A stretch of DNA of 64,000 nt, from contig NC_081387.1 of the NCBI RefSeq assembly GCF_030684315.1, positions 5,436,497 to 5,500,496 of the forward strand. Direction: 5' to 3'. The DNA is from Stegostoma tigrinum (Eukaryota). This document shows positions 1-64,000 of the stretch, in pieces. How positions within the stretch are numbered: the first letter of the stretch is position 1; each line of letters starts with the position of its first letter. A model generated the notes under the pieces. It worked only from the letters and a program-made list of their open reading frames with translations. It did no database searches and was not told where the DNA came from. The position numbers and the translations under genes are program-made.

Positions 1-168
1 AAGGAAAGATCCACATTCTCAGCCTCAAGAGAGCCTTTTCTACGAGAGTCTGGTTTTGATCCGGGTTGTCGGAGCATAATGATGAGAAAGATTGCAGATG
101 CTTCCTGAAGGATCCGCCGTATAATCCCGTACAGTCAGATACAATGCTAATAGTTGTTTGCAGCTCTG
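1..168 (-). other. Candidate exon of an unidentified minus-strand gene running off the left edge
   Basis: Acceptor ttttcccttccttctacag|CAG at 169/168 and possible donor G|GTAAAA at 297/296, with CpG-rich sequence over 1-790. One frame is open across the whole exon; another has an ATG at 77 (MLRQPGSKPDSRRKGS...). Confidence 0.35.
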
Positions 169-797
169 CTGTAGAAGGAAGGGAAAACTGATGGCAGGAA
201 TTCAAACACAGATGCTGAGTCAGAACACCGGAGGCGTTTGACTGACATTGCAGAGCGGTAGCATTTTGCAAGCGACGTTGAGATGTTTTCTTTTACCACG
301 GCGACTGTAGATTGCTGGGGGGGTGGGGGGGCGAAGGGCAGGCCTGGGAGCTGACGAGCTGCCCGAGGAGCTGGCGAATGGAGCAGTTGACGGGCCGGGG
401 ATTCCCAGAAACAGCAAGACCCCGCCTTCCCAGGCAGAATGCAGCAGCTTTGTTCAAGCCCAGGCTAATCGGTGCTGCTGTGGAAAGTCCCCGGGACTCT
501 CCACGGTGACTGCAGACAACGCAGGAAACAAAGCGAAAGGGCTTCAAGTTGTTCATTATCACTGGGGCACCGCAGGAGCAACACAACGCACATCCTCCTC
601 TTGCCTACAGTATTATCAAAGCTCCCAGAATTGGCAGGTAGATGACCCACAACGTAATCACCAAGTTTAAAGTCATCGATCCGGCTATCATTTCCGGAGA
701 CTATCAGTAAGAACGAAGTGGCGGAATGGAGACAGCGTAGTGCTTTCACTGATGTCCTTCCTGAACATTATGTTCCCACCCGACTGGAGTTATACTG

Positions 798-1516
798 TGA
801 TAACAAAGTGTGGAGCTGGATGAACACAGCAGGCCGAGCAGCATCTCAGGAGCACAAAAGCTGACGTTTCGAGCCTAGACCCTTCATCAGGAAAAGGGGG
901 ATGGGGAAAGGGTTCTGAAATAAATAGGGAGAGAGGGGAGGCGGACCGAAGATGGATAGAGGAGAAGATAGGTGGAGAAGAGAGTATAGGTGGGGAGGAG
1001 ATAGGTCAGTCCGGGGAGGACGGACAGGTAAAGGAGGTGGGATGAGGTTAGTAGGTAGGAAATGTAGGTGCGGCTTGAGGTGGGAGGAGGGGCTGGGTGA
1101 GAGGAAGAACAGGTTAGGGAGGCGGGGATGAGCTGGGCTGGTTTTGGGATGCAGTGGGGGGAGGGGAGATTTTGAAGCTTGTGAAATCCACATTGATACC
1201 ACTGGGCTGCAGGGTTCCCAAGCGGAATATGAGTTGCTGTTCCTGCAACCTTCGGGTGGCATCATTGTGGCACTGCAAGAGGCCCAGGATGGACACGTTG
1301 AACCTAAGATAACAAGATGTAGAGCTGGATTAACACAGCAGGCCAAGCAACGTAAGAGGAGCAGGAAGACTGATGTTTTGGGCCTAGACCCTTCTTCAGA
1401 AATGGGTTCGAAACGTGAACTTTCCTGCTCCTCTGATGCTGCTTGGCCTGCTGTGTTCATCCAGCTCCACACCTTGTTATCTCAGATTCTCCAGCATCTG
1501 CAGTTCCTGCTATCAC
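798..1516 (-). mobile_element. Penelope-like retroelement 3' fragment with an inverted terminal segment
   Basis: Peptide RRLQEQQLIFRLGTLQPSGIN (C-terminus of the PLE GIY-YIG region). The same terminus recurs at 26341 and 44560-44686. The segment 1307-1516 is rearranged/inverted. Confidence 0.85.
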
Positions 1517-2039
1517 TGTTGAACATCTGTATCTTCCCGCTGGTGTTATACAGTTACTGTTTCACCCCGAACACAGGGAGGTGATGGCCTCATGCTATTA
1601 ATGCTAAACTATTATTCGAGAAACTCGGCTAGTTTTCTGGGGAGAGCTAGTGGGAACTGCCGATGCTGGAGAATCCAAGATAACATGGCTTCAGATTTCT
1701 GAAGAAGGGTTCAGGCCCAAAACATCAGTTTTCCTGCTCCTTAAATGCTGCCTGGCCTGCTGTGTTCACCCAGCTCTACACTGTGTTATCTCTAATTTTC
1801 TGGGGACCCGGGTCTGAAACTGTGATGGCTGATGGTGGAATGTCTGAAGTTGCGAATTTAAAGATCATTGGAGGGAAAAAAAGTAGTGGCTCACTAATGT
1901 CCTTCAGAGAAGGAAACTGTAGTCCTTACTCTGCCTGGCCTGTATGTCTGTCACTTCAGATCCACAGCAATGTGGTTGACTCTGAAATGGCCTAGCAAGC
2001 CATTCAGTTGCATCAATTGCTTCCAGATGGACCATGGGA

Positions 2040-4760
2040 AAAGATAACAGCAGAAATGCTCCATTCAACCCTGCAAAGTCCACCTCTCTAAGGCCTGGGG
2101 CTAGTGCCCAGACTGGGACAGCCGTCTCACAGACTAGTCAAACAACAGCCTGACATGGTCATACTCTACAGAATCATACCTTACAATGCCTCAGCCACCA
2201 CCATCACCATCCCTGGATATGTTCTATCCAACTGGCAGGGCAGACCCAGCAGAGGTGGTGGCACAGTGATATACAGTCAGGAGGGAGTTGTGCTGGGAGA
2301 ACTCAACATTGAGTCTGGACACCATAAAGTCTCACGGCTTCAGGTTAATCATAGGTGAGGAAACATTCTGCTGATTACCATATACTGTCCTTAGAGGAAG
2401 CACTTAGGATGGCAAGGGCACAAAATGAACTCTGGGTGGGGGATTTCAATGTCCATCACCAAGAGTGGTTCGGTAATACTATTGATCGAGCTAGTCAGGT
2501 CCCAGAGGACATAGCTGTTAGGCTGGATCGACAGCAGGTGGTGAGCGAACCAACAAGAGCAAGAAACATACTTGAGCTCATCCTTACCAATCTGCCTGCT
2601 GCAGATGTATCCGTCCATAACAGTATCAGTAAGCATGATCACTGCACAGTCCTTGTGGAGACAAAGTCCTGTCTTCACATTGAGAACAGCCTCCTTTGTG
2701 CATTGTGGTACTAGCACAGTGTTAAATGGGACAGACTTCGAACAATTGAATAACTCAACACTGGGCATTCATGAGGCGCTGTGGGTCATCAACAGCAGCA
2801 GAATGTACTCCAGCACAACCTGTAATCTCATGGCCCAGCATAATCCCCACTCAATCATTACCATCATGCCAGGGGATAAACCCTGTTTCAATGAAGAATG
2901 CAGGAGGGAATGCGAGGAGCAGCATTAGGTATAAATCACTAGACAGGACTACTTGCACGCCAAACAGCATACACAACAAGTGAAAGAGTTAAGTGATCCC
3001 ACAACCAATCATAGAGTAATACAGCGTGGAACCAGGCCCTTCAGCCCAATCTGGTCCATGCTGACCATGGTGTCCACTCAGCTAGTTCTGATTGCCCGCA
3101 TTTTGTCCATATCCCTTTAAACCCTTCCCATCCGTGTACCTATCCAAATGTTTTTTAAATGTTGCTATTGTACCTGCCTCAGTCACTTTCTCCGGCAGCC
3201 CATTCCATACACGCACCACTCTCTGAATAAAGGAGTTGCCCTTCAGATTCTTCTTAAATCTCTGTCCTCTCAGCTTAAACTTATGCCCTTGAGTTTTCTC
3301 TGAGAAAAAGATGATATGCATTCATCCTATCTAAGCTCCTCATGATTTTATACACCTCAATAAGATCACCCATCATTCTCCTGCGTTCCAGAGAATAACG
3401 TCTTATCCTGGCCACCCTCTCGCTTTAACTCAGGCCTGCTAGCCCTGGCAACATCTTTGCAAGTCTTCTTTGCACGCTTTCCAGTTTAACTGTGCCTTTC
3501 CTATAACAGGATGACCAAAATGGTACATAAGACTCCAAGTTCAACCACACCAACGACATATATAACTGTAACATAACATTCCAATCCCTATACAGTCCTG
3601 TCACATTCAGTTGTGAATGGAGGTGGACAACTAAAGAACTCACTGGAAGAGGAGGAGGCTCCACAAAATATTCCCACCCTAATGATGGAAAAGCCCAGTA
3701 CACCTGTTCAAAAGATAAGGCTGAAACATGCACAGTAGTCTTCAGCCAGAAGCACCAAGTGGATGATCCATCATGGTCTCTTCCAGTGGTCCCCAGTATT
3801 ACAGCTACCAGTCTTCAGCCAATTCGATTAACTCAGCATCTAATCAAGAAATGGTTGGAGGCACTGACTACTACAAAAGCTCTGGGTCTTGACAACATTT
3901 TGCAATAGTATGAAGACTAGTGCTCAAGAACTTGCCACTCCCCTAGCCAAACTGTTCCAGTACAGTTACAACACTGGCATCTCGCCTACAATTTGGAAAA
4001 TTGCCCAGTTATGTCTTGTTAATAAAAAGCAGGAAATACCCAACTCAGGCACCACTCTACTCTCAATTGTCAGTGAAGTGATGGAAGATATCATCAATAG
4101 CACTGTCAAACAGTATCTGCTCAGCAATAACCTGCTCAGTGACGCCCAGTTTGAGTTCTACCAGGGCCACTCAGCTCCTGACCTCATTACAGCCTTGGCC
4201 CAAACACGGGCAAAAGAGCCGAGTTGGAATGATGAGGTGGGAGTGACAGTCTTTGGGGAGGGAATTCCAGAATTTTGACCCAGTGACAGTGAAGGAATGG
4301 CAATACATTTATCAACAATAGATTAAGGCTGCATTTGACTGAGTCTGGCATCAGGGAGCCCTAGTAAAACTGGAATCAATGGATATCGAGGGCAAACTCT
4401 CTGGTGGTTGGATTTATACCTGGCTCATAGGAATATGGTTGTGGTTGTCAGACACCTCAGTTCCAGCACATCTCTGTGGGAGTTCCTCAGGGTAGTGTCC
4501 TTGGCCCAAACATCTTCCACTACTTCATCAATGAGCTTTCCTCCATCATAAGGTCAGAAGTGGGGATGTTCACCGATTATTGTACAATGTTTAGTACCAT
4601 TCATGAGTCCTCAGATACTGAGCCAGCTCACATTTAAATCAAGCAAAATCACGACAACATTGAGGCTCAGACTGACAAATGGCAAGTAACAATCACGCCA
4701 CTCAAATGCCAGGCAATGACCGTCATCAATAAGAGACTGTAAGTATCCAGTCTCTCCCAG
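2040..4760 (+). mobile_element. Decayed LINE (CR1/L2 group) ORF2, APE plus RT, interrupted by a CR1 insertion at 3010-3597
   Basis: WVGDFNVHH, NILELILTN and KHDH (APE); LATPLAKLF and a GVPQGSVLGP-coding stretch at ~4480 (RT); many stops. Confidence 0.85.
3010..3597 (-). mobile_element. CR1-type LINE 3' fragment
   Basis: KTQGHKFKLRGQRF...FIQRVVRVWNGLP and LESVQRRLAKMLPGL, typical of the CR1 ORF2 C-terminus. Confidence 0.85.
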
Positions 4761-6507
4761 TAATGTGTGATCAGTAACATTGATCATCACTGTCCAATCT
4801 GTCCAGTTATACATAAGAACATAATAACTAAAAGCAGGAGTAGGCAGTAGAGCTCTGTCGACCTGTTCACTATTTAGTACAATCACGGTTAATGTCATTT
4901 CTCCCTCAACTATGCTTCTTCCCAGCTCCCCATCATCCTTCAACCCCAATTACTAATTGAAATCTGTCTATCTGCTCCTAAATTTACTCCATGTTTCAGC
5001 ATCACAGAATTTGCACGTCGTGAATTATACAGATTCATGACCCTTTGAGAGTATCCATTTCTTCTCATCTCTGATTTAAATCTGCAGCCCCTTATCCCAA
5101 ATCTCCCAAAATGTCAGCTTTTGTGCTCCTAAAATGTTGCTTGGCCTGCTGTGTTCATCCAGCTCCACAGCTTGTTATCTCTGACCACTCAATCTAGATT
5201 GCCATAAGAAGAAACATGGTCTACTTTGATAAACCCCATTGCTTGGTGTTTGTGTTTGGCTAGTTTAACCCCTATCCTTTAATGCCATGGAAATCATGCT
5301 TGGGGTAGGTACCTTGGTACCTCATCAAACTGCTGCAGTCTCTATGGTGCACGGTCTCCCAGATTGCTGTTTGGAAGCACAATTCAGAAATCATGGACAT
5401 GTTGGAGGCGGAAGGAGAGGTTCTGGACACTGTGCAGACCAGACACTGGATGCTGTGCTGACCAGACTCTTGGACGTGGTGGAGAACTTACCTGAATGGG
5501 AGGCTGCTGCTGCAGCACACACTTCTCTTCCTTACCTTGGCCTGCAACCTGTATAACCTTGGTGTAACATTCCAGCTTCAGCAGCTGATTTCCCCAACGG
5601 AGAACAGTCTACAAAGGGAGGCATTCCCTCATCCCATTGGGCTGGAGGCTGGTGCACACAGCAGTCCCTTGTAATAAGTATTTGAGTACATTCACTGAGT
5701 GCCAGCCCATATGGGTTTTTTTTGGAACCTGAAGGAAATTTTGAATGGTTTCATTTGCAGCCAGTTGTTTGGTCATTTTAAAGGGGCTGCTTTTAAAATT
5801 GTGGCTGCATTCTGTGCCACACAGTGGGGTGGGCATATTGAAGGGTCTCATCATGGGCCTGCACCTAGGTATGGCTAAGGCGGTCATCACCAGCTCCAAG
5901 CGGGAGGATATGTTGGGGTCGGAGCTCTTGCCTGTGGGCCCCTCTTCCCTGGTTAGGCCTATCTTTGGTTGCAAATGGAGAAGGTGCATGCAGAGTGCCC
6001 CAGCACAGCAGAGGTCTGTAGGGACTGGTGGGACCTTTAAGGGCTTGTGTACATCAGACACCTTGGTTGTTGTACTTGATCTAATTTTTAATGAGTTTCT
6101 ATTGATCTTTTGAATTTTTTTTGTTAAATTGCTCCACCTGGCACAGTCTAACCTGCTTAAAGCTCAATTAAAGAACAGAACAGAAAGTATCTGAGCTTTC
6201 CTGACTCTTTCTCTCAGTTGAACATCTTACCCTTCACTCCCAACCCAAGACAAACATATTCTACCATTGCAACATGGCAGCTCCAGTATCACTCAATCTT
6301 CCACTGGGGACCTTAGATGACCAGGAACTTTGAAAAAAAAGTGTCAAATCCATTACATATATACGCAGAGGCCCATTCTCCCGTCTGCCTGGGCTTCCTT
6401 CGAACCCAGTTTCCAGCCATTTATCTATGTTCATCAGGCCAATTGTGTAAAATTGCTGCTAGTCAGACAAAACCTGATGTTTTTATAATCTATGTTGCAT
6501 TTACTTT

Positions 6508-6836
6508 TAGAACTCTTGAATCCCTACAGTGTGAAACTAGGCAGTTTGACCCATCAAGTCCACACTGATCCTCCAAAGAGAATCTACCATCCTACCCTTA
6601 TCCCTGTACCCCTGCATTTTCCATGGCTAATCCACCTTGCCTGCTCATTCTTGGACACTATAAGCAACTTAGCATGATCAATCCACCTAACCTGCACATC
6701 TTTGGACTGTGGGAGAAAACCCATACAGACACAAGGAGAACATACCAACTCTACTCAAATGGTTGCCTGAGGTTGGGGTCAAACCCAGGTCCCTAGTGCT
6801 GTGAGGCAGCAATGTTACCCACTAAGCCACCATGCT
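6508..6836 (-). mobile_element. HE1/V-SINE-type SINE, diverged
   Basis: Reverse complement of the SINE head and core. Confidence 0.75.
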
Positions 6837-6999
6837 GTCCGGTAATCTGAACGATTCCAATGTACCCCCATATTCAGCCCTCCAGGGACTTAAACTACAT
6901 GTTCCTTGACCTGCACTGGCAAATTGAACCACTTCACAAGTTTAAAATTCTCACTCTTGTATTTTAATCCCTTCATGGCTTCAGTTCCCCCCAAATTAG

Positions 7000-7945
7000 A
7001 CCATAAACTATAGATAATAGAACAGTACAGCACTGTACAGCCCTTTGGCCCATGTTATGCCAATCTATTATCTTACCAAGATCAAACTACCCTGCATACC
7101 TTACATTTTCCATCTGCCTATCTAAGAGTCGCTTAAGAGTCTCTAAAGTATCTGACTCCACTACCACTGCTGGCAGCGCATTCCACACGCCCACCATTCC
7201 CTGTGTAAAGAACCTACCTCTGACATGTCCCCTATATCTTCCTCCAATCACCTTAAAATTATGCCCCCTTGCCATAGTAATTTCTGCCCTGGGAAATAGT
7301 CTCTGGCTATCCACTCTACCTATGCCTCTCATCACCTTGTACACCTCTATCAAGTATCCTCTCATCCTCTTTGCTCCAATGAAAAAAGCCCTAGCTTCCT
7401 CAACTTTTCCTCATAAGACTTGCCCTCCAGTCCAGGCAGCATCCTGGTAAATCTCCTCTGCACCCTCTCTAAAGCTTCCACATCCTTCCTATAATGAGGT
7501 GACCAGAACTGAACATAATATTCCAAGTGTGGTCTAACCAGGGTTTTACAGAGGTGCAGCATAACCTCACAGCTCTTATACTCAATTCCCCTACCAAGGA
7601 AAGCTAACACACCTTATGCCTTCTCAACAACCCTAGCAACTCAGGTAGCAACTTTGAGAGATCTACGGACATAGACACCAAGATCCCTCTGTTCCTCCAC
7701 ACTGCCAAGAATCCTGCCATTAACCTGTATTCTGCATTCAAATTTGACCTTCCAAAATGAATCACTTCACACTTTTCTGGGTTGAATTCCATCTGCCACT
7801 TCCTTGCCCACTTTTGCTTCATGTCAATGTCCCGTTGCAACCTACAACAGCCCTCCACGCCGTACACAATTCCACCAACCTTCATGTCATCAGCAAACTT
7901 ACTAACCCACCCTTCCACTTCCTCATCCAAATCATTTATAAAGAC
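7000..7945 (-). mobile_element. CR1-type LINE 3' fragment (RT C-terminus)
   Basis: VSKFADD, WQMEFNPEKCEVIHFG, LVRPHLEY, LERVQRRFTRM and RGHNFK motifs. Confidence 0.92.
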
Positions 7946-9519
7946 CCACTCTGCTAATCCAGTCTGCTCTTCCACTTCATCATGGCTGATTTGTTTCTCA
8001 ACCCCATTCTCCTGCCTTTTCCTGTAACTCTTGATCCCCTTACCAATCAAGAATCTATCTATTTATGTGCAAAAATGCTGTCAATGTCTTAGCCTCCACA
8101 GCCATTTATGGCAATGAGTTCCACAGACTAATCACCCTCTGGCCGAAGAAATTCTTCATCTCAGTTCTGAAGGATCAACCCTTCACTCTGAGGATGGGGC
8201 CTCAGATCCTAGTCTGTCCTTGCTTTTATCACCTTTTCCTGTCTTACAACGTTTAGAAATATCTGTTTTCAAATGTTGAAATTCTCTCCATCTCCAATTC
8301 AAGTACCATATCTTAGGAGAGATACCTTCAACTTGGTCGGCACAACATTGTGGGCTGAAGGGCCTGTTCTGTGCTGTACTGTTCTATGTTCTATGTTCCA
8401 ACCCTCTAAGCTAAGGAATTCCCTCCCCGGTCCTCTCTTAATTCCCTTTAGACCTTCCTAAAATCATTCTCTTTGGATGAAGCTTTTGGACAAGCACCCC
8501 CATGTCTCCTGATGAGGCTTTAAGTTAAATTTGTTCAATAATACTTTTGTGAATTGCTTAGGGTACTCTATCAAGACTGTTGGAGTGATGCTGTCTGTCC
8601 TGCCGTGCAGCTCTACACTGTGTTATCTCAAGGTGAATAGCTGCCTTGCCCCACCCTTTATTGTTAACACAGCTTTTTCTTATTAAAGATCAGAATAAAA
8701 CAGCAACAAATAACTGGGTTTGTGTATTGCCTATGTAAGTTGTTTTGGTGTGGATTTTTTTTCATATTTATAAGTTGATAGCTGAAGACTTGTAAACATA
8801 ATTACAAACAAAGGAATACAAACACTTCATGCATGAAGACATAATGAATCATCACCCAGCTCTTTCTGATCAATTACCTCTTAAACTTGGACATGCAAGT
8901 ATTTGGTGAATAATGTGAGAGTAAATGGGTCAGTTTTTTGTTTCCAGGGTTGAATAGGCTTTATAATTAAGGCAACAAAGAAGTAAGGAAGTAAATTTTA
9001 TTCATTCCGTTAAGTATATCGAGCATAGCAGAAAACATTGCATGTAATCACATTGAATGAGAATTACATAGAATGTAATTATTGCTGACAGCACTTTCCT
9101 TATCAAATCCCACAATTCCCACTTGCAGAGATGCTTAATAATGATGTGAAGAACAGACTCTCTAAAAAAAATTAATCTATGAGGTGGTGCTAATCTTTGT
9201 ATTACGCTGAGTCCAAATGTTAAAATTGCAAGGTTCCAGCACCTCGAGGTCAAGATTACACACTGCAGGATTTTCCAGGATAAATCAGGAAGATGGAATG
9301 GAAAGCTAGTTGGGAAAGAGGTTTGGTTCTGACTTCCAATCCCTGACTGTAAGGACCACAATTGACTGTGTCTCTTACCATATGTGAAACATATTTAACA
9401 CAGTAGGCCATAAGATGCATGTCTGCTCTTCAGTTCAAAAGAGCAGAAGCCCCAAGTCTAAAGCAAACAACAATGGCAATTCTTCAGTTTTTTTTTCAAA
9501 TCTTCAAGTTTTACTGTTT

Positions 9520-10231
9520 CTATCGTTGACAAGTCTTTCACTCATTTATTGAATTTTCTAACTATAAACCTCACTGAGAGTCTCACAGTGATGTTACGTT
9601 TGCACTCATCATTTTTTTAAACCCCCAATTTTCCATATTCCGAACATGGTGGAAGAGTTGGAATGGCAATTTTGGAACCACCCAGTCACAATTTCACACT
9701 TCATTGGCCAATGCATGTAAAAGGTAAAGTCATCTTAGACATATACAAAATGTCTGAGGAATAAATTACATAGATTGAAGAGCCTGAAGGACACTTATTC
9801 CCCAACAGGTAAATAAATTTTAGATATCTTAATAAAATCATACTACTGAGTCTTTCAGTGACATCACATTTACAGATTCAATCTTAACTGGCCTTTTACT
9901 TTTTTTTTACTCCCAATTTTTAATATTCCGAATCTTGTGGAGGAGTTGGAATAGCAATTTTGGAACAACCAAGTCAGAAATTCACACTTCACCAGTGAAT
10001 ACAGGTAAAAGCTAAAGTCCTCTCAGACATGTGCAAAGATCTGAGGAGTAAATTACATAGATTGAAGAGCCAAAAGCAAACTTATTCCCCATCAGGTAAA
10101 TAAATTTAAGATATCTTATAAAATTGTACTAATTTGTTGAACATTTTACATTTGAAGATAGTTTGAAAGAAATTGATGTGATCCTCAGAAGTGGTTGATT
10201 GATTCAGTAGCTTCACTATGTTGTCGATCGA
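9520..10231 (-). other. B2M: B2M exon 4 (non-coding 3' UTR); 3' end uncertain
   Basis: Strong acceptor ttttctcttctttttgcag|T at 10232/10231 after a 99-nt intron. The first minus-strand AATAAA I found is at 9545-9550, with another at 8997-9002. Confidence 0.65.
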
Positions 10232-10345
10232 CTGCAAAAAGAAGAGAAAAACACAGGGGGTCGATTTGCAATCTGTGCTGGAAATGTCCGCTCAGTAATC
10301 TTTGCTGTTCATCTGAGAGTCACTGCTTACCTCTGTGGTGACATG

Positions 10346-10356
10346 CTAGTAGGCAT
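10346..10356 (-). CDS. B2M: Beta-2-microglobulin exon 3 coding part (D-A-Y-stop); the full exon is 10331-10356 (26 nt)
   Basis: Sequence reads ttctctgtttttgaccatag|ATGCCTACTAGCATGTCACCACAGAG|gtaagc. The phase-1 join gives GAT GCC TAC TAG, mirroring the tiny stop-containing exon 3 of mammalian B2M. Confidence 0.88.
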
Positions 10357-10514
10357 CTATGGTCAAAAACAGAGAAAAACATCATTAGTCTATGACTAGA
10401 ACTTACAGCTATCCACCTGTCGACCAGGCTTAAATACACATACAGGCAAATGGGAATGGCTGGTTTGAAATCCGAGGTCTGTTTAAATTGCTCTCTACTA
10501 TCATAACTGTCCCA

Positions 10515-10860
10515 TGATAAACTGATAGGTGGGTGGCGGTGATGTATAATCCAGAAAGTCTGACTAATGGTTTGGGAACATGGGTTTGAATCTCTCCATG
10601 ATAGACGTTGAAATGTGATTTTATCAAAAATATGAACAAAGAAAAGCTGACCTAAAGTCAATCATGTATCCATTGTCAAGTGTCACAAAAATGCAATCCG
10701 GTTCATTAATGTCCTCCAGGGAAGGAAATCTGAGATCATTACTTGATCTGGTTTACAAGTGACTCGAGACCCAGCGCTGTTGTCTCTTAGCTGCATGCTG
10801 GTAAATTGGGGATGGGCAATAGCTATCCAGCATCACCCTCATGCCACAAATCAATATAAA
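10515..10860 (+). repeat. Second, older SINE-like family (other copies ~1580-2010, 16825-17170, 25715-25995, 28310-28630, 31250-31560)
   Basis: Shared blocks TAATGTCCT.CAG.GAAGGAAA.. and ..AGACCC.CAG.AAT.TGGTTGACT. The tail resembles the LINE tail at ~49240. Confidence 0.55.
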
Positions 10861-11230
10861 TGAAGAGTTGTTAACTAGTCAATGTCTAAAACTGAGTCTA
10901 CAACACACCCAGAGAAAAGTCAAGGCAACTGCTAGTTTTGGAAAATTTTGTGAACTATAGATCCAAGAAGCCATAATAAGATTACCTGTTTCTGCTGATA
11001 CAGTTCACATGTGCACTTATAGGAATGCCTGGCTGAGTTCCAAGGCTTACTAATTTGTTTATTTCAGTAACAGTCTGTACTGTCAGTCAGAACTGCAGTA
11101 TTTCCTTTGTTTGTTTTGAAAAGCTTTATGAGGTTAAAAATAAATTTTTCCTTCTTTGATATAATTTGCCTATGTCTATACTTATTTGGACAAAACTATA
11201 AAATATCAAGTGCAGTGAAGTTCGCGTTAT

Positions 11231-11532
11231 TGGTTCGTACTGCTGCCTCACAGCAGGAGGGACCCGGGTTCAATTCCACCCTCGGGAGACTGTCTATGTG
11301 GATTTTGCACATTCTCCCCGTGTCTGTGTGGGTTTCCTCCAGGTGCTCCGGTCTCCTCCCACAGTCCAAAGATGTGTAGGTTAGGTGGATTGGCCATGCT
11401 AAATTACCCATAGTGTTCAGGGATGTGCAAATTAGGTGGGTTACAGGGGGATGGGTCTGGGTGGGATACTCTGAGGTTTAGCGTGGACTTGTTGGGCTGA
11501 GGGGCCTGTTTTCCACACTGTACGGATTCTGT
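11231..11532 (+). mobile_element. HE1/V-SINE-type SINE in B2M intron 2
   Basis: B box GGTTCAATTCC and a core shared with the other copies. Confidence 0.85.
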
Positions 11533-12213
11533 GAATACCACCTGACTGATATTTCTTCAGGATTGTGAAAACAACTGCTTTTCTTTAAAGAACGGTCATC
11601 TTTTTTCCTATAAACTTCTCAACATTTGCTACTATTATACAATTTACTGACTCACTGCACACTGAGTAGAAGGGCCATGGGAATTGGATGGGTGAGATTG
11701 TGAGCGCCAACTGCTACAAAGTCCCATGGAATAGAGGGGTCCTTTTAATGAACCCACTTCAGCACTTGACCACCTCCATGTTGCCTCCAGCATCGGCAGT
11801 TCCTACTATCTCCATGTTGCCTCTGATCTGTTTCCAGAGGCGGCAGATTTGCATAATCCCATGCCCATCTCCCCAGAATGAACACTGATGTAATGAGGTC
11901 AATCATTACCAGGCGGCTAAAATCTGATCTGAGCTGCCTGCAACAATAGTAAAAAAGCCTGGTGCATGTTCTTCACACTAGAGTGTAAGTACACTTATAA
12001 TTTTACAAGAGGATCAGATGGATTATGCCCAGAGCAGCAAATATTGGGAGTGAATTACAGTATGCAATCTAATCAAGTGTTGTGTCAAATGATCAGTGAA
12101 AGAGAAATTCTATGTGTCTGATTACGTTTGCCATTGATGAAGTTATACCAACAAAAGGAGAGAGTGATTATGGGAGAATGTGTGTTCGACATGTTAATAT
12201 ACAGATTTCTTAC

Positions 12214-12486
12214 CAAGCTGCACCACTTTTGATTCGTCATTGTGGGTCACCCTGCAGGCATACTTGACTCCACTGTGTGGGGTGAACTCCACATGACGAG
12301 TTAGTTTGAAACTCCAGTCGGACTCAAAGGACAGGTCAGACTGGGTGGTATTGGGAATGATAATTCCATTCTCCAGCAGCTCCAGCTTGATGTTGGGGGG
12401 GCTGAAATTTTTGACATGACAGAGCAACACGTTGGGTTCGCCCTCCTTCATCATTTTGTAGGTATACACCTGTACATTTGGAGAAC
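12214..12486 (-). CDS. B2M: Beta-2-microglobulin exon 2 (Ig C1-set domain)
   Basis: SPNVQVYTY...LLCHVKNFSPPNIKLELLENG...QSDLSFESDWSFKLT...YACRVTH carries the B2M signatures (P-x-V-Q-V-Y, DLSFxxDWSF, YxCxVxH). Acceptor tttctag|GT and donor G|GTAAGA; 273 nt. Confidence 0.98.
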
Positions 12487-13738
12487 CTAGAAACAGAGCA
12501 TGGATAAAGAGTTGATACAATTCAAGAGCAGTTGCATTCAAACCCATCACCAGCACTGAGGAGGGGGGGGGGGTCCCCCTAGATACCACCAGAGGTTGGG
12601 AGTATGCTAGATGATGATTGGGACTGCTTGGTCCGAACTTCTGGAACAAACAAGATCATTCAATCCCAAACTCTGGGAGGTATCTGTTCATTGCCTGAGA
12701 TCTCTCATTCCCAGACTTTGGGATATATCCATACTCTAACTGAGATGGTGCAATCTCAGTCTCTGGAAAACATTTATGTAAAAGACATTGATCTCTGATC
12801 TTCACTCTCTGAGAGATTTATTAGGATCTCCTGGTCACAGTCTCCAGATTTCTGTCCAGTGACTGGGCAAAAGTGGGAACATAATAGACATCTAAACCAA
12901 CAAAATCATAGAATGGACAGAGGTGGGACAGAGGCTGTTGAAAAAATACAGAGAAGAATGTCAAGAAATACAAGATACCAAAACAAGATTGAATAGTGTG
13001 GGATGGAAAATGAAAGTAAAAGTTTAGACTAATATCTTAAAAAGATAAAAGTGACATGGTTGCTGGACATTTAGAATAGGAAGAGAAAATGCTAGATATT
13101 TTAGAAGAAAGTTGGTATTTCTTTTTTTGACTAATGGTCATTGATCTGAAACATTAACTCTGCCTCCCTCTTCAACGATAACAGCCCGGCTCTTGAGAAT
13201 TTCCAGTATTTCATGAGGGGAGCTGTAGGTTTGTAGAAATTGAGTTCTGATAAACCAAGTGCGCAATTTTCATGGTACGTCTGATCACTCTCAGTTAGAA
13301 ACTCAATCTCCTCAGCCATGGCTTTCCTGGTCAAACTCACACAACTTTACAAACCCACTGACATCCTCAGTCAGAAGAAAACTATCGTGAGGTCAGCAGC
13401 CGCGATATCCAATATTCTCTCGGAAAAATGCAAAATAGGACCCTGAAACAAAGTTCAAGACTCGACCTCCTGTGATCTCCCCTTTCGGAAACTAAGGTGC
13501 TTCCGAGGCATGATTGTGAACTGGAAGCTTGGTTATTTACTGCTGTTAACAAGGGTCAGTCGCCCGAGGTTTAATTTTAAAAATTGGGAGGGGGGGGGGG
13601 GTAGGAAGAAAGATTAAGAGTATGTGTACTGGTCAGAGAAGCCAAATAACCATATCTGAGGGTGAAATTATTTTATCAGCTCTTAAGAAGCGTTGGCGCC
13701 CTCACTCCAGGATCTCCCCAAACAGCAGGCTCACTTAC

Positions 13739-13790
13739 CGGCCTGGCTCAGAGCCACGATTACGGCCAGGATGGCCAGCTTCAGCATCAT
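13739..13790 (-). CDS. B2M: Beta-2-microglobulin exon 1 (signal peptide MMLKLAILAVIVALSQA, phase-1 donor)
   Basis: Minus-strand ATG ATG CTG AAG... encodes a hydrophobic leader. It ends at a canonical G|GTAAGT donor (13739/13738) whose phase matches exon 2. Confidence 0.92.
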
Positions 13791-13859
13791 TTTTGCGAAT
13801 TTGATGTTAACGCTGGGATTACTTCTATTCAACGTCCAACAGCAGATCTCTTCTAGTAC

Positions 13860-14080
13860 CTTCTGCCCTTCACTTCCTGGGGTCCTGGTTAATCTGCCGC
13901 AACTAGCCGCCCTGCACCAATAGAAAAGAGTCCTGCCCCGCCTACCCTATCCGTTGCAGCCAGTCGCAAAATCCGACCTCCCCTCTATCATCAGTCTCCG
14001 GGTAAAGGATGTCTATACAGTTTGAGAAACGGGCAAGACAGTGGGCGGTCACACAGCAGGGGTGAAAGTGAAACTCCATC
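13860..14080 (-). promoter_or_regulatory. B2M proximal promoter: ETS site, inverted CCAAT (Y box), GC box, X1-like box, ISRE
   Basis: Motifs: ACTTCCTG ~13872; CCAAT 13917-13921 (ATTGG on the gene strand); GCCCCGCCT 13935-13943; GCAACGGAT (minus) 13949-13957; GAAAGTGAAACT 14064-14075. The region is locally CpG-rich. Confidence 0.7.
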
Positions 14081-15379
14081 CACCAGCAAACGGCTGGATC
14101 CCGTATACCTCATGATCAGATGTACGGGACTGGTGTTCGAGAATCATGGAAGCTGGTCACAAAAAAAAGTGACAGACAGACAGATTCACAACCACCGAGT
14201 AAATTACTCTACAGAAACAGGCCTCTAGGCCCATCGTGTCAGGGCTGGTTCTCCGCAGAAACAGATCATTTGGCCCATTTCTGCAGAAGGGTCCCCACCT
14301 GAAATGTTAACTTTCCTCCTCCTCTGATGCTCCCTGGCCCGCTGTGCTCCGCCAGCTCCATGTTGTTATATTTGGCCTCACCGTTTCCTTATTGCCCCAC
14401 AATTATTTGTCTCCTCAGAGTTAGCTGAATTCCCTTTGAAAAACATTCAATCTGCCTCCATACTCTCATTCAATCCATTCCTGATCCAAACCATTGGCTA
14501 CGGAGGAATAAAAGGCAATCTCCCCCTCACCTCCCCCCCCCCCCCCCCCCCACCGTCTACCAGTCAATACCCTCTAGTTTTCAATCAAAGGTAACAGTTT
14601 CTCTATTATTCTTTCCAGGCCTCTCATGTTATTGAAAATCTCAACGGAACATCCTCTAAATGGCATGGCAAGGTGTAGAGCTGGATGAACACAGCTGGTC
14701 AAGCAGCATGAGAGGAAGAGGAAGGCTTACGTTTCGGCCCTAGACCCTTCTTCAGAAATGGGGGAGGGGAAGGGACTTCTGATATAAATAGAGAGGGGGA
14801 GGCGGATAGAAGATAGATAGAGGAGAAGATAGGTGGAGAGGAGACAGACCGGTCAAAGAGGTGGGGTCAAAGATCCTCTGAGTGACTCCAACTTTGCCAA
14901 CCTATCCTTGCAACTGAAGTTCCTCATCCCTGGAATTGTTCTAAATAAATATTTTCACTCCTTCAAATGTCTTCATAACCTTGCTAAAGTGTGATATGCC
15001 GATTTAACACAATGAGGGTAAAACAAATCTCCTTTTACAGTTTACCATAGCTTCCTTTTTTTTGTACTTTATACTTCTTAAAGAAACAAGATCCCACGTG
15101 CTTTATTAGGCAGTTTCTCCACCTATCCTGTCACCGTCAATAGGCGATACGCATATACCTCCAGGACTCTCCCTCTGTTCCTATGCCTCCTTTAGAATAA
15201 TTTGCTATATTTTCTACTATCTTGCCTCGTTCTTCGTCCCAAAATGTAAAACTTCTTGCTTTTCTGCATTGAAATTCAGCTGCCACGTTTCTGTCCATTC
15301 CATCAGTCAGTGTCTAATCCATCAGTATCCTCCTTTCAAATTGTGCCGAAGTCACCTAAATATGAGGAATACGTCTCTT

Positions 15380-15630
15380 GAAATAGGGTATGTGTGCACA
15401 GAGATAAAGAACATGTACACTGTGAACATTGATACTGTGATAGGAAACGTGTACACTGTAAACATGTGTGTTGTGAATAGGAAATGTGCCCATACACTGT
15501 GAGCACATAAACTGCAACAGGGACCACTGTAAAAAATATATACCGTTATAGGGAACGTGTACATTGAGATACGAAGTATGCATGCAGTGGATATAGACTT
15601 GGGAAATGTGAACTGTGATATGGAATCCAT
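15380..15630. repeat. Degenerate short tandem repeat (GGAAACGTGTACACTGTGAACAT-like)
   Basis: Recurrent TGTACACTGT and AGGAAA.GTG words. Confidence 0.5.
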
Positions 15631-16117
15631 AGATTTTTTAATAAAAGCAATAAATTGTGAGGTGCGGGGCAAGTGAAGCTGATTTTCAAGGGGGTCAGAA
15701 TGGGTCTAGAGAAAACAAACTGAAAACATGTTCAGATAATTGAAGAGATTGCAGAGGAGTGGGAAATATTTGAGAAGTGCGAAAGCAAAACAAATGAGCC
15801 AGTGAGGAAAGAAGATATTGTAGATGACGGACACTTGGCAGAAACACAGATTTAACATTCCAAATCCCAAAGCTTTTCTATAGGCATTCAAAATATTGGA
15901 TTCAAATGTTCCAATTGTTTCTCTCTCTTCAGATGCTAGACTTGCTAAGATTCTCCAGCACTTTCATGTATTCCTTAAAGCGTAATGGCCACTGTGATAG
16001 AATATAGGGATATGAGTAAAACTAAAACTTCGCAAAAGGCATACACTACGTTAGAAAATTAATAAAACCAGCAAAGGGAAACTATGAAATAAAATCATTA
16101 GAATTTAAACAGAATTT

Positions 16118-16435
16118 AGCGGCAGCGCGATGGCTCAGTGGTTAGCACTGCAGCCTCACAGCACCAGGGACCCAGGTTGGATTCCAGCCTCGGGCGACTG
16201 TGTGGAGTTTGCACATTCCCCCCGTGTCTGCGTGGGTTTTCTCCGGGCACTCCGGTTTCCTCCCACAGTCCAAAGGTGTGCAGGCTAGGTGGATCAGCGA
16301 TGCTCAAATTGCCCGTAGTGTTCAGGGGTGTGTGGGTTATAGGGGAATGGGTCTGGGTGGGATGCTCCAAGGGGCAGTGTGGGCTTATTGGGCCAAAGGG
16401 CCTGTTTCCACACTGTAGGGAATCTAATCTAATCT
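16118..16435 (+). mobile_element. tRNA-derived SINE (HE1/V-SINE type), full length
   Basis: A box TGGCTCAGTGG, B-box-like GGTTGGATTCC, core TGTGGAGTTTGCACATTC..CCGTGTCTGCGTGGGTT, (AATCT)n tail. Confidence 0.88.
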
Positions 16436-19140
16436 TAAAAAAAACTGAAGTATTCTTCAGATATATGAATGACAAAAGTGGAAAAAAAGGTGTGTGATAA
16501 ACAAAAAGAGGGCAGAACCAGATGGATAGCATCTGAGATGGATTGTACCCGTGCATATTAAAAGTATTTTGTGGACCCTGAACAACTTCATATCATTGTA
16601 CATCAATTGGGTTTATTTTAATGATAGGTTTCCATTATCTGTCTGTACTCAAAACATTGAGAAACTGAAAATATTACTGAGAACAATTGACATAGATTCC
16701 AACTTACCCAATTTTACCCAAGGGGTAACAGAAAGAATAAATAGGGTCATGAGTTGACATTGTGACATGGACTTTTCTTTCCCAATGGCTGTGAGCACAT
16801 TTTTTCTCATTAGTTTTTTTATTGTGGGGTGTGAGTAAACCTGGCAAGTCCAGCACTTCAGCCCATCTTTAACTGCATTTCAGCCTGAGTGGCTCCCTAC
16901 ACCATGTCATAGGGCAGTTACGTGTGAATTGAAGAGTCATGTGTGGGCCAAACCAAGTAAGGGCAGCAAAGGGCCTCCCAAAAGAGCATTACCAAAACCA
17001 GATAGGTTTTTACAACAATTAGTATACTTTATTGGTCACATTATTCACTCAAACTAACTTTTAATTCCAATTTTCCTTTTAATCTTTTATTCCACCAGTT
17101 GCCATAATGACACTTGAATATTTGATGCTTGGGTCTCCAGACTACTGACTATAACATTACTGTGACACCACTCACTCCCTATAACAGTGGAAGGCCAGTA
17201 GAACCAGTGAACTTGTATCCTTGATATAAGCCTGGAAATAATTAATAAAATAATTTTAATGTTTTAGTTTTCATTCTTGTGTGCTAAAGAATTTTTTTTT
17301 AAAAAAATAATCTGAATGTATACATTTCCCTGCAAAAAAAAGGTTAAATGAATAGCTTATATAACATGGTGTGGAGCTGGATGAACACAGCAGGCCAAGC
17401 AGCATCAGAGGAGCAGGGAAGCTGACGTTTTGAGTCTAGACCCTTCTTCAGATATACAGTTCATTTGAGCCCTAAACCCTTTTCATTTCCAACCTAACCA
17501 GCGTATGGGTGAAGTTGAACAGGTTAGTGAAATGTTGTGTGAACATTCTGTGAGGGCAAAAGAGATCTAGAATTTTTCTGTCAGAATTCTGGTTGTGTGT
17601 GAAGACTAACAATCAGGGCACCACACCGCATACTGTGTGATGGTTCCTTCTGCTAGCATGTGTTTTATGTAATAAAAACCAAAAGAGCTGTGATGCTGTA
17701 AATCAGGAACAAAAACAAAGTTGCTGGAAAAGCTACTGGGAGCATCTGTGAAGGAAAAAACTGTTGGAGTGTTTCATGTAAGTTGGATTTGGCATAGCAA
17801 TATCAGTGCTTCATTTCATTCAACTCTGGATGGCACATGGAGACTAGATGTTGAGTATCTCTTGGCATCATCAGATTTTGTGACGTTGTGTGTAACCACA
17901 TGCCTCAATAGGCCTAGTGAGAACATAATTTAACATTTTCACAAAATTATTTAAAAACACAATGTTTATCTTGTGTAAGAACTTCATTAATTAAATATTG
18001 AATGTTACTATGTTGCTGTTTTGTTTTATTAGCAATATTAAGTATTGTCAATTTTCAACAATTAAAATAGTTCACTTTAGAAAATAATTTGGGAAACACG
18101 GGTCTAACGCATCTTTGCCTTATAATTTCCTTTCTTGTGTTGTGTTTTCAATTTCTACTTCTGTCTCAGTCTTTTTGGGACTGGTTCTCTCTCTCTCTCC
18201 CCCTCATGTGCCTCACGAGGGGCTCTTTCTCGGTGCCTCTAATTTAACTTGCCCTCTTCCTCTGTGTGTGGCAAGTCACTCCTTCATTGTGTTTTACTCT
18301 TTAGGTCTGATGCCTGACTGACTGGATGGAATGTATTTGAGAGAACTATGAGAGATGTTGAGCAAGGCCTTTCTTGATATTCAGATCAACACACTGCATT
18401 TTCCAACTAATTCCAAACAGTGAGAAGCTAATTAATGAGGATGATTGCTCATTATTATGCACATGAATATCTAATCTCACTTTATTAAAATGCATTCTAT
18501 TACAATTGCATTGAAACAAGATGCCAAGAATTTCTGAGCTGAAAGTAAGAGCAGGTACAGAGCAACTCTGAATCACTTCTTCCTCCTTTGGATCTCCATC
18601 TTGGACACCGGGCACCAACGCTACAGGGCACACTTCATGAGCAGCAGCCACATACATACCACATGCCTGGACAGTGGAATCTGACACGTCAGCTTCTCCA
18701 CACCAAATGGTCATGTCTCAAAACAAAAGGGGATTAGTCTTCAGTCAAATCAAGGGCGGCTCCCTTCAGTCAGAGGGACCTGGCACAGTAAGTCAAAGGC
18801 AGCGTGTGATATCAGTCCTGGTGCTTGGGTACAGTCAGTCAGCTCTTCAGGGTTAGAATCCTCTCCTTACAGGGTGAGGAGCTGGATATTAGACACCAGA
18901 GGCCATACAGGGTCAGTGGTGTGGGGGTCATTGGGTGACAGCAGGTGAGGAGAAGTGTTATAAAAGTAAAATACAGAACTCTCAACATTAATTCTGTTTC
19001 TCTCTCCAGAGATGCTACCAGACTAACTGAAGAAAGTTATTGCTCTCAATAGCGAGTGTCGTGCATGAACGTTGGTGGGAGGTGGGTGCAGTAGAAGAGG
19101 CAGAGTGAGTGTAAGGTGAATGAAGAGAGAAGTAGTGAAG

Positions 19141-19342
19141 GTCACTGACTTCTTACACTACTGGACATTCCCTGAGATGACTGAGACCACATGGACCCAG
19201 GTGTCAGCCTCAGACCAGGCTGGTAGGGTCTGGTCTCCTCTGCCAGGCCTAGAGGAAAGAGGACAGCCTTCCTTTTAAGCAAAATATCAACCAGGAGCTA
19301 TGAATCCTCACCGACAAAGTGGGGCACCAATTTCTCCTCCAT
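19141..19342 (-). mobile_element. Fossil of a PIF/Harbinger-type Myb/SANT (trihelix) DNA-binding ORF
   Basis: MEEKLVPHFVGEDS*LLVDILLKRKAVLFP, frameshift, then QTLPAWSEADTWVHVVSVISGNVQ*CKK. This matches the P-x-F...L-L-V...W-x-E...Q-C-K-K pattern. Confidence 0.55.
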
Positions 19343-20859
19343 GTCCAGAGCAAATGTCAGGAACTGTGTCGGACAACTCTGGACTGATGGTCCTTGTCCA
19401 GGTGCACAAGGGCTTTTTAAAAGGAGACAGCAATCCTGGGGACCTCACAGAATGCCAGCAATGACAATTGGGAGAATCAGTCTAGAAACAGACACGAAAA
19501 AGTGCTGCAGGAAGTTACCCAGAAGAAAAAAGCAGTAAAACATGCAAATGACACACTGTTTTGAATACTACAGAACAGTGCTTCAGTCTAACCAGTACGT
19601 TCGTTTCCAAGTATAGCATTACTGTTTCGCCCCCCCCCCCCCGGATAACAAGGCAAGTTTGGGATGAAAGCACAAGGATAGTTGTTGGACTTTGCAAAGA
19701 GAAAACCTCAATGAAACTTGGCAAAAACAACACTTTTCCAAAATATGTGAAACTGAGTGCCATATCTCCTTCTTTCAGTGTCTTGGCGTCTCTGTCCCAG
19801 ATTTTCTGCCTCTCTGTTTCAGTATCCGGCCTCTCTGTGTCTGTTCGTCTCTCACTCCCTCTTACTGTTTTTTTTTGTTTTCATCCTGTCACAAAAGAGA
19901 ATGTAAAAGCTTGAAAACCACCGTTTTGATACAATTAAAATAGCAACACACCTGTCATGGTGCTAAAGGGTGTGGTCACGGCGTTGGAGGCTGTGGTCTC
20001 GCTAGTAATAAGCTGCAATAAAAAGACTTCACCATTTGTCCTGACTGATAGCCTTGCCGTAGCTTTAAAAAAAGGAAGTTCCCACTGCAACAAAACAAAA
20101 ATGACAACATTTACCTCTGTCTAGTCAACGATGGCTTCAGCACTTACTACAAAGTCCTGACCATCACACTCGAATTTCCAAGAATCCTTCAAGTAAGGTA
20201 TTGCTTAGGAGATTCGCAAATACGTGTGTAAACAAGTAACTTTGACCACAGACTGGCTAAAAAAACAGAGCGGAATGGTCGTTAATTAGATTGGCAAATG
20301 GTGGGTATGTGATCGACGGCGTACGACTGTTCATCCTCAATTTCACAAATGAAAGTGCATTTCCCCATTTCTGAGTCCAAACCAAAATTTTGAGACTGGA
20401 ATCACATTGGAATGGTGTAATTAATCCAGAGAAAGACTAAATACGGAGAATCATGAGAAAACATGCAGAAAGGGGATGTAGTTGCAAATGAACTTTTAAT
20501 ACAGAGAAACATGAGGTAATGTTGGCCCGGATTTCACTGTCAGAGTTCGCAGCATAAACTGACCTGAAATTGTTGGTAGCTTGCGGTGTGGACTTTGTTC
20601 TCGTTGATGAGGAGAAACAGTGCGCCTCCCGCCTCGGCTCAGCGCGAAGCTGGTGGAGACAGGGTTCGCCCAGTCACCTCACGAAGAACAGTCCCTGTGT
20701 GGTTCGTTAGTCATCAACTCAATGACAGGCGAATATTTTTAAACGTTTCTGAATATTTTAACAGATCCATGTCACTTGTTAAAATTATTATTTTAAAAAG
20801 CTTTGAAGTGCTTAAAACAAGCTTAAAAGTCGGCGAACGCAGTCCACCTGCCGTCAATA

Positions 20860-23180
20860 ACCCTCCGTATCCACTTCTCTCTCTCCCCCACCACATCCGC
20901 CTCTCTCCGTCCCACTCTGCCCCTCCAAATCCACCTCCCCATACTCCTCTCCATCCACCCCCCTCCCCGTACTCCTCTCCATCCACCCCCCTCCCCGTAC
21001 TCCCTTTCCCTCCCTATTCGCTCTTGCCCTCTCTATCTGCCTCTCACCGTCCCCCTCCCCCTCCAAATACACCTCTCCCTGTCCCAATCTTCCCATCCAC
21101 ACCCGCAACTGCCTCACCTTGTCCTCCTCTCCTCTCCTCCATCCACCTCTCCCCATTTCCCTCCCTCTCCTAATTCACCTCACCCCCTCCTCCATCCACC
21201 TGTCCCAATACCCCCTCCCCCTCCTCCGTTCACCTTTCCCTCTCGCCATCTGCCTCTCCCTGTCCCCCTCTCCCTCCCCCTCCAAAACTGCCTCTCCCCA
21301 TTCCCCTCATGCCCCTCCACATCAACCTCTCCCTACACCCCAATCCCCCTTCCCCTACACCCCAATCCCCCTTCCCCTACACCCCAATCCCCCTTCCCCC
21401 ACACACCCCCCCTCCCCCACACACCCCCCCTCCCCCACACACCCCCTCCACCCCCACCCACCCCCACATACCCCCACCCACCCCCACATACCCCCACCCA
21501 CCCCCACATACCCCTTTCCCAGTTCACTTCTGCCCCACCTACCTCTCTCCATACCTTGCTCCCTGCCCTGACCCCATTCCATCCCCCTCTACCCCTCACC
21601 ATCGGCTTCTCCCTGTCCCCCTCTCTCCCTCCCCTTCTCCCCTCATGTTCCATACTTGCCTCTCCCCATCCTCTTGCCCCATCCACATCCACCTTTCCCC
21701 ATTCCCCCCTCCTCCAAAACTGCCTTCCCCATTCCTCTCATGCCCCTCCACATCCCACCTCTCTCCACCCCCATAACCTCCACATCCTTCTCCCCCACTT
21801 CCCCCTCCCCCTGCACCTCTACCCCTCCCCATCCACCTCTACCCCATAGCCCTCTCCCCTTTCTGGCCTCTCCTACCCATCCCCCTCTCGCCACCACTCT
21901 GACCCTACGTCCTCAGCCGTATCTCCCCGATTCCCCACCTGGACCTCTCCTCCCCCGCTCTGACATCTCCTCCCCCTCCCCCTCCCCCTCCACCTCCCCC
22001 TCCCCCACCACCCAGACCTCTTCTCCCCATCCCCCTCTCCCCTGCCACCCAGACCTCTCCTCCCCATCCCCCCTCTCCCCGGCCACCCAAACCTCTCCTC
22101 CCCATTCCTCTCTCTTCCCCAACCTCTCCTCTCCATTCCCCTCTCCTTCCCCAACCTCTCCTCTCCATTCCCCTCTCCTTCCCCAACCAGACCTCTTCTC
22201 TCCATCCCCCTCTCCCCAAGCCCCACCTCCACCCACACCCTGATCTCTCCTCCCCACCCCAACCTCTCCTCCCGATCACTCTCCCCCCTACCCTGACCTC
22301 TCCTCCCCATCCCTTCTCCCCCCAACCTCTCCTCCCCTCACCCCAACATATCCCCCCTCCCCTCACCCCAACATATCCCCCCTCCCCTCACCCCAACATA
22401 TCCCCCCTCCCCTCACCCCAACATATCCCCCCTCCTTTGCCCTCTCCCCATCCACCTCTCACCCTGACCTTTCCTCCACATCCCCCTCTCCACCTCCCCA
22501 TTCCCTTGCCCTGACGTCTCCTCATCATCCCCCGACCACTCCTCTTCAACACCTCGACCTCTCCCCATCTTTCTCCCACCCACCCCCCTCCCACCAAAAC
22601 ATCGCCTCCACCTCTTCTCTCAACCCTTTCCCCCTCTACAGTTCTCCCCCACACTCCCACCAGACTTGTCCTTTCTACCAACCCACTACCTCCTGTCTAT
22701 TCCCCACTTCAGACTCATTATCTCCCATCTACTGCCCACTCTGCCTTCATTCTCAAGCTGTTTCCTTTTTCTCCTGTCTCTAGCCTCTGCCTCCACACAC
22801 TCCAGCTCCCCCCTCTCCACCACATACATTTAGCCGTTACTCTCCCCACACCCACTTTCCCTCCCTCTCCTCTGATGTACCCTGACTCCTCTTTATCCTT
22901 CCCCTACTCCTGATCCCTTAATTACCCCCATACCTTCCCATCAACTTCACTGGAGGTGCTCCGACGATGTTACCTAGCAGGACGATGAAATGTTTGCGAC
23001 CAAACCCATTGTCTACAGCTTCAACCTTCCTTCCATACCCTTCAGGCCCTGCACACACACTGTCCTCCAAGCAATATTCCTCCCCTCAGACTCCTCTTCT
23101 CCTCCCTCCCAGCCCACGTCCCTCTGATATCCCGTCCTAACCACCCTAACTCCCTGCCCCCACCTCTGGTGGCTCCCTTG
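20860..23180. repeat. 2.3-kb strand-asymmetric C/T-rich low-complexity tract with minisatellites
   Basis: Very few G on the plus strand; 25-bp unit CCTCCCCTCACCCCAACATATCCCC x4 at 22331-22435; other short units at 21335-21510. Confidence 0.95.
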
Positions 23181-26100
23181 CTTTCTACCCAGCTCTGTTG
23201 TGGGAACTGTGTGTGTGAGATTGAAGTTGAGTTTGGAGCTTTAATTACTGGGATCAAGTGGTGTAATTTGGTTAGTTTTAAGTTGACATGACCTGGAATT
23301 GTACAAAATTAGTCCAGATTACCATTCAGGAATTTCAGTAGAACAGAGGAATTTGATCTGACCTATTCTTCTACAAATTGTATTGTGCTGAGCCTAAATT
23401 AATAGGAACAGCACAATCTTGAAAAGATGAGCCTGCTGGGGAAACGCTGAGGAGTAACTGAAAGATATGACTGCGTATTATGCTCTGGAACATATAGGAG
23501 TGCTTGCTTCTGGTGAACGTTAGCAATGTCTTGAAATTTCTTCCACCACACCCTGTGCCAACTGAAAGTGAAAGATTGCTGATGTGTGAGTCATGTTGAT
23601 GTGAGCAGGGAGAACACTGTGGGGATTTACAGTCTAATAGTCCCTGTTCACTAGAATTAATCCCCTTCATTCACTTGCCTTCTCTTTCCCCATTTTCCTA
23701 TTGTTTTCTTTCTTGATCTTCTCTTTTAAGTGTCTTATTCCTTCTGCCGATTGCATTCTTTTTGAAATTTTTTCCAACTACATTTCATATTTTACTCTTT
23801 TTACTTGCTTTGTTGTTTGAATTTCTTTGCCTGTTGCTTCAGTGCACAGACTGCGTTGCTTCATTCTCCCAATAAAGTCCCCCTTAATGTTTTTCTGATC
23901 CATTAAATGAAAACAAATTGTTGGGCATCTGTCTGTTGTGATTAAACGTGTATACTATATTATCAGTCCAGATTTTCTGCTGACCAGACAGTCAGTGTAG
24001 TTGGGAGTTGAGCATGGAGGACTTCATGGAAACCTCACTGAGCAGGGAGAATACTATGGGGATTTACAGTCTAATAGTCCCTGTTCACTAGAATTAATCC
24101 CCTTCATTCACTTGCCTTCTCTTTCCCCATTTTTCTATTGTCTTCTTTCTTGATCTCCTCTTTTAAGTGTCTTATTCCTTCTACCGATTGTGTAGTTGGG
24201 AGTTGAGCATGGAGGACCTCATGGAAACCTGACTGACTGGGAAATTCAGATTCCATTGGGCGTTTCCTCTTTGTCTGGAACCTCTTAAAGTCTCCATTTA
24301 AACCAGAGAATTTGGAGGGTTCCAATGAAATTAAATAGTTACAAAGGAAAGGTCAGACTGTTATATGCATATTGTTAATTCCTGGATAACTCTTAAACTT
24401 ATCCCATACTTAACATTGATACTCTGAAATGCACCATCCAGACTACTTAGACCCTGTTATCTCTGTCACTCGCACCCTTTCCTGACATACTTCCTATTGC
24501 CTCTTGTTCCCTGACTACTAAACTCCCAACATCCCCAGAATGGACCCACCCCTGCTACCAGACATGACTTGAGTCTCAGCGCTGTCCCCACCCCAATTGT
24601 GAAGCAAAAACCCTCAGACCTGAAATGCACCCTCCCTGGTTTCTCACATCTACCTTGACCTACCATAAATATTGCAGCACTTATTCTGTCTAACTTGTTA
24701 CTTTTGCCCTTGCACCCTACTATCCCCACCTGGCACCTTAACCCCACTCATCAGTCATCCTATCCCTAGAACCACACCCAACTAGCACCTAACATTACAC
24801 TTACCTTAATTACTTAGATGCTTGTTAACACCTTTATAGCTCTGAATGTGGCAGCTGCTTGTTGTGAAAATCAACTGAGTACCTGGCTGGACACCTAGGG
24901 TGGTAATGTATATAATGTTTACTGTTGGGTTTGACAACAGGCCAGACACTATTGGTTTAGCTTTTAGCTTCAGTGTAGACAAATCAGGAGTCTCCAGGAT
25001 GGGAGCATGTGTAGGAGTGTTCCAGCTATTCAAACTGTCATTTAGGCCATCAGAATTCTGAAGGTTAAAGCCAACAGACTCATAAAAGAATCATAAAACT
25101 GTCTCTCAGTCCAAGAAAAAGACACTGGGAAAAGTTGGTTAAGTGAACTCTGTTTAACTCTGAGATCTGACTTGTCTAATTACAATCAACAGGGCTCATA
25201 ACACGGTACATACTGTTCTCTTTTGTAAGAGAGGCCGTTTTACACTAATATTTGTGTAACAGAAGATTGCATATATTGACGGTGTTGTGACAGGTGATCG
25301 CTTACAATGGCAGTACTGTAACAGAGGCTCGCTTTTACTGACAGTGCAATAATGAATATTTTTCTCACTGGCTTGGCTGCAAGGGTCTGGGGCGGGGGTT
25401 TACCTAAAATTGACAGTGCTGTACTAGTGAATCCCTGTCGCAAGGGTATGTTATAATAAAGGTTCTGGAAAACAGGATTCCCTATAGCCACAGCACTCAA
25501 CAGTGGGTGCTTCTTACACCTGTGTCCTAATTGCCCTGTGAAAGGGGGTCGCTTACAAGAGCAGCAGCAGGCAGGACCTTCCTCTGACAGTACTAAAACA
25601 GTTGTAGCAACTGTACACCTATATATTGACAGAACTTTCTTCAGGGGGAGCCATTATGGTGACTGCACTCCGTCTGGTTGTTCTTTATGATGACTGTGGC
25701 TGTTTTATTTAATCATATTTGGAATGAGGATGTTGCTGGCTACAGCAGCATTTATTGCCCATCTATGGAGCAACTGAGAATCAACCACATTGCTGGGGGT
25801 CTGGAGTTACATATAGGTGAGGTTGGTAGATTTCCTTCCCTAAAATGCATCAGTAAACCAGATGGGGAGGTTTGCCTGATGATTGACAGCGTATTCCGGG
25901 TTTTTTAAAATCGAATTCAAATTCTGTCGTGGCGGGGACCCCAGAACATTACCGCTGGTCTCTGGGTTAGCAGTCCAGCGATCATATCACTAGAGCTGTG
26001 AGCTCCCTGGTTTGTCAGGGCGTTGTTCACAGAGATATTTCTGAGGTGAAGGGTTCAGTTACATTGATTGTACTGAAACAGCAACTCCCAGACAGTCGGG

Positions 26101-26340
26101 ATCCCTTCACCTTCATGCTTGCTACTGGGACAGATAGTGTTGGAAAAGGGGGAACACCCACACCGAAGTTTATGCCGAGGTTTCTCTTTTTTTTAAAAGG
26201 TTTTTTTGTGGCGCTGGAGCAACACCATCTTCTACCTCAGAGCTGCATGTACAAACATCACGCCAAAAACTCACCACAAAAACCGGAGGGTGTGTTCGGG
26301 GGGAGGAGAGAGAAGAAAATAAACACCTGCAGCGATGTGC

Positions 26341-27560
26341 AAGATAATAAAGTGTGGAGCTGGATGAACACAGCAGGCCCAGCAGCATCTCAGGAGCACA
26401 AAAGCTGACATTTCGGGCCTAGACCCTTCATCAGAAAAGGGGGATGGGGAGAGGGTTCTGGAATAAATAGGGGGAGAGGGGGAGGCGGACCGAAGATGGA
26501 GAGAAAAGAAGATAGGTGGAGAGGAGAGTACAGGTGGGGAGGTAGGGAGGGGATAGGTCAGTCCAGGGAAGACGGACAGGTCAAGGAGGCGGAATGAGGT
26601 TAGTAGGTAGGAGATGGAGGTGCGGCTTGAGGTGGGAGGAAGGGATGGGTGAGAGGATGAACAAGTTAGGGAGGCGGCGATGAGCTGGGCTGGTTTGGTG
26701 ATGCAGTGGTGGGGAGGGGACGAACTCGGCTGGTTTTGGGATGCAGTGGGAGAGGGGGAGATTTTGAAGCTTGTGAAGCCCACATTGATACCATTGGGCT
26801 GCAGGGTTCCCAAGCGGAATATAAGTTGCTGTTCCTGAAACCTTCGGGTGGCATCATTGTGGCACTGCAGGAGGCCCATGATGGACATGTCGTCTAAGGA
26901 ATGGGAGGGGGAGTTAAAATGGTTCACGACTGGGAGGTGCAGTTGTTCACTGTGAACCGAGCGGAGGTGTTCTGCAAAGCAGTCCCCAAGCCTCCGCTTG
27001 GTTTCCCCAATGTAGAGGAAGCCACACCGGGTACAGTGGATACAGTATACTACTCTGGCAGATGTGCAGGTGAACATCTGGATACAGTATACTACACTGG
27101 CAGATCTGCAGGTGAACATCTGCTTGATATGGAAAGCCATCTTGGGGCCTGGGATGGGGGTGAGGGAGGAGGTGTGGGGGCAAGTGTAGCACTTCCTGCG
27201 GTTGCAGGGGAAGGTGCTGGGTGTGGTGGGGTTGGAGGGAAGTGTGGAGCGGACAAGGGAGTCGCGGAGAGAGGTCTCTCCAGAAGGCACACCATGTTGG
27301 GGATGGAAAAACGTCTTGGGTGGTGGGATCGGATTGTAGATGGCAGAAGTGTCGGAGGATTATACGTCGTATCTGGAGGTTGGTGGGGTGGTGCGTTAGA
27401 ATGAGGGGGATTCTCTTAGGGCGGTTATTGCAGGGGTGGGGTATGAGGAATGTGTTGCGGGAAACGTAGGAGACACGGTCAAGGGCATTCTCGGCCACTG
27501 CAAGGGGGGATGTTGCGGTCCTTGAAGAATGCGGACATTTGGGATGTACAGGAGTGGTTG
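26341..27560 (-). mobile_element. Penelope-like retroelement, 5'-truncated (GIY-YIG endonuclease part)
   Basis: VVYCIHCTRCGFLYIGETKRRLGDCFAEHL (GIY-YIG) and the upstream CNRRKCYTC motif; colinear with 43500-44650. Confidence 0.92.
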
Positions 27561-30500
27561 GAAAAAGGCAGTGGTATCCCACATTGTTCATTTTTAGAAC
27601 TTTATGCAGATCAGCGTACATTGATTTAGATTTTGGCTACGGAATCAGGGAATGACACTGACATTTACAGATGTTATTAAAATGAAAGTGGATAGCACTT
27701 CATGTTTACAGAAAGGTGCATTTAAAATACAGCCCAATTGGAGATTCAGTGCTTTGAATGGCAGAATGGAACCCTTGAGAGAGTTTAACTGGCAGTTCTT
27801 TGATGCAAACCTTGCAAACGTAGAGTGGGTGTCACATGCTTGTCGGGTTCCCAATTCCAGGCTCATTCTTTGACCTCCATGCATTTTTTTTATAACCGCA
27901 AGAGTTATCACAGGCAACTGACCAACCTTCCTATCATCAAAATCACTGCCTTTTTTGTGCTTTTTTAAAAACTACTGTTCACCATCCATGAATATACCCC
28001 TGTAGCTAATTCAAGATTTACATGAAAAGAAACAGAAGTTGTTGGAATAGCTCAGTAGGTCTTGCAGCAGCTGTGAAGAAAAAAAAGAGTTAACATTTTA
28101 AGTCTGGTGACCCTTCCTCAGAAGTCATGGAAAGCCAATTTTGGTCAATCAAACCATCAAAAGTGCGGAGGTGTAGGGAGAGAGGGAAGAGGCTCAATCA
28201 AAATGGATTTGGTGGAGGGAAATAAAACACTCTTATCCCTGCATACCACCTTTCATAATTCCTTCTCAGCCTCCTTTCCTTAAATGAGGGTAGACGGCAG
28301 CATGATAGTTCTGGCAGTAGTCTAGTAATGCAGAGATTCAGGCGATTTCCCTGGGACGTATGTTCAAGCCACAGCTGGGGAAATTTAAATTTGGTTAATA
28401 ACTCCAGTCTGAATGACCATGAAATTTTCGTTGATTGTGATATCTGTTTCACAAATAACACTTTAGAAAAGAAGATTTGTTATCCTTACTAGATTAGCCT
28501 CCGTGCAATTTCAGACCCGCAGTAATATGGTTGACTTTACCTGTCCTGAAATGCCCAAGCAATCCACTTCAAGGGCATTGAAGGTTGGTGACAATTGCTG
28601 ACCTTGCCTGGTTCATGTCAATATTTTAGAAGTAATACATAGTTCTGACAACTTTATTGTGAAGGCAAGGTAATTAAAATTGATAGCATTGATGGACACT
28701 GCTTGCTTCCTCTCCTAGGACATGCTGGCATGAATGTAACTGTGGAAGAGGGGCAGATAGTTGGTAGAGATGACCCATCCACAGTCTGCTGCTTGGACCT
28801 GTTTATGGCCAGCCTAGTCAGGCCCAGGGGCAGACCATGAGGAGGTCCTCTGATCTGCCCACCCCCCTCTGCACCAGGCGTCAAAAGATAAGGAGTCTGG
28901 GGATGAAGTTTAAAATCAAAAGCACAACAAAATATTTTTAAACTAAGAAGGAAGTGCAATCACCCACAACCAATATATACATGATTCATGAACTCCAGAG
29001 TGCTACACATTAAACCTCCATGCCCTTATTTTGAAACTATTGAGAGTTCCTGAAATTAGATGTTCTTTCCTGTGCATTACATAGGCGCTGATTTTATTGT
29101 TTCAAACAGCAGCAGGACCTTTCCTCTCCCCGGCTTTCTTTCTCCCCTTCCCCCTAGTTGGTAGGACCAGCTGGAACCAACTGCTGTCCCTGGTTTCTGA
29201 GCACAGTTTTTTTTAAAACCTGAAGTTTTAAGGAAGGATCACCAGACCCGAAATGTTAACTCTGATTTTTACCTTCACAGATGCTGCCAGGCCTGCTGAC
29301 CTTTTCTAGCGGCTTCTGTTTTTTGATGCATGTTGCATTTTAAAAAAAAAATTATTCCTCTTGCTTTATGCATTACAACTTGTGGACACGACTTTGGGTT
29401 GTTGGGTATCCAAAAATCATTGCAACCGGGCAGAGTAACAGCTGTTCAGTATTTATCATAATTCGCTTTTCCAATGAGTCTCTGGAAATTTCACAAAGCC
29501 ATTTACGACAGTTCCAGGATAACAAGATGTGGAGCTGGATGCACACAGCAGGTCAAGCAGCATCAGAGGAGTAGGAAGGCTGACGTTTCAGGTCTAGACC
29601 CTTCTTCTACAGTTCCACGCCATCGACTGACTAAACCTAACGAGTGTCCAGAGCAGAGAGAATGGGTAATTGGTGCAAATGGAATGACGTCACAATAACG
29701 TCAAAATAATGTTGTAAGATGTAAATTTATAGGAACGTACCAGATCAGCAGATTATAAATAGCAATTGACCATATATTAATATTTTAAACTATATTTTCA
29801 AACTGAAGTAAAAATCATCTCAAAGCTTCAATGCACTTTTCCAGAATGCCAACTTAATCTTGGATAATTATGACAGGATTAATGCAGTTCCAGGAAGTTC
29901 CATTTCCCTGCCACACTATCAAAGTGCTGTTGGGACTAAGCAGACTAAGTAAACTGAGATTGTTACCAAACATAATCTTAATTTTCTTTGAATCGAGTTT
30001 CAATAACACTTTTTCTCTTCACTACATTTTTTTAAAAGAAGTGTTAAAAAGCGAGGCAACTGTTCTTATGGGTTGCTATTCTCCACTAGGTCACCCAGTG
30101 CAGACTATGGCTTGACTTTAGATGTGCTAGAAAAGGTGCACCTATTGATTTAATTACTATTGAAACAGCAATGACAGACCCAAACAAATACAGATGACCT
30201 GAGTCTATCTGAACGTCCATTGATTAACGGTGACTCACTGATATTCACATCAATGTAAAAGCAAAGTACTAGAGGAGAAAGCATATCTCATCTTAAAATT
30301 TTAGTGCTGTGGTCCTGCTACAAATTAAATGCAAAATGAGTACAATATTGAGGCACATCAAAGCATGGGATAGGTGGTATCCATAACTATCAAAAACCGC
30401 ATTATTCACGATGAAAACTGACAGAAGTAATTAAGTGGACCGAGGGATCAAAACAGAATGTAGAAGTGGGCACTGGAGGAGGTTGTGATGAAAATTGAAC

Positions 30501-33394
30501 TTTATGAAAATGTTGGAATAATAATCTACGCTGTATGCCACCCATGGTAGCAAGACCTACAGGACTTTTATGTATTTATCATCTCTTCAATGTAATTCCT
30601 ATCAAATGGCATACTTCCTCTTTTTTTGGTTAGTGTAATTAAGTTTAAAGCTTTGTCTGCAATGATCTGAATGGTGATGTCTCACATAGACATACCCTGA
30701 AAGCCTTTTTGCTGCTCCTGGGCATTACTATTGTCTCATCTCATTTTACTGCTTCACTGGCACACCAAGGAAGTTACTGAAAGTAGAAACAACTTATAGG
30801 GGTGGAGGGGGCTGGAGAAAAAGCAAAATACTGCAGATGCTGGAAATCTGAAATAAACACACATAAGGCTGGAAAAGCTCAGCCTCTATGGACAAAGAAA
30901 CCAAGTTAACAGTGTATCCGGTTTGACTTTTCTTACACTGCAGTTCACATCAATGCAAAAGCAAAGTACTAGAGCAGCAAACATATCTCATCTTAAAATT
31001 TTAGTGCTGTGGTCCTGCTACAAATTAAATGTGTAATATGTAGACCCTGTTGCACAATGAAGGAAAGTGGGATGAGACAAGCAAATAGTCAGAGGAATCA
31101 CTTCACAAAGCCTTCATTTGTAGGATTTTTCTCTAAATTTGCTTTTCTCTTCAGTCAATTTTTTTCCCTTTACTCGAGTTCCCTTAACAATTCCCTCTCA
31201 ACCTCCTTTCCTTAAATGAGGATAGACTGCAGCATGATAGTTCTGGCAGTAGTCTAGTAATGCAGAGATTCAGGTGATTTCCCCGGGGACATATGTTCAA
31301 ATAGCAGCAGGGGTAATTTAAATTTGATTAATAACTCTAGTTTGAATGACCATGAAATTATCATTGATTGTGATATCTGTTTCACAAATAACACTTTAGA
31401 AAAGAAGATTTGTTATCCTTACTAGATTAACCTCCGTGCAATTTCAGACCCGCAGTAATATAGTTGACTTTACCTGTCCTGAAATGCCCAAGCAATCCAC
31501 TTCAAGGGCACTGAAGGTTGGTGACAATTGCTGACCTTGCCTGGTTCATGTCAATATTTTAGAAGTAATACATAGTTCTGACAACTTTATTGTTATGAAG
31601 TCAAGATGATTAAAATTCTGGCCTTTAGTGATTGCGAGTATACCTAATGAACTAGCAGGTCAGAAGTTCCCAAGTTTGTTCAACAGAAAAATAGAAAAGA
31701 TATCGCTGTAAACAGTAGGTAGATTTCTGTAACTCAGGACATGATGTCTACACAGTTTGAAAAATGTGCAGTTCAGTGAACTGAAAGGAAGTAAAACCTA
31801 TCAAAAAATAAATTTGTGAGAGAGAGATAATTGGCTTGAGATCTGCGTGAACCTAGCCAATGTTAGGTTATGGAGATTAAGAAGATTTTCTGTTTTTATT
31901 TTATATGGCTGCTGGGATTGGGGTTAGTTGCAGTTTGGAACTATGTGTGTTCTGAAACACAAGTAGCTCCAAAGAACAAAAGTGCTACTGTGAGCAGGCT
32001 TTAGGCAGTTAAGGCTCAGGAGTCCCAAGAGCCATTTTAGCTGGCTGTGGAGCTCAGGAGTGGACCCCAGGGATTGTGACTCCATGCTGTGGTAAAACCA
32101 TAGTGCTAAAAGGTTCACTGGACCATTGGTAGTTCAATGCAATGGGAGTTAGCTGAAGGAAGCTTACAAACAGTTTTTGTGGTGCAACCGAAAAAGATTG
32201 ATGCTGAGAGATATTCTGCTGCAACTCACTGAAAGCAGATGTTTAGTAAAAGCTTTTGGTAAAATGGTAAATTGTGTGAGTGATTAGACCCCTGTCAGTA
32301 GACTCCGGAATCCTGGGGAACTCTGTAATGGGAAAAGTCACTGAATTACAAATGGAATAAGTACTTGAGGCAGTCCAAGTCAGAAAGACTTTGAGGGCAT
32401 TCCAGGATCTTTGAAAGTGAAGAAGTGGAGCCCCTTTTGTGATAGAGTTGCAATGAGAATTGGTGACCCACAGTATCACTAATACCTAGGTGGATTTTTG
32501 AGAAATAAGACCATCACCTGTGGGACCTGTCTTGATGGTTTCAGCCATTTAAAGTGCAGCCTGTCAGGTTATTGATGACAATTTGTTAACTCATGTATCT
32601 CATTTTAATTCTGAATGTTGCAACACAAGCTATACAAATACATAGTAAGTTGTTCCACTTTTTAAACCTTGTATATTACAGATTGCCTTTGGCATTTAAG
32701 TACAACCCTGACACTTGTGTTCTTTTGCACATTATTTTCTTTTTGAAAAAAATGGTCTGTCAAATAAGAGCATAACAAAGAAACATAACTGGAAATCTGA
32801 ATACCTGCAAGAAATGTATCTCATGCAAGCATATGACATGACATGTTCTTGTAAAATAGATGCATTGGAATAGATTTATTTCTTCTTGAATTATGCTCAG
32901 AAACGTACCAATACAGTCTGTCACTATACTGACATTACTGTTTGAAGTTTTGCCTTTGTGGAATGAACTGGTCACTTTGGTAAATGGCTGCCCTGAAAGC
33001 GGTGCACCTCCACGGCTTCTTACTGCTGTGGATACACAGATGAGAAGCAATGCTAGATGTTCCTGATGTTTGAGTGATGACATCCACACTGGAAATTCTG
33101 CTGTTCTCACAGTACAGTTGCAGTGGTTCTGGGTGAGGGTGAGGAGTATGGACAAAAAACTTGGACAATTCTTTGAAGCTGCTTTCAGATCTTTGAACAG
33201 ACCTCTCAAATTTTAATACTGATCTCTCTTTGCACCTTCTTTTCAGCTTGCAACATTGTATTCTGCACACTGTCCTATTGCCATGGTATACTTTATATGG
33301 TATGATCTGCCTGTATAGAATGTAAAACAATGTTTTTCACCCTGTTTTGATACACAGTACTTTGTAACGGAGGAACTTGGTAGTGGAACAGATT

Positions 33395-34507
33395 TTATCC
33401 CAAACTGGTACATTTATGTATTTCTAGAGAGGAGGAATAGGTGAAGCAGTTTTGGCAGCTACTGCACTGGAATCGTCTGTCCCCTGTGTGGGTATGCTGG
33501 TGTTTTGTCAGGTCTGATAATTGTGTGAAACCTTTATTGCAAAACTCACATTTGAACGGTTTATCAGACGTTGGGACACACTGGTGTTTCAGGAAGTATG
33601 ACGAGCTCAGGAAAGCTTTGTCGCAAGTCTCACACCTGAATGGTTTGTCACCAGTGTGGATACACTGGTGTACCACAAGGTATGCTGAGCTGCAGAAATC
33701 TTTATTACAATTCTCACATCTGAATGGTCTCTCATCTGTATGGCCTTGTTGGTGTACACGCAGGTATGAGGAGTTACAGAAATCTTTGTTGCAAATCTCA
33801 CACCTGAATGGTCTCTCCTGTGTGTGGATACGCTGGTGTTGTTGGAGACTTGATGACTGCGTGAAACACTTGTTACAATATTTACAATGAAACGGTCTTT
33901 CTCCTGTATGCATGCGTTGATGAACACGAAGGTACGATGAGTTACAGAAAGTTTTTTTGCAAACTGTGCACCAGAAGGGCTTTGTGTCTTTCCCAATGCA
34001 TTTGTGTACCCGGAAGATCAATGGCTTCGTAAAAGCTTTGCGACAAATTTTGCACTTGAATGGTTTCTCAGTGGCATGAGTGCGCTGATGTTTCAAAAGT
34101 AGTGAGGAAAGTGTGAAAGCTTTGTCACAATTCTCACACCTGAAGGGCTTCTCACCTGTGTGGGTGCGCTGGTGTTCTAGCAGACGCGAGGATGTCACAA
34201 AAGCTTTGGCACAAATGTTGCACTTGAACGGTTTCTCTCCTGAGTGAGTGCGGTGATGTTCCACAAGGTGTGACTGCTTTAAGAAGGCTTTCCCACAAAC
34301 TTTGCACTTGAATGGTTTCTCACCTGTATGTATCCGCCAGTGTTGCAGGAGTGTAGATGCTTGTGCAAAGGAATTGCCACACACTTCACATTTGAATGGT
34401 TTCTCACCTGTGTGAATGCGTAGGTGTTCCACAAGGCCAGACGCCTGTGCAAAGGGCCAGCCACAGATGTCACACTTGTATGGTTTCTCTCCCATGTACC
34501 TGTACAT
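33395..34507 (-). CDS. Tandem C2H2 zinc-finger protein A (370 aa from the first in-frame ATG; 13 fingers, 3 ending H-x-C; no KRAB/SCAN/BTB seen)
   Basis: Uninterrupted ORF of C-x2-C-x12-H-x3-H repeats with TGEKP-type linkers. An in-frame TAG lies upstream (~34646). The exon acceptor tttttaccgtcttacag|A is at 35031/35030. Confidence 0.9.
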   Translation of the reverse strand: MYRYMGEKPYKCDICGWPFAQASGLVEHLRIHTGEKPFKCEVCGNSFAQASTLLQHWRIHTGEKPFKCKVCGKAFLKQSHLVEHHRTHSGEKPFKCNICAKAFVTSSRLLEHQRTHTGEKPFRCENCDKAFTLSSLLLKHQRTHATEKPFKCKICRKAFTKPLIFRVHKCIGKDTKPFWCTVCKKTFCNSSYLRVHQRMHTGERPFHCKYCNKCFTQSSSLQQHQRIHTQERPFRCEICNKDFCNSSYLRVHQQGHTDERPFRCENCNKDFCSSAYLVVHQCIHTGDKPFRCETCDKAFLSSSYFLKHQCVPTSDKPFKCEFCNKGFTQLSDLTKHQHTHTGDRRFQCSSCQNCFTYSSSLEIHKCTSLG

Positions 34508-35440
34508 ATGTTGACAACAACACTGTGACTTTAAATCCTTACAACTGAATTCTTGCCGGTTCCCATATACCCATGTTAGGAGGTCTGACAGTGTGAAAAT
34601 CTCTTCTCCCACCTCTTGCTGTTCACTGAACTTAGTTTTGAGTGTCTAGTCAAAAGAACGGTTGAAGCTACTTCCTCAGTTCAGATTTTAGTAGATTCTT
34701 ACCTTAATGGATGTACCAATGCTTCAAGAATTTTATCAGTCGTGTGTGAAAGTCAGGGCTTGTGCAACTATGCTCATACAAATCCCTTTGTCCTCTGGAA
34801 TAAGTAAACTCAAAGCTCACCCTGGTTTTCGAAACATTGGTTTTGGAGAGTGTTCAATAGTGATAATTAGTTTTGCTTCCTATAATGCACTGAAGTTCAG
34901 TTCTCTTGACTGGATTTTCAGAAGATGATTTTGCTGGAGAGCCACTCTTTGATGTTCTGGATGCACTGCAGTTTTTGTCCTTCCTGTAATTTTTTCTGTA
35001 CCGAACATTATTTAATCTGGTCTGATCCTTCTGTAAGACGGTAAAAAGAAATCATGATTTACATTCTATTATCTCCCCTCTCCACCAAAGCTACTATCTG
35101 CACTCAGATCGCCCACATCATTCCCCAGGTCAGGAACCCTAAAGTCTGTATTGCCCAACCTGACTTGGTCAGTTACCTCAGCAGCCTTTTGTTGAATGTG
35201 AGCTCTTCTGATAGTTTTGTTACTCTATCTTCCAGCTAAAATGGAGGAATCATGGTTTTGCAGAACACGTCCACACCATACGTAAGCATGACCCTAACCT
35301 GCCTGTAGCTGGTCATTTTAACACAGCGTCCTGCTTGCCTGCCCACATGTCTGTTCTTGGCATGCTGCAATGCTCCAGTGACTCACAGGGCAAACTGGAG
35401 GAACAACATCTCATCTTCAGGCTGGGCACTTGACTACTTA

Positions 35441-35742
35441 GGGGTGGCACGGTGGCTCAGTGGTTAGCACTGCAGCCTCACAGCACCTGGGACCCGGGTT
35501 CGATTCCCACCTCGGGTAACTGTCTGTGTGGAGTTTGCACATTCTCCCCGTGTCTGCGTGGGTTTTCTCCAGGTGCTCCGGTTTCCTCCCACAGTCCAAA
35601 GATGTGCATGCTAAAATTGCCCGTCGTGTTCAGGGGCGTGTGGGTTATCGGGGGATGGACCTGGGTGGAATGCTTCAAGGGGCGGTGTGGACTTGTTGGG
35701 CCGAAGGGCCTGTTTCTACACTGTAGAGAATCTAATCTAATC
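35441..35742 (+). mobile_element. tRNA-derived SINE (HE1/V-SINE type)
   Basis: Intact A box TGGCTCAGTGG and B box GGTTCGATTCC, V-type core, (AATCT)n tail. Confidence 0.9.
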
Positions 35743-36384
35743 TACTTCACTACTTAATATTGAGTTCAACATCTTCAAATTGTGAACACACTGCTATTCC
35801 TTACCTTTCTTTTTGCTTTACTTCTTACAATGTCAGTCACCCTTTCTGCCACACTCCTTGCCCAGTGGGACTGTCTGTTCTTTCCAATCTGGCAGTTAGA
35901 CACATCATTGTTTTGCCATTCTCACATTCCAATCACTTAATGTGAACTGAACAAATCAACACCTTATCTGCCTCAGCACTCCACTTCCCTCCCACTGCCA
36001 TTGCGTAAATGCTGCTCCCTCCACATTTGATGAAGAGTCATCTAGACTCAAAACATTGGCTTGCTGTCTCTCCATGAATGCTGCCTGACCCGCTGTGGTT
36101 TCCAGGATTTTTCGTTTTCAGTATGAATTCTGCAGTAATTTGCTCCTACACTGAATAAAGAGAATCATGTGGCCTGCTGTGCATTCTGCCTGACAACAAA
36201 CTTGGGCAGTTTGATGACTGTGAATAAGTGGGAGTAAAGTGGTCAGTTTGACTTAGTGAGAGAAGGTACAGCTGTTCATTAACAGAAAATTGTGATAGCT
36301 GTGCTAACGGTGGGTAGACATTACCTCCAACTCCAGGCAAAAACCTTTTAATCTAAAAATGGCCATGAATGTCACTCACTTTTT

Positions 36385-39340
36385 GAACATAAGAAATGGC
36401 AGCAGATTCTGTTGACCATTCAGTTCCTCACATCTGCCCCACCATTCAATAAGATCATGGCTGATCTGCCTCAACTCCTCTTTCATGTCAGCTCATCACT
36501 GCCCTCAACTCCACAATATTTTAAACTCTGGCCACCTCTTTTAGTTCTTTCAGTGATGTAGCCTTCACTACTCTCCTAGATAAGGAATTCTAGACGTTTG
36601 TTACCATCTGGGAGAAGGAATTTCAATTGTATTTCAGTTTTAAATGTGTGTCCCCTTATTCTTGTAATTGTGTCCTCTAATCTAAGATTCTCCCATCTTC
36701 TCAACATCTAATCTGCCAAGCACTCTCAGAATCTTGTATATTTTCAGATTTCTACCCCTCATTTTTCCAAAAAATAATGAATAAAGGCCAGACCTGTTTA
36801 GGTGATCTTAATAGGTCAACCCCTTAATCCCTGAAATGAGCCGAGTGAATCTGTTTCGAACTGCCTCCAATGCCTGTACATCCTTTCTCAAATACCAGGA
36901 ACAAATGTGTACAAAATTCTCCAGATGCGGCCTCACCAACGTCCTGTACAGTTGTACATAGAATTCCCTTTTTCTAAACTCCAATCCCTGAGCAATAAAG
37001 GCCAAAATTCCATTTTTCTTCTCAATTATTGCTGCATCCGCATGTTAAATTTGTGTTATATGTACAAGCACACCCAGGTCCCTCTGCACATTTCTGTGCC
37101 CACAATTTCCCCATGCACAAAATCATGCTGATTATTCCTAATCAATCCTTGCCTTTCTAAATGCATATAAATTCCCTCCCTCAGAATCCCCTCCAACATT
37201 TTACCCACTACTGATGTAAGATTCATCGGTCTGTAGTTTCTAGCTTTTCTATACAACCTTTCTTAAATAATGGCACCACATTAGCCAATCTCCAGTCTTC
37301 TGACACCTCATCATGGCTATTGATCAAGGACATATCTCAGCCAGGGGCCCAGCAATCTCTTCCCAAGCTTCCCACAAAGTTCTGCGAAACGCTTGTTCAG
37401 GTAATAGAATCCCTACAGCATGGCAGGAGGCCATTCCTCCCATCAAGTCTATACTGATCCTCCGAAGAGCAACCAGACCCACTTGATCTCTGCATTTCCC
37501 ATGTTTAACTCACCTAGCCTGCACATCCCTGGGCAATTTCGCATGGTTAATATACCTAACCTTTACATCTTTGGACTGTGGAGGAAACTGGAGCACCCAG
37601 CAGAAACCCACACAGACACAGAGAGAATGTGAAAATTCCACACAGATGGTTGCCCGAGGCTGGAATTGTACCCAGCCCCCTGACGCTGTGAGGCAGCAGT
37701 GCTAACCATTAAGCCACCATGCCGCCTGGGGATTAATCTACCTTTATACATTTTAAGACCTTCAGCACCTCCTCTTCTCTAATATAAATATAAACTCTTT
37801 CCAAATGTCATTATTTATTTCCCCAACTTCCCGAGCTTCCATGTCCTTCTCCACAGTAAATACTGATGCAAAATATTCTAATATGGGCAGTAAATAATGG
37901 AGGTCTGAGGATTGGTGCTTCTGGGAATGTCACTAATATGTCTTTCCAATCTGAAAAAGAGCATTCAATCCTGGCTCTGGATTATACACAGGACACAATC
38001 TTCAGTCCATGCTAATATATTACCCCTGATATGGTGAACTGCTATCTTATGCAGTAACTGCTTAATGTGGCACCTTATCAAATGCCTTCTGGAAATGAAA
38101 ATGCACTACATCCACTGATTGCCCTTCATCAATTCTGCTTGTTGCATGGAAACATAGAAAATAGGAGCAGGAGTAGGCCATTCAGCTCTTTGAGCTTGTT
38201 CTGCCACATGTTATTGTAATAGCTGCTCATCCAACTCTACAGCCAATTTCTGCTTTCCCACACAGTTTTGATCCTGTCAGCCCCCAAGAGCTAGATGCAA
38301 CTCCATTTTGAAATCATACAACGTTCTGGCCTTGACTGATTTCTGCAGTAGTCAATTCCACAAACTCACCAATGAGTTATGAAATTTCTCTTCATTTGAG
38401 TCTTGAATGGTTTACCCCGTATCCTTAGACTTTGGCCCCTGGTTCGGGACACTTCTACGATTGGGAACGAACATCTTTTCTTCACCAATCCCATCTAGTC
38501 CTGTTTATACGCTTCTATCAGATCATGTCTCATTCTTTTAAACTTCAGCAAATAAAATTGTAACCAATGGAACCTCTCCTGCCATCCCACGAATCAGCCT
38601 GTTAAACCTTTGCCATACTCCCCCCAAAACAACAGCATCCTTCCTCAGATAAAGGAGACTAAAATTGCACAAAATATTCCAGGTGTGGTCTAACCAAGGC
38701 CCTGTACAATTGCAGCAAGACATCCCTGTACTCAAAACTAGTCACCACAAAGACGCACATACCATTACCTTTCTTGACCTTCTGCTGCATCTTTATGCTT
38801 ACCTTCAGTGACTGGTGTACAAGGACACCAAAATCTCGTTACGCATTCTCCCTTCTCAAGTTATAATTCTCACTTTGCTGTTTTTGTTCCCAAAGTGGAT
38901 AACTTCACATTTATCTGCATCCTACTGCATCTGCCAAGCATTTGCCCACTCACTCAGCCTGTCTAAGTCACACTGAAGCATTTCTGCATCCTCTTCACTG
39001 GTTATCTTCTCACTCAGTTTTGTGTCATCTGCAAATTTGAAGATACTACATTTTATACATCATTCTTCTATATCATTAATATGCATCATGAAAAGCTGGG
39101 GTTCTAGCAGTGATCCCTATGATCCATTTCAATAATACTAACCTCTGATGTGGGACTTTTTTGAAAGGTTTCTGAAAGTCTAAATAAACCACATCTACTG
39201 GCACCCTCATCAGATCAGCCAAATACATCTACGAAGAACTCCAGCAGATTTGTGAACATGGTTTCCATTTCATAAAATCTATGCTGACTCAGTCTCATCC
39301 AGATATGATTTCCAAGTGCAGGTTAAAGTCACCCATAAAC
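36385..39340 (-). mobile_element. Cluster of decayed CR1-type LINE fragments with a nested SINE
   Basis: LYRTLVRPHLE and NYRPMNLTSVVGKMLE peptides; CR1-like 3' tails at ~36385 and ~38150. Confidence 0.75.
37404..37727 (-). mobile_element. HE1/V-SINE-type SINE
   Basis: Reverse complement of the SINE head and core. Confidence 0.82.
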
Positions 39341-39967
39341 ACAGACATTCCTCCATTGCATACAATCACTAATATACTTTTTCATGCCATTCCTAACATC
39401 ACCCCTACAGTTTAGGGGTCTACATACAACCCCCACTACTGTTTCTTCCCCTTGGTGTTTCTTGTCCTATTCATAGATTCCACATCTTTGGAGTTAATAT
39501 TCTTCTTCCCTCTTGCATTAAAACTTTTATGATGTACTCCCTACTACCAGTGTCAGTCTGTCTACTTTATAATTCCTGATTTTCTCACTGCTTGCCTTAT
39601 AAAATAGATTAATTAGTGGTCCTCCAAACTGCAGGAACAACTGTAGCATCTGTAGAATCTTGGAAGATGACCAGTGATGCATCCAGTATTTTTAGGCTCC
39701 CTTCTTTAATCTGGGATGTAGATTATCAGGCCCTGGGGACTTCTTGGCCTTTAATTTCCACAACACTGATTCTCTACAAGTACTGTTTTCCTTCAGTCAC
39801 TATACCTTGTGTTCCCCAACATTTATGGTATGTCATTTGTGTCCTCCATTGTGAGCACAGAACCAAAGTACGTCATTTGGTACACCTTAGTTTTTGACTG
39901 GAAATTCTTCTTGATCATCTTTGTTAACCACAAGTGGTTCATCTTTCTCATTGAGTCCTTTTTGACC

Positions 39968-40215
39968 AGGTGACTGTCTTTGTGGAGTTCACACATTCTC
40001 CCCATGTCTGCTTGGGTTTCCTCCAATGCTCCGGTTTCCTCCCACAGTCCAAAGATGTGCAGGCTAGGTGAACTGCCTATGCTAAATTGCCCATTGTGTC
40101 TAGGGTGGGAAATGGAGGGGCAGGTTGGGGGTTGTGTGCTCTTCAGAAGGTCTATGTGGACTCAATGGGCAGACTAGCCTGCCTTCGCACTGTAGGGATT
40201 CTATTCTATTCTATG
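39968..40215 (+). mobile_element. HE1/V-SINE-type SINE, 5'-truncated
   Basis: V-type core and (TTCTA)n tail. Confidence 0.8.
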
Positions 40216-40479
40216 CTCAAACATTTCAGTACCGGTGATAATCTTCAAAGTGTACTTTGTACTGGCTAGAGCAATTTCTGCACAGAGCTTATTAATGGCA
40301 CCCTCAACCCAATCATAGTACCTGTGGAAAAAAAACAAAAGAACTGCGGATGCTGTAAATCAGGAACAAAGACAAAGTTGCTGGAAAAGCTCAGCAGGTC
40401 TGGCAGCATCTGTAGAAGAGAAAACAGAGTTAACGTTTTGGGTCCGGTGACCCTTCCTCAGAACCCAGTACCTGTGGAA

Positions 40480-41157
40480 CAGACAGACCTAATGGCACAA
40501 GTGCATGGTTCTTTGAACATGGTGTTGCAGGTAGACAGAATGGTGAAGAAAGCATTTGTCAAGCTTGCCTTAATCGGTCAGAGCGTTGACTATAGGAGTT
40601 GCAATGTTATGTCACTGCTGTACCAGATATTAGTAGGGCCACATTTGGAGTACTGCATACAATTCTGGTTGCCCTGCTAATGAAGAGATGTTACTAAATT
40701 GGAAAGTTTACACAAAAAGATTTACAAGGATGTTACCGACACCGAAGGGCTTGAGTTATAAGGAGAAGCTGGATAGGCTGGGGCTTTTTCCCTAGACTGT
40801 AGGAGGCTGAGGGTGACCTGATAGAGGTTTATAAAATCGTGAGAGGCATACATAAGGTAAATAGGCAAGGCCTTTTTTCCCAGGAAACAGTTTAAGGTAA
40901 GAGGGGAAAGACTTTAAAGGGATCTGAGGGGCAACTTTTTCCGCACTACATTGGGGCCTATATTGAACGAACTGCAGGAGGAAGTGGTAGAAGCTGGTAT
41001 AATTACACTTAAAAGACATTTAGACAGGTACATGGATTGGAAAGGTTTACAGGGATACAGGCCAAATGCAAGCAAATGGGAATAGTTCTGTTAAGGAAAC
41101 CTGGTCAGCAGGGACAAGTTAGACCGAAAGGTTTATTTCAGTGCTGTATTACTCGGA
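40480..41157 (+). mobile_element. CR1-type LINE 3' fragment
   Basis: QVDRMVKKAF and LVGPHLEYCIQFW peptides. Confidence 0.85.
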
Positions 41158-42044
41158 GTTGTCCTTTTCTTTTTCTCGTTATCGGGGAAGATTTTTGGCT
41201 TCACAAACTCCGAAAAAAGGTCCCCAAACTCTCTTCACAGGCCACTGTCACTGTCATAAAAAAAATGTCAACAGAACAGTCACAAAAAAAAACTTAACTG
41301 ACAGCGAGTTTTTAACCATAAAAAAATCAATAATGAAACATTCGCCACTTGTGGGCTGGGAGTAGTGGGACAAGGAACATAACGTGAAGGAAACTGTAAT
41401 CCGTAGAACCAAATATAAAGTGGGAATGGAATGGAATATCTCAGTAGGATCTCTACTTGAACAAGTTTAATTAAAAAGTCAAATTCTTCAAATCCGAATG
41501 AAAAGTCAAAGTATCGGTTCTTTCCAAAACTGGTAACTAAACTGGAAGCTTCCAGTTCTGTTTTGTTTCACTACACCCGATGATTGTCAGTGTTTACTAA
41601 GTTAAAAAAAATCCAAACGGTATCGATTTCAGCTGAGAGTGGGCCCAGACTGGCCCCGGTTTTTAAAACGGACTTACATTTTAAAAGGAGCTGGACAAGT
41701 TGAGACTTCCACTTGCAGAAGGACTTCCTCTGTCTCTCACTGTAGATGGTTTCTCAACACCAACAAGAATTCTCAGACCCTGCAACTCCCAGATAATCAC
41801 TTTTTCCTCATTTTCATTTCAGTCTCATTTTCAGTAAGAGCCCATCAGGAAGGGGACGCTTCACTGAGCAGCAGTAAAACAGTTCAGCACAAAGCACCGA
41901 TTAAACAGGCCCTCTTTCGGCAAATCTCCTTTTTGCCTTTCCTGATAGCTCCACTGCAGAATCAGACCAATCTGAACGTTCGTGAACATTTGATAGTGTA
42001 AAATTCGCACAAACCTCCATTCTTTCCCTTAGTCTACACTCGGA

Positions 42045-42260
42045 CTTTTTATGCAAATATTTGCATCTAGTGGACAGGACGCAGAATGGACGAAAGAAAT
42101 AACAGGAACACTGGGTACATTCCTAGTGATTGGCGTCACTAGCGCCCAATCGACTGTTGAGCTGTACAGTTTATCCGCCAATCGCAATTATTAGCCAATC
42201 AGAATGGCCAGGGAGTGAGATTTTTGATAACTGTGCAATATATATTACGACAGTAAAATA
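42045..42260. promoter_or_regulatory. CpG-enriched promoter with a palindromic double octamer and four CCAAT boxes; candidate (possibly bidirectional) promoter of ZNF A
   Basis: ATGCAAATATTTGCAT at 42051-42066; ATTGG at 42129; CCAAT at 42146, 42178 and 42195; TATA-like run ~42238. A minus-strand donor AT|GTAAGT is at 41678/41677. Confidence 0.6.
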
Positions 42261-42552
42261 ACAGAACGTGTAATCGAGGTGAAACCGGTCAGACAGAATT
42301 TCTTTTTTTGAAAAAGCTGCGTCTTGTCTGCTGCGTTCCTGTCAGCTGCGGCTCTGTTGGAGCCTTGTTTCTATGTGCGAGATCGTGGGTTCCCATCTTA
42401 ATCCGAAGACTGTTTTAACGGAGTGATGCACAAGAGAATGCCACCCTGTAAATGAGATACGTGGTGCAGTTTGTCCGCTCGGGTGGATATGACTCTCTTT
42501 TCTCCTCCATGGGTGAGACGGCTCCACCAGACCTGCTGAGCTTTTCCAGCAA

Positions 42553-44686
42553 TACCCCATCCCCGAGCACCAAACCATCGTCTCCCAAACCATCCACAAC
42601 TTCATCACCTCAAGTGACCTCCCACCCACAGCCTCCAACCTCATTATTCCCCAACCACGCACTGCCCACTTCCATCGCCTTCCCAAAATCCACAAACCTG
42701 CCTGCCCTGGTCGACCCATTGTCTCCACCTGCTCCTGCCCCACCGAACTTATCTCCACCTATCTTGACTCCATTTTCTCCTTCTTGGTCCAAGAACTCCC
42801 TACCTACGTCCGTGACACCACCCATGCTCTCCACCTCCTCCAGAACTTCCAATTACCTGGTCCCCAACACCTCATTTTTACTATGGACGTCCAGTCCCTA
42901 TACACCTGCATTCCCCATGCAGATGGCCTAAAGGCCCTCCACTTCTTCCTGTCCCACAGGCCTGACCAGTTCCCCTCCACTGACACTCTCATCTGCTTAG
43001 CCGAACTCGTCCTCACCCTCAACAGCATCTCTTTCAATTCCACCCACTTCCTACAGACAAACGGGGTGGCCATGGTACCCGCATGGGCCCAAGCTATGCC
43101 TGCCTCAGTAGGTTATGTGGAACAGTCCCTCTTCCGCACCTACAATGGCCCTAAACCTCACCTCTTCCTCCGTTACGTCGTTGACTGTATCGGTGCCGTC
43201 TTGTGCTCCAATGGGGAGCTCGAACAGTTCATCCACTTCACCAACACCTTCCACCCCAACTTTAAATCCACCTGGACTATCTCTGACACCTCTGTCACCT
43301 TCCTGGACCTCTCTGTCTCCATTTTGGGCAACCACCTCGCAACCGATATCCATTTCAAGCCCACCGACTCCCACAGCTACCTGGAACACACCTCCTCCCA
43401 CCCATCTTCCTGCAAAAATGCCATCCCCTATTCCAATTCCTTCGCCTGTGCTGCATCTGCTCCCAGGATGAGGCATTCTACTCCCACACATCTCAGATGC
43501 CCTCGTTTTTCAAGGACCACAACTTCCCCCATGCAGTGGTCGAAAACGCCCTCAACCATGTCTCCCGCACTTCCCGCAACTCATCCCTCACATCCTGTCC
43601 CCGCAATAACAACCAAAAAAGAATCCCCTTGTCATCACGTACCACCCCACCAACCTCCAGATACAACGCATCATCCTCCAACACTTCCACCATCTGCAGT
43701 CCGACCCCACCACCAAAGACATTTTTCCGTCCCCACCCTTGTCTGCCTTCCGGAGGGACCACTGTCTCCGTGACTACCTTATCTGCTCCACATTCCCCTA
43801 CGGCCCCAACACACCCGGCACTTTTCCCTGCAACCGCAGGAAGTGCCACACCTGTCCCCACACCACCTCCCTCACCCCCATCCCAGGCCCCAAGATGACT
43901 TTCCACATCAAGTAGATGTTCACCTGCACATCTGCCAATGTGGTATACTGCATCCGCTGTACCCGTTGTGACCTCCTGTACATCGGGGAAACCAATTGGA
44001 GGCTTGGAGACCGCTTTGCAGAACACTTACACTCTGTTTGCAATAAACAACTGCACCTCCCAGTCGTGAACCATTTCAGCTCCCCCTCCCATTCCTCAGA
44101 TGACATGTCCATCCTGGGTCTCCTGCAGTGCCACGATGATGCCACCCGAAGATTGCAGGAACAGTAACTCATATTCAGCTTGGGAACCCTGCAGCCCAGT
44201 GGTGTCAATGTGGATTTCACAAGCTTCAAAATCTCCCCTCCCCCTACCGCATCTCAAAATGAACCCAGTTCATCCCTGCCTCCCTAACCTGTTCCTCCTC
44301 TCACCTGTCCCCTCCTCTCACCTCAAGCTGCACCCCCATTTCCTACTTACTGACCTCATCCTGCCCCCTTGACCTGTCCATCCTCCCTGGACTGATCTAT
44401 CTCCTCGCCACCTCCCCACCCACACTCACCTTTACAGGCTCCATCTCCGCCTCTTTGACTTGTCTGTCTCCTCTCCACCTATCTTCTCCTCTAGCCATGT
44501 TCGATCCTCCTCCCCCTCTCTCCGTATTTATTTAAGAACCCCCTTCCCCTCCCCCATTTCTGATGAAGGGTCTAGCCCTGAAACGTCAGCTTTCCTGCTA
44601 CTAAGATGCTGCTTGGCCTGCTGTGTTCATCCAGCTCTACACCTTGTTGTCTCAGATTCTCCAGCATCTGCAGTTCCTATTATCTC
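42553..44686 (+). mobile_element. Penelope-like retroelement (RT plus GIY-YIG), decayed
   Basis: RT motifs FTMDVQSLYTCIP, QTNGVAM, LRYVVD (degenerate YxDD) and VTFLDL; GIY-YIG VVYCIRC..LYIGET; frameshifts and stops. Flanked by near-identical TGAGC(AT)TTTTCCAGCAA direct repeats. Confidence 0.93.
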
Positions 44687-45863
44687 TGAGCATTTTTCCA
44701 GCAACTTTGTTTTTGCTCCTGATTTACAGCATCCGCAGTTCTTTTGATTTTTGTTTAGCAGTTAAACAGATTATCTGGCCATTACTTCATCACCGAATGC
44801 AGAACCGGTCCCAATAGCCCAGGAAACTGAAAAACTTCATCATGTACTCCCCTGCCAGTTATGTGTTGGTACTGGATTAATTTAGGATATCCGGTTGACA
44901 TGAATGAGTTGGAACGACGGGTCTGTTTCTGTGCTGTATGACTGACTCAATGTGCTGCCAAGTGGGCGTCAGGCTTCTACGCACAGCCTACTTAGACCCT
45001 GTAGCCTATTCTGCCACTCAATTAGATGATGTCAGTTAAGTAACCTAACTCCAAATATCTGTCTTTGATTCATAGTTCTTTATCTTTGGTTAACATATCT
45101 TTCTGTCTCAGTTTTAAAATTTGCAATTGATCTAGCATTAATTATGCCATGTGGAAGAGGATTCATATCACCATAGCCTTTAGAATTTAGAAGTGCATTT
45201 AGAAGTGCTTCCCAATTTCACTCTGAAAGCTCAAGTTCTAATTTTTAGAGTTTGTCTTCTAGTTCTTGAAACAATGCTCTTTTTCTCTAATTCTGAGTAC
45301 TATTCCTTAGGAGGGATACATTGGCATCTAGATTTATTAGAATGCCTCCTGGACTCCAAATTTTAATTTAAGAGGGGAGACTGAAACAAACTACTGTTGT
45401 ATTTCCATGAAATTTCGAAGATTACAAGGCAGTCTGATCAAGGTTTTCAAGTTCCGGGGAAGTTCCGGAAGAAGATAGGGTAGAAATATTGAAGGAAATC
45501 TGAAATCAGGCTCCAGAAGAAGACTTTAGGACAAAGATCCAAAAGAAATAGAATCTATGATTTTATGGAAGAATGAAAGTGTTTGGTTTCAAGGACAAGA
45601 GAAACATACCCATCTGGAGGCATTTAAGGAGAGAATTCCAGAACTTCGGACCGAGATAGTTGAAGGCACAGTGGTGCGAGTGATAAAAGACCAGAATCAG
45701 AGGAATAGAGAGATTTTAGGACAGGCAGAAGAAGCTCCAGAGATGCGGATGAGATAAGACCATGGAATGATTTAGAAATAAGAGTGACAGTTTTAAAGCA
45801 GAGGCTTTGCCTGACAGAGAGCCAATATAAGTTAACAAACCCAGGATTAATAGGGGAATAAAA

Positions 45864-46107
45864 ACCAAAAAGAACTGTGGATGCTGTAAATCAGGAACAT
45901 AAACAAAGCTGCTGGAAAAGCTCAGCAGTTCCAGCAGTATCTGTGGAGGGGAAAACAGAGTTAACATTTTGGGTCCGGTGACCCTTCCTCAGAACTGAGG
46001 AGTTCTGAGGAAGGGTGACTGGACCCAAAACGTTAACTCTGTTTTCTCCTCCACAGATGCTGCCAGACCTGCTGAGATTTTACAGCAGCTTTGTTTATGT
46101 TCTTGAT
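45864..46107. repeat. Palindromic (tail-to-tail) pair of Penelope-type terminal fragments
   Basis: Inverted arms of ~105 bp around ...CAGAACT-GAGG-AGTTCTG.... Single arms occur at ~17676, 28025, 29225, 40335 and 61440. Confidence 0.75.
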
Positions 46108-46764
46108 AAAAGAATGGCACTTACTATGTGAGCTAAGATACAGGTATCTGTCTTGGATGAGCTCAAGGTTAAGGTGGAAAGTGAGAGGCCAGCCATGAGA
46201 ATATTTGAATTGTCAAGTCTAAAGGCAACAAAGATTCAGCATTAGACTTCTGAGACAGGATTAGAAATTCTGAGGAATTTATTGTTGTACTCCTGTTGGT
46301 GACATGCCTATTAGGAAACCTAAGGTTTAATTTTCAAATGTACTTTAATGCTGTGATTACTTCAGTTAATATTCGTCTGACAATTCATCTTTGTATTTGA
46401 GTGCCCAGTTCTTCCAACTCCATGAAGTGCCATTAAACATGATTTCCAAAATATAAAATGAGTTAAGTTCAACAGGATAAAGTGATAGGGTGGTAGACAA
46501 TGATGATGAGGGTCAGTCCAAGAGTCTTAATGAAAAAAATTGCTTGAAATCTCACTGTTTGATATTCCATGAAGGAAAAGGAATGCTACATTTAGAAAGG
46601 TTGGACATAATTGTGCGAAGGGCCCATTTCTGAGATGAGACTAGAAGGGGCCTGTTCCCAGTGGGCTTAGGCCCATCTAACATTTTATGTTTTTGACATG
46701 TCTCATCAAGTATAGAGTGTCTCAGAGCTTAATAACTCCCACCTTCATTTGAGACTGCCCTGTG

Positions 46765-49295
46765 TGGCACTGTCACTTTGTTAACTGTAAACGGGACAGA
46801 CTTCAAACAGATTTAGTGATTCAAGACTGGACATCCATGAGGCGCAGTGGGCCATCAACAGCCATGATGTGGAGTGCCGGTGTTGGGCTGGAGTTCCTCA
46901 GGGTAGTGTCCTAGGCCCAACCATCTTCAATGATTCATCGTTGAAAATCTCAAGTAAATCTGTTGGGCTGTAACCTGGTGTCATGTGATTTCTGACCCCA
47001 TCAACAGCAGGAGAATTGCACTCCAGCACAATCTGCAACCTCATGCCTGGCATATCTCTCACTCAACCATTATCATCAAGTCAGTGCAACAACCCTGGTT
47101 CAACGGAGAGTGCAGTAGGACAAGCCAGGACCAGCACCAGACATACCTGAAAATGAGGTGTCAACCTGGTAAAGCTATCAACCAGGACTACTTGTGTGCT
47201 AACAGCTTAAGCAGCAAGTGATAAACAGAGCAAAGTGAACCCACAACCAACGAATCAGATTTATGCTTTTCAGTTCTGGCTCATCAAGCTGTGAATGTTG
47301 GTGGACAATTAAACAACTCACTGCAGAAGGAGGCTCTGCAAATATCTCTATCCTCAATGATGGAAGAGCCGAGCACATTAGTGTTAGATACAAAGCTGAA
47401 GCATTCCAATAGTCCTCAGCTAGAAGTGCCAAGTTGATGGTTGGGTCCCAATTAACATTTGTTATGGGCATGTCTTTGGCGTGGAGAATCAAGATTAGAA
47501 TTGTTCCCAGCATCACAGATGCCAGCCTTCAACCAACTCAATTCACTCCATGTGATATCAAGAAATAGTTAAAAGCACAGGATACAGGAAAAGCTATGGA
47601 CCCTGATAACATTCCAGCAATAGTGCTGAAGACTTATGCTCTAGACTTGCTGCTTCCCTAGCCAAACTGTTCTAGTACACTTACAACAATGGCATCTATC
47701 GAACAATATGGAAAATTGTAAATCTAACAGAAAGAATTAACTGTCCTTTCAGTCTACTCTGGATTGTAAGTAAAATGATGGAAGATGTCGTCAACAGTGC
47801 TACCAAGCAGTACCTGCTCAGTGATGCTCAGTTTGGATTCTGCCAGGGCCACTCAGCTTCTGACCTCATTACAACTTTGGATCAAACACAAATGATTGAA
47901 TTCCAGAGGTGAGAGTGAGGTGAGATTGACAGCCATTACCATCAGGGCTGCATTTGACTGCATCAAGGACCCTAGCAAAACTTGAATCAATGGGTGTCAG
48001 TGGCAAACTCACTGCTGATTGGAGTCATACCTGGCGCATTGGAAGATGGTTGTGGTTGTTGGAAGTCAGTCATCTCAGTGCCACATCTCCGCCAAAGTTC
48101 CTCAGGGTAGAGCCCTTGTCCCAACCATCTTCAATGATTTGTCAATGACCTTCTCTCCACCAAAAGTCAGAAGTGGGGATAGTACAAGAGGGCCTAGCCT
48201 CAAGATTAGAGGGAGCAGATTCAGGACTGAATTGAGAAGGAACTTCTTCACCCAGAGGATTGTTAATCCACGGAATTCCTTGCCCAGTGAAGTAGTTGAC
48301 GCTACTTCAGTAAACGTTTTTAAAGTTAAGGTAGATTTTCTTTGAACAATAAAAGAATTAAGGGATACGGTGAGAACACGGGTAAGTGGATCTGAGTCAG
48401 CTATGATCTTATAGAATGGTGGAGCAGGCTCGAAGAGCCGAACTGCCTACTCCTGCTCCTAGTTCTTATGTTCTTATGTATGTTCATATATTTACCAATT
48501 ATTGTACAATGTTCAGCACCATTCTTGACTCTTCAGATTCTGAAGCAGGTTATGTTTAAAAGCAACAAGATCTGGACAATACCTAAGCTTAGAATGACAA
48601 GTAGCAAATAACATTCATGCTACACAAATGCCAGGCAATGACTATTTACAATAAGAGGCAATCTAACCACTGCCTCTGACATTAAATCGTGTTACGAATA
48701 CTGAACCTCCACTATCAACATTGTGGGAGTTACCATTGACCAGAAATTCAACTGGACTTATCATATAAATACAATGGCTAAGAGAGCAGGTCAGTGGCAA
48801 ATAATTCACCTCCTAACTCCCTAATGCCTGACAACCATCTACAAAGTACAAGTCAGGAGTGTGATGGAATACTCCCCATTTGTCTGGTTGGGTGAAACTT
48901 GACACTATTCAGGACAAAGCAGCCGGCTTTATTGGCACGACATCCACAAGCATACATTCCCTACACCCCTGATGCTCAGTTGCAGCAGGTGTACTATCTA
49001 CAAGATGCACTTCAGAAATTTAAGATCCTTAGGTATCAGATACATGGAGACACATGCAAGTTCTCTTCCAAGTGACTCACCATGCTGAGTTGGGAATGTA
49101 TCATCATTCCTTCACTGACACTAGGTCAAAATCCTGGAGTTCCCTTCTAATGGCATTGTTGATCCCTCTATAGCACATGAGCTGCAACAGTTCAAGAAGA
49201 CAGCTCCTCACAGCCTTCTCAAGGGCTACAAGGGTTGGGCAATAAATGCTGGCCTCGCCAGCAATGGTCAGTTCTCACGAGCGAATAAAAAAAGA
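46765..49295 (+). mobile_element. Decayed LINE of the same family as 2040-4760, with a nested CR1 3' end (48181-48478)
   Basis: Colinear with ~2710-4760 and ends in a GGGCAATAAATGCTGGCC...A-rich tail. The nested piece encodes STRGPSLKIRG..NFFTQR and ends in (TTCTTATG)n. Confidence 0.82.
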
Positions 49296-50294
49296 GAAAT
49301 GCAAACTGAATGGCTTTTGCTAATGTGGATTTAAAGAGGTTTTCTATTATATCTGTTCAGCAATGTTATTACTGACTTCTAGGTCAGGTCATACTTAAAT
49401 CCAGGCATTCTGGTCTAGAGGTAAGGTGTGGATTTATAAAGGGTAGGTCATGTGAAATGAGTTTCATTAATTGTTCCTTCAAACGATTAAAAGTAGTTGA
49501 CAGGGAAATGTAGATTGCTATGGGTTATATGGACTTTCAGAAGGTATTCAGTAAATTTCCATGTTGATATTCTTAGCTAAAATTGAATTAAAGGCAAATT
49601 ATTAACTTGGTTTTGGTAGGAAACCAGAGACCTGTGGTATGAGATGAGGACTTACTAAGGAAGTGACTAGTGAACAATAATCTGCTTGGATTACTATCAC
49701 TGGTATATTTTAAAGTTCCACATTGCTGCCATTCTGCTATTCCCAAAGGCTCTGATAAAATTTTGGGAAACTCATATTTATAGAAATAAATTATAGCTTT
49801 GTAAAGAAGAAGGTTATGATTTTTAAAATTTATTTTCTTTGCACAGTAAGTTACGTAAAATTCTACCTGTAAGTAGGTATGTCATGATTATATTCAACAA
49901 ATTAGAAAATTATTTATTAAAAACACTTTTTTGACACTAACACTCACAGAAACTGAAGAACAATGTCTACGTGAGACTATTCAGCACCTAAAATCAGTGA
50001 TAAGAAAAATGTTTCCTTCGTTTCTTCTTCCTAGGTACGTTAAAAAAAGATTATTCTCAAAAACAAAACTATAGAGCTGGAAAACATCCCAATAATCTTT
50101 GGCAGTAAGACTGAGGGATGCACATTATTCATGATGATTCAGGATGGAGTTGGGCTGCAGGTCACCATAAGTAAGTGACTGAGTATAGCAAGGTTGTCTG
50201 GTTTTAAGGGCTGCTCCTGTTCCTTGGGACTTTGTCTCAGTGTTTTAGGCCCCAGAGCCCTCAGCTGTCAAATCCTCATCCACACTCCAAGGCA

Positions 50295-53200
50295 GTCATA
50301 GAATCATCCAACATGGAACCAGACCCTTCAGTCCAACCTGTCCACACCGACCATAATCCCAAACTAAACTACTCCACAACTAATGCTCTCATGGACAGTG
50401 ATCTAGGGATGTGAAGAAACAAATAATCCGAGGTATGTAGGTTCACAAAGATCCAAAGCTCTGGCAGCTGATGAGGTGGAGCTGAAGAAGACTCAAAACA
50501 ATGTTTAGAATAGCCAGAATGATCAATGTTTTGTAGTCCTGGAGATTTACAGCACAGAAACAGACCCTTCAGTCCAACTCATCCATGCTGACCAGATTAC
50601 TAAACTACTCCCACCTGCCTGCAACTGGCTCACATCACACTAAACATTTCTTATTAATGTACTTATCCAAATGTCTTTTAAACATTGTAACTGTACCCAC
50701 ATCCACCACTTCCTCTGGAAGTTCATTCCATACACAAACCACTCTCTGTGTAAAAAAAAATCATTAAAAAAAAAACATTTTCTGAAGAAGGGTTTAGGCC
50801 CGAAACATCAGCCTTCCTGCTCCTCTGTTGCTGCTTGGACTGCTCTGTTCATCCAGCTCTACGCCTTGTTATCTCAACTTGCTCCTCATGTCTGTTTTAA
50901 ATTTCTCTCCGCTCACCTTAAAAATATGCTCCCTTTTCTTGAAATCCCCCACCCTAGAGAAAAGATATCTGCCATTCACCTTATCTGTACTGCTCATGAT
51001 TTTATAAGCTTCTGTAAAGTCATCTCTCAAAATCTTAAACACCAGTGAAAAAAGTCCCAACCTCTCCCTATAACTCAAACCCTTATAAGTCGATAAGGTA
51101 CTGCACATGACGCTACTTGATAAGAACCCAAAGTATTCGGGGTTGTATATTAACTTAGGTAGAAGCTTGGCCAGTGAATAGAAGCTTGGCTAATGGAAAG
51201 AAGATTGACTAACTAGTAGAGGACAGAGAATTGAGATAAAGTGGATATCTGTAACCAGTGGAGTAACTAAATTATGGCTTTGTGCATGAATCAGAAAAAG
51301 CTAGTATTCAAGTTCAGCAGGTAATAGAGAAATGCAGTATTGACCTTTATTTCAAAGGGAACGGATTATAAGAATAGAAGTCTTGCTGAAACTATACATG
51401 GCACTAGTCAGAATACACCTCAAAAATTGTGAACAGATTTGGTTCCCTTCTTGAAGGAACGAATTGGCAGTCAGAAAAGGTTCACTGAATTGTCCCCAGG
51501 TATGGAGTGATTATTTTATAAGCCAAACCTGGATTGCTTTGGCTAGTATTCATTGGAGTTTAGAAGACCGAGAGATGACCTTATCGAAACATATGATATT
51601 CTGAGCAAGCTTGGTAGGGTTGATGTGGAGAGGTTGTTTCCCCTTGTTAGCCTTCTGCTCTCAGACTCTCACCATCTCCCCTAAATGGAGTTGCTTATTT
51701 CAGACAGCGGTGAGGAGGAATCTCTTCTGTCAGATGGGGAATGTGGAATTCTTTACTGCAGAGAGCTGTTGATCTGGGTCATTAAGAGTATTCAAGGTTG
51801 CAATAAACAGATTTTTAATCTGTAATGGGATCAAAGGGTATGAAGGAAAGACATTGAAGTGGAGTTGAGGATTAGCCACAATCTCATTGAATGGTTCAGT
51901 GGACTTGAAGGGCCAAATAGCCTACTTCTGTTTCCACAACTAATGCTCTCATGGACAGTGATCTAGGGATGTGAAGAAACAAATAATCCGAGGTATGTAG
52001 GTTCACAAAGATCCAAAGCTCTGGCAGCTGATGAGGTGGAGCTGAAGAAGACTCAAAACAATGTTTAGAATAGCCAGAATGATCAATGTTTTGTAGTCCT
52101 GGAGATTTACAGCACAGAAACAGACCCTTCAGTCCAACTCATCCATGCTGACCAGATTACCTAAATTAATCGAGTTCCAATTGCCAGCATTTTGCCCATA
52201 TCCCTCTCAACATACCCACCCAGATGTCTGTTAAATTTGTAATTATACCAGACTCCTCCACTTCCTCTGGCAGATCATTCTGTACATGTGCCAACCTCTG
52301 CGTGAAAATGTTGCCCTTTATGCCCCTTTTAGATCTTTCCCTGCTCACCTTAAACTTATGCCCTCTTGTTTTGGATTCCCCAACCTACAGAAAAAGACCT
52401 TGGCCATTTACCCTATCCATGTCCCTAATGATTTTATAAACCTCTATAAAGGTCACCCCCTTAGCCTCCGATGCTTCAGGGAAAATAACCACAGTCTGTT
52501 TAACCTTTCCCTATGGCTCAAACCTTCAAACTCTGGCAACATCCTTGTAAATCTTTTCTGAGCTCTTTCGTTTTTAATACACCTTTCCTATAGCAGGGAG
52601 ACCAGAATTCCAGAAGTGTCCTAATCAATGTCCTGTACAGCTGCAACATAACCTCCCAACTCCTATGCTCAATGCACTGACCAATAAGGGCAGGCATACT
52701 AAATGCCTGCTTCACTACCCTGTCCATTTATGTTGAAAGAAAGAAAACAAAGGTGCAAGAAGATTGTCAAAGGACAGAGGAGGAAAGAATTAGAGCTGGC
52801 TCACAAAATTTACATAGTCATGGGTGTAATATTGGGAATTTTATCAAAAAGAATACGAGTTGCTGCAATAGAAGAATCGAAGCATTGACTTGAGATAAAT
52901 ACTACAGAAAATACTACAGTAAGAAAAAGTTGAGACAAAGGTTGACAGGAAGGGTCAATAGTAGCATGAATCTAACTTGAAGCGTAGACAATTTTTGGGT
53001 TGGTAAGGATATTTGTACTGGAAGTGATTCCCATTGGCAAGAATCTGGAATTAACTTTCTGAAACCTTAACTGATTTTAAAATTTTCAGTCAGACAATAT
53101 GGGAGATTTTATTCAAGCAAATTATGTTGAGTGGGACAAAGCAGTCCACAAAGAATGACACAGATCATTCTTGAATGGTAAATTTTTATGGCTGTTTCTT

Positions 53201-53535
53201 TTTATCAGTTTGGGCATGTATAGAATGAATAGTCAAGGTGTTTCTCCCAGGGTAGGAGAGTCCAAAACCAGAGGGCATAGGTTTAAGCGGAGAGGGGAAA
53301 GATTTAAAAAAGGGTGGTGCGTATATGGAATGAGCTGCCAGAGGAGGTGGTGGTGTCATGTATAATTACAACATTTAAAAGGCATCTGGATGGGTATATG
53401 AATAGGCAGGGTTTAGAGGGATATAAGCCAAATGTTGGCAAATAGGATTAGGTCACTTTAGGGTATCTGGTTAGTGCAGGTGAATTGGCCGGAAGGGTCT
53501 GTTTCTGTGCTGGATATCTATATAACTCGATGACT
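50295..53535. mobile_element. Cluster of CR1-type LINE 3' fragments on both strands
   Basis: LSYRERLGLFSL, LQLYRTLIRTLLE and SKTRGHRFK peptides. Confidence 0.75.
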
Positions 53536-55066
53536 GACTGAGCGTGGTTGGGACAGAGGAGCTGTCCCCCTCCAACATGTAGCTAGTGAGGTTGGAAATG
53601 CAAGGTTTGTACTTGGTACCCACTTGGTGTCAGCAAAAATTGGGCACGCAGCAAGTGGGTATGAGAATGCTGTAAACAGATCCTACCTGCCATTTTTAAA
53701 TTACTCAGGTTGTTCCAAATCTGCAGAAAATGAATATATCAAGCATGGAAGTATAAATTGTAAAAACTAAGGAAAGCTCTGATATAAAGATAATAATGGC
53801 TAAAGCTATATATTAAATTTATTGCGAGTTATAAATTTATGTACAAGTCGGCAGACAAACAACAACAGTCTTTGTAGCACAGTGGTAGTGTTCCTAGGTG
53901 GGCTAGATGGTCTGAGTTCAAGTCCCGTCTCAGAAGGAGATGAAGTGTCCAATGGAGAGATAGTTGCTTTACATCCCCCCCCCACCAACCCCACCATTGG
54001 TAAACTTGCAAAAGACTTCTTGAAGTTAAACAAATGTAACATTGGATGGCATTCAGTCATGGATCACTGCCTGCTGACTTTGAACAGTCATCTTGGCAAC
54101 TTTCCATTGCTGGTTTGTCACTGCCTTCCATTCTCAGGTGCAAGCGAAGAAGATAGGTCCTATCTTGGATGGAATGGAAATTAAACCTATTGTTCGCATT
54201 ACCCTCTGGCCAAATGAGCGAGCCGGCCCCATTTATGGTTTCAATATCACAAGCAAATTAGGAATCCTTTCTGCATCTGAACTGCAACTCAATTGTAGAA
54301 ATTGTTTGTGTTCAAATATTAACAGATAAAATTAAATTCATCTGAACAGAAAGCTGAACAGAAAACAAAGCTGAAAAAAAACTGTAAAATTCTGTGTGAT
54401 AATTTTCATACAAATGCAAACTAATAAATGTAATATGGAAATACTTCACAGTATTCAATAGGGTGGAGAGCGTTTTGGTATAACTATGCCATTCAAATGC
54501 CCTGTGGTCAGACAGATATTATTCCTGTGGTCAAATCAAGACTTAAGGCTGAAAGCAAAAATTGCTGCAGACTTCAAACAGAAAATTAGATAACAAATGT
54601 CTTCTTAAGGAAGTTATATTGTGGAATTTGCTTAAGAAACGTGAAAGAAAAGTAATTGATGAATTTTGCAAATTTGTTGAAGGAATTCCCAACCTCTGTG
54701 GCAAATATTCGAGATTCAGGTTATCTAGAATTTTCTACTAAGGGTCAGAAGTTACATGTCTAAAGATGAAGAGAGTAGGTGACTCTGGGTGTGTAATCTG
54801 TTTATAATTCTTTGCCGAAATAATCTTCACATTCCCCTGCAGAGAGTGGATATACCAATGTATTGCAAGAGAGCAGATGACAAAACAATTCTGGTAGATG
54901 TCATGCTGGAGTTGAAGATGATAGAATCTCACAGCATTGGAACTTTACCAGCTTTGTAAAAGAGACGTTTTCTGTGCTCCTTCCCCACAATCCTCCAAAT
55001 TTTGCACATGCAAGTACACATCCAATTTCTTTTGAAAGTTATCATTGAACATGCTTCTCTGCCTTT

Positions 55067-56059
55067 TTAATGCAGTACATTCCTCGTCAACACATCAAGT
55101 ATTCTTCTACTTACTGACAGTATGGATTGAATAATTTCTATGTAGTGTGAATGAGTCTGTGTATTTCCAGAGAGGACGAGTAGGTGACAGAAATTACACT
55201 GAAAACGTCTATCACCCTTATGTGTGAGCTGGTGTTTCAGAAGGTCTGGAAACTGGGTGAAACCTTTGTTGCAAAATTCACATTTGAACGGCTTGTCACC
55301 TGCTGGAATGCACTGATGTCTCGGGAAATAGGATGAGCTGCAGAAATCTTTGTCACAAACCTCACACCTGAACAGTCCCTTCCCTGTGTCGATGCACTGG
55401 TGTACCATAAGGTACGCTGAGCTACAGAAATGTTTGTCACAAATCTCACACCTGAAAGCCCTGCCATCAGTATGGATGCGCTGGTGTGATCGGAGGTATG
55501 ATAAGCTGCAGAAATCTTTGTTACAAGCCTCACACTGGAACGGTCTCTCCTCTGTGTGGATACGCTGGTGCCCAACAAGGTAAGCAGAACTGCAGAAATC
55601 TTTGTTGCAAACGTCACACTGGGACAGTTTCCCACATTTACGAATGCAGTTATGTTCCAGGAGGCCCACTGAAGTTAGGAAAGCTTTGCTGCAGGCTTCG
55701 CACTTGGAAGCTTTCCCTTCCGTGTGGGTACGCCAATGCTCCGTGAGGTGTGACTGCGTCAGGAATGCTTTGTCACAAAACTTACACTTGAGAGGTTTCT
55801 CACCTGTGTGGATATGCCAGTGTTGGAGCAGTGTGGATGCTTGTGCAAAGGCCTTTTCACAAGCCTTGCATTGGAATGGCCTTTTCCCTGTGTGAACGTG
55901 CCGATGTTTCACCAGACTCGATGAATGACTGAAAGCCTTATCACACACCTCACACTTGAATGGCCTTTCCCCGGTGTGCATGCGGAGGTGGCTCACCAGT
56001 TCTGGTGACTGCTCAAAGGTCCACCCGCACATGTCACACAGGAATGGTTTCTTTCCCAT
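55067..56059 (-). CDS. Tandem C2H2 zinc-finger protein B (330 aa; 10 fingers plus a frameshifted 11th), paralog of ZNF A
   Basis: C2H2 array sharing near-identical fingers with ZNF A (AQASTLLQHW, FCSSAYL, FKCEFCNKGFTQ). Acceptor tttttattttacag|A at 56220/56219. Confidence 0.88.
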   Translation of the reverse strand: MGKKPFLCDMCGWTFEQSPELVSHLRMHTGERPFKCEVCDKAFSHSSSLVKHRHVHTGKRPFQCKACEKAFAQASTLLQHWHIHTGEKPLKCKFCDKAFLTQSHLTEHWRTHTEGKASKCEACSKAFLTSVGLLEHNCIRKCGKLSQCDVCNKDFCSSAYLVGHQRIHTEERPFQCEACNKDFCSLSYLRSHQRIHTDGRAFRCEICDKHFCSSAYLMVHQCIDTGKGLFRCEVCDKDFCSSSYFPRHQCIPAGDKPFKCEFCNKGFTQFPDLLKHQLTHKGDRRFQCNFCHLLVLSGNTQTHSHYIEIIQSILSVSRRILDVLTRNVLH

Positions 56060-56621
56060 GTAGATGCCCTTATGTTACAAGACACACCAGATTAAGGCTT
56101 TGCCAAAATCTCACCCCTGAAGCAGATGTGCAGAAGCCTTTATCCTGAAGGAGTAGGATATACCCTTGCCATTGTTTTCTCCCTGTATTCCCAATAAGAT
56201 TTAATCCAATATGTTCTTTCTGTAAAATAAAAACAAAATGTTACATGCCTCCCCGGTTCTTTCCATTCTCCATTGAACACCTGGTTTTTCCCAGGAAACT
56301 CTGGGTGTGTGGGAAAATCTAAGTCAAGTCTTACGCTAGCGTCACCTAAATTTGTTCTTTCCAGCAATGTGCTAGTGTGTAGTCATCAAAAGTGAACTAT
56401 GCAACTCGTTTCTTTCCCTTCTCACCCTAGACCCAGAGCGCTGATGTTCCTGAGTGAATGAATGATAATTAGTCTGTCGTGAGGCAGTTATTAAAATGAA
56501 TGGGTATTAACATGGATAGGTGGGACAACTCAATATAAAACCACAAGTCAAATGCTTTCCTGTGCAAGATATGTTTTGGTTGCATTTGGAATTCTGTGTC
56601 ACTGGCCAAGAAACAGCAAAA

Positions 56622-56977
56622 GAGGGTGGCACAGTGGCTCAGTGATTAGCATTGCTGCCTCAGAGCTCCAGGGACCCCATTTGATTCCACCATCAGGAAG
56701 TTATGTGTGTGGAGTTTGCATATTCTCTCCCAGTCTGCATGGCTTTCCTCCAGGTGCTCTGGTTTCTTCTCACAGTCCAAAGATGAGCAGGTTAGGTGGG
56801 CTGGCCATGCTAAATTGCCCTCAATTTCCAGAGATGTGCAGGCTAGGTGGATTAGCAAAGGAAATGCAGGGTTACAAGCACAGGGTGGGGAGAGATGGGT
56901 GGTTGGTGGTGCAATGCCATTCAGAAGGTCACTGTGGACTCAATGGGCCAAATGGCCTGCTTCCACACTGTACAGAT
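56622..56977 (+). mobile_element. HE1/V-SINE-type SINE
   Basis: A-box-like GTGGCTCAGTG and V-type core. Confidence 0.82.
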
Positions 56978-59900
56978 GATTTACTCTTCTGGTTTGAGTG
57001 TGATTAAATATGAAACTAGAGATAGACCTTGGATTCCTCGCATTGTACAATAACTTTTTCTGGTAGCTTTTGGTACATTCCTTCAGTATTCGAAGTAACA
57101 TGAATAAAGACACTCTGTAGACCATCTAGTTTTCAAGAACAAAGAACAAAAGAGCAGTACGGCACAGGGACATGCCCTTTGACCCTCTAAGCCTGTGCCG
57201 ATGATCATGCCCTGACTAAACTAAAAAGTCAATTCAATTTAATTACAATTTAGGGGAGTGTCTGCTGACATGACAGTTTTACACAGAATCTTGAAATTAA
57301 AAATGCAGCCTCGTAAATTTCTAGGAATTGATCTTTCATTTTAAAGTTAATTAATCAAAGGATATTTACAGGATTGTTCATTACTGACACCCACTCTTTC
57401 TATGTACACCACAGTGTTCTTCCATCGTCTTTCACTGCTGTTACTATAAGATCCTTATAACATTGAAATAATTTAGTATTAAATACTTGTGAAAATGATA
57501 CCAATCTCACACCTCAGGTTGCACATAGAGAAAAATAACAAATCAGAGCCTTCACTTAATGAAACTTCCGCACTCCTATCATTTAGTCCACAGAGTGAAG
57601 CTCCCAACTTCATTGCCAGTATTATCAGTCCAACCGAACAAGATCATCGGCTTCCTCGCCCATATCATCTAGTGGATTGACTAAAGTCCGTAGCTTCCCA
57701 GGTCATATCACATAATCACACTGACTAACAGTGTATACCCTTTTTTAAAGATGATGGCTACAACAGTGCACGTTACTCCATTTGCGACTTAACCACAAGT
57801 TCTGGCAGCATCTGTGGAGACAGAGACAGAGTTAACATTTCAAGTCCAATATGACTCCTCTTCAAAATTTGAGTTGAAATTCATCCTGATATTTTAGAAG
57901 AACAATTAAGTATTCCCCTCCTCAACCTTCTTCTGTAACCCTACAAAATCCTTCTGAAAGTCACGATTAAATCTAACTCCACCACCTATTCAGGAAGTGC
58001 ATTTCTAGGGCTTGACGACTCTTGTTGAAATTTTTACATTTGGCATTTCTGGTCCTTTTGCCATTCACCTTAAATCTGCGTCCTCTCATTCTAGACCCTT
58101 ACACAATTGGGAAGCATTTCACTCAATCCACACTGTCTATATCCCATATGACTTCAAATGCTACACTTAATTTAACTTAACTTAGTGTGTAAGATATAGA
58201 AGGGTCTTTCTGGATTACATTTTAGCCTGGAGTCATGGCTGAATAATTAAAGCAATGAGGTTGAAACTAGTGTTTTTCAATGCAAATTCGAATCCTGTTG
58301 ACTGCTCCTACAAAAAGGCTTCTTGTGTTGCAGTGTCCCTGTCCGTAAACAGGTTCGAGTTCCGCCTGCCCTGGAGATGTATCATAACATACCCAAACAA
58401 AGTTGGTTTAAAATCTGTCCAATACTTATTAAAACCATTTCTGAACAGCCTCCAAAGCATTTATTTTAGCTTTTACATTTAAAAAGCAGAAGGTGACCAA
58501 TAATGTGGTGTAACCAAGCATGTTCTGATGCAAATACAAATACCTTTCTCATAATCACATCAAGATCTAATTAACTTTGATGGTAATGGACATAAGGATA
58601 GGTGACTAGCTTTCCTCACCTCTCACTGTAACTCCAGAAAGACTCCATTGTGAAATAGCTGAAAGTGGCTAATGTAGTGAGGCTGAAGGCTTGGCCGTGG
58701 GCATTAACTTACACTGATGGATTTAGTGCTGCATGGATGGGTCTCTGAGCCCAATCTTACCACCCTGGAACTGCAGAAATGAGTCCTAACTTTTGGCATC
58801 TCAAGATGCAATTCCTCTACTCCCTAGCCAAGATCCATGTGCTGGACTGGATTGATTAAAAAAATACAAAATGTTAATATTTTTACAAACTACTTTAAAA
58901 ACAAAATTCACTGCTGTTATATTTTACATGTTAAACTATAATACAAACTTTGACAATTATATGTCAAATACTACAATGCTGATTTATTGCTGTTGTTCAC
59001 ATCTGGGTTCATTTTAATTTTCAATGTTAAAATGGTGTCACAAAATCCTTCTCAAAACATCTCAATGTCTGTCTTTTGTGCCTTTTATCTGACAGAACCC
59101 TTCTTTACTTCAGAAGGTAACAGAATAACACCAGACCACAGATTAGCTGAAAAAAAAACTGATCAAACATCAAAAGAACAAGTGAACAGTACTAATACCA
59201 CAACATGCTTTTTAAAGTACGAAACTTAACCTTAATTGCCTCGTGAAGAACAGGCAGGAAGATGGTTGGAACAATTTCACTGCCTTGTCCATTGTGCTGC
59301 CACCATATTCCTACAAGTTGGCATTTTAATCATGTTGAGGAGCTGAGCAGAAGATCAGCTGGAAGGCAGTTGAGTTCAGCTTTAAAAATTGAAATAAATG
59401 ATATTGTTGTAACATTAGTCCAAAAAATCTGTGTTGGGCCAAAATAGAAATGGCAAGATACATTGTGGAAACATACCCAATGAGAAAATTAATCTGGTTT
59501 TCATTTTCTTGTGGGCTTGAAGCTGGAGTGTTTACCACAAGCCACACGAGGAACTTAAATCTCCCCGGCCCTAAGATTTTGTCCTTATTTCTGATCGCAT
59601 CCTGACTATTAAAAATGGACACTGCTTTCCTCCCATCTCTTGACCCTCCTTCCCTTCAACTTCACAAATCTATCTTTGTTGAATGTCTGTAAATATTCCA
59701 CAGAGCTCCCGGTAGACACCCCCTCCCCCACTGACCATCAGACCAGCTTTCCACCCGTTATAGCTGGGAGACCCTCCAGTTAAAAACTCATTCCCCTTCG
59801 GCCTGCAAGCTTCCAGATGAAATCCAAAACTCAGGCTTAAATAATTGTGAAAAGCTTTATTAGTCAAACTCATTTCAACAATTCACATGACATTTAAATT

Positions 59901-60418
59901 CAATGACAGTTAACAACTTTACGCCTCCCCTGGATAAAGTAAAGAGCAGATTAATAAAACATTAAATCCTGAAAATGTTGCAAATCATACTCAAGAAAGT
60001 ATAACGATTCTCTTCATACGTAATGACCTATCTGGTGTGTAACTGTCTATGTTTTTGGTTAAATTTAAGTAATGATGAACAACTTTCTCTGAGCGAAGTT
60101 TGTTTTCACACCAAATCTTCAGGGTAAAACGGGGAAACAATATCAATCTTAGTTCTCTGTCGTGGTGGTAAGCTTACATTAAGGTTATCCTTGGATCATT
60201 AAAATGTAATTGCACAAAACCTGTTAGCATCGTGCTTACTTCTCTGCCAGGCCTTCTCAGAGAATGTTTCTCACTAGGAATGCATTTTGGTCTCAGACAG
60301 ATAATCTGCAAGAACCCTCAGACCTACTGCAGGAGCAGAGCTGTTTCATTAACTTCTCCTGATCAGCAATGACACTCGGACAAAAATTATCTCATCAATC
60401 AAAAGGGATATGATGTGT

Positions 60419-60731
60419 GAATTAGAATTAGAATCCCTACAGTGTGGAAACAGGCCCTTCAGCCCAATACGTCCACACTGAACCATGGAGCATCCCACCT
60501 AGACCCATCCCCCTAATCTACACCTCCCTGAGAACTATGGGCAATTTAGCATGGCCGATCCACCTACCCTACACATCTTTGGGCTGTGGGAGGAAACCGG
60601 AGCACCTGGAGGAAACCCACACAGACACAGGAAGAATGTGCAAACTCCACACAGACAGTTGCCTGAGGCTGGAATTGAACCTAGCTGTCTAGTGTTGTGA
60701 GGCTGCAGTGCTAACCACTGTGCCACCATGC
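60419..60731 (-). mobile_element. HE1/V-SINE-type SINE
   Basis: Reverse complement of the SINE head and core. Confidence 0.85.
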
Positions 60732-61654
60732 AATTGCAACTTCCAGTAAATATGCAAGACTAAGCAGTCCTGAAGAAAGGCAATACTCTTCCTTTCCTCC
60801 AGATGCTGCCTGGCTTGCTGTGTTCTTCCAGCCTCCTGCTTGTCTACCTTCGATTCCAGCATCTGCAGTTTTTTTTGCCTCTAAGCTCCAGCCAATCAAT
60901 TCAACACAAAGCACGGAAGACTCTCGGATGGATCCTCTTGCACAGACGCAGGAGCATTTCTGTTTCTTTCCTTTATCCTCAATGGATAGTCAGACTTCCT
61001 GACTATGAGAATAGTATCACTGTGTAAAACCTGAACAAGTCTCATTCCTGCACCGTCTTCACTCCTCCCACTTTAATGCAGTTGTACGCAGGAACTGTGC
61101 CTCCTGCAAAAAAAAAGGGACAGAGTATTGGGGAACACTGACCGTACCATTTTGACTGGCATTTTGAAACGCCAATCAGGGACTGGAGTACATATAGCAC
61201 TCTGTCAGTATGTTACATGTCAATCACAATTCACAACCAGTTAGTCCGTGCTGAGAGCGGGACTCCCACTCTGCTCGGGAAAGCTGACATTGTATGAGGA
61301 AGTGTTGTATCACGACAGGCAAACAGCTTAGTTGGGGACGATTTGAACAAGACTGCTCCCGAACATGGGCGCCCTCACCAATACTGATAGAGATTCTAAA
61401 GTACGGCAACGGAAGCCAAACAAACATTAATAATAGCAAAAACAAAGTTGCTGGAAAAGCTCAGCAGGTCTGGCAGCATCTGTGAAGGAGAAAACAGAGT
61501 TAACGTTTTGGGTCCAGTGACCTCAGAGCTGATAGTGGCTGGGAAAACATCAGTTTATGTGCAGAAAACAGGGAGGTGGGTGGGGTAAGAACTAAGTGAT
61601 AGGATAGAGCCCAAAGAGAGAGAAAGATAGTTGGACAGGATTTCCAACCTCTCT

Positions 61655-63110
61655 AATAATGATAAGAAAGTTAAGGCACTTTATCTAAGTGCTCGGAGTA
61701 TTCGCAACAAAGTAGATGAATTAACAGCACAAATCCTCTTGAATGATTATGATGTGGTAGGCATCACAGAGACATGGTTGCAGGGAGTTCAGGACTGGCA
61801 GTTAAACATCCAAGGATTCACAACATATCGAAAAGACAGGGAGATGGGCAGAGGGGGCGGGGTTGCCTTGTTAGTTAAGAATGAAATTAAATCTACGGCA
61901 CTGAATGACATAGGGTCAGAGGATGTGGAGTCTGTGTGGGTGGAGTTGAGGAACCACAAAGGCAAAAAAACTCTAATAGGAGTGATGTACAGACCTCCTA
62001 ACAGTGATCAGGACCAGGGGCGCAAGATGCACTGGGAAATAGATAGGGCATGTCAGAAAGGCAAGGTCACAGTGATCATGGGGGTCTTCAATATGCAGGT
62101 GGACTGGGTGAATCATGTTGCCGGTGGATCCAAAGAAAGAGAATTCATGGAATGTTTGCAGGATGGCTTTTTGGAACAGCTTGTGATGGAGCCCACAACG
62201 GAGCAGGCTATTCTGGACTTAGTGCTACGTAATGAGCCAGACTTTATAAAGAGACCTTAAAGTAAGGGAACACTTAGGAGGCAGCGATCATAATATGGTA
62301 GAGTTCAGTCTGCAGTTTGAAAGAGAGAAGGCAAAATCGGATGTAATGGTGTTACAGTTAAATAAAGGTAATTACAGGGGCATGAGAGAGGAATTGACGA
62401 AAATCGGCTGGAAGCAGAGCCTAGTGGGAAGATAGTAGAGCAAAAATGGCAGGAATTTCTGGGTGTAATTGAGGACACAGTACAGAGGTTCAACCCAAAG
62501 AAAAGAAAGATTATCCGGGGTGGGATTAGACAGCCATGGCTGACAAAGGAAGTCAGGAAATATATCAAAGAAAAAGAGACAGCCTGTAAAGTGGCCAAGA
62601 GCACTGGGAAATCAGAAGATTGGGAAGGCTACAAAAACAAACAGAGGATAACAAAGAGAGCAATAAGGAAAGAGAGGATCAAATATGAAGGTGGGCTAGC
62701 TAGTAATATTAGAAATGATAGTAAAAGCTTCTTTCAATACATAAGTAACAAATGAGAGGCAAAAGTAGACATTGGGTCTCTCCAAACTGATGCTGGAAGG
62801 CTAGTGACGGGAGATAAGGAAATAGCTGAAGAACTTAATAAGTACTTTGCGTCAGTCTTCACAGTGGAAGACATGAGTAGTATGCCAACAATTAGGGAGA
62901 GCCGGGGGCAGAGTTGAGTACGGTAGGCATTACAAAAGAGAAAGTGCTAGAAAAACTAAAAGGCCTAAAATTTGATAAATCTCCTGGTCCCGATGGGCTA
63001 CATCCTAGAGTTCTGAGGGAGGTGGCTGAGGAAATAGCAGAGGCTTTGGTTGTGATCTTTCAAAAGTCACTGCAGTCAGGAAAAGTACCAGATGATTGGA
63101 AAATTGCTGT
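61655..63110 (+). mobile_element. CR1-type LINE ORF2 5' part (APE endonuclease and linker), relatively young, disrupted
   Basis: ARSIRNKVDEL, VGITETWL, RKDR..GRGGGV, MYRPPNS, ILDLVL and KSPGPDGLHPRVL motifs; a frameshift near 62255 and later stops. Confidence 0.93.
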
Positions 63111-63319
63111 TGAAGTCAGACGGTCATCCATCCGTTTGTTTCCCATGCTCTGACATTATGTATTATGAGACTATTATGCGGCGCATTTTCAAAGCCGTTT
63201 CAAACATCTGGATAAACCACATCTATTACTTTATTGTTCATTATTTGCAACAGTAGTGGTTCTGCCACCGGTCTGTGTGGAACACTCATTTTCATCATTT
63301 GGCAATCTAAATGTGATCA

Positions 63320-63466
63320 GAGATAATGGGAACTGCAGATGCTGGAGAATCCGAGATAACAAAGTGTGAAGCTAGATGAACACAGCAGGCCGAGCAGCAC
63401 CTAAGGTGTGCTCCTAAGATGCTGCTCGGCCTGCTGTATTCATCCAGCTCCACACTTTGATATCTT
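63320..63466. repeat. Palindromic Penelope terminal fragment pair
   Basis: AGATAACAAAGTGTGAAGCTAGATGAACACAGCAGGCCGAGCAGCA is followed by its near-perfect reverse complement. Confidence 0.75.
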
Positions 63467-64000
63467 AAATGTCTACAATTTTTGTTTTCTGGTTTGCAGT
63501 TAGCTTACTACCCATTTAGATATTTGTCTCCCATTTCTATATTATTAACCTATATTCTTAATCTATGTGCTATACGTTATCTGTGACATTTCAAATATAT
63601 TGACTTGATTTTAACTCACTTGAACCTACTGTATAAAGTTAAAATCAGGCCCATTGTCAACTGGTGTGCCCTTACTTCCCCCTTCTATTACTTTCTCAAA
63701 ATTATGGAAGTATGTTAAAGCAAGATCTTCCATTTTGAAATCAGTGCAGAGAACTCTATTATGTTTTCAGTTTCTAGCTGTTTTCCTAATTATTCCATTC
63801 CCCAACAGATCCTGCTTCCACCAGTAGTGAAACGGGCATGGAACGTGGCTCATGATTTTATTCACCCCTCATTCTCCTATGTTCCAAGAAGTCCTACCCT
63901 GGCCAATCTCTCCCTATAACTCAGGCCTACTCATCCTGGCAACATCCTCATAAATCTTCATTGCACACTTTCCAGTTTAACTGTGTCTTTCCTAAAAAAG

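What the first reader, a model, noticed from the sequence alone, without database searches (positions are those of the whole stretch)
44560..44590. Dispersed minimal hammerhead-ribozyme-like motifs with compensatory stem II in Penelope termini
Seen: 44560 reads CTGATGA-AGGG(TCTAG)CCCT-GAAA-CGTC, a hammerhead core (CUGANGA...GAAA...UH). Its stem III is reduced to the palindrome ACGU, which can only form in a dimer. Related copies are at ~863-890, ~14727-14757 and ~26405-26434 (minus) and ~50782 (plus). Other repeat families keep the architecture with different, compensated stem II: GAGTT-CTGAGGA-A-GGGTC(ACCG)GACCC-[G/A]AAA-CGTT-AACTC (46000-46039, 45957-45996 minus, ~40428-40465 minus; stem I GAGTT/AACTC), GAGTC(ATCTA)GACTC (~36027-36057) and GAGTC(ATATTG)GACTT (~57830-57866 minus). 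Established: Penelope-like elements carry minimal type I hammerheads. Inference: at least three or four separate families here keep a dimer-dependent ribozyme. Many copies have GAAA changed to AAAA at a CpG, consistent with methylation-driven inactivation. Stem I of the 44560 family is weak.
Basis: partly seen in the sequence, partly recalled or inferred. Interest (0 to 1): 0.7.

Follow-up and report, generated by a model that had tools for sequence, protein, structure and literature searches.

The report
Penelope hammerheads with cut-site footprints
These are real copies of the already known tiny "hammerhead" self-cutting RNA motif at the ends of Penelope-type jumping genes, present in over 90,000 identical copies in this genome, and the front ends of inserted copies pile up just before the motif and exactly at its predicted cut site, which likely records where the element's RNA starts and that it is sometimes cut in the germ line.

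Summary
The motifs are real and match the minimal type I hammerhead described in Penelope-like element (PLE) termini in 2014. The 44560 copy lies in the 3' pseudo-LTR of a decayed RT + GIY-YIG element (42553-44690). The intact core occurs 90,316 times exactly in the 3.2 Gb, shark-like genome. Stem II covaries across six or seven PLE families. GAAA>AAAA happens at the same rate as other CpG decay (54 of 211 versus 183 of 699), so it is neutral, not targeted silencing. Beyond the known picture: 110 of 390 copies start 0-6 nt before CUGA, about 30 nt after a TATA-like box (likely transcription start). In the young family, copy starts spike at the scissile bond (normalised 3,391 versus 369, 791 and 993 at neighbouring positions). 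That spike is absent in two older families, and a hairpin-stall explanation remains open. Verdict: new member of a known kind, with a testable trace of cleavage in vivo. This scan noted the same readings before on other DNA of this and other genomes.

The parts
42553..44690 (+). 5'-truncated, decayed endonuclease-positive Penelope-like element that carries the flagged motif in its 3' pseudo-LTR
   Evidence: 86% DNA identity to a young genomic copy over 42554-44284; tblastn to that copy's 1112-aa frame covers residues 503-1079 in shifted frames, with a stop in the linker
42538..43736 (+). Reverse transcriptase remnant
   Evidence: 79% identity to residues 503-802 of the L071 frame, which hits RVT_1 at E 2.6e-4, below the curated cut-off
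43610..44263 (+). CX4CxxC linker and GIY-YIG endonuclease remnant
   Evidence: 81% identity to residues 862-1079; linker CNRRKCHTC; GIY-YIG E 0.004 on the young copy, below cut-off
42536..42552 (+). Left copy of a probable target-site duplication; the element sits in an older family B pLTR stub
   Evidence: CTGAGCTTTTCCAGCAA here and CTGAGCATTTTTCCAGCAA at 44686-44704; read by eye
44525..44532 (+). TATA-like box, 31 nt before the predicted start (inferred promoter)
   Evidence: TATTTATT in A copies; TATAAA at the same distance in families B and C
44556..44559 (+). Predicted transcription start and 5' strand of stem I
   Evidence: 110 of 390 copies begin at -6..0 versus 17 in -40..-7; loose ends at 44557 in contigs of two other organisms
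44560..44589 (+). Minimal hammerhead: CUGAUGA, unpaired A (44567), stem II 44568-44579 (two private changes), GAAA, CGUC, predicted cut between 44587 and 44588, stem I 3' strand AG
44590..44690 (+). pLTR tail; genomic 3' ends cluster at about +91..+94 and +126..+131, the two likely reverse-transcription starts
   Evidence: same two-site tail as in PMC11167929
863..890 (-). Family A copy, stem II mismatch, in a pLTR of 795-1298
1372..1399 (-). Family A stub (AAAA), head-to-head with a stub at 1410-1518
1699..1726 (+). Family A stub starting at -4 (AAAA)
14728..14755 (-). Family A copy, stem II mismatch, GUA site
17424..17451 (-). Family A stub starting at -4 (AAAA)
26407..26434 (-). Family A copy at the 3' end of a second truncated element (26340-27557); C15.2>U
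28092..28121 (-). Family B stub, decayed (AAAA)
36027..36057 (+). Family C copy, GAGUC/GACUC stem II, core dead
40432..40461 (-). Family B stub starting at -3 (AAAA)
45857..46094 (.). Head-to-head pair of family B stubs (cores at 45992- and 46005+), joined at their predicted starts; both AAAA
50782..50809 (+). Family A stub starting at -3; G16.2>A
57834..57865 (-). Family D copy, C3>U

Best explanation
The motifs are minimal type I hammerheads in the pseudo-LTRs of several endonuclease-positive Penelope-like retrotransposon families; they likely form the first 30-35 bases of the element's RNA and likely cut a minority of transcripts in the germ line. Shown: the motif, its place behind an RT-GIY-YIG frame, covariation between families, and where genomic copies begin and end. 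Inferred: transcription starts about 4 nt before CUGA, driven by a TATA-like box. The element's protein starts reverse transcription inside the tail (+92 or +128). On the first pLTR of an uncut RNA it runs off the front and leaves a 100-135 bp stub with an intact hammerhead, often two stubs head to head from both strands of one cut. This explains the dispersed copies. On an RNA cut at GUC/AG it runs off at +28, which removes the cap-bearing 5' piece and gives the spike of starts at that base. The monomer is predicted to fold into an inactive hairpin, so cutting would need a second copy (ACGU palindrome) or the element's protein. After insertion the copies decay neutrally, fastest at CpG.
For: Young copies with frames up to 1112 aa end about 230 nt before an intact motif. 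90,316 exact cores, 0 for the reversed control. Family B has PLE remnants upstream at 33-57% identity in 7 of 30 loci (L135, L138, L143, L144, L146, L151, L155). Across 16 copies picked from seven groups only the hammerhead core is invariant; stem II is 97% paired, 3 of 5 pairs change on both sides, covariation 0.68 versus at most 0.15 for slid controls. Starts at -6..0: 27 of 139, 38 of 132 and 45 of 119 in three families. 72 of 151 such starts have a head-to-head partner. Genome-wide normalised starts: +22 323, +25 476, +27 369, +28 3391, +29 791, +30 993, +36 1795. Of 64 inspected +28 starts, 17 are joined to the end of another piece of the element on the same strand, as a template jump from an RNA end would give. 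One array has four units, each starting at +28. One copy has four extra A exactly at the bond.
Against: No excess of starts at the cut site in the older families: 3 versus 24 (old A) and 7 versus 32 (B) for the windows after and before it. The predicted monomer hairpin (-11.4 versus -3.6 kcal/mol for stems I+II) ends at +29, so a stalled RT could give a similar wall. By hand count 43 of the first 100 matches at +28 look like inverted-partner joints where 1-3 shared bases blur the start, and 8 are small indels. +36 is also high. Co-folding two copies does not give the hammerhead dimer. The extra-G sign of a cap is weak: 49 of 100 in one young set (hand count), 8 of 21, 4 of 17 and 6 of 31 in unselected solo copies, and G was target-derived in 2 of the few duplications found. 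In Anolis no RNA ends were found at the site and cleavage was not needed in vitro (PMC11167929). No raw RNA reads were available.
Confidence: 0.65

Rival explanations
1. The hammerheads are inherited PLE features, but the +28 spike comes from RT stalling at the base of the core-sequestering hairpin plus microhomology joins; cleavage leaves no trace or does not happen.
For: The hairpin CUGAUG/CGUCAG is the predicted monomer fold and closes at +29. 7 of 20 near-consecutive +28 loci overlap an inverted partner by 1-3 nt. No spike in old A or B. +36 reaches about half the +28 value.
Against: A stall at the hairpin base predicts +30, which is 3.4-fold lower than +28. After dropping the 51 of 100 doubtful matches, about 1,660 remain, still above the uncorrected +27, +29 and +30. 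The repeated +28 units and the A insertion at the bond fit a free RNA end better.
Confidence: 0.28
2. The pile of starts at -6..0 is not a transcription start but a structural stop or a preferred recombination point.
For: No RNA end data here; the cap-G signal is weak; D. virilis Penelope has a TATA-less internal promoter (PMC2377424).
Against: The wall sits at the same place in three families with different upstream sequence, each about 30 nt after a TATA-like box, and only 17 of 390 starts fall in the 34 bases upstream.
Confidence: 0.15
3. The short copies are an independent non-autonomous element (SINE or retrozyme) that carries its own ribozyme.
For: Most copies are stubs without a frame; a few same-strand repeats at 59-448 nt spacing exist (5 of 14 gaps).
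Against: Stubs are identical in sequence to the pLTR of frame-bearing copies and share their two 3' ends; cores are minimal, not canonical, and arrays are rare.
Confidence: 0.04
4. The +28 starts are the downstream halves of copies split by a site-specific LINE insertion (lead from earlier scan notes).
For: Earlier notes report a Tx1-type LINE that inserts into this motif (not checked by me).
Against: 48 of 64 inspected +28 starts are flanked by pieces of the PLE itself; the 16 others share no common upstream end by eye.
Confidence: 0.03

Closest known systems
[quoted passage not shown]
   Same: Consensus CUGANGA-H-G...C-GAAA-palindrome-UH, unpaired base before stem II, no stem III, short stem I, many families per genome, mostly single dispersed copies. 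The Acropora and Crassostrea rows are near-identical in layout to families A and B.
   Different: No cartilaginous fish among the rows I read. One family here has 90,316 identical cores against about 4,000 and 9,000 motifs in coelacanth and Xenopus. They report no in vivo evidence and no start-site mapping.
Poseidon PLE of Anolis (PAc), Frangieh et al. 2024 (PMC11167929; parts 1-2 of 4 read)
   Same: Hammerhead in the pLTR, two internal RT starts that define a 30-40 bp tail, both DNA strands extended, uncut RNA as main template.
   Different: There the frame starts inside stem II and no RNA ends were seen at the cut site; here the first ATG is at +166, the linker has a CX4CxxC motif, and genomic starts spike at the site.
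Neptune/Nematis endonuclease-positive PLEs (PMC8557442; passages read)
   Same: RT followed by CX2-5CxxC linker and GIY-YIG with CCHH; 5' truncation, partial tandems, inverted 5' copy, tail.
   Different: Clade not placed by a tree here.
Metazoan non-LTR retrozymes (PMC7229834, passages; bioRxiv 10.64898/2026.07.22.740005, part 1 of 5 and passages)
   Same: Type I hammerheads in repeats related to pLTRs; occasional tandem units of 300-450 nt here.
   Different: Retrozymes are tandem arrays, mostly with canonical hammerheads; here copies are dispersed stubs of an autonomous element.

Membership tests
PLE minimal hammerhead | Core CUGANGA ... GAAA ... UH | tested here: met
   Intact at 44560; majority state in three families; invariant columns of the cross-family alignment
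PLE minimal hammerhead | Unpaired base between positions 9 and 10.1 | tested here: met
   A in 68 of 70, 74 of 75, 63 of 66 copies; T in family G
PLE minimal hammerhead | G10.1-C11.1 closing pair | tested here: met
   G-C in 9 and G-U (CpG decay) in 7 of 16 rows; the 44560 copy itself has G-U
PLE minimal hammerhead | Palindromic 15.2-16.2 | tested here: met
   ACGU in A, B, G; AGCU in E (2 rows changed on both sides); 9 of 16 rows altered by CpG decay
PLE minimal hammerhead | Covarying stems I and II between families | tested here: met
   Stem II 97% and stem I 77% paired, 6 of 8 pairs with two-sided change; rows were picked by a structure filter, which inflates pairing
PLE minimal hammerhead | Location in the pLTR behind an RT-endonuclease frame | tested here: met
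   20 of 20 long-frame loci; families B, E, G also next to PLE remnants
PLE minimal hammerhead | Self-cleavage as a dimer or with protein help | not testable with these tools
   Only indirect genomic traces
Endonuclease-positive PLE (Neptune/Nematis type) | Single frame, RT then C-terminal GIY-YIG with CCHH | tested here: met
   RVT_1 and GIY-YIG hits in that order, both below curated cut-offs; motifs read
Endonuclease-positive PLE (Neptune/Nematis type) | CX2-5CxxC linker | tested here: met
   CNRRKCYTC at residue 935; definition from PMC8557442
Endonuclease-positive PLE (Neptune/Nematis type) | Inverted or tandem pLTR arrangement and 30-40 bp tail | tested here: met
Endonuclease-positive PLE (Neptune/Nematis type) | RT phylogeny within the clade | not tested
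   No reference PLE proteins were fetched
Canonical type I hammerhead (Rfam hammerhead families) | Match to the covariance models | tested here: not met
   0 of 12 window matches and 0 of 13 matches in L221 at E up to 10 were hammerhead families
Non-LTR retrozyme | Tandem units each with a hammerhead, no coding capacity | tested here: not met
   5 of 14 same-strand gaps under 500 nt in 120 loci of 10 kb; none in the window

The most novel reading that the evidence does not exclude
In this PLE family the hammerhead is the capped front end of the transcript and really cleaves in the germ line, and the genome keeps thousands of fossil cDNAs that begin at the cut bond. That would be in vivo evidence, missing from the papers I read, that a 2-bp-stem-I minimal hammerhead works, and it would make the ribozyme a switch that uncaps the element's RNA.
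Probability: 0.55. Interest if true: 0.62.

Novelty: new member of a known kind. Interest (0 to 1): 0.4.

Why it matters
The motif class has been known since 2014, so the finding as flagged is ordinary. What is still open in the papers read is whether these weak ribozymes cut in cells and what for. A young family with about 90,000 identical cores gives a single-base map of RNA ends written into the genome. It names a start site (-4), a cut site (+28) and two RT starts (+92, +128), each of which one RACE or cyclic-phosphate sequencing experiment on gonad RNA can confirm or reject.

Tried and rejected
Rfam scans found no hammerhead family, only hairpin matches to microRNA models from the head-to-head pairs. 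Pfam found nothing in the six decayed PLE frames of the window; hits came only with young copies. Targeted methylation silencing was rejected: G12>A 9 of 70, 22 of 75, 23 of 66 against 32 of 210, 62 of 225, 89 of 264 at other CpG positions, and 53 of 1,055 at non-CpG G. A cap-derived G was tested three ways and stays unproven. Folding z-scores were not significant (0.49 to -1.14). Sequencing runs were contigs only, of uncertain RNA status: they show presence and loose ends at -1 to -3, not RNA ends; the loose-end row at +28 in run X2 continues into motif sequence and is no evidence. Palindromic joints were too rare in 1.46 Mb to test (0-1 each). The bacterial promoter scan does not apply. A copy-number record is not claimed: a section title in PMC7229834 gives up to 120,000 hammerheads in axolotl. 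Lunse et al. (PMC5785218) was not held; I saw only its title, and it may cover sharks.

Full report
Positions written +n or -n count from the C of CUGA (0). In the window that base is 44560.

Observation. The flagged bases and all listed copies are present. A strict minimal-hammerhead descriptor passes only 44560 in the window, against 0 in 20 shuffles, and 20 sites in sixty 10-kb stretches taken at round coordinates, against 0 in 5 shuffles. The window has CpG observed/expected 0.28 and lies in a 3.2 Gb assembly. A beta-2-microglobulin exon at 12206-12520 matches three PDB sequences at E about 1e-49, far above the rest; that 6LUO is a nurse shark protein is my recall, so 'shark-like' rests on that.

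Host element. 42553-44690 is a 5'-truncated copy, 86% identical to young copies, with shifted RT and endonuclease frames. A search with 137 residues gave 49,062 first-look candidates, of which 150 were scored, many in frames of 600-1,112 aa. All 20 long-frame loci that I fetched have the motif about 230 nt after the frame, and most have a second, inverted pLTR. Two such frames hit RVT_1 and GIY-YIG in that order, both under the curated cut-offs. A CX4CxxC linker and the CCHH residues are present, which PMC8557442 (passages) gives for Neptune and Nematis PLEs. No tree was built.

The family motif. Young copies read CUGAUGA, A, GGGU(CUAG)GCCC, GAAA, CGUC, AG. This 30-mer occurs 90,316 times exactly; the reversed control occurs 0 times. 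179 pieces of families A and B in 600 kb extrapolate to roughly 950,000 in the genome. Stem I is 2 bp in A and 4 bp in B. The layout equals the published consensus and the rows of Figure S3 in PMC4209133; I saw no cartilaginous fish in those rows. Rfam hammerhead models do not match.

Families and covariation. A, B, C and D share the downstream sequence and are one lineage. A 41-mer of family B with intact GAAA occurs 81 times, and 7 of the 30 loci fetched have same-strand PLE coding remnants upstream at 33-57% identity to A. Two further families, E and G, lack the shared tail; 3 of 7 of their loci have PLE remnants nearby. I aligned 16 of the 357 filter hits and window copies, chosen by hand to span the groups. 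Invariant columns are core positions only. Stem II is 97% paired, 35 cells change on both sides (shuffled mean 10.9), and slid controls score at most 0.15 against 0.68. The count of pairs with two-sided change (7) is not above shuffles (150 of 500 reach it), and the rows passed a structure filter, so this supports the fold without being an unbiased test.

CpG decay. G12>A runs at 13%, 29% and 35% in young A, old A and B, equal to the other CpG transitions and far above non-CpG G. It tracks age. It is not targeted inactivation.

Where copies begin and end. Of 472 copies, 82 were dropped as selected by the exact-match search or cut by a locus edge; 390 remain. 110 begin at -6..0 and 17 in -40..-7 (binomial p 8e-66). 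The wall is seen in each family. TATA-like boxes lie about 30 nt upstream in A, B and C. Contigs from two other organisms have loose ends at -3 or -1. 3' ends cluster at +91..+94 and +126..+131 in A, the two-site tail that PMC11167929 ties to internal RT starts. The simplest reading (inference) is that the RNA starts just before the hammerhead, and that RT started in the first tail runs off that end. Such stubs span the cut site, so their templates were uncut. 72 of 151 starts at -6..+6 have a head-to-head partner within 40 nt, as at 45992/46005. A G before the start, expected from cap copying, is enriched in one young set (49 G, 17 A, 34 T in the first 100 of 1,507; hand count) but not in unselected solo copies of old A or B. 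D. virilis Penelope has a TATA-less internal promoter with the start further upstream (PMC2377424, passages), so this layout is not general.

Trace of cleavage. Genome-wide exact patterns that force a boundary gave 143, 120, 93, 1,349, 315, 395 and 714 matches for starts at +22, +25, +27, +28, +29, +30 and +36. Normalised for the pass rate these are 323, 476, 369, 3,391, 791, 993 and 1,795. +28 is the first base after GUC. In the unselected young set 26 starts fall in +28..+38 and 17 in +7..+27 (p 4e-4), but old A gives 3 versus 24 and B 7 versus 32. I fetched 60 loci holding 64 of the 1,349 matches; 40 were hand-picked and 20 nearly consecutive. 26 join an inverted partner, 17 join the end of a same-strand piece of the element, 5 are indels at the motif and 16 join other DNA. 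In the near-consecutive 20, 7 overlap the partner by 1-3 nt and are ambiguous. L284 holds four tandem units that each start at +28 with slightly different joints. L274 has four extra A at the bond with both sides intact; it is a single case, and single-base indels occur at other positions too. The main rival is an RT stall: the predicted monomer fold pairs the core with the cut site down to +29 (-11.4 kcal/mol). I put cleavage at about 0.55-0.6.

Dimer context. Same-strand neighbours under 500 nt are rare: 5 of 14 gaps in 120 loci. In a full tandem the two motifs lie about 3.5 kb apart (L165). Published work found low activity even for dimers (PMC4209133) and protein-assisted cleavage in Anolis (PMC11167929). 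A review (PMC6765202, passages) states the dimer model.

Novelty. The motif class, its place and the dimer idea are published. Eight searches found no paper on shark PLE hammerheads, on a start site at the motif, or on genomic starts at the cut site. The library lacks most subscription papers, Lunse et al. was not held, and the supplements of the 2026 preprint, which sampled one chondrichthyan, were closed. PMC6155905 and PMC7229834 were seen as passages. Earlier notes of this scan report the same start site and cut-site readings: 1,136 findings hold my five words, and 505 notes in this genome fit. I had reached both readings before looking; those notes are not independent support. Two of them gave me leads (a LINE in the motif, A-tails at the bond) that I checked.

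Verdict. Observation confirmed with corrections; interpretation partly supported; new member of a known kind; interest 0.40, carried by the testable end map and not by the motif itself.

Noticed in passing
window 12194-12655 (-): Beta-2-microglobulin exon (C1-set E 2e-18; best PDB matches E 1e-49).
   Followed up: partly
window 33395-34645 (-) and 55067-56074 (-): Two similar C2H2 zinc-finger array exons near the beta-2-microglobulin gene; only the first was scanned against Pfam.
   Followed up: partly
window 42492-42552 and 44686-44745: The flagged element is inserted into an older family B pLTR stub with a 17-19 bp duplication.
   Followed up: partly
window 61631-62755 (+), 3868-4278 (+), 7604-8062 (-): Fragments of APE-type LINEs (Exo_endo_phos hit on the first; the others judged by eye).
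   Followed up: no
window 35257-35430 (+): A more distant GIY-YIG remnant (48% to the young frame), about 600 nt before the family C motif at 36027.
   Followed up: no
window 20600-22900: Long C-rich low-complexity tract that gives many spurious open frames.
   Followed up: no
L105:7452-8340, L119:5076-5678, L203:4994-5053: Natural same-strand tandem hammerheads at 440/448, 301/301 and 59 nt spacing; ready-made dimer constructs.
   Followed up: partly
L176:9125, L060:5183, L216:1095, L122:8059: Families G and E have other promoter spacing: TATA-like box about 47 nt (G) or 14 nt (E) before CUGA.
   Followed up: no
L071:3462-6797 (-): Young frames end in a short repeated Pro/Ser-rich tail after the endonuclease that older window copies carry in fewer units.
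   Followed up: no
L119:5076-6056: A sub-lineage reads GUC followed by GG, turning one stem I pair into U-G (5 of 70 young copies).
   Followed up: no
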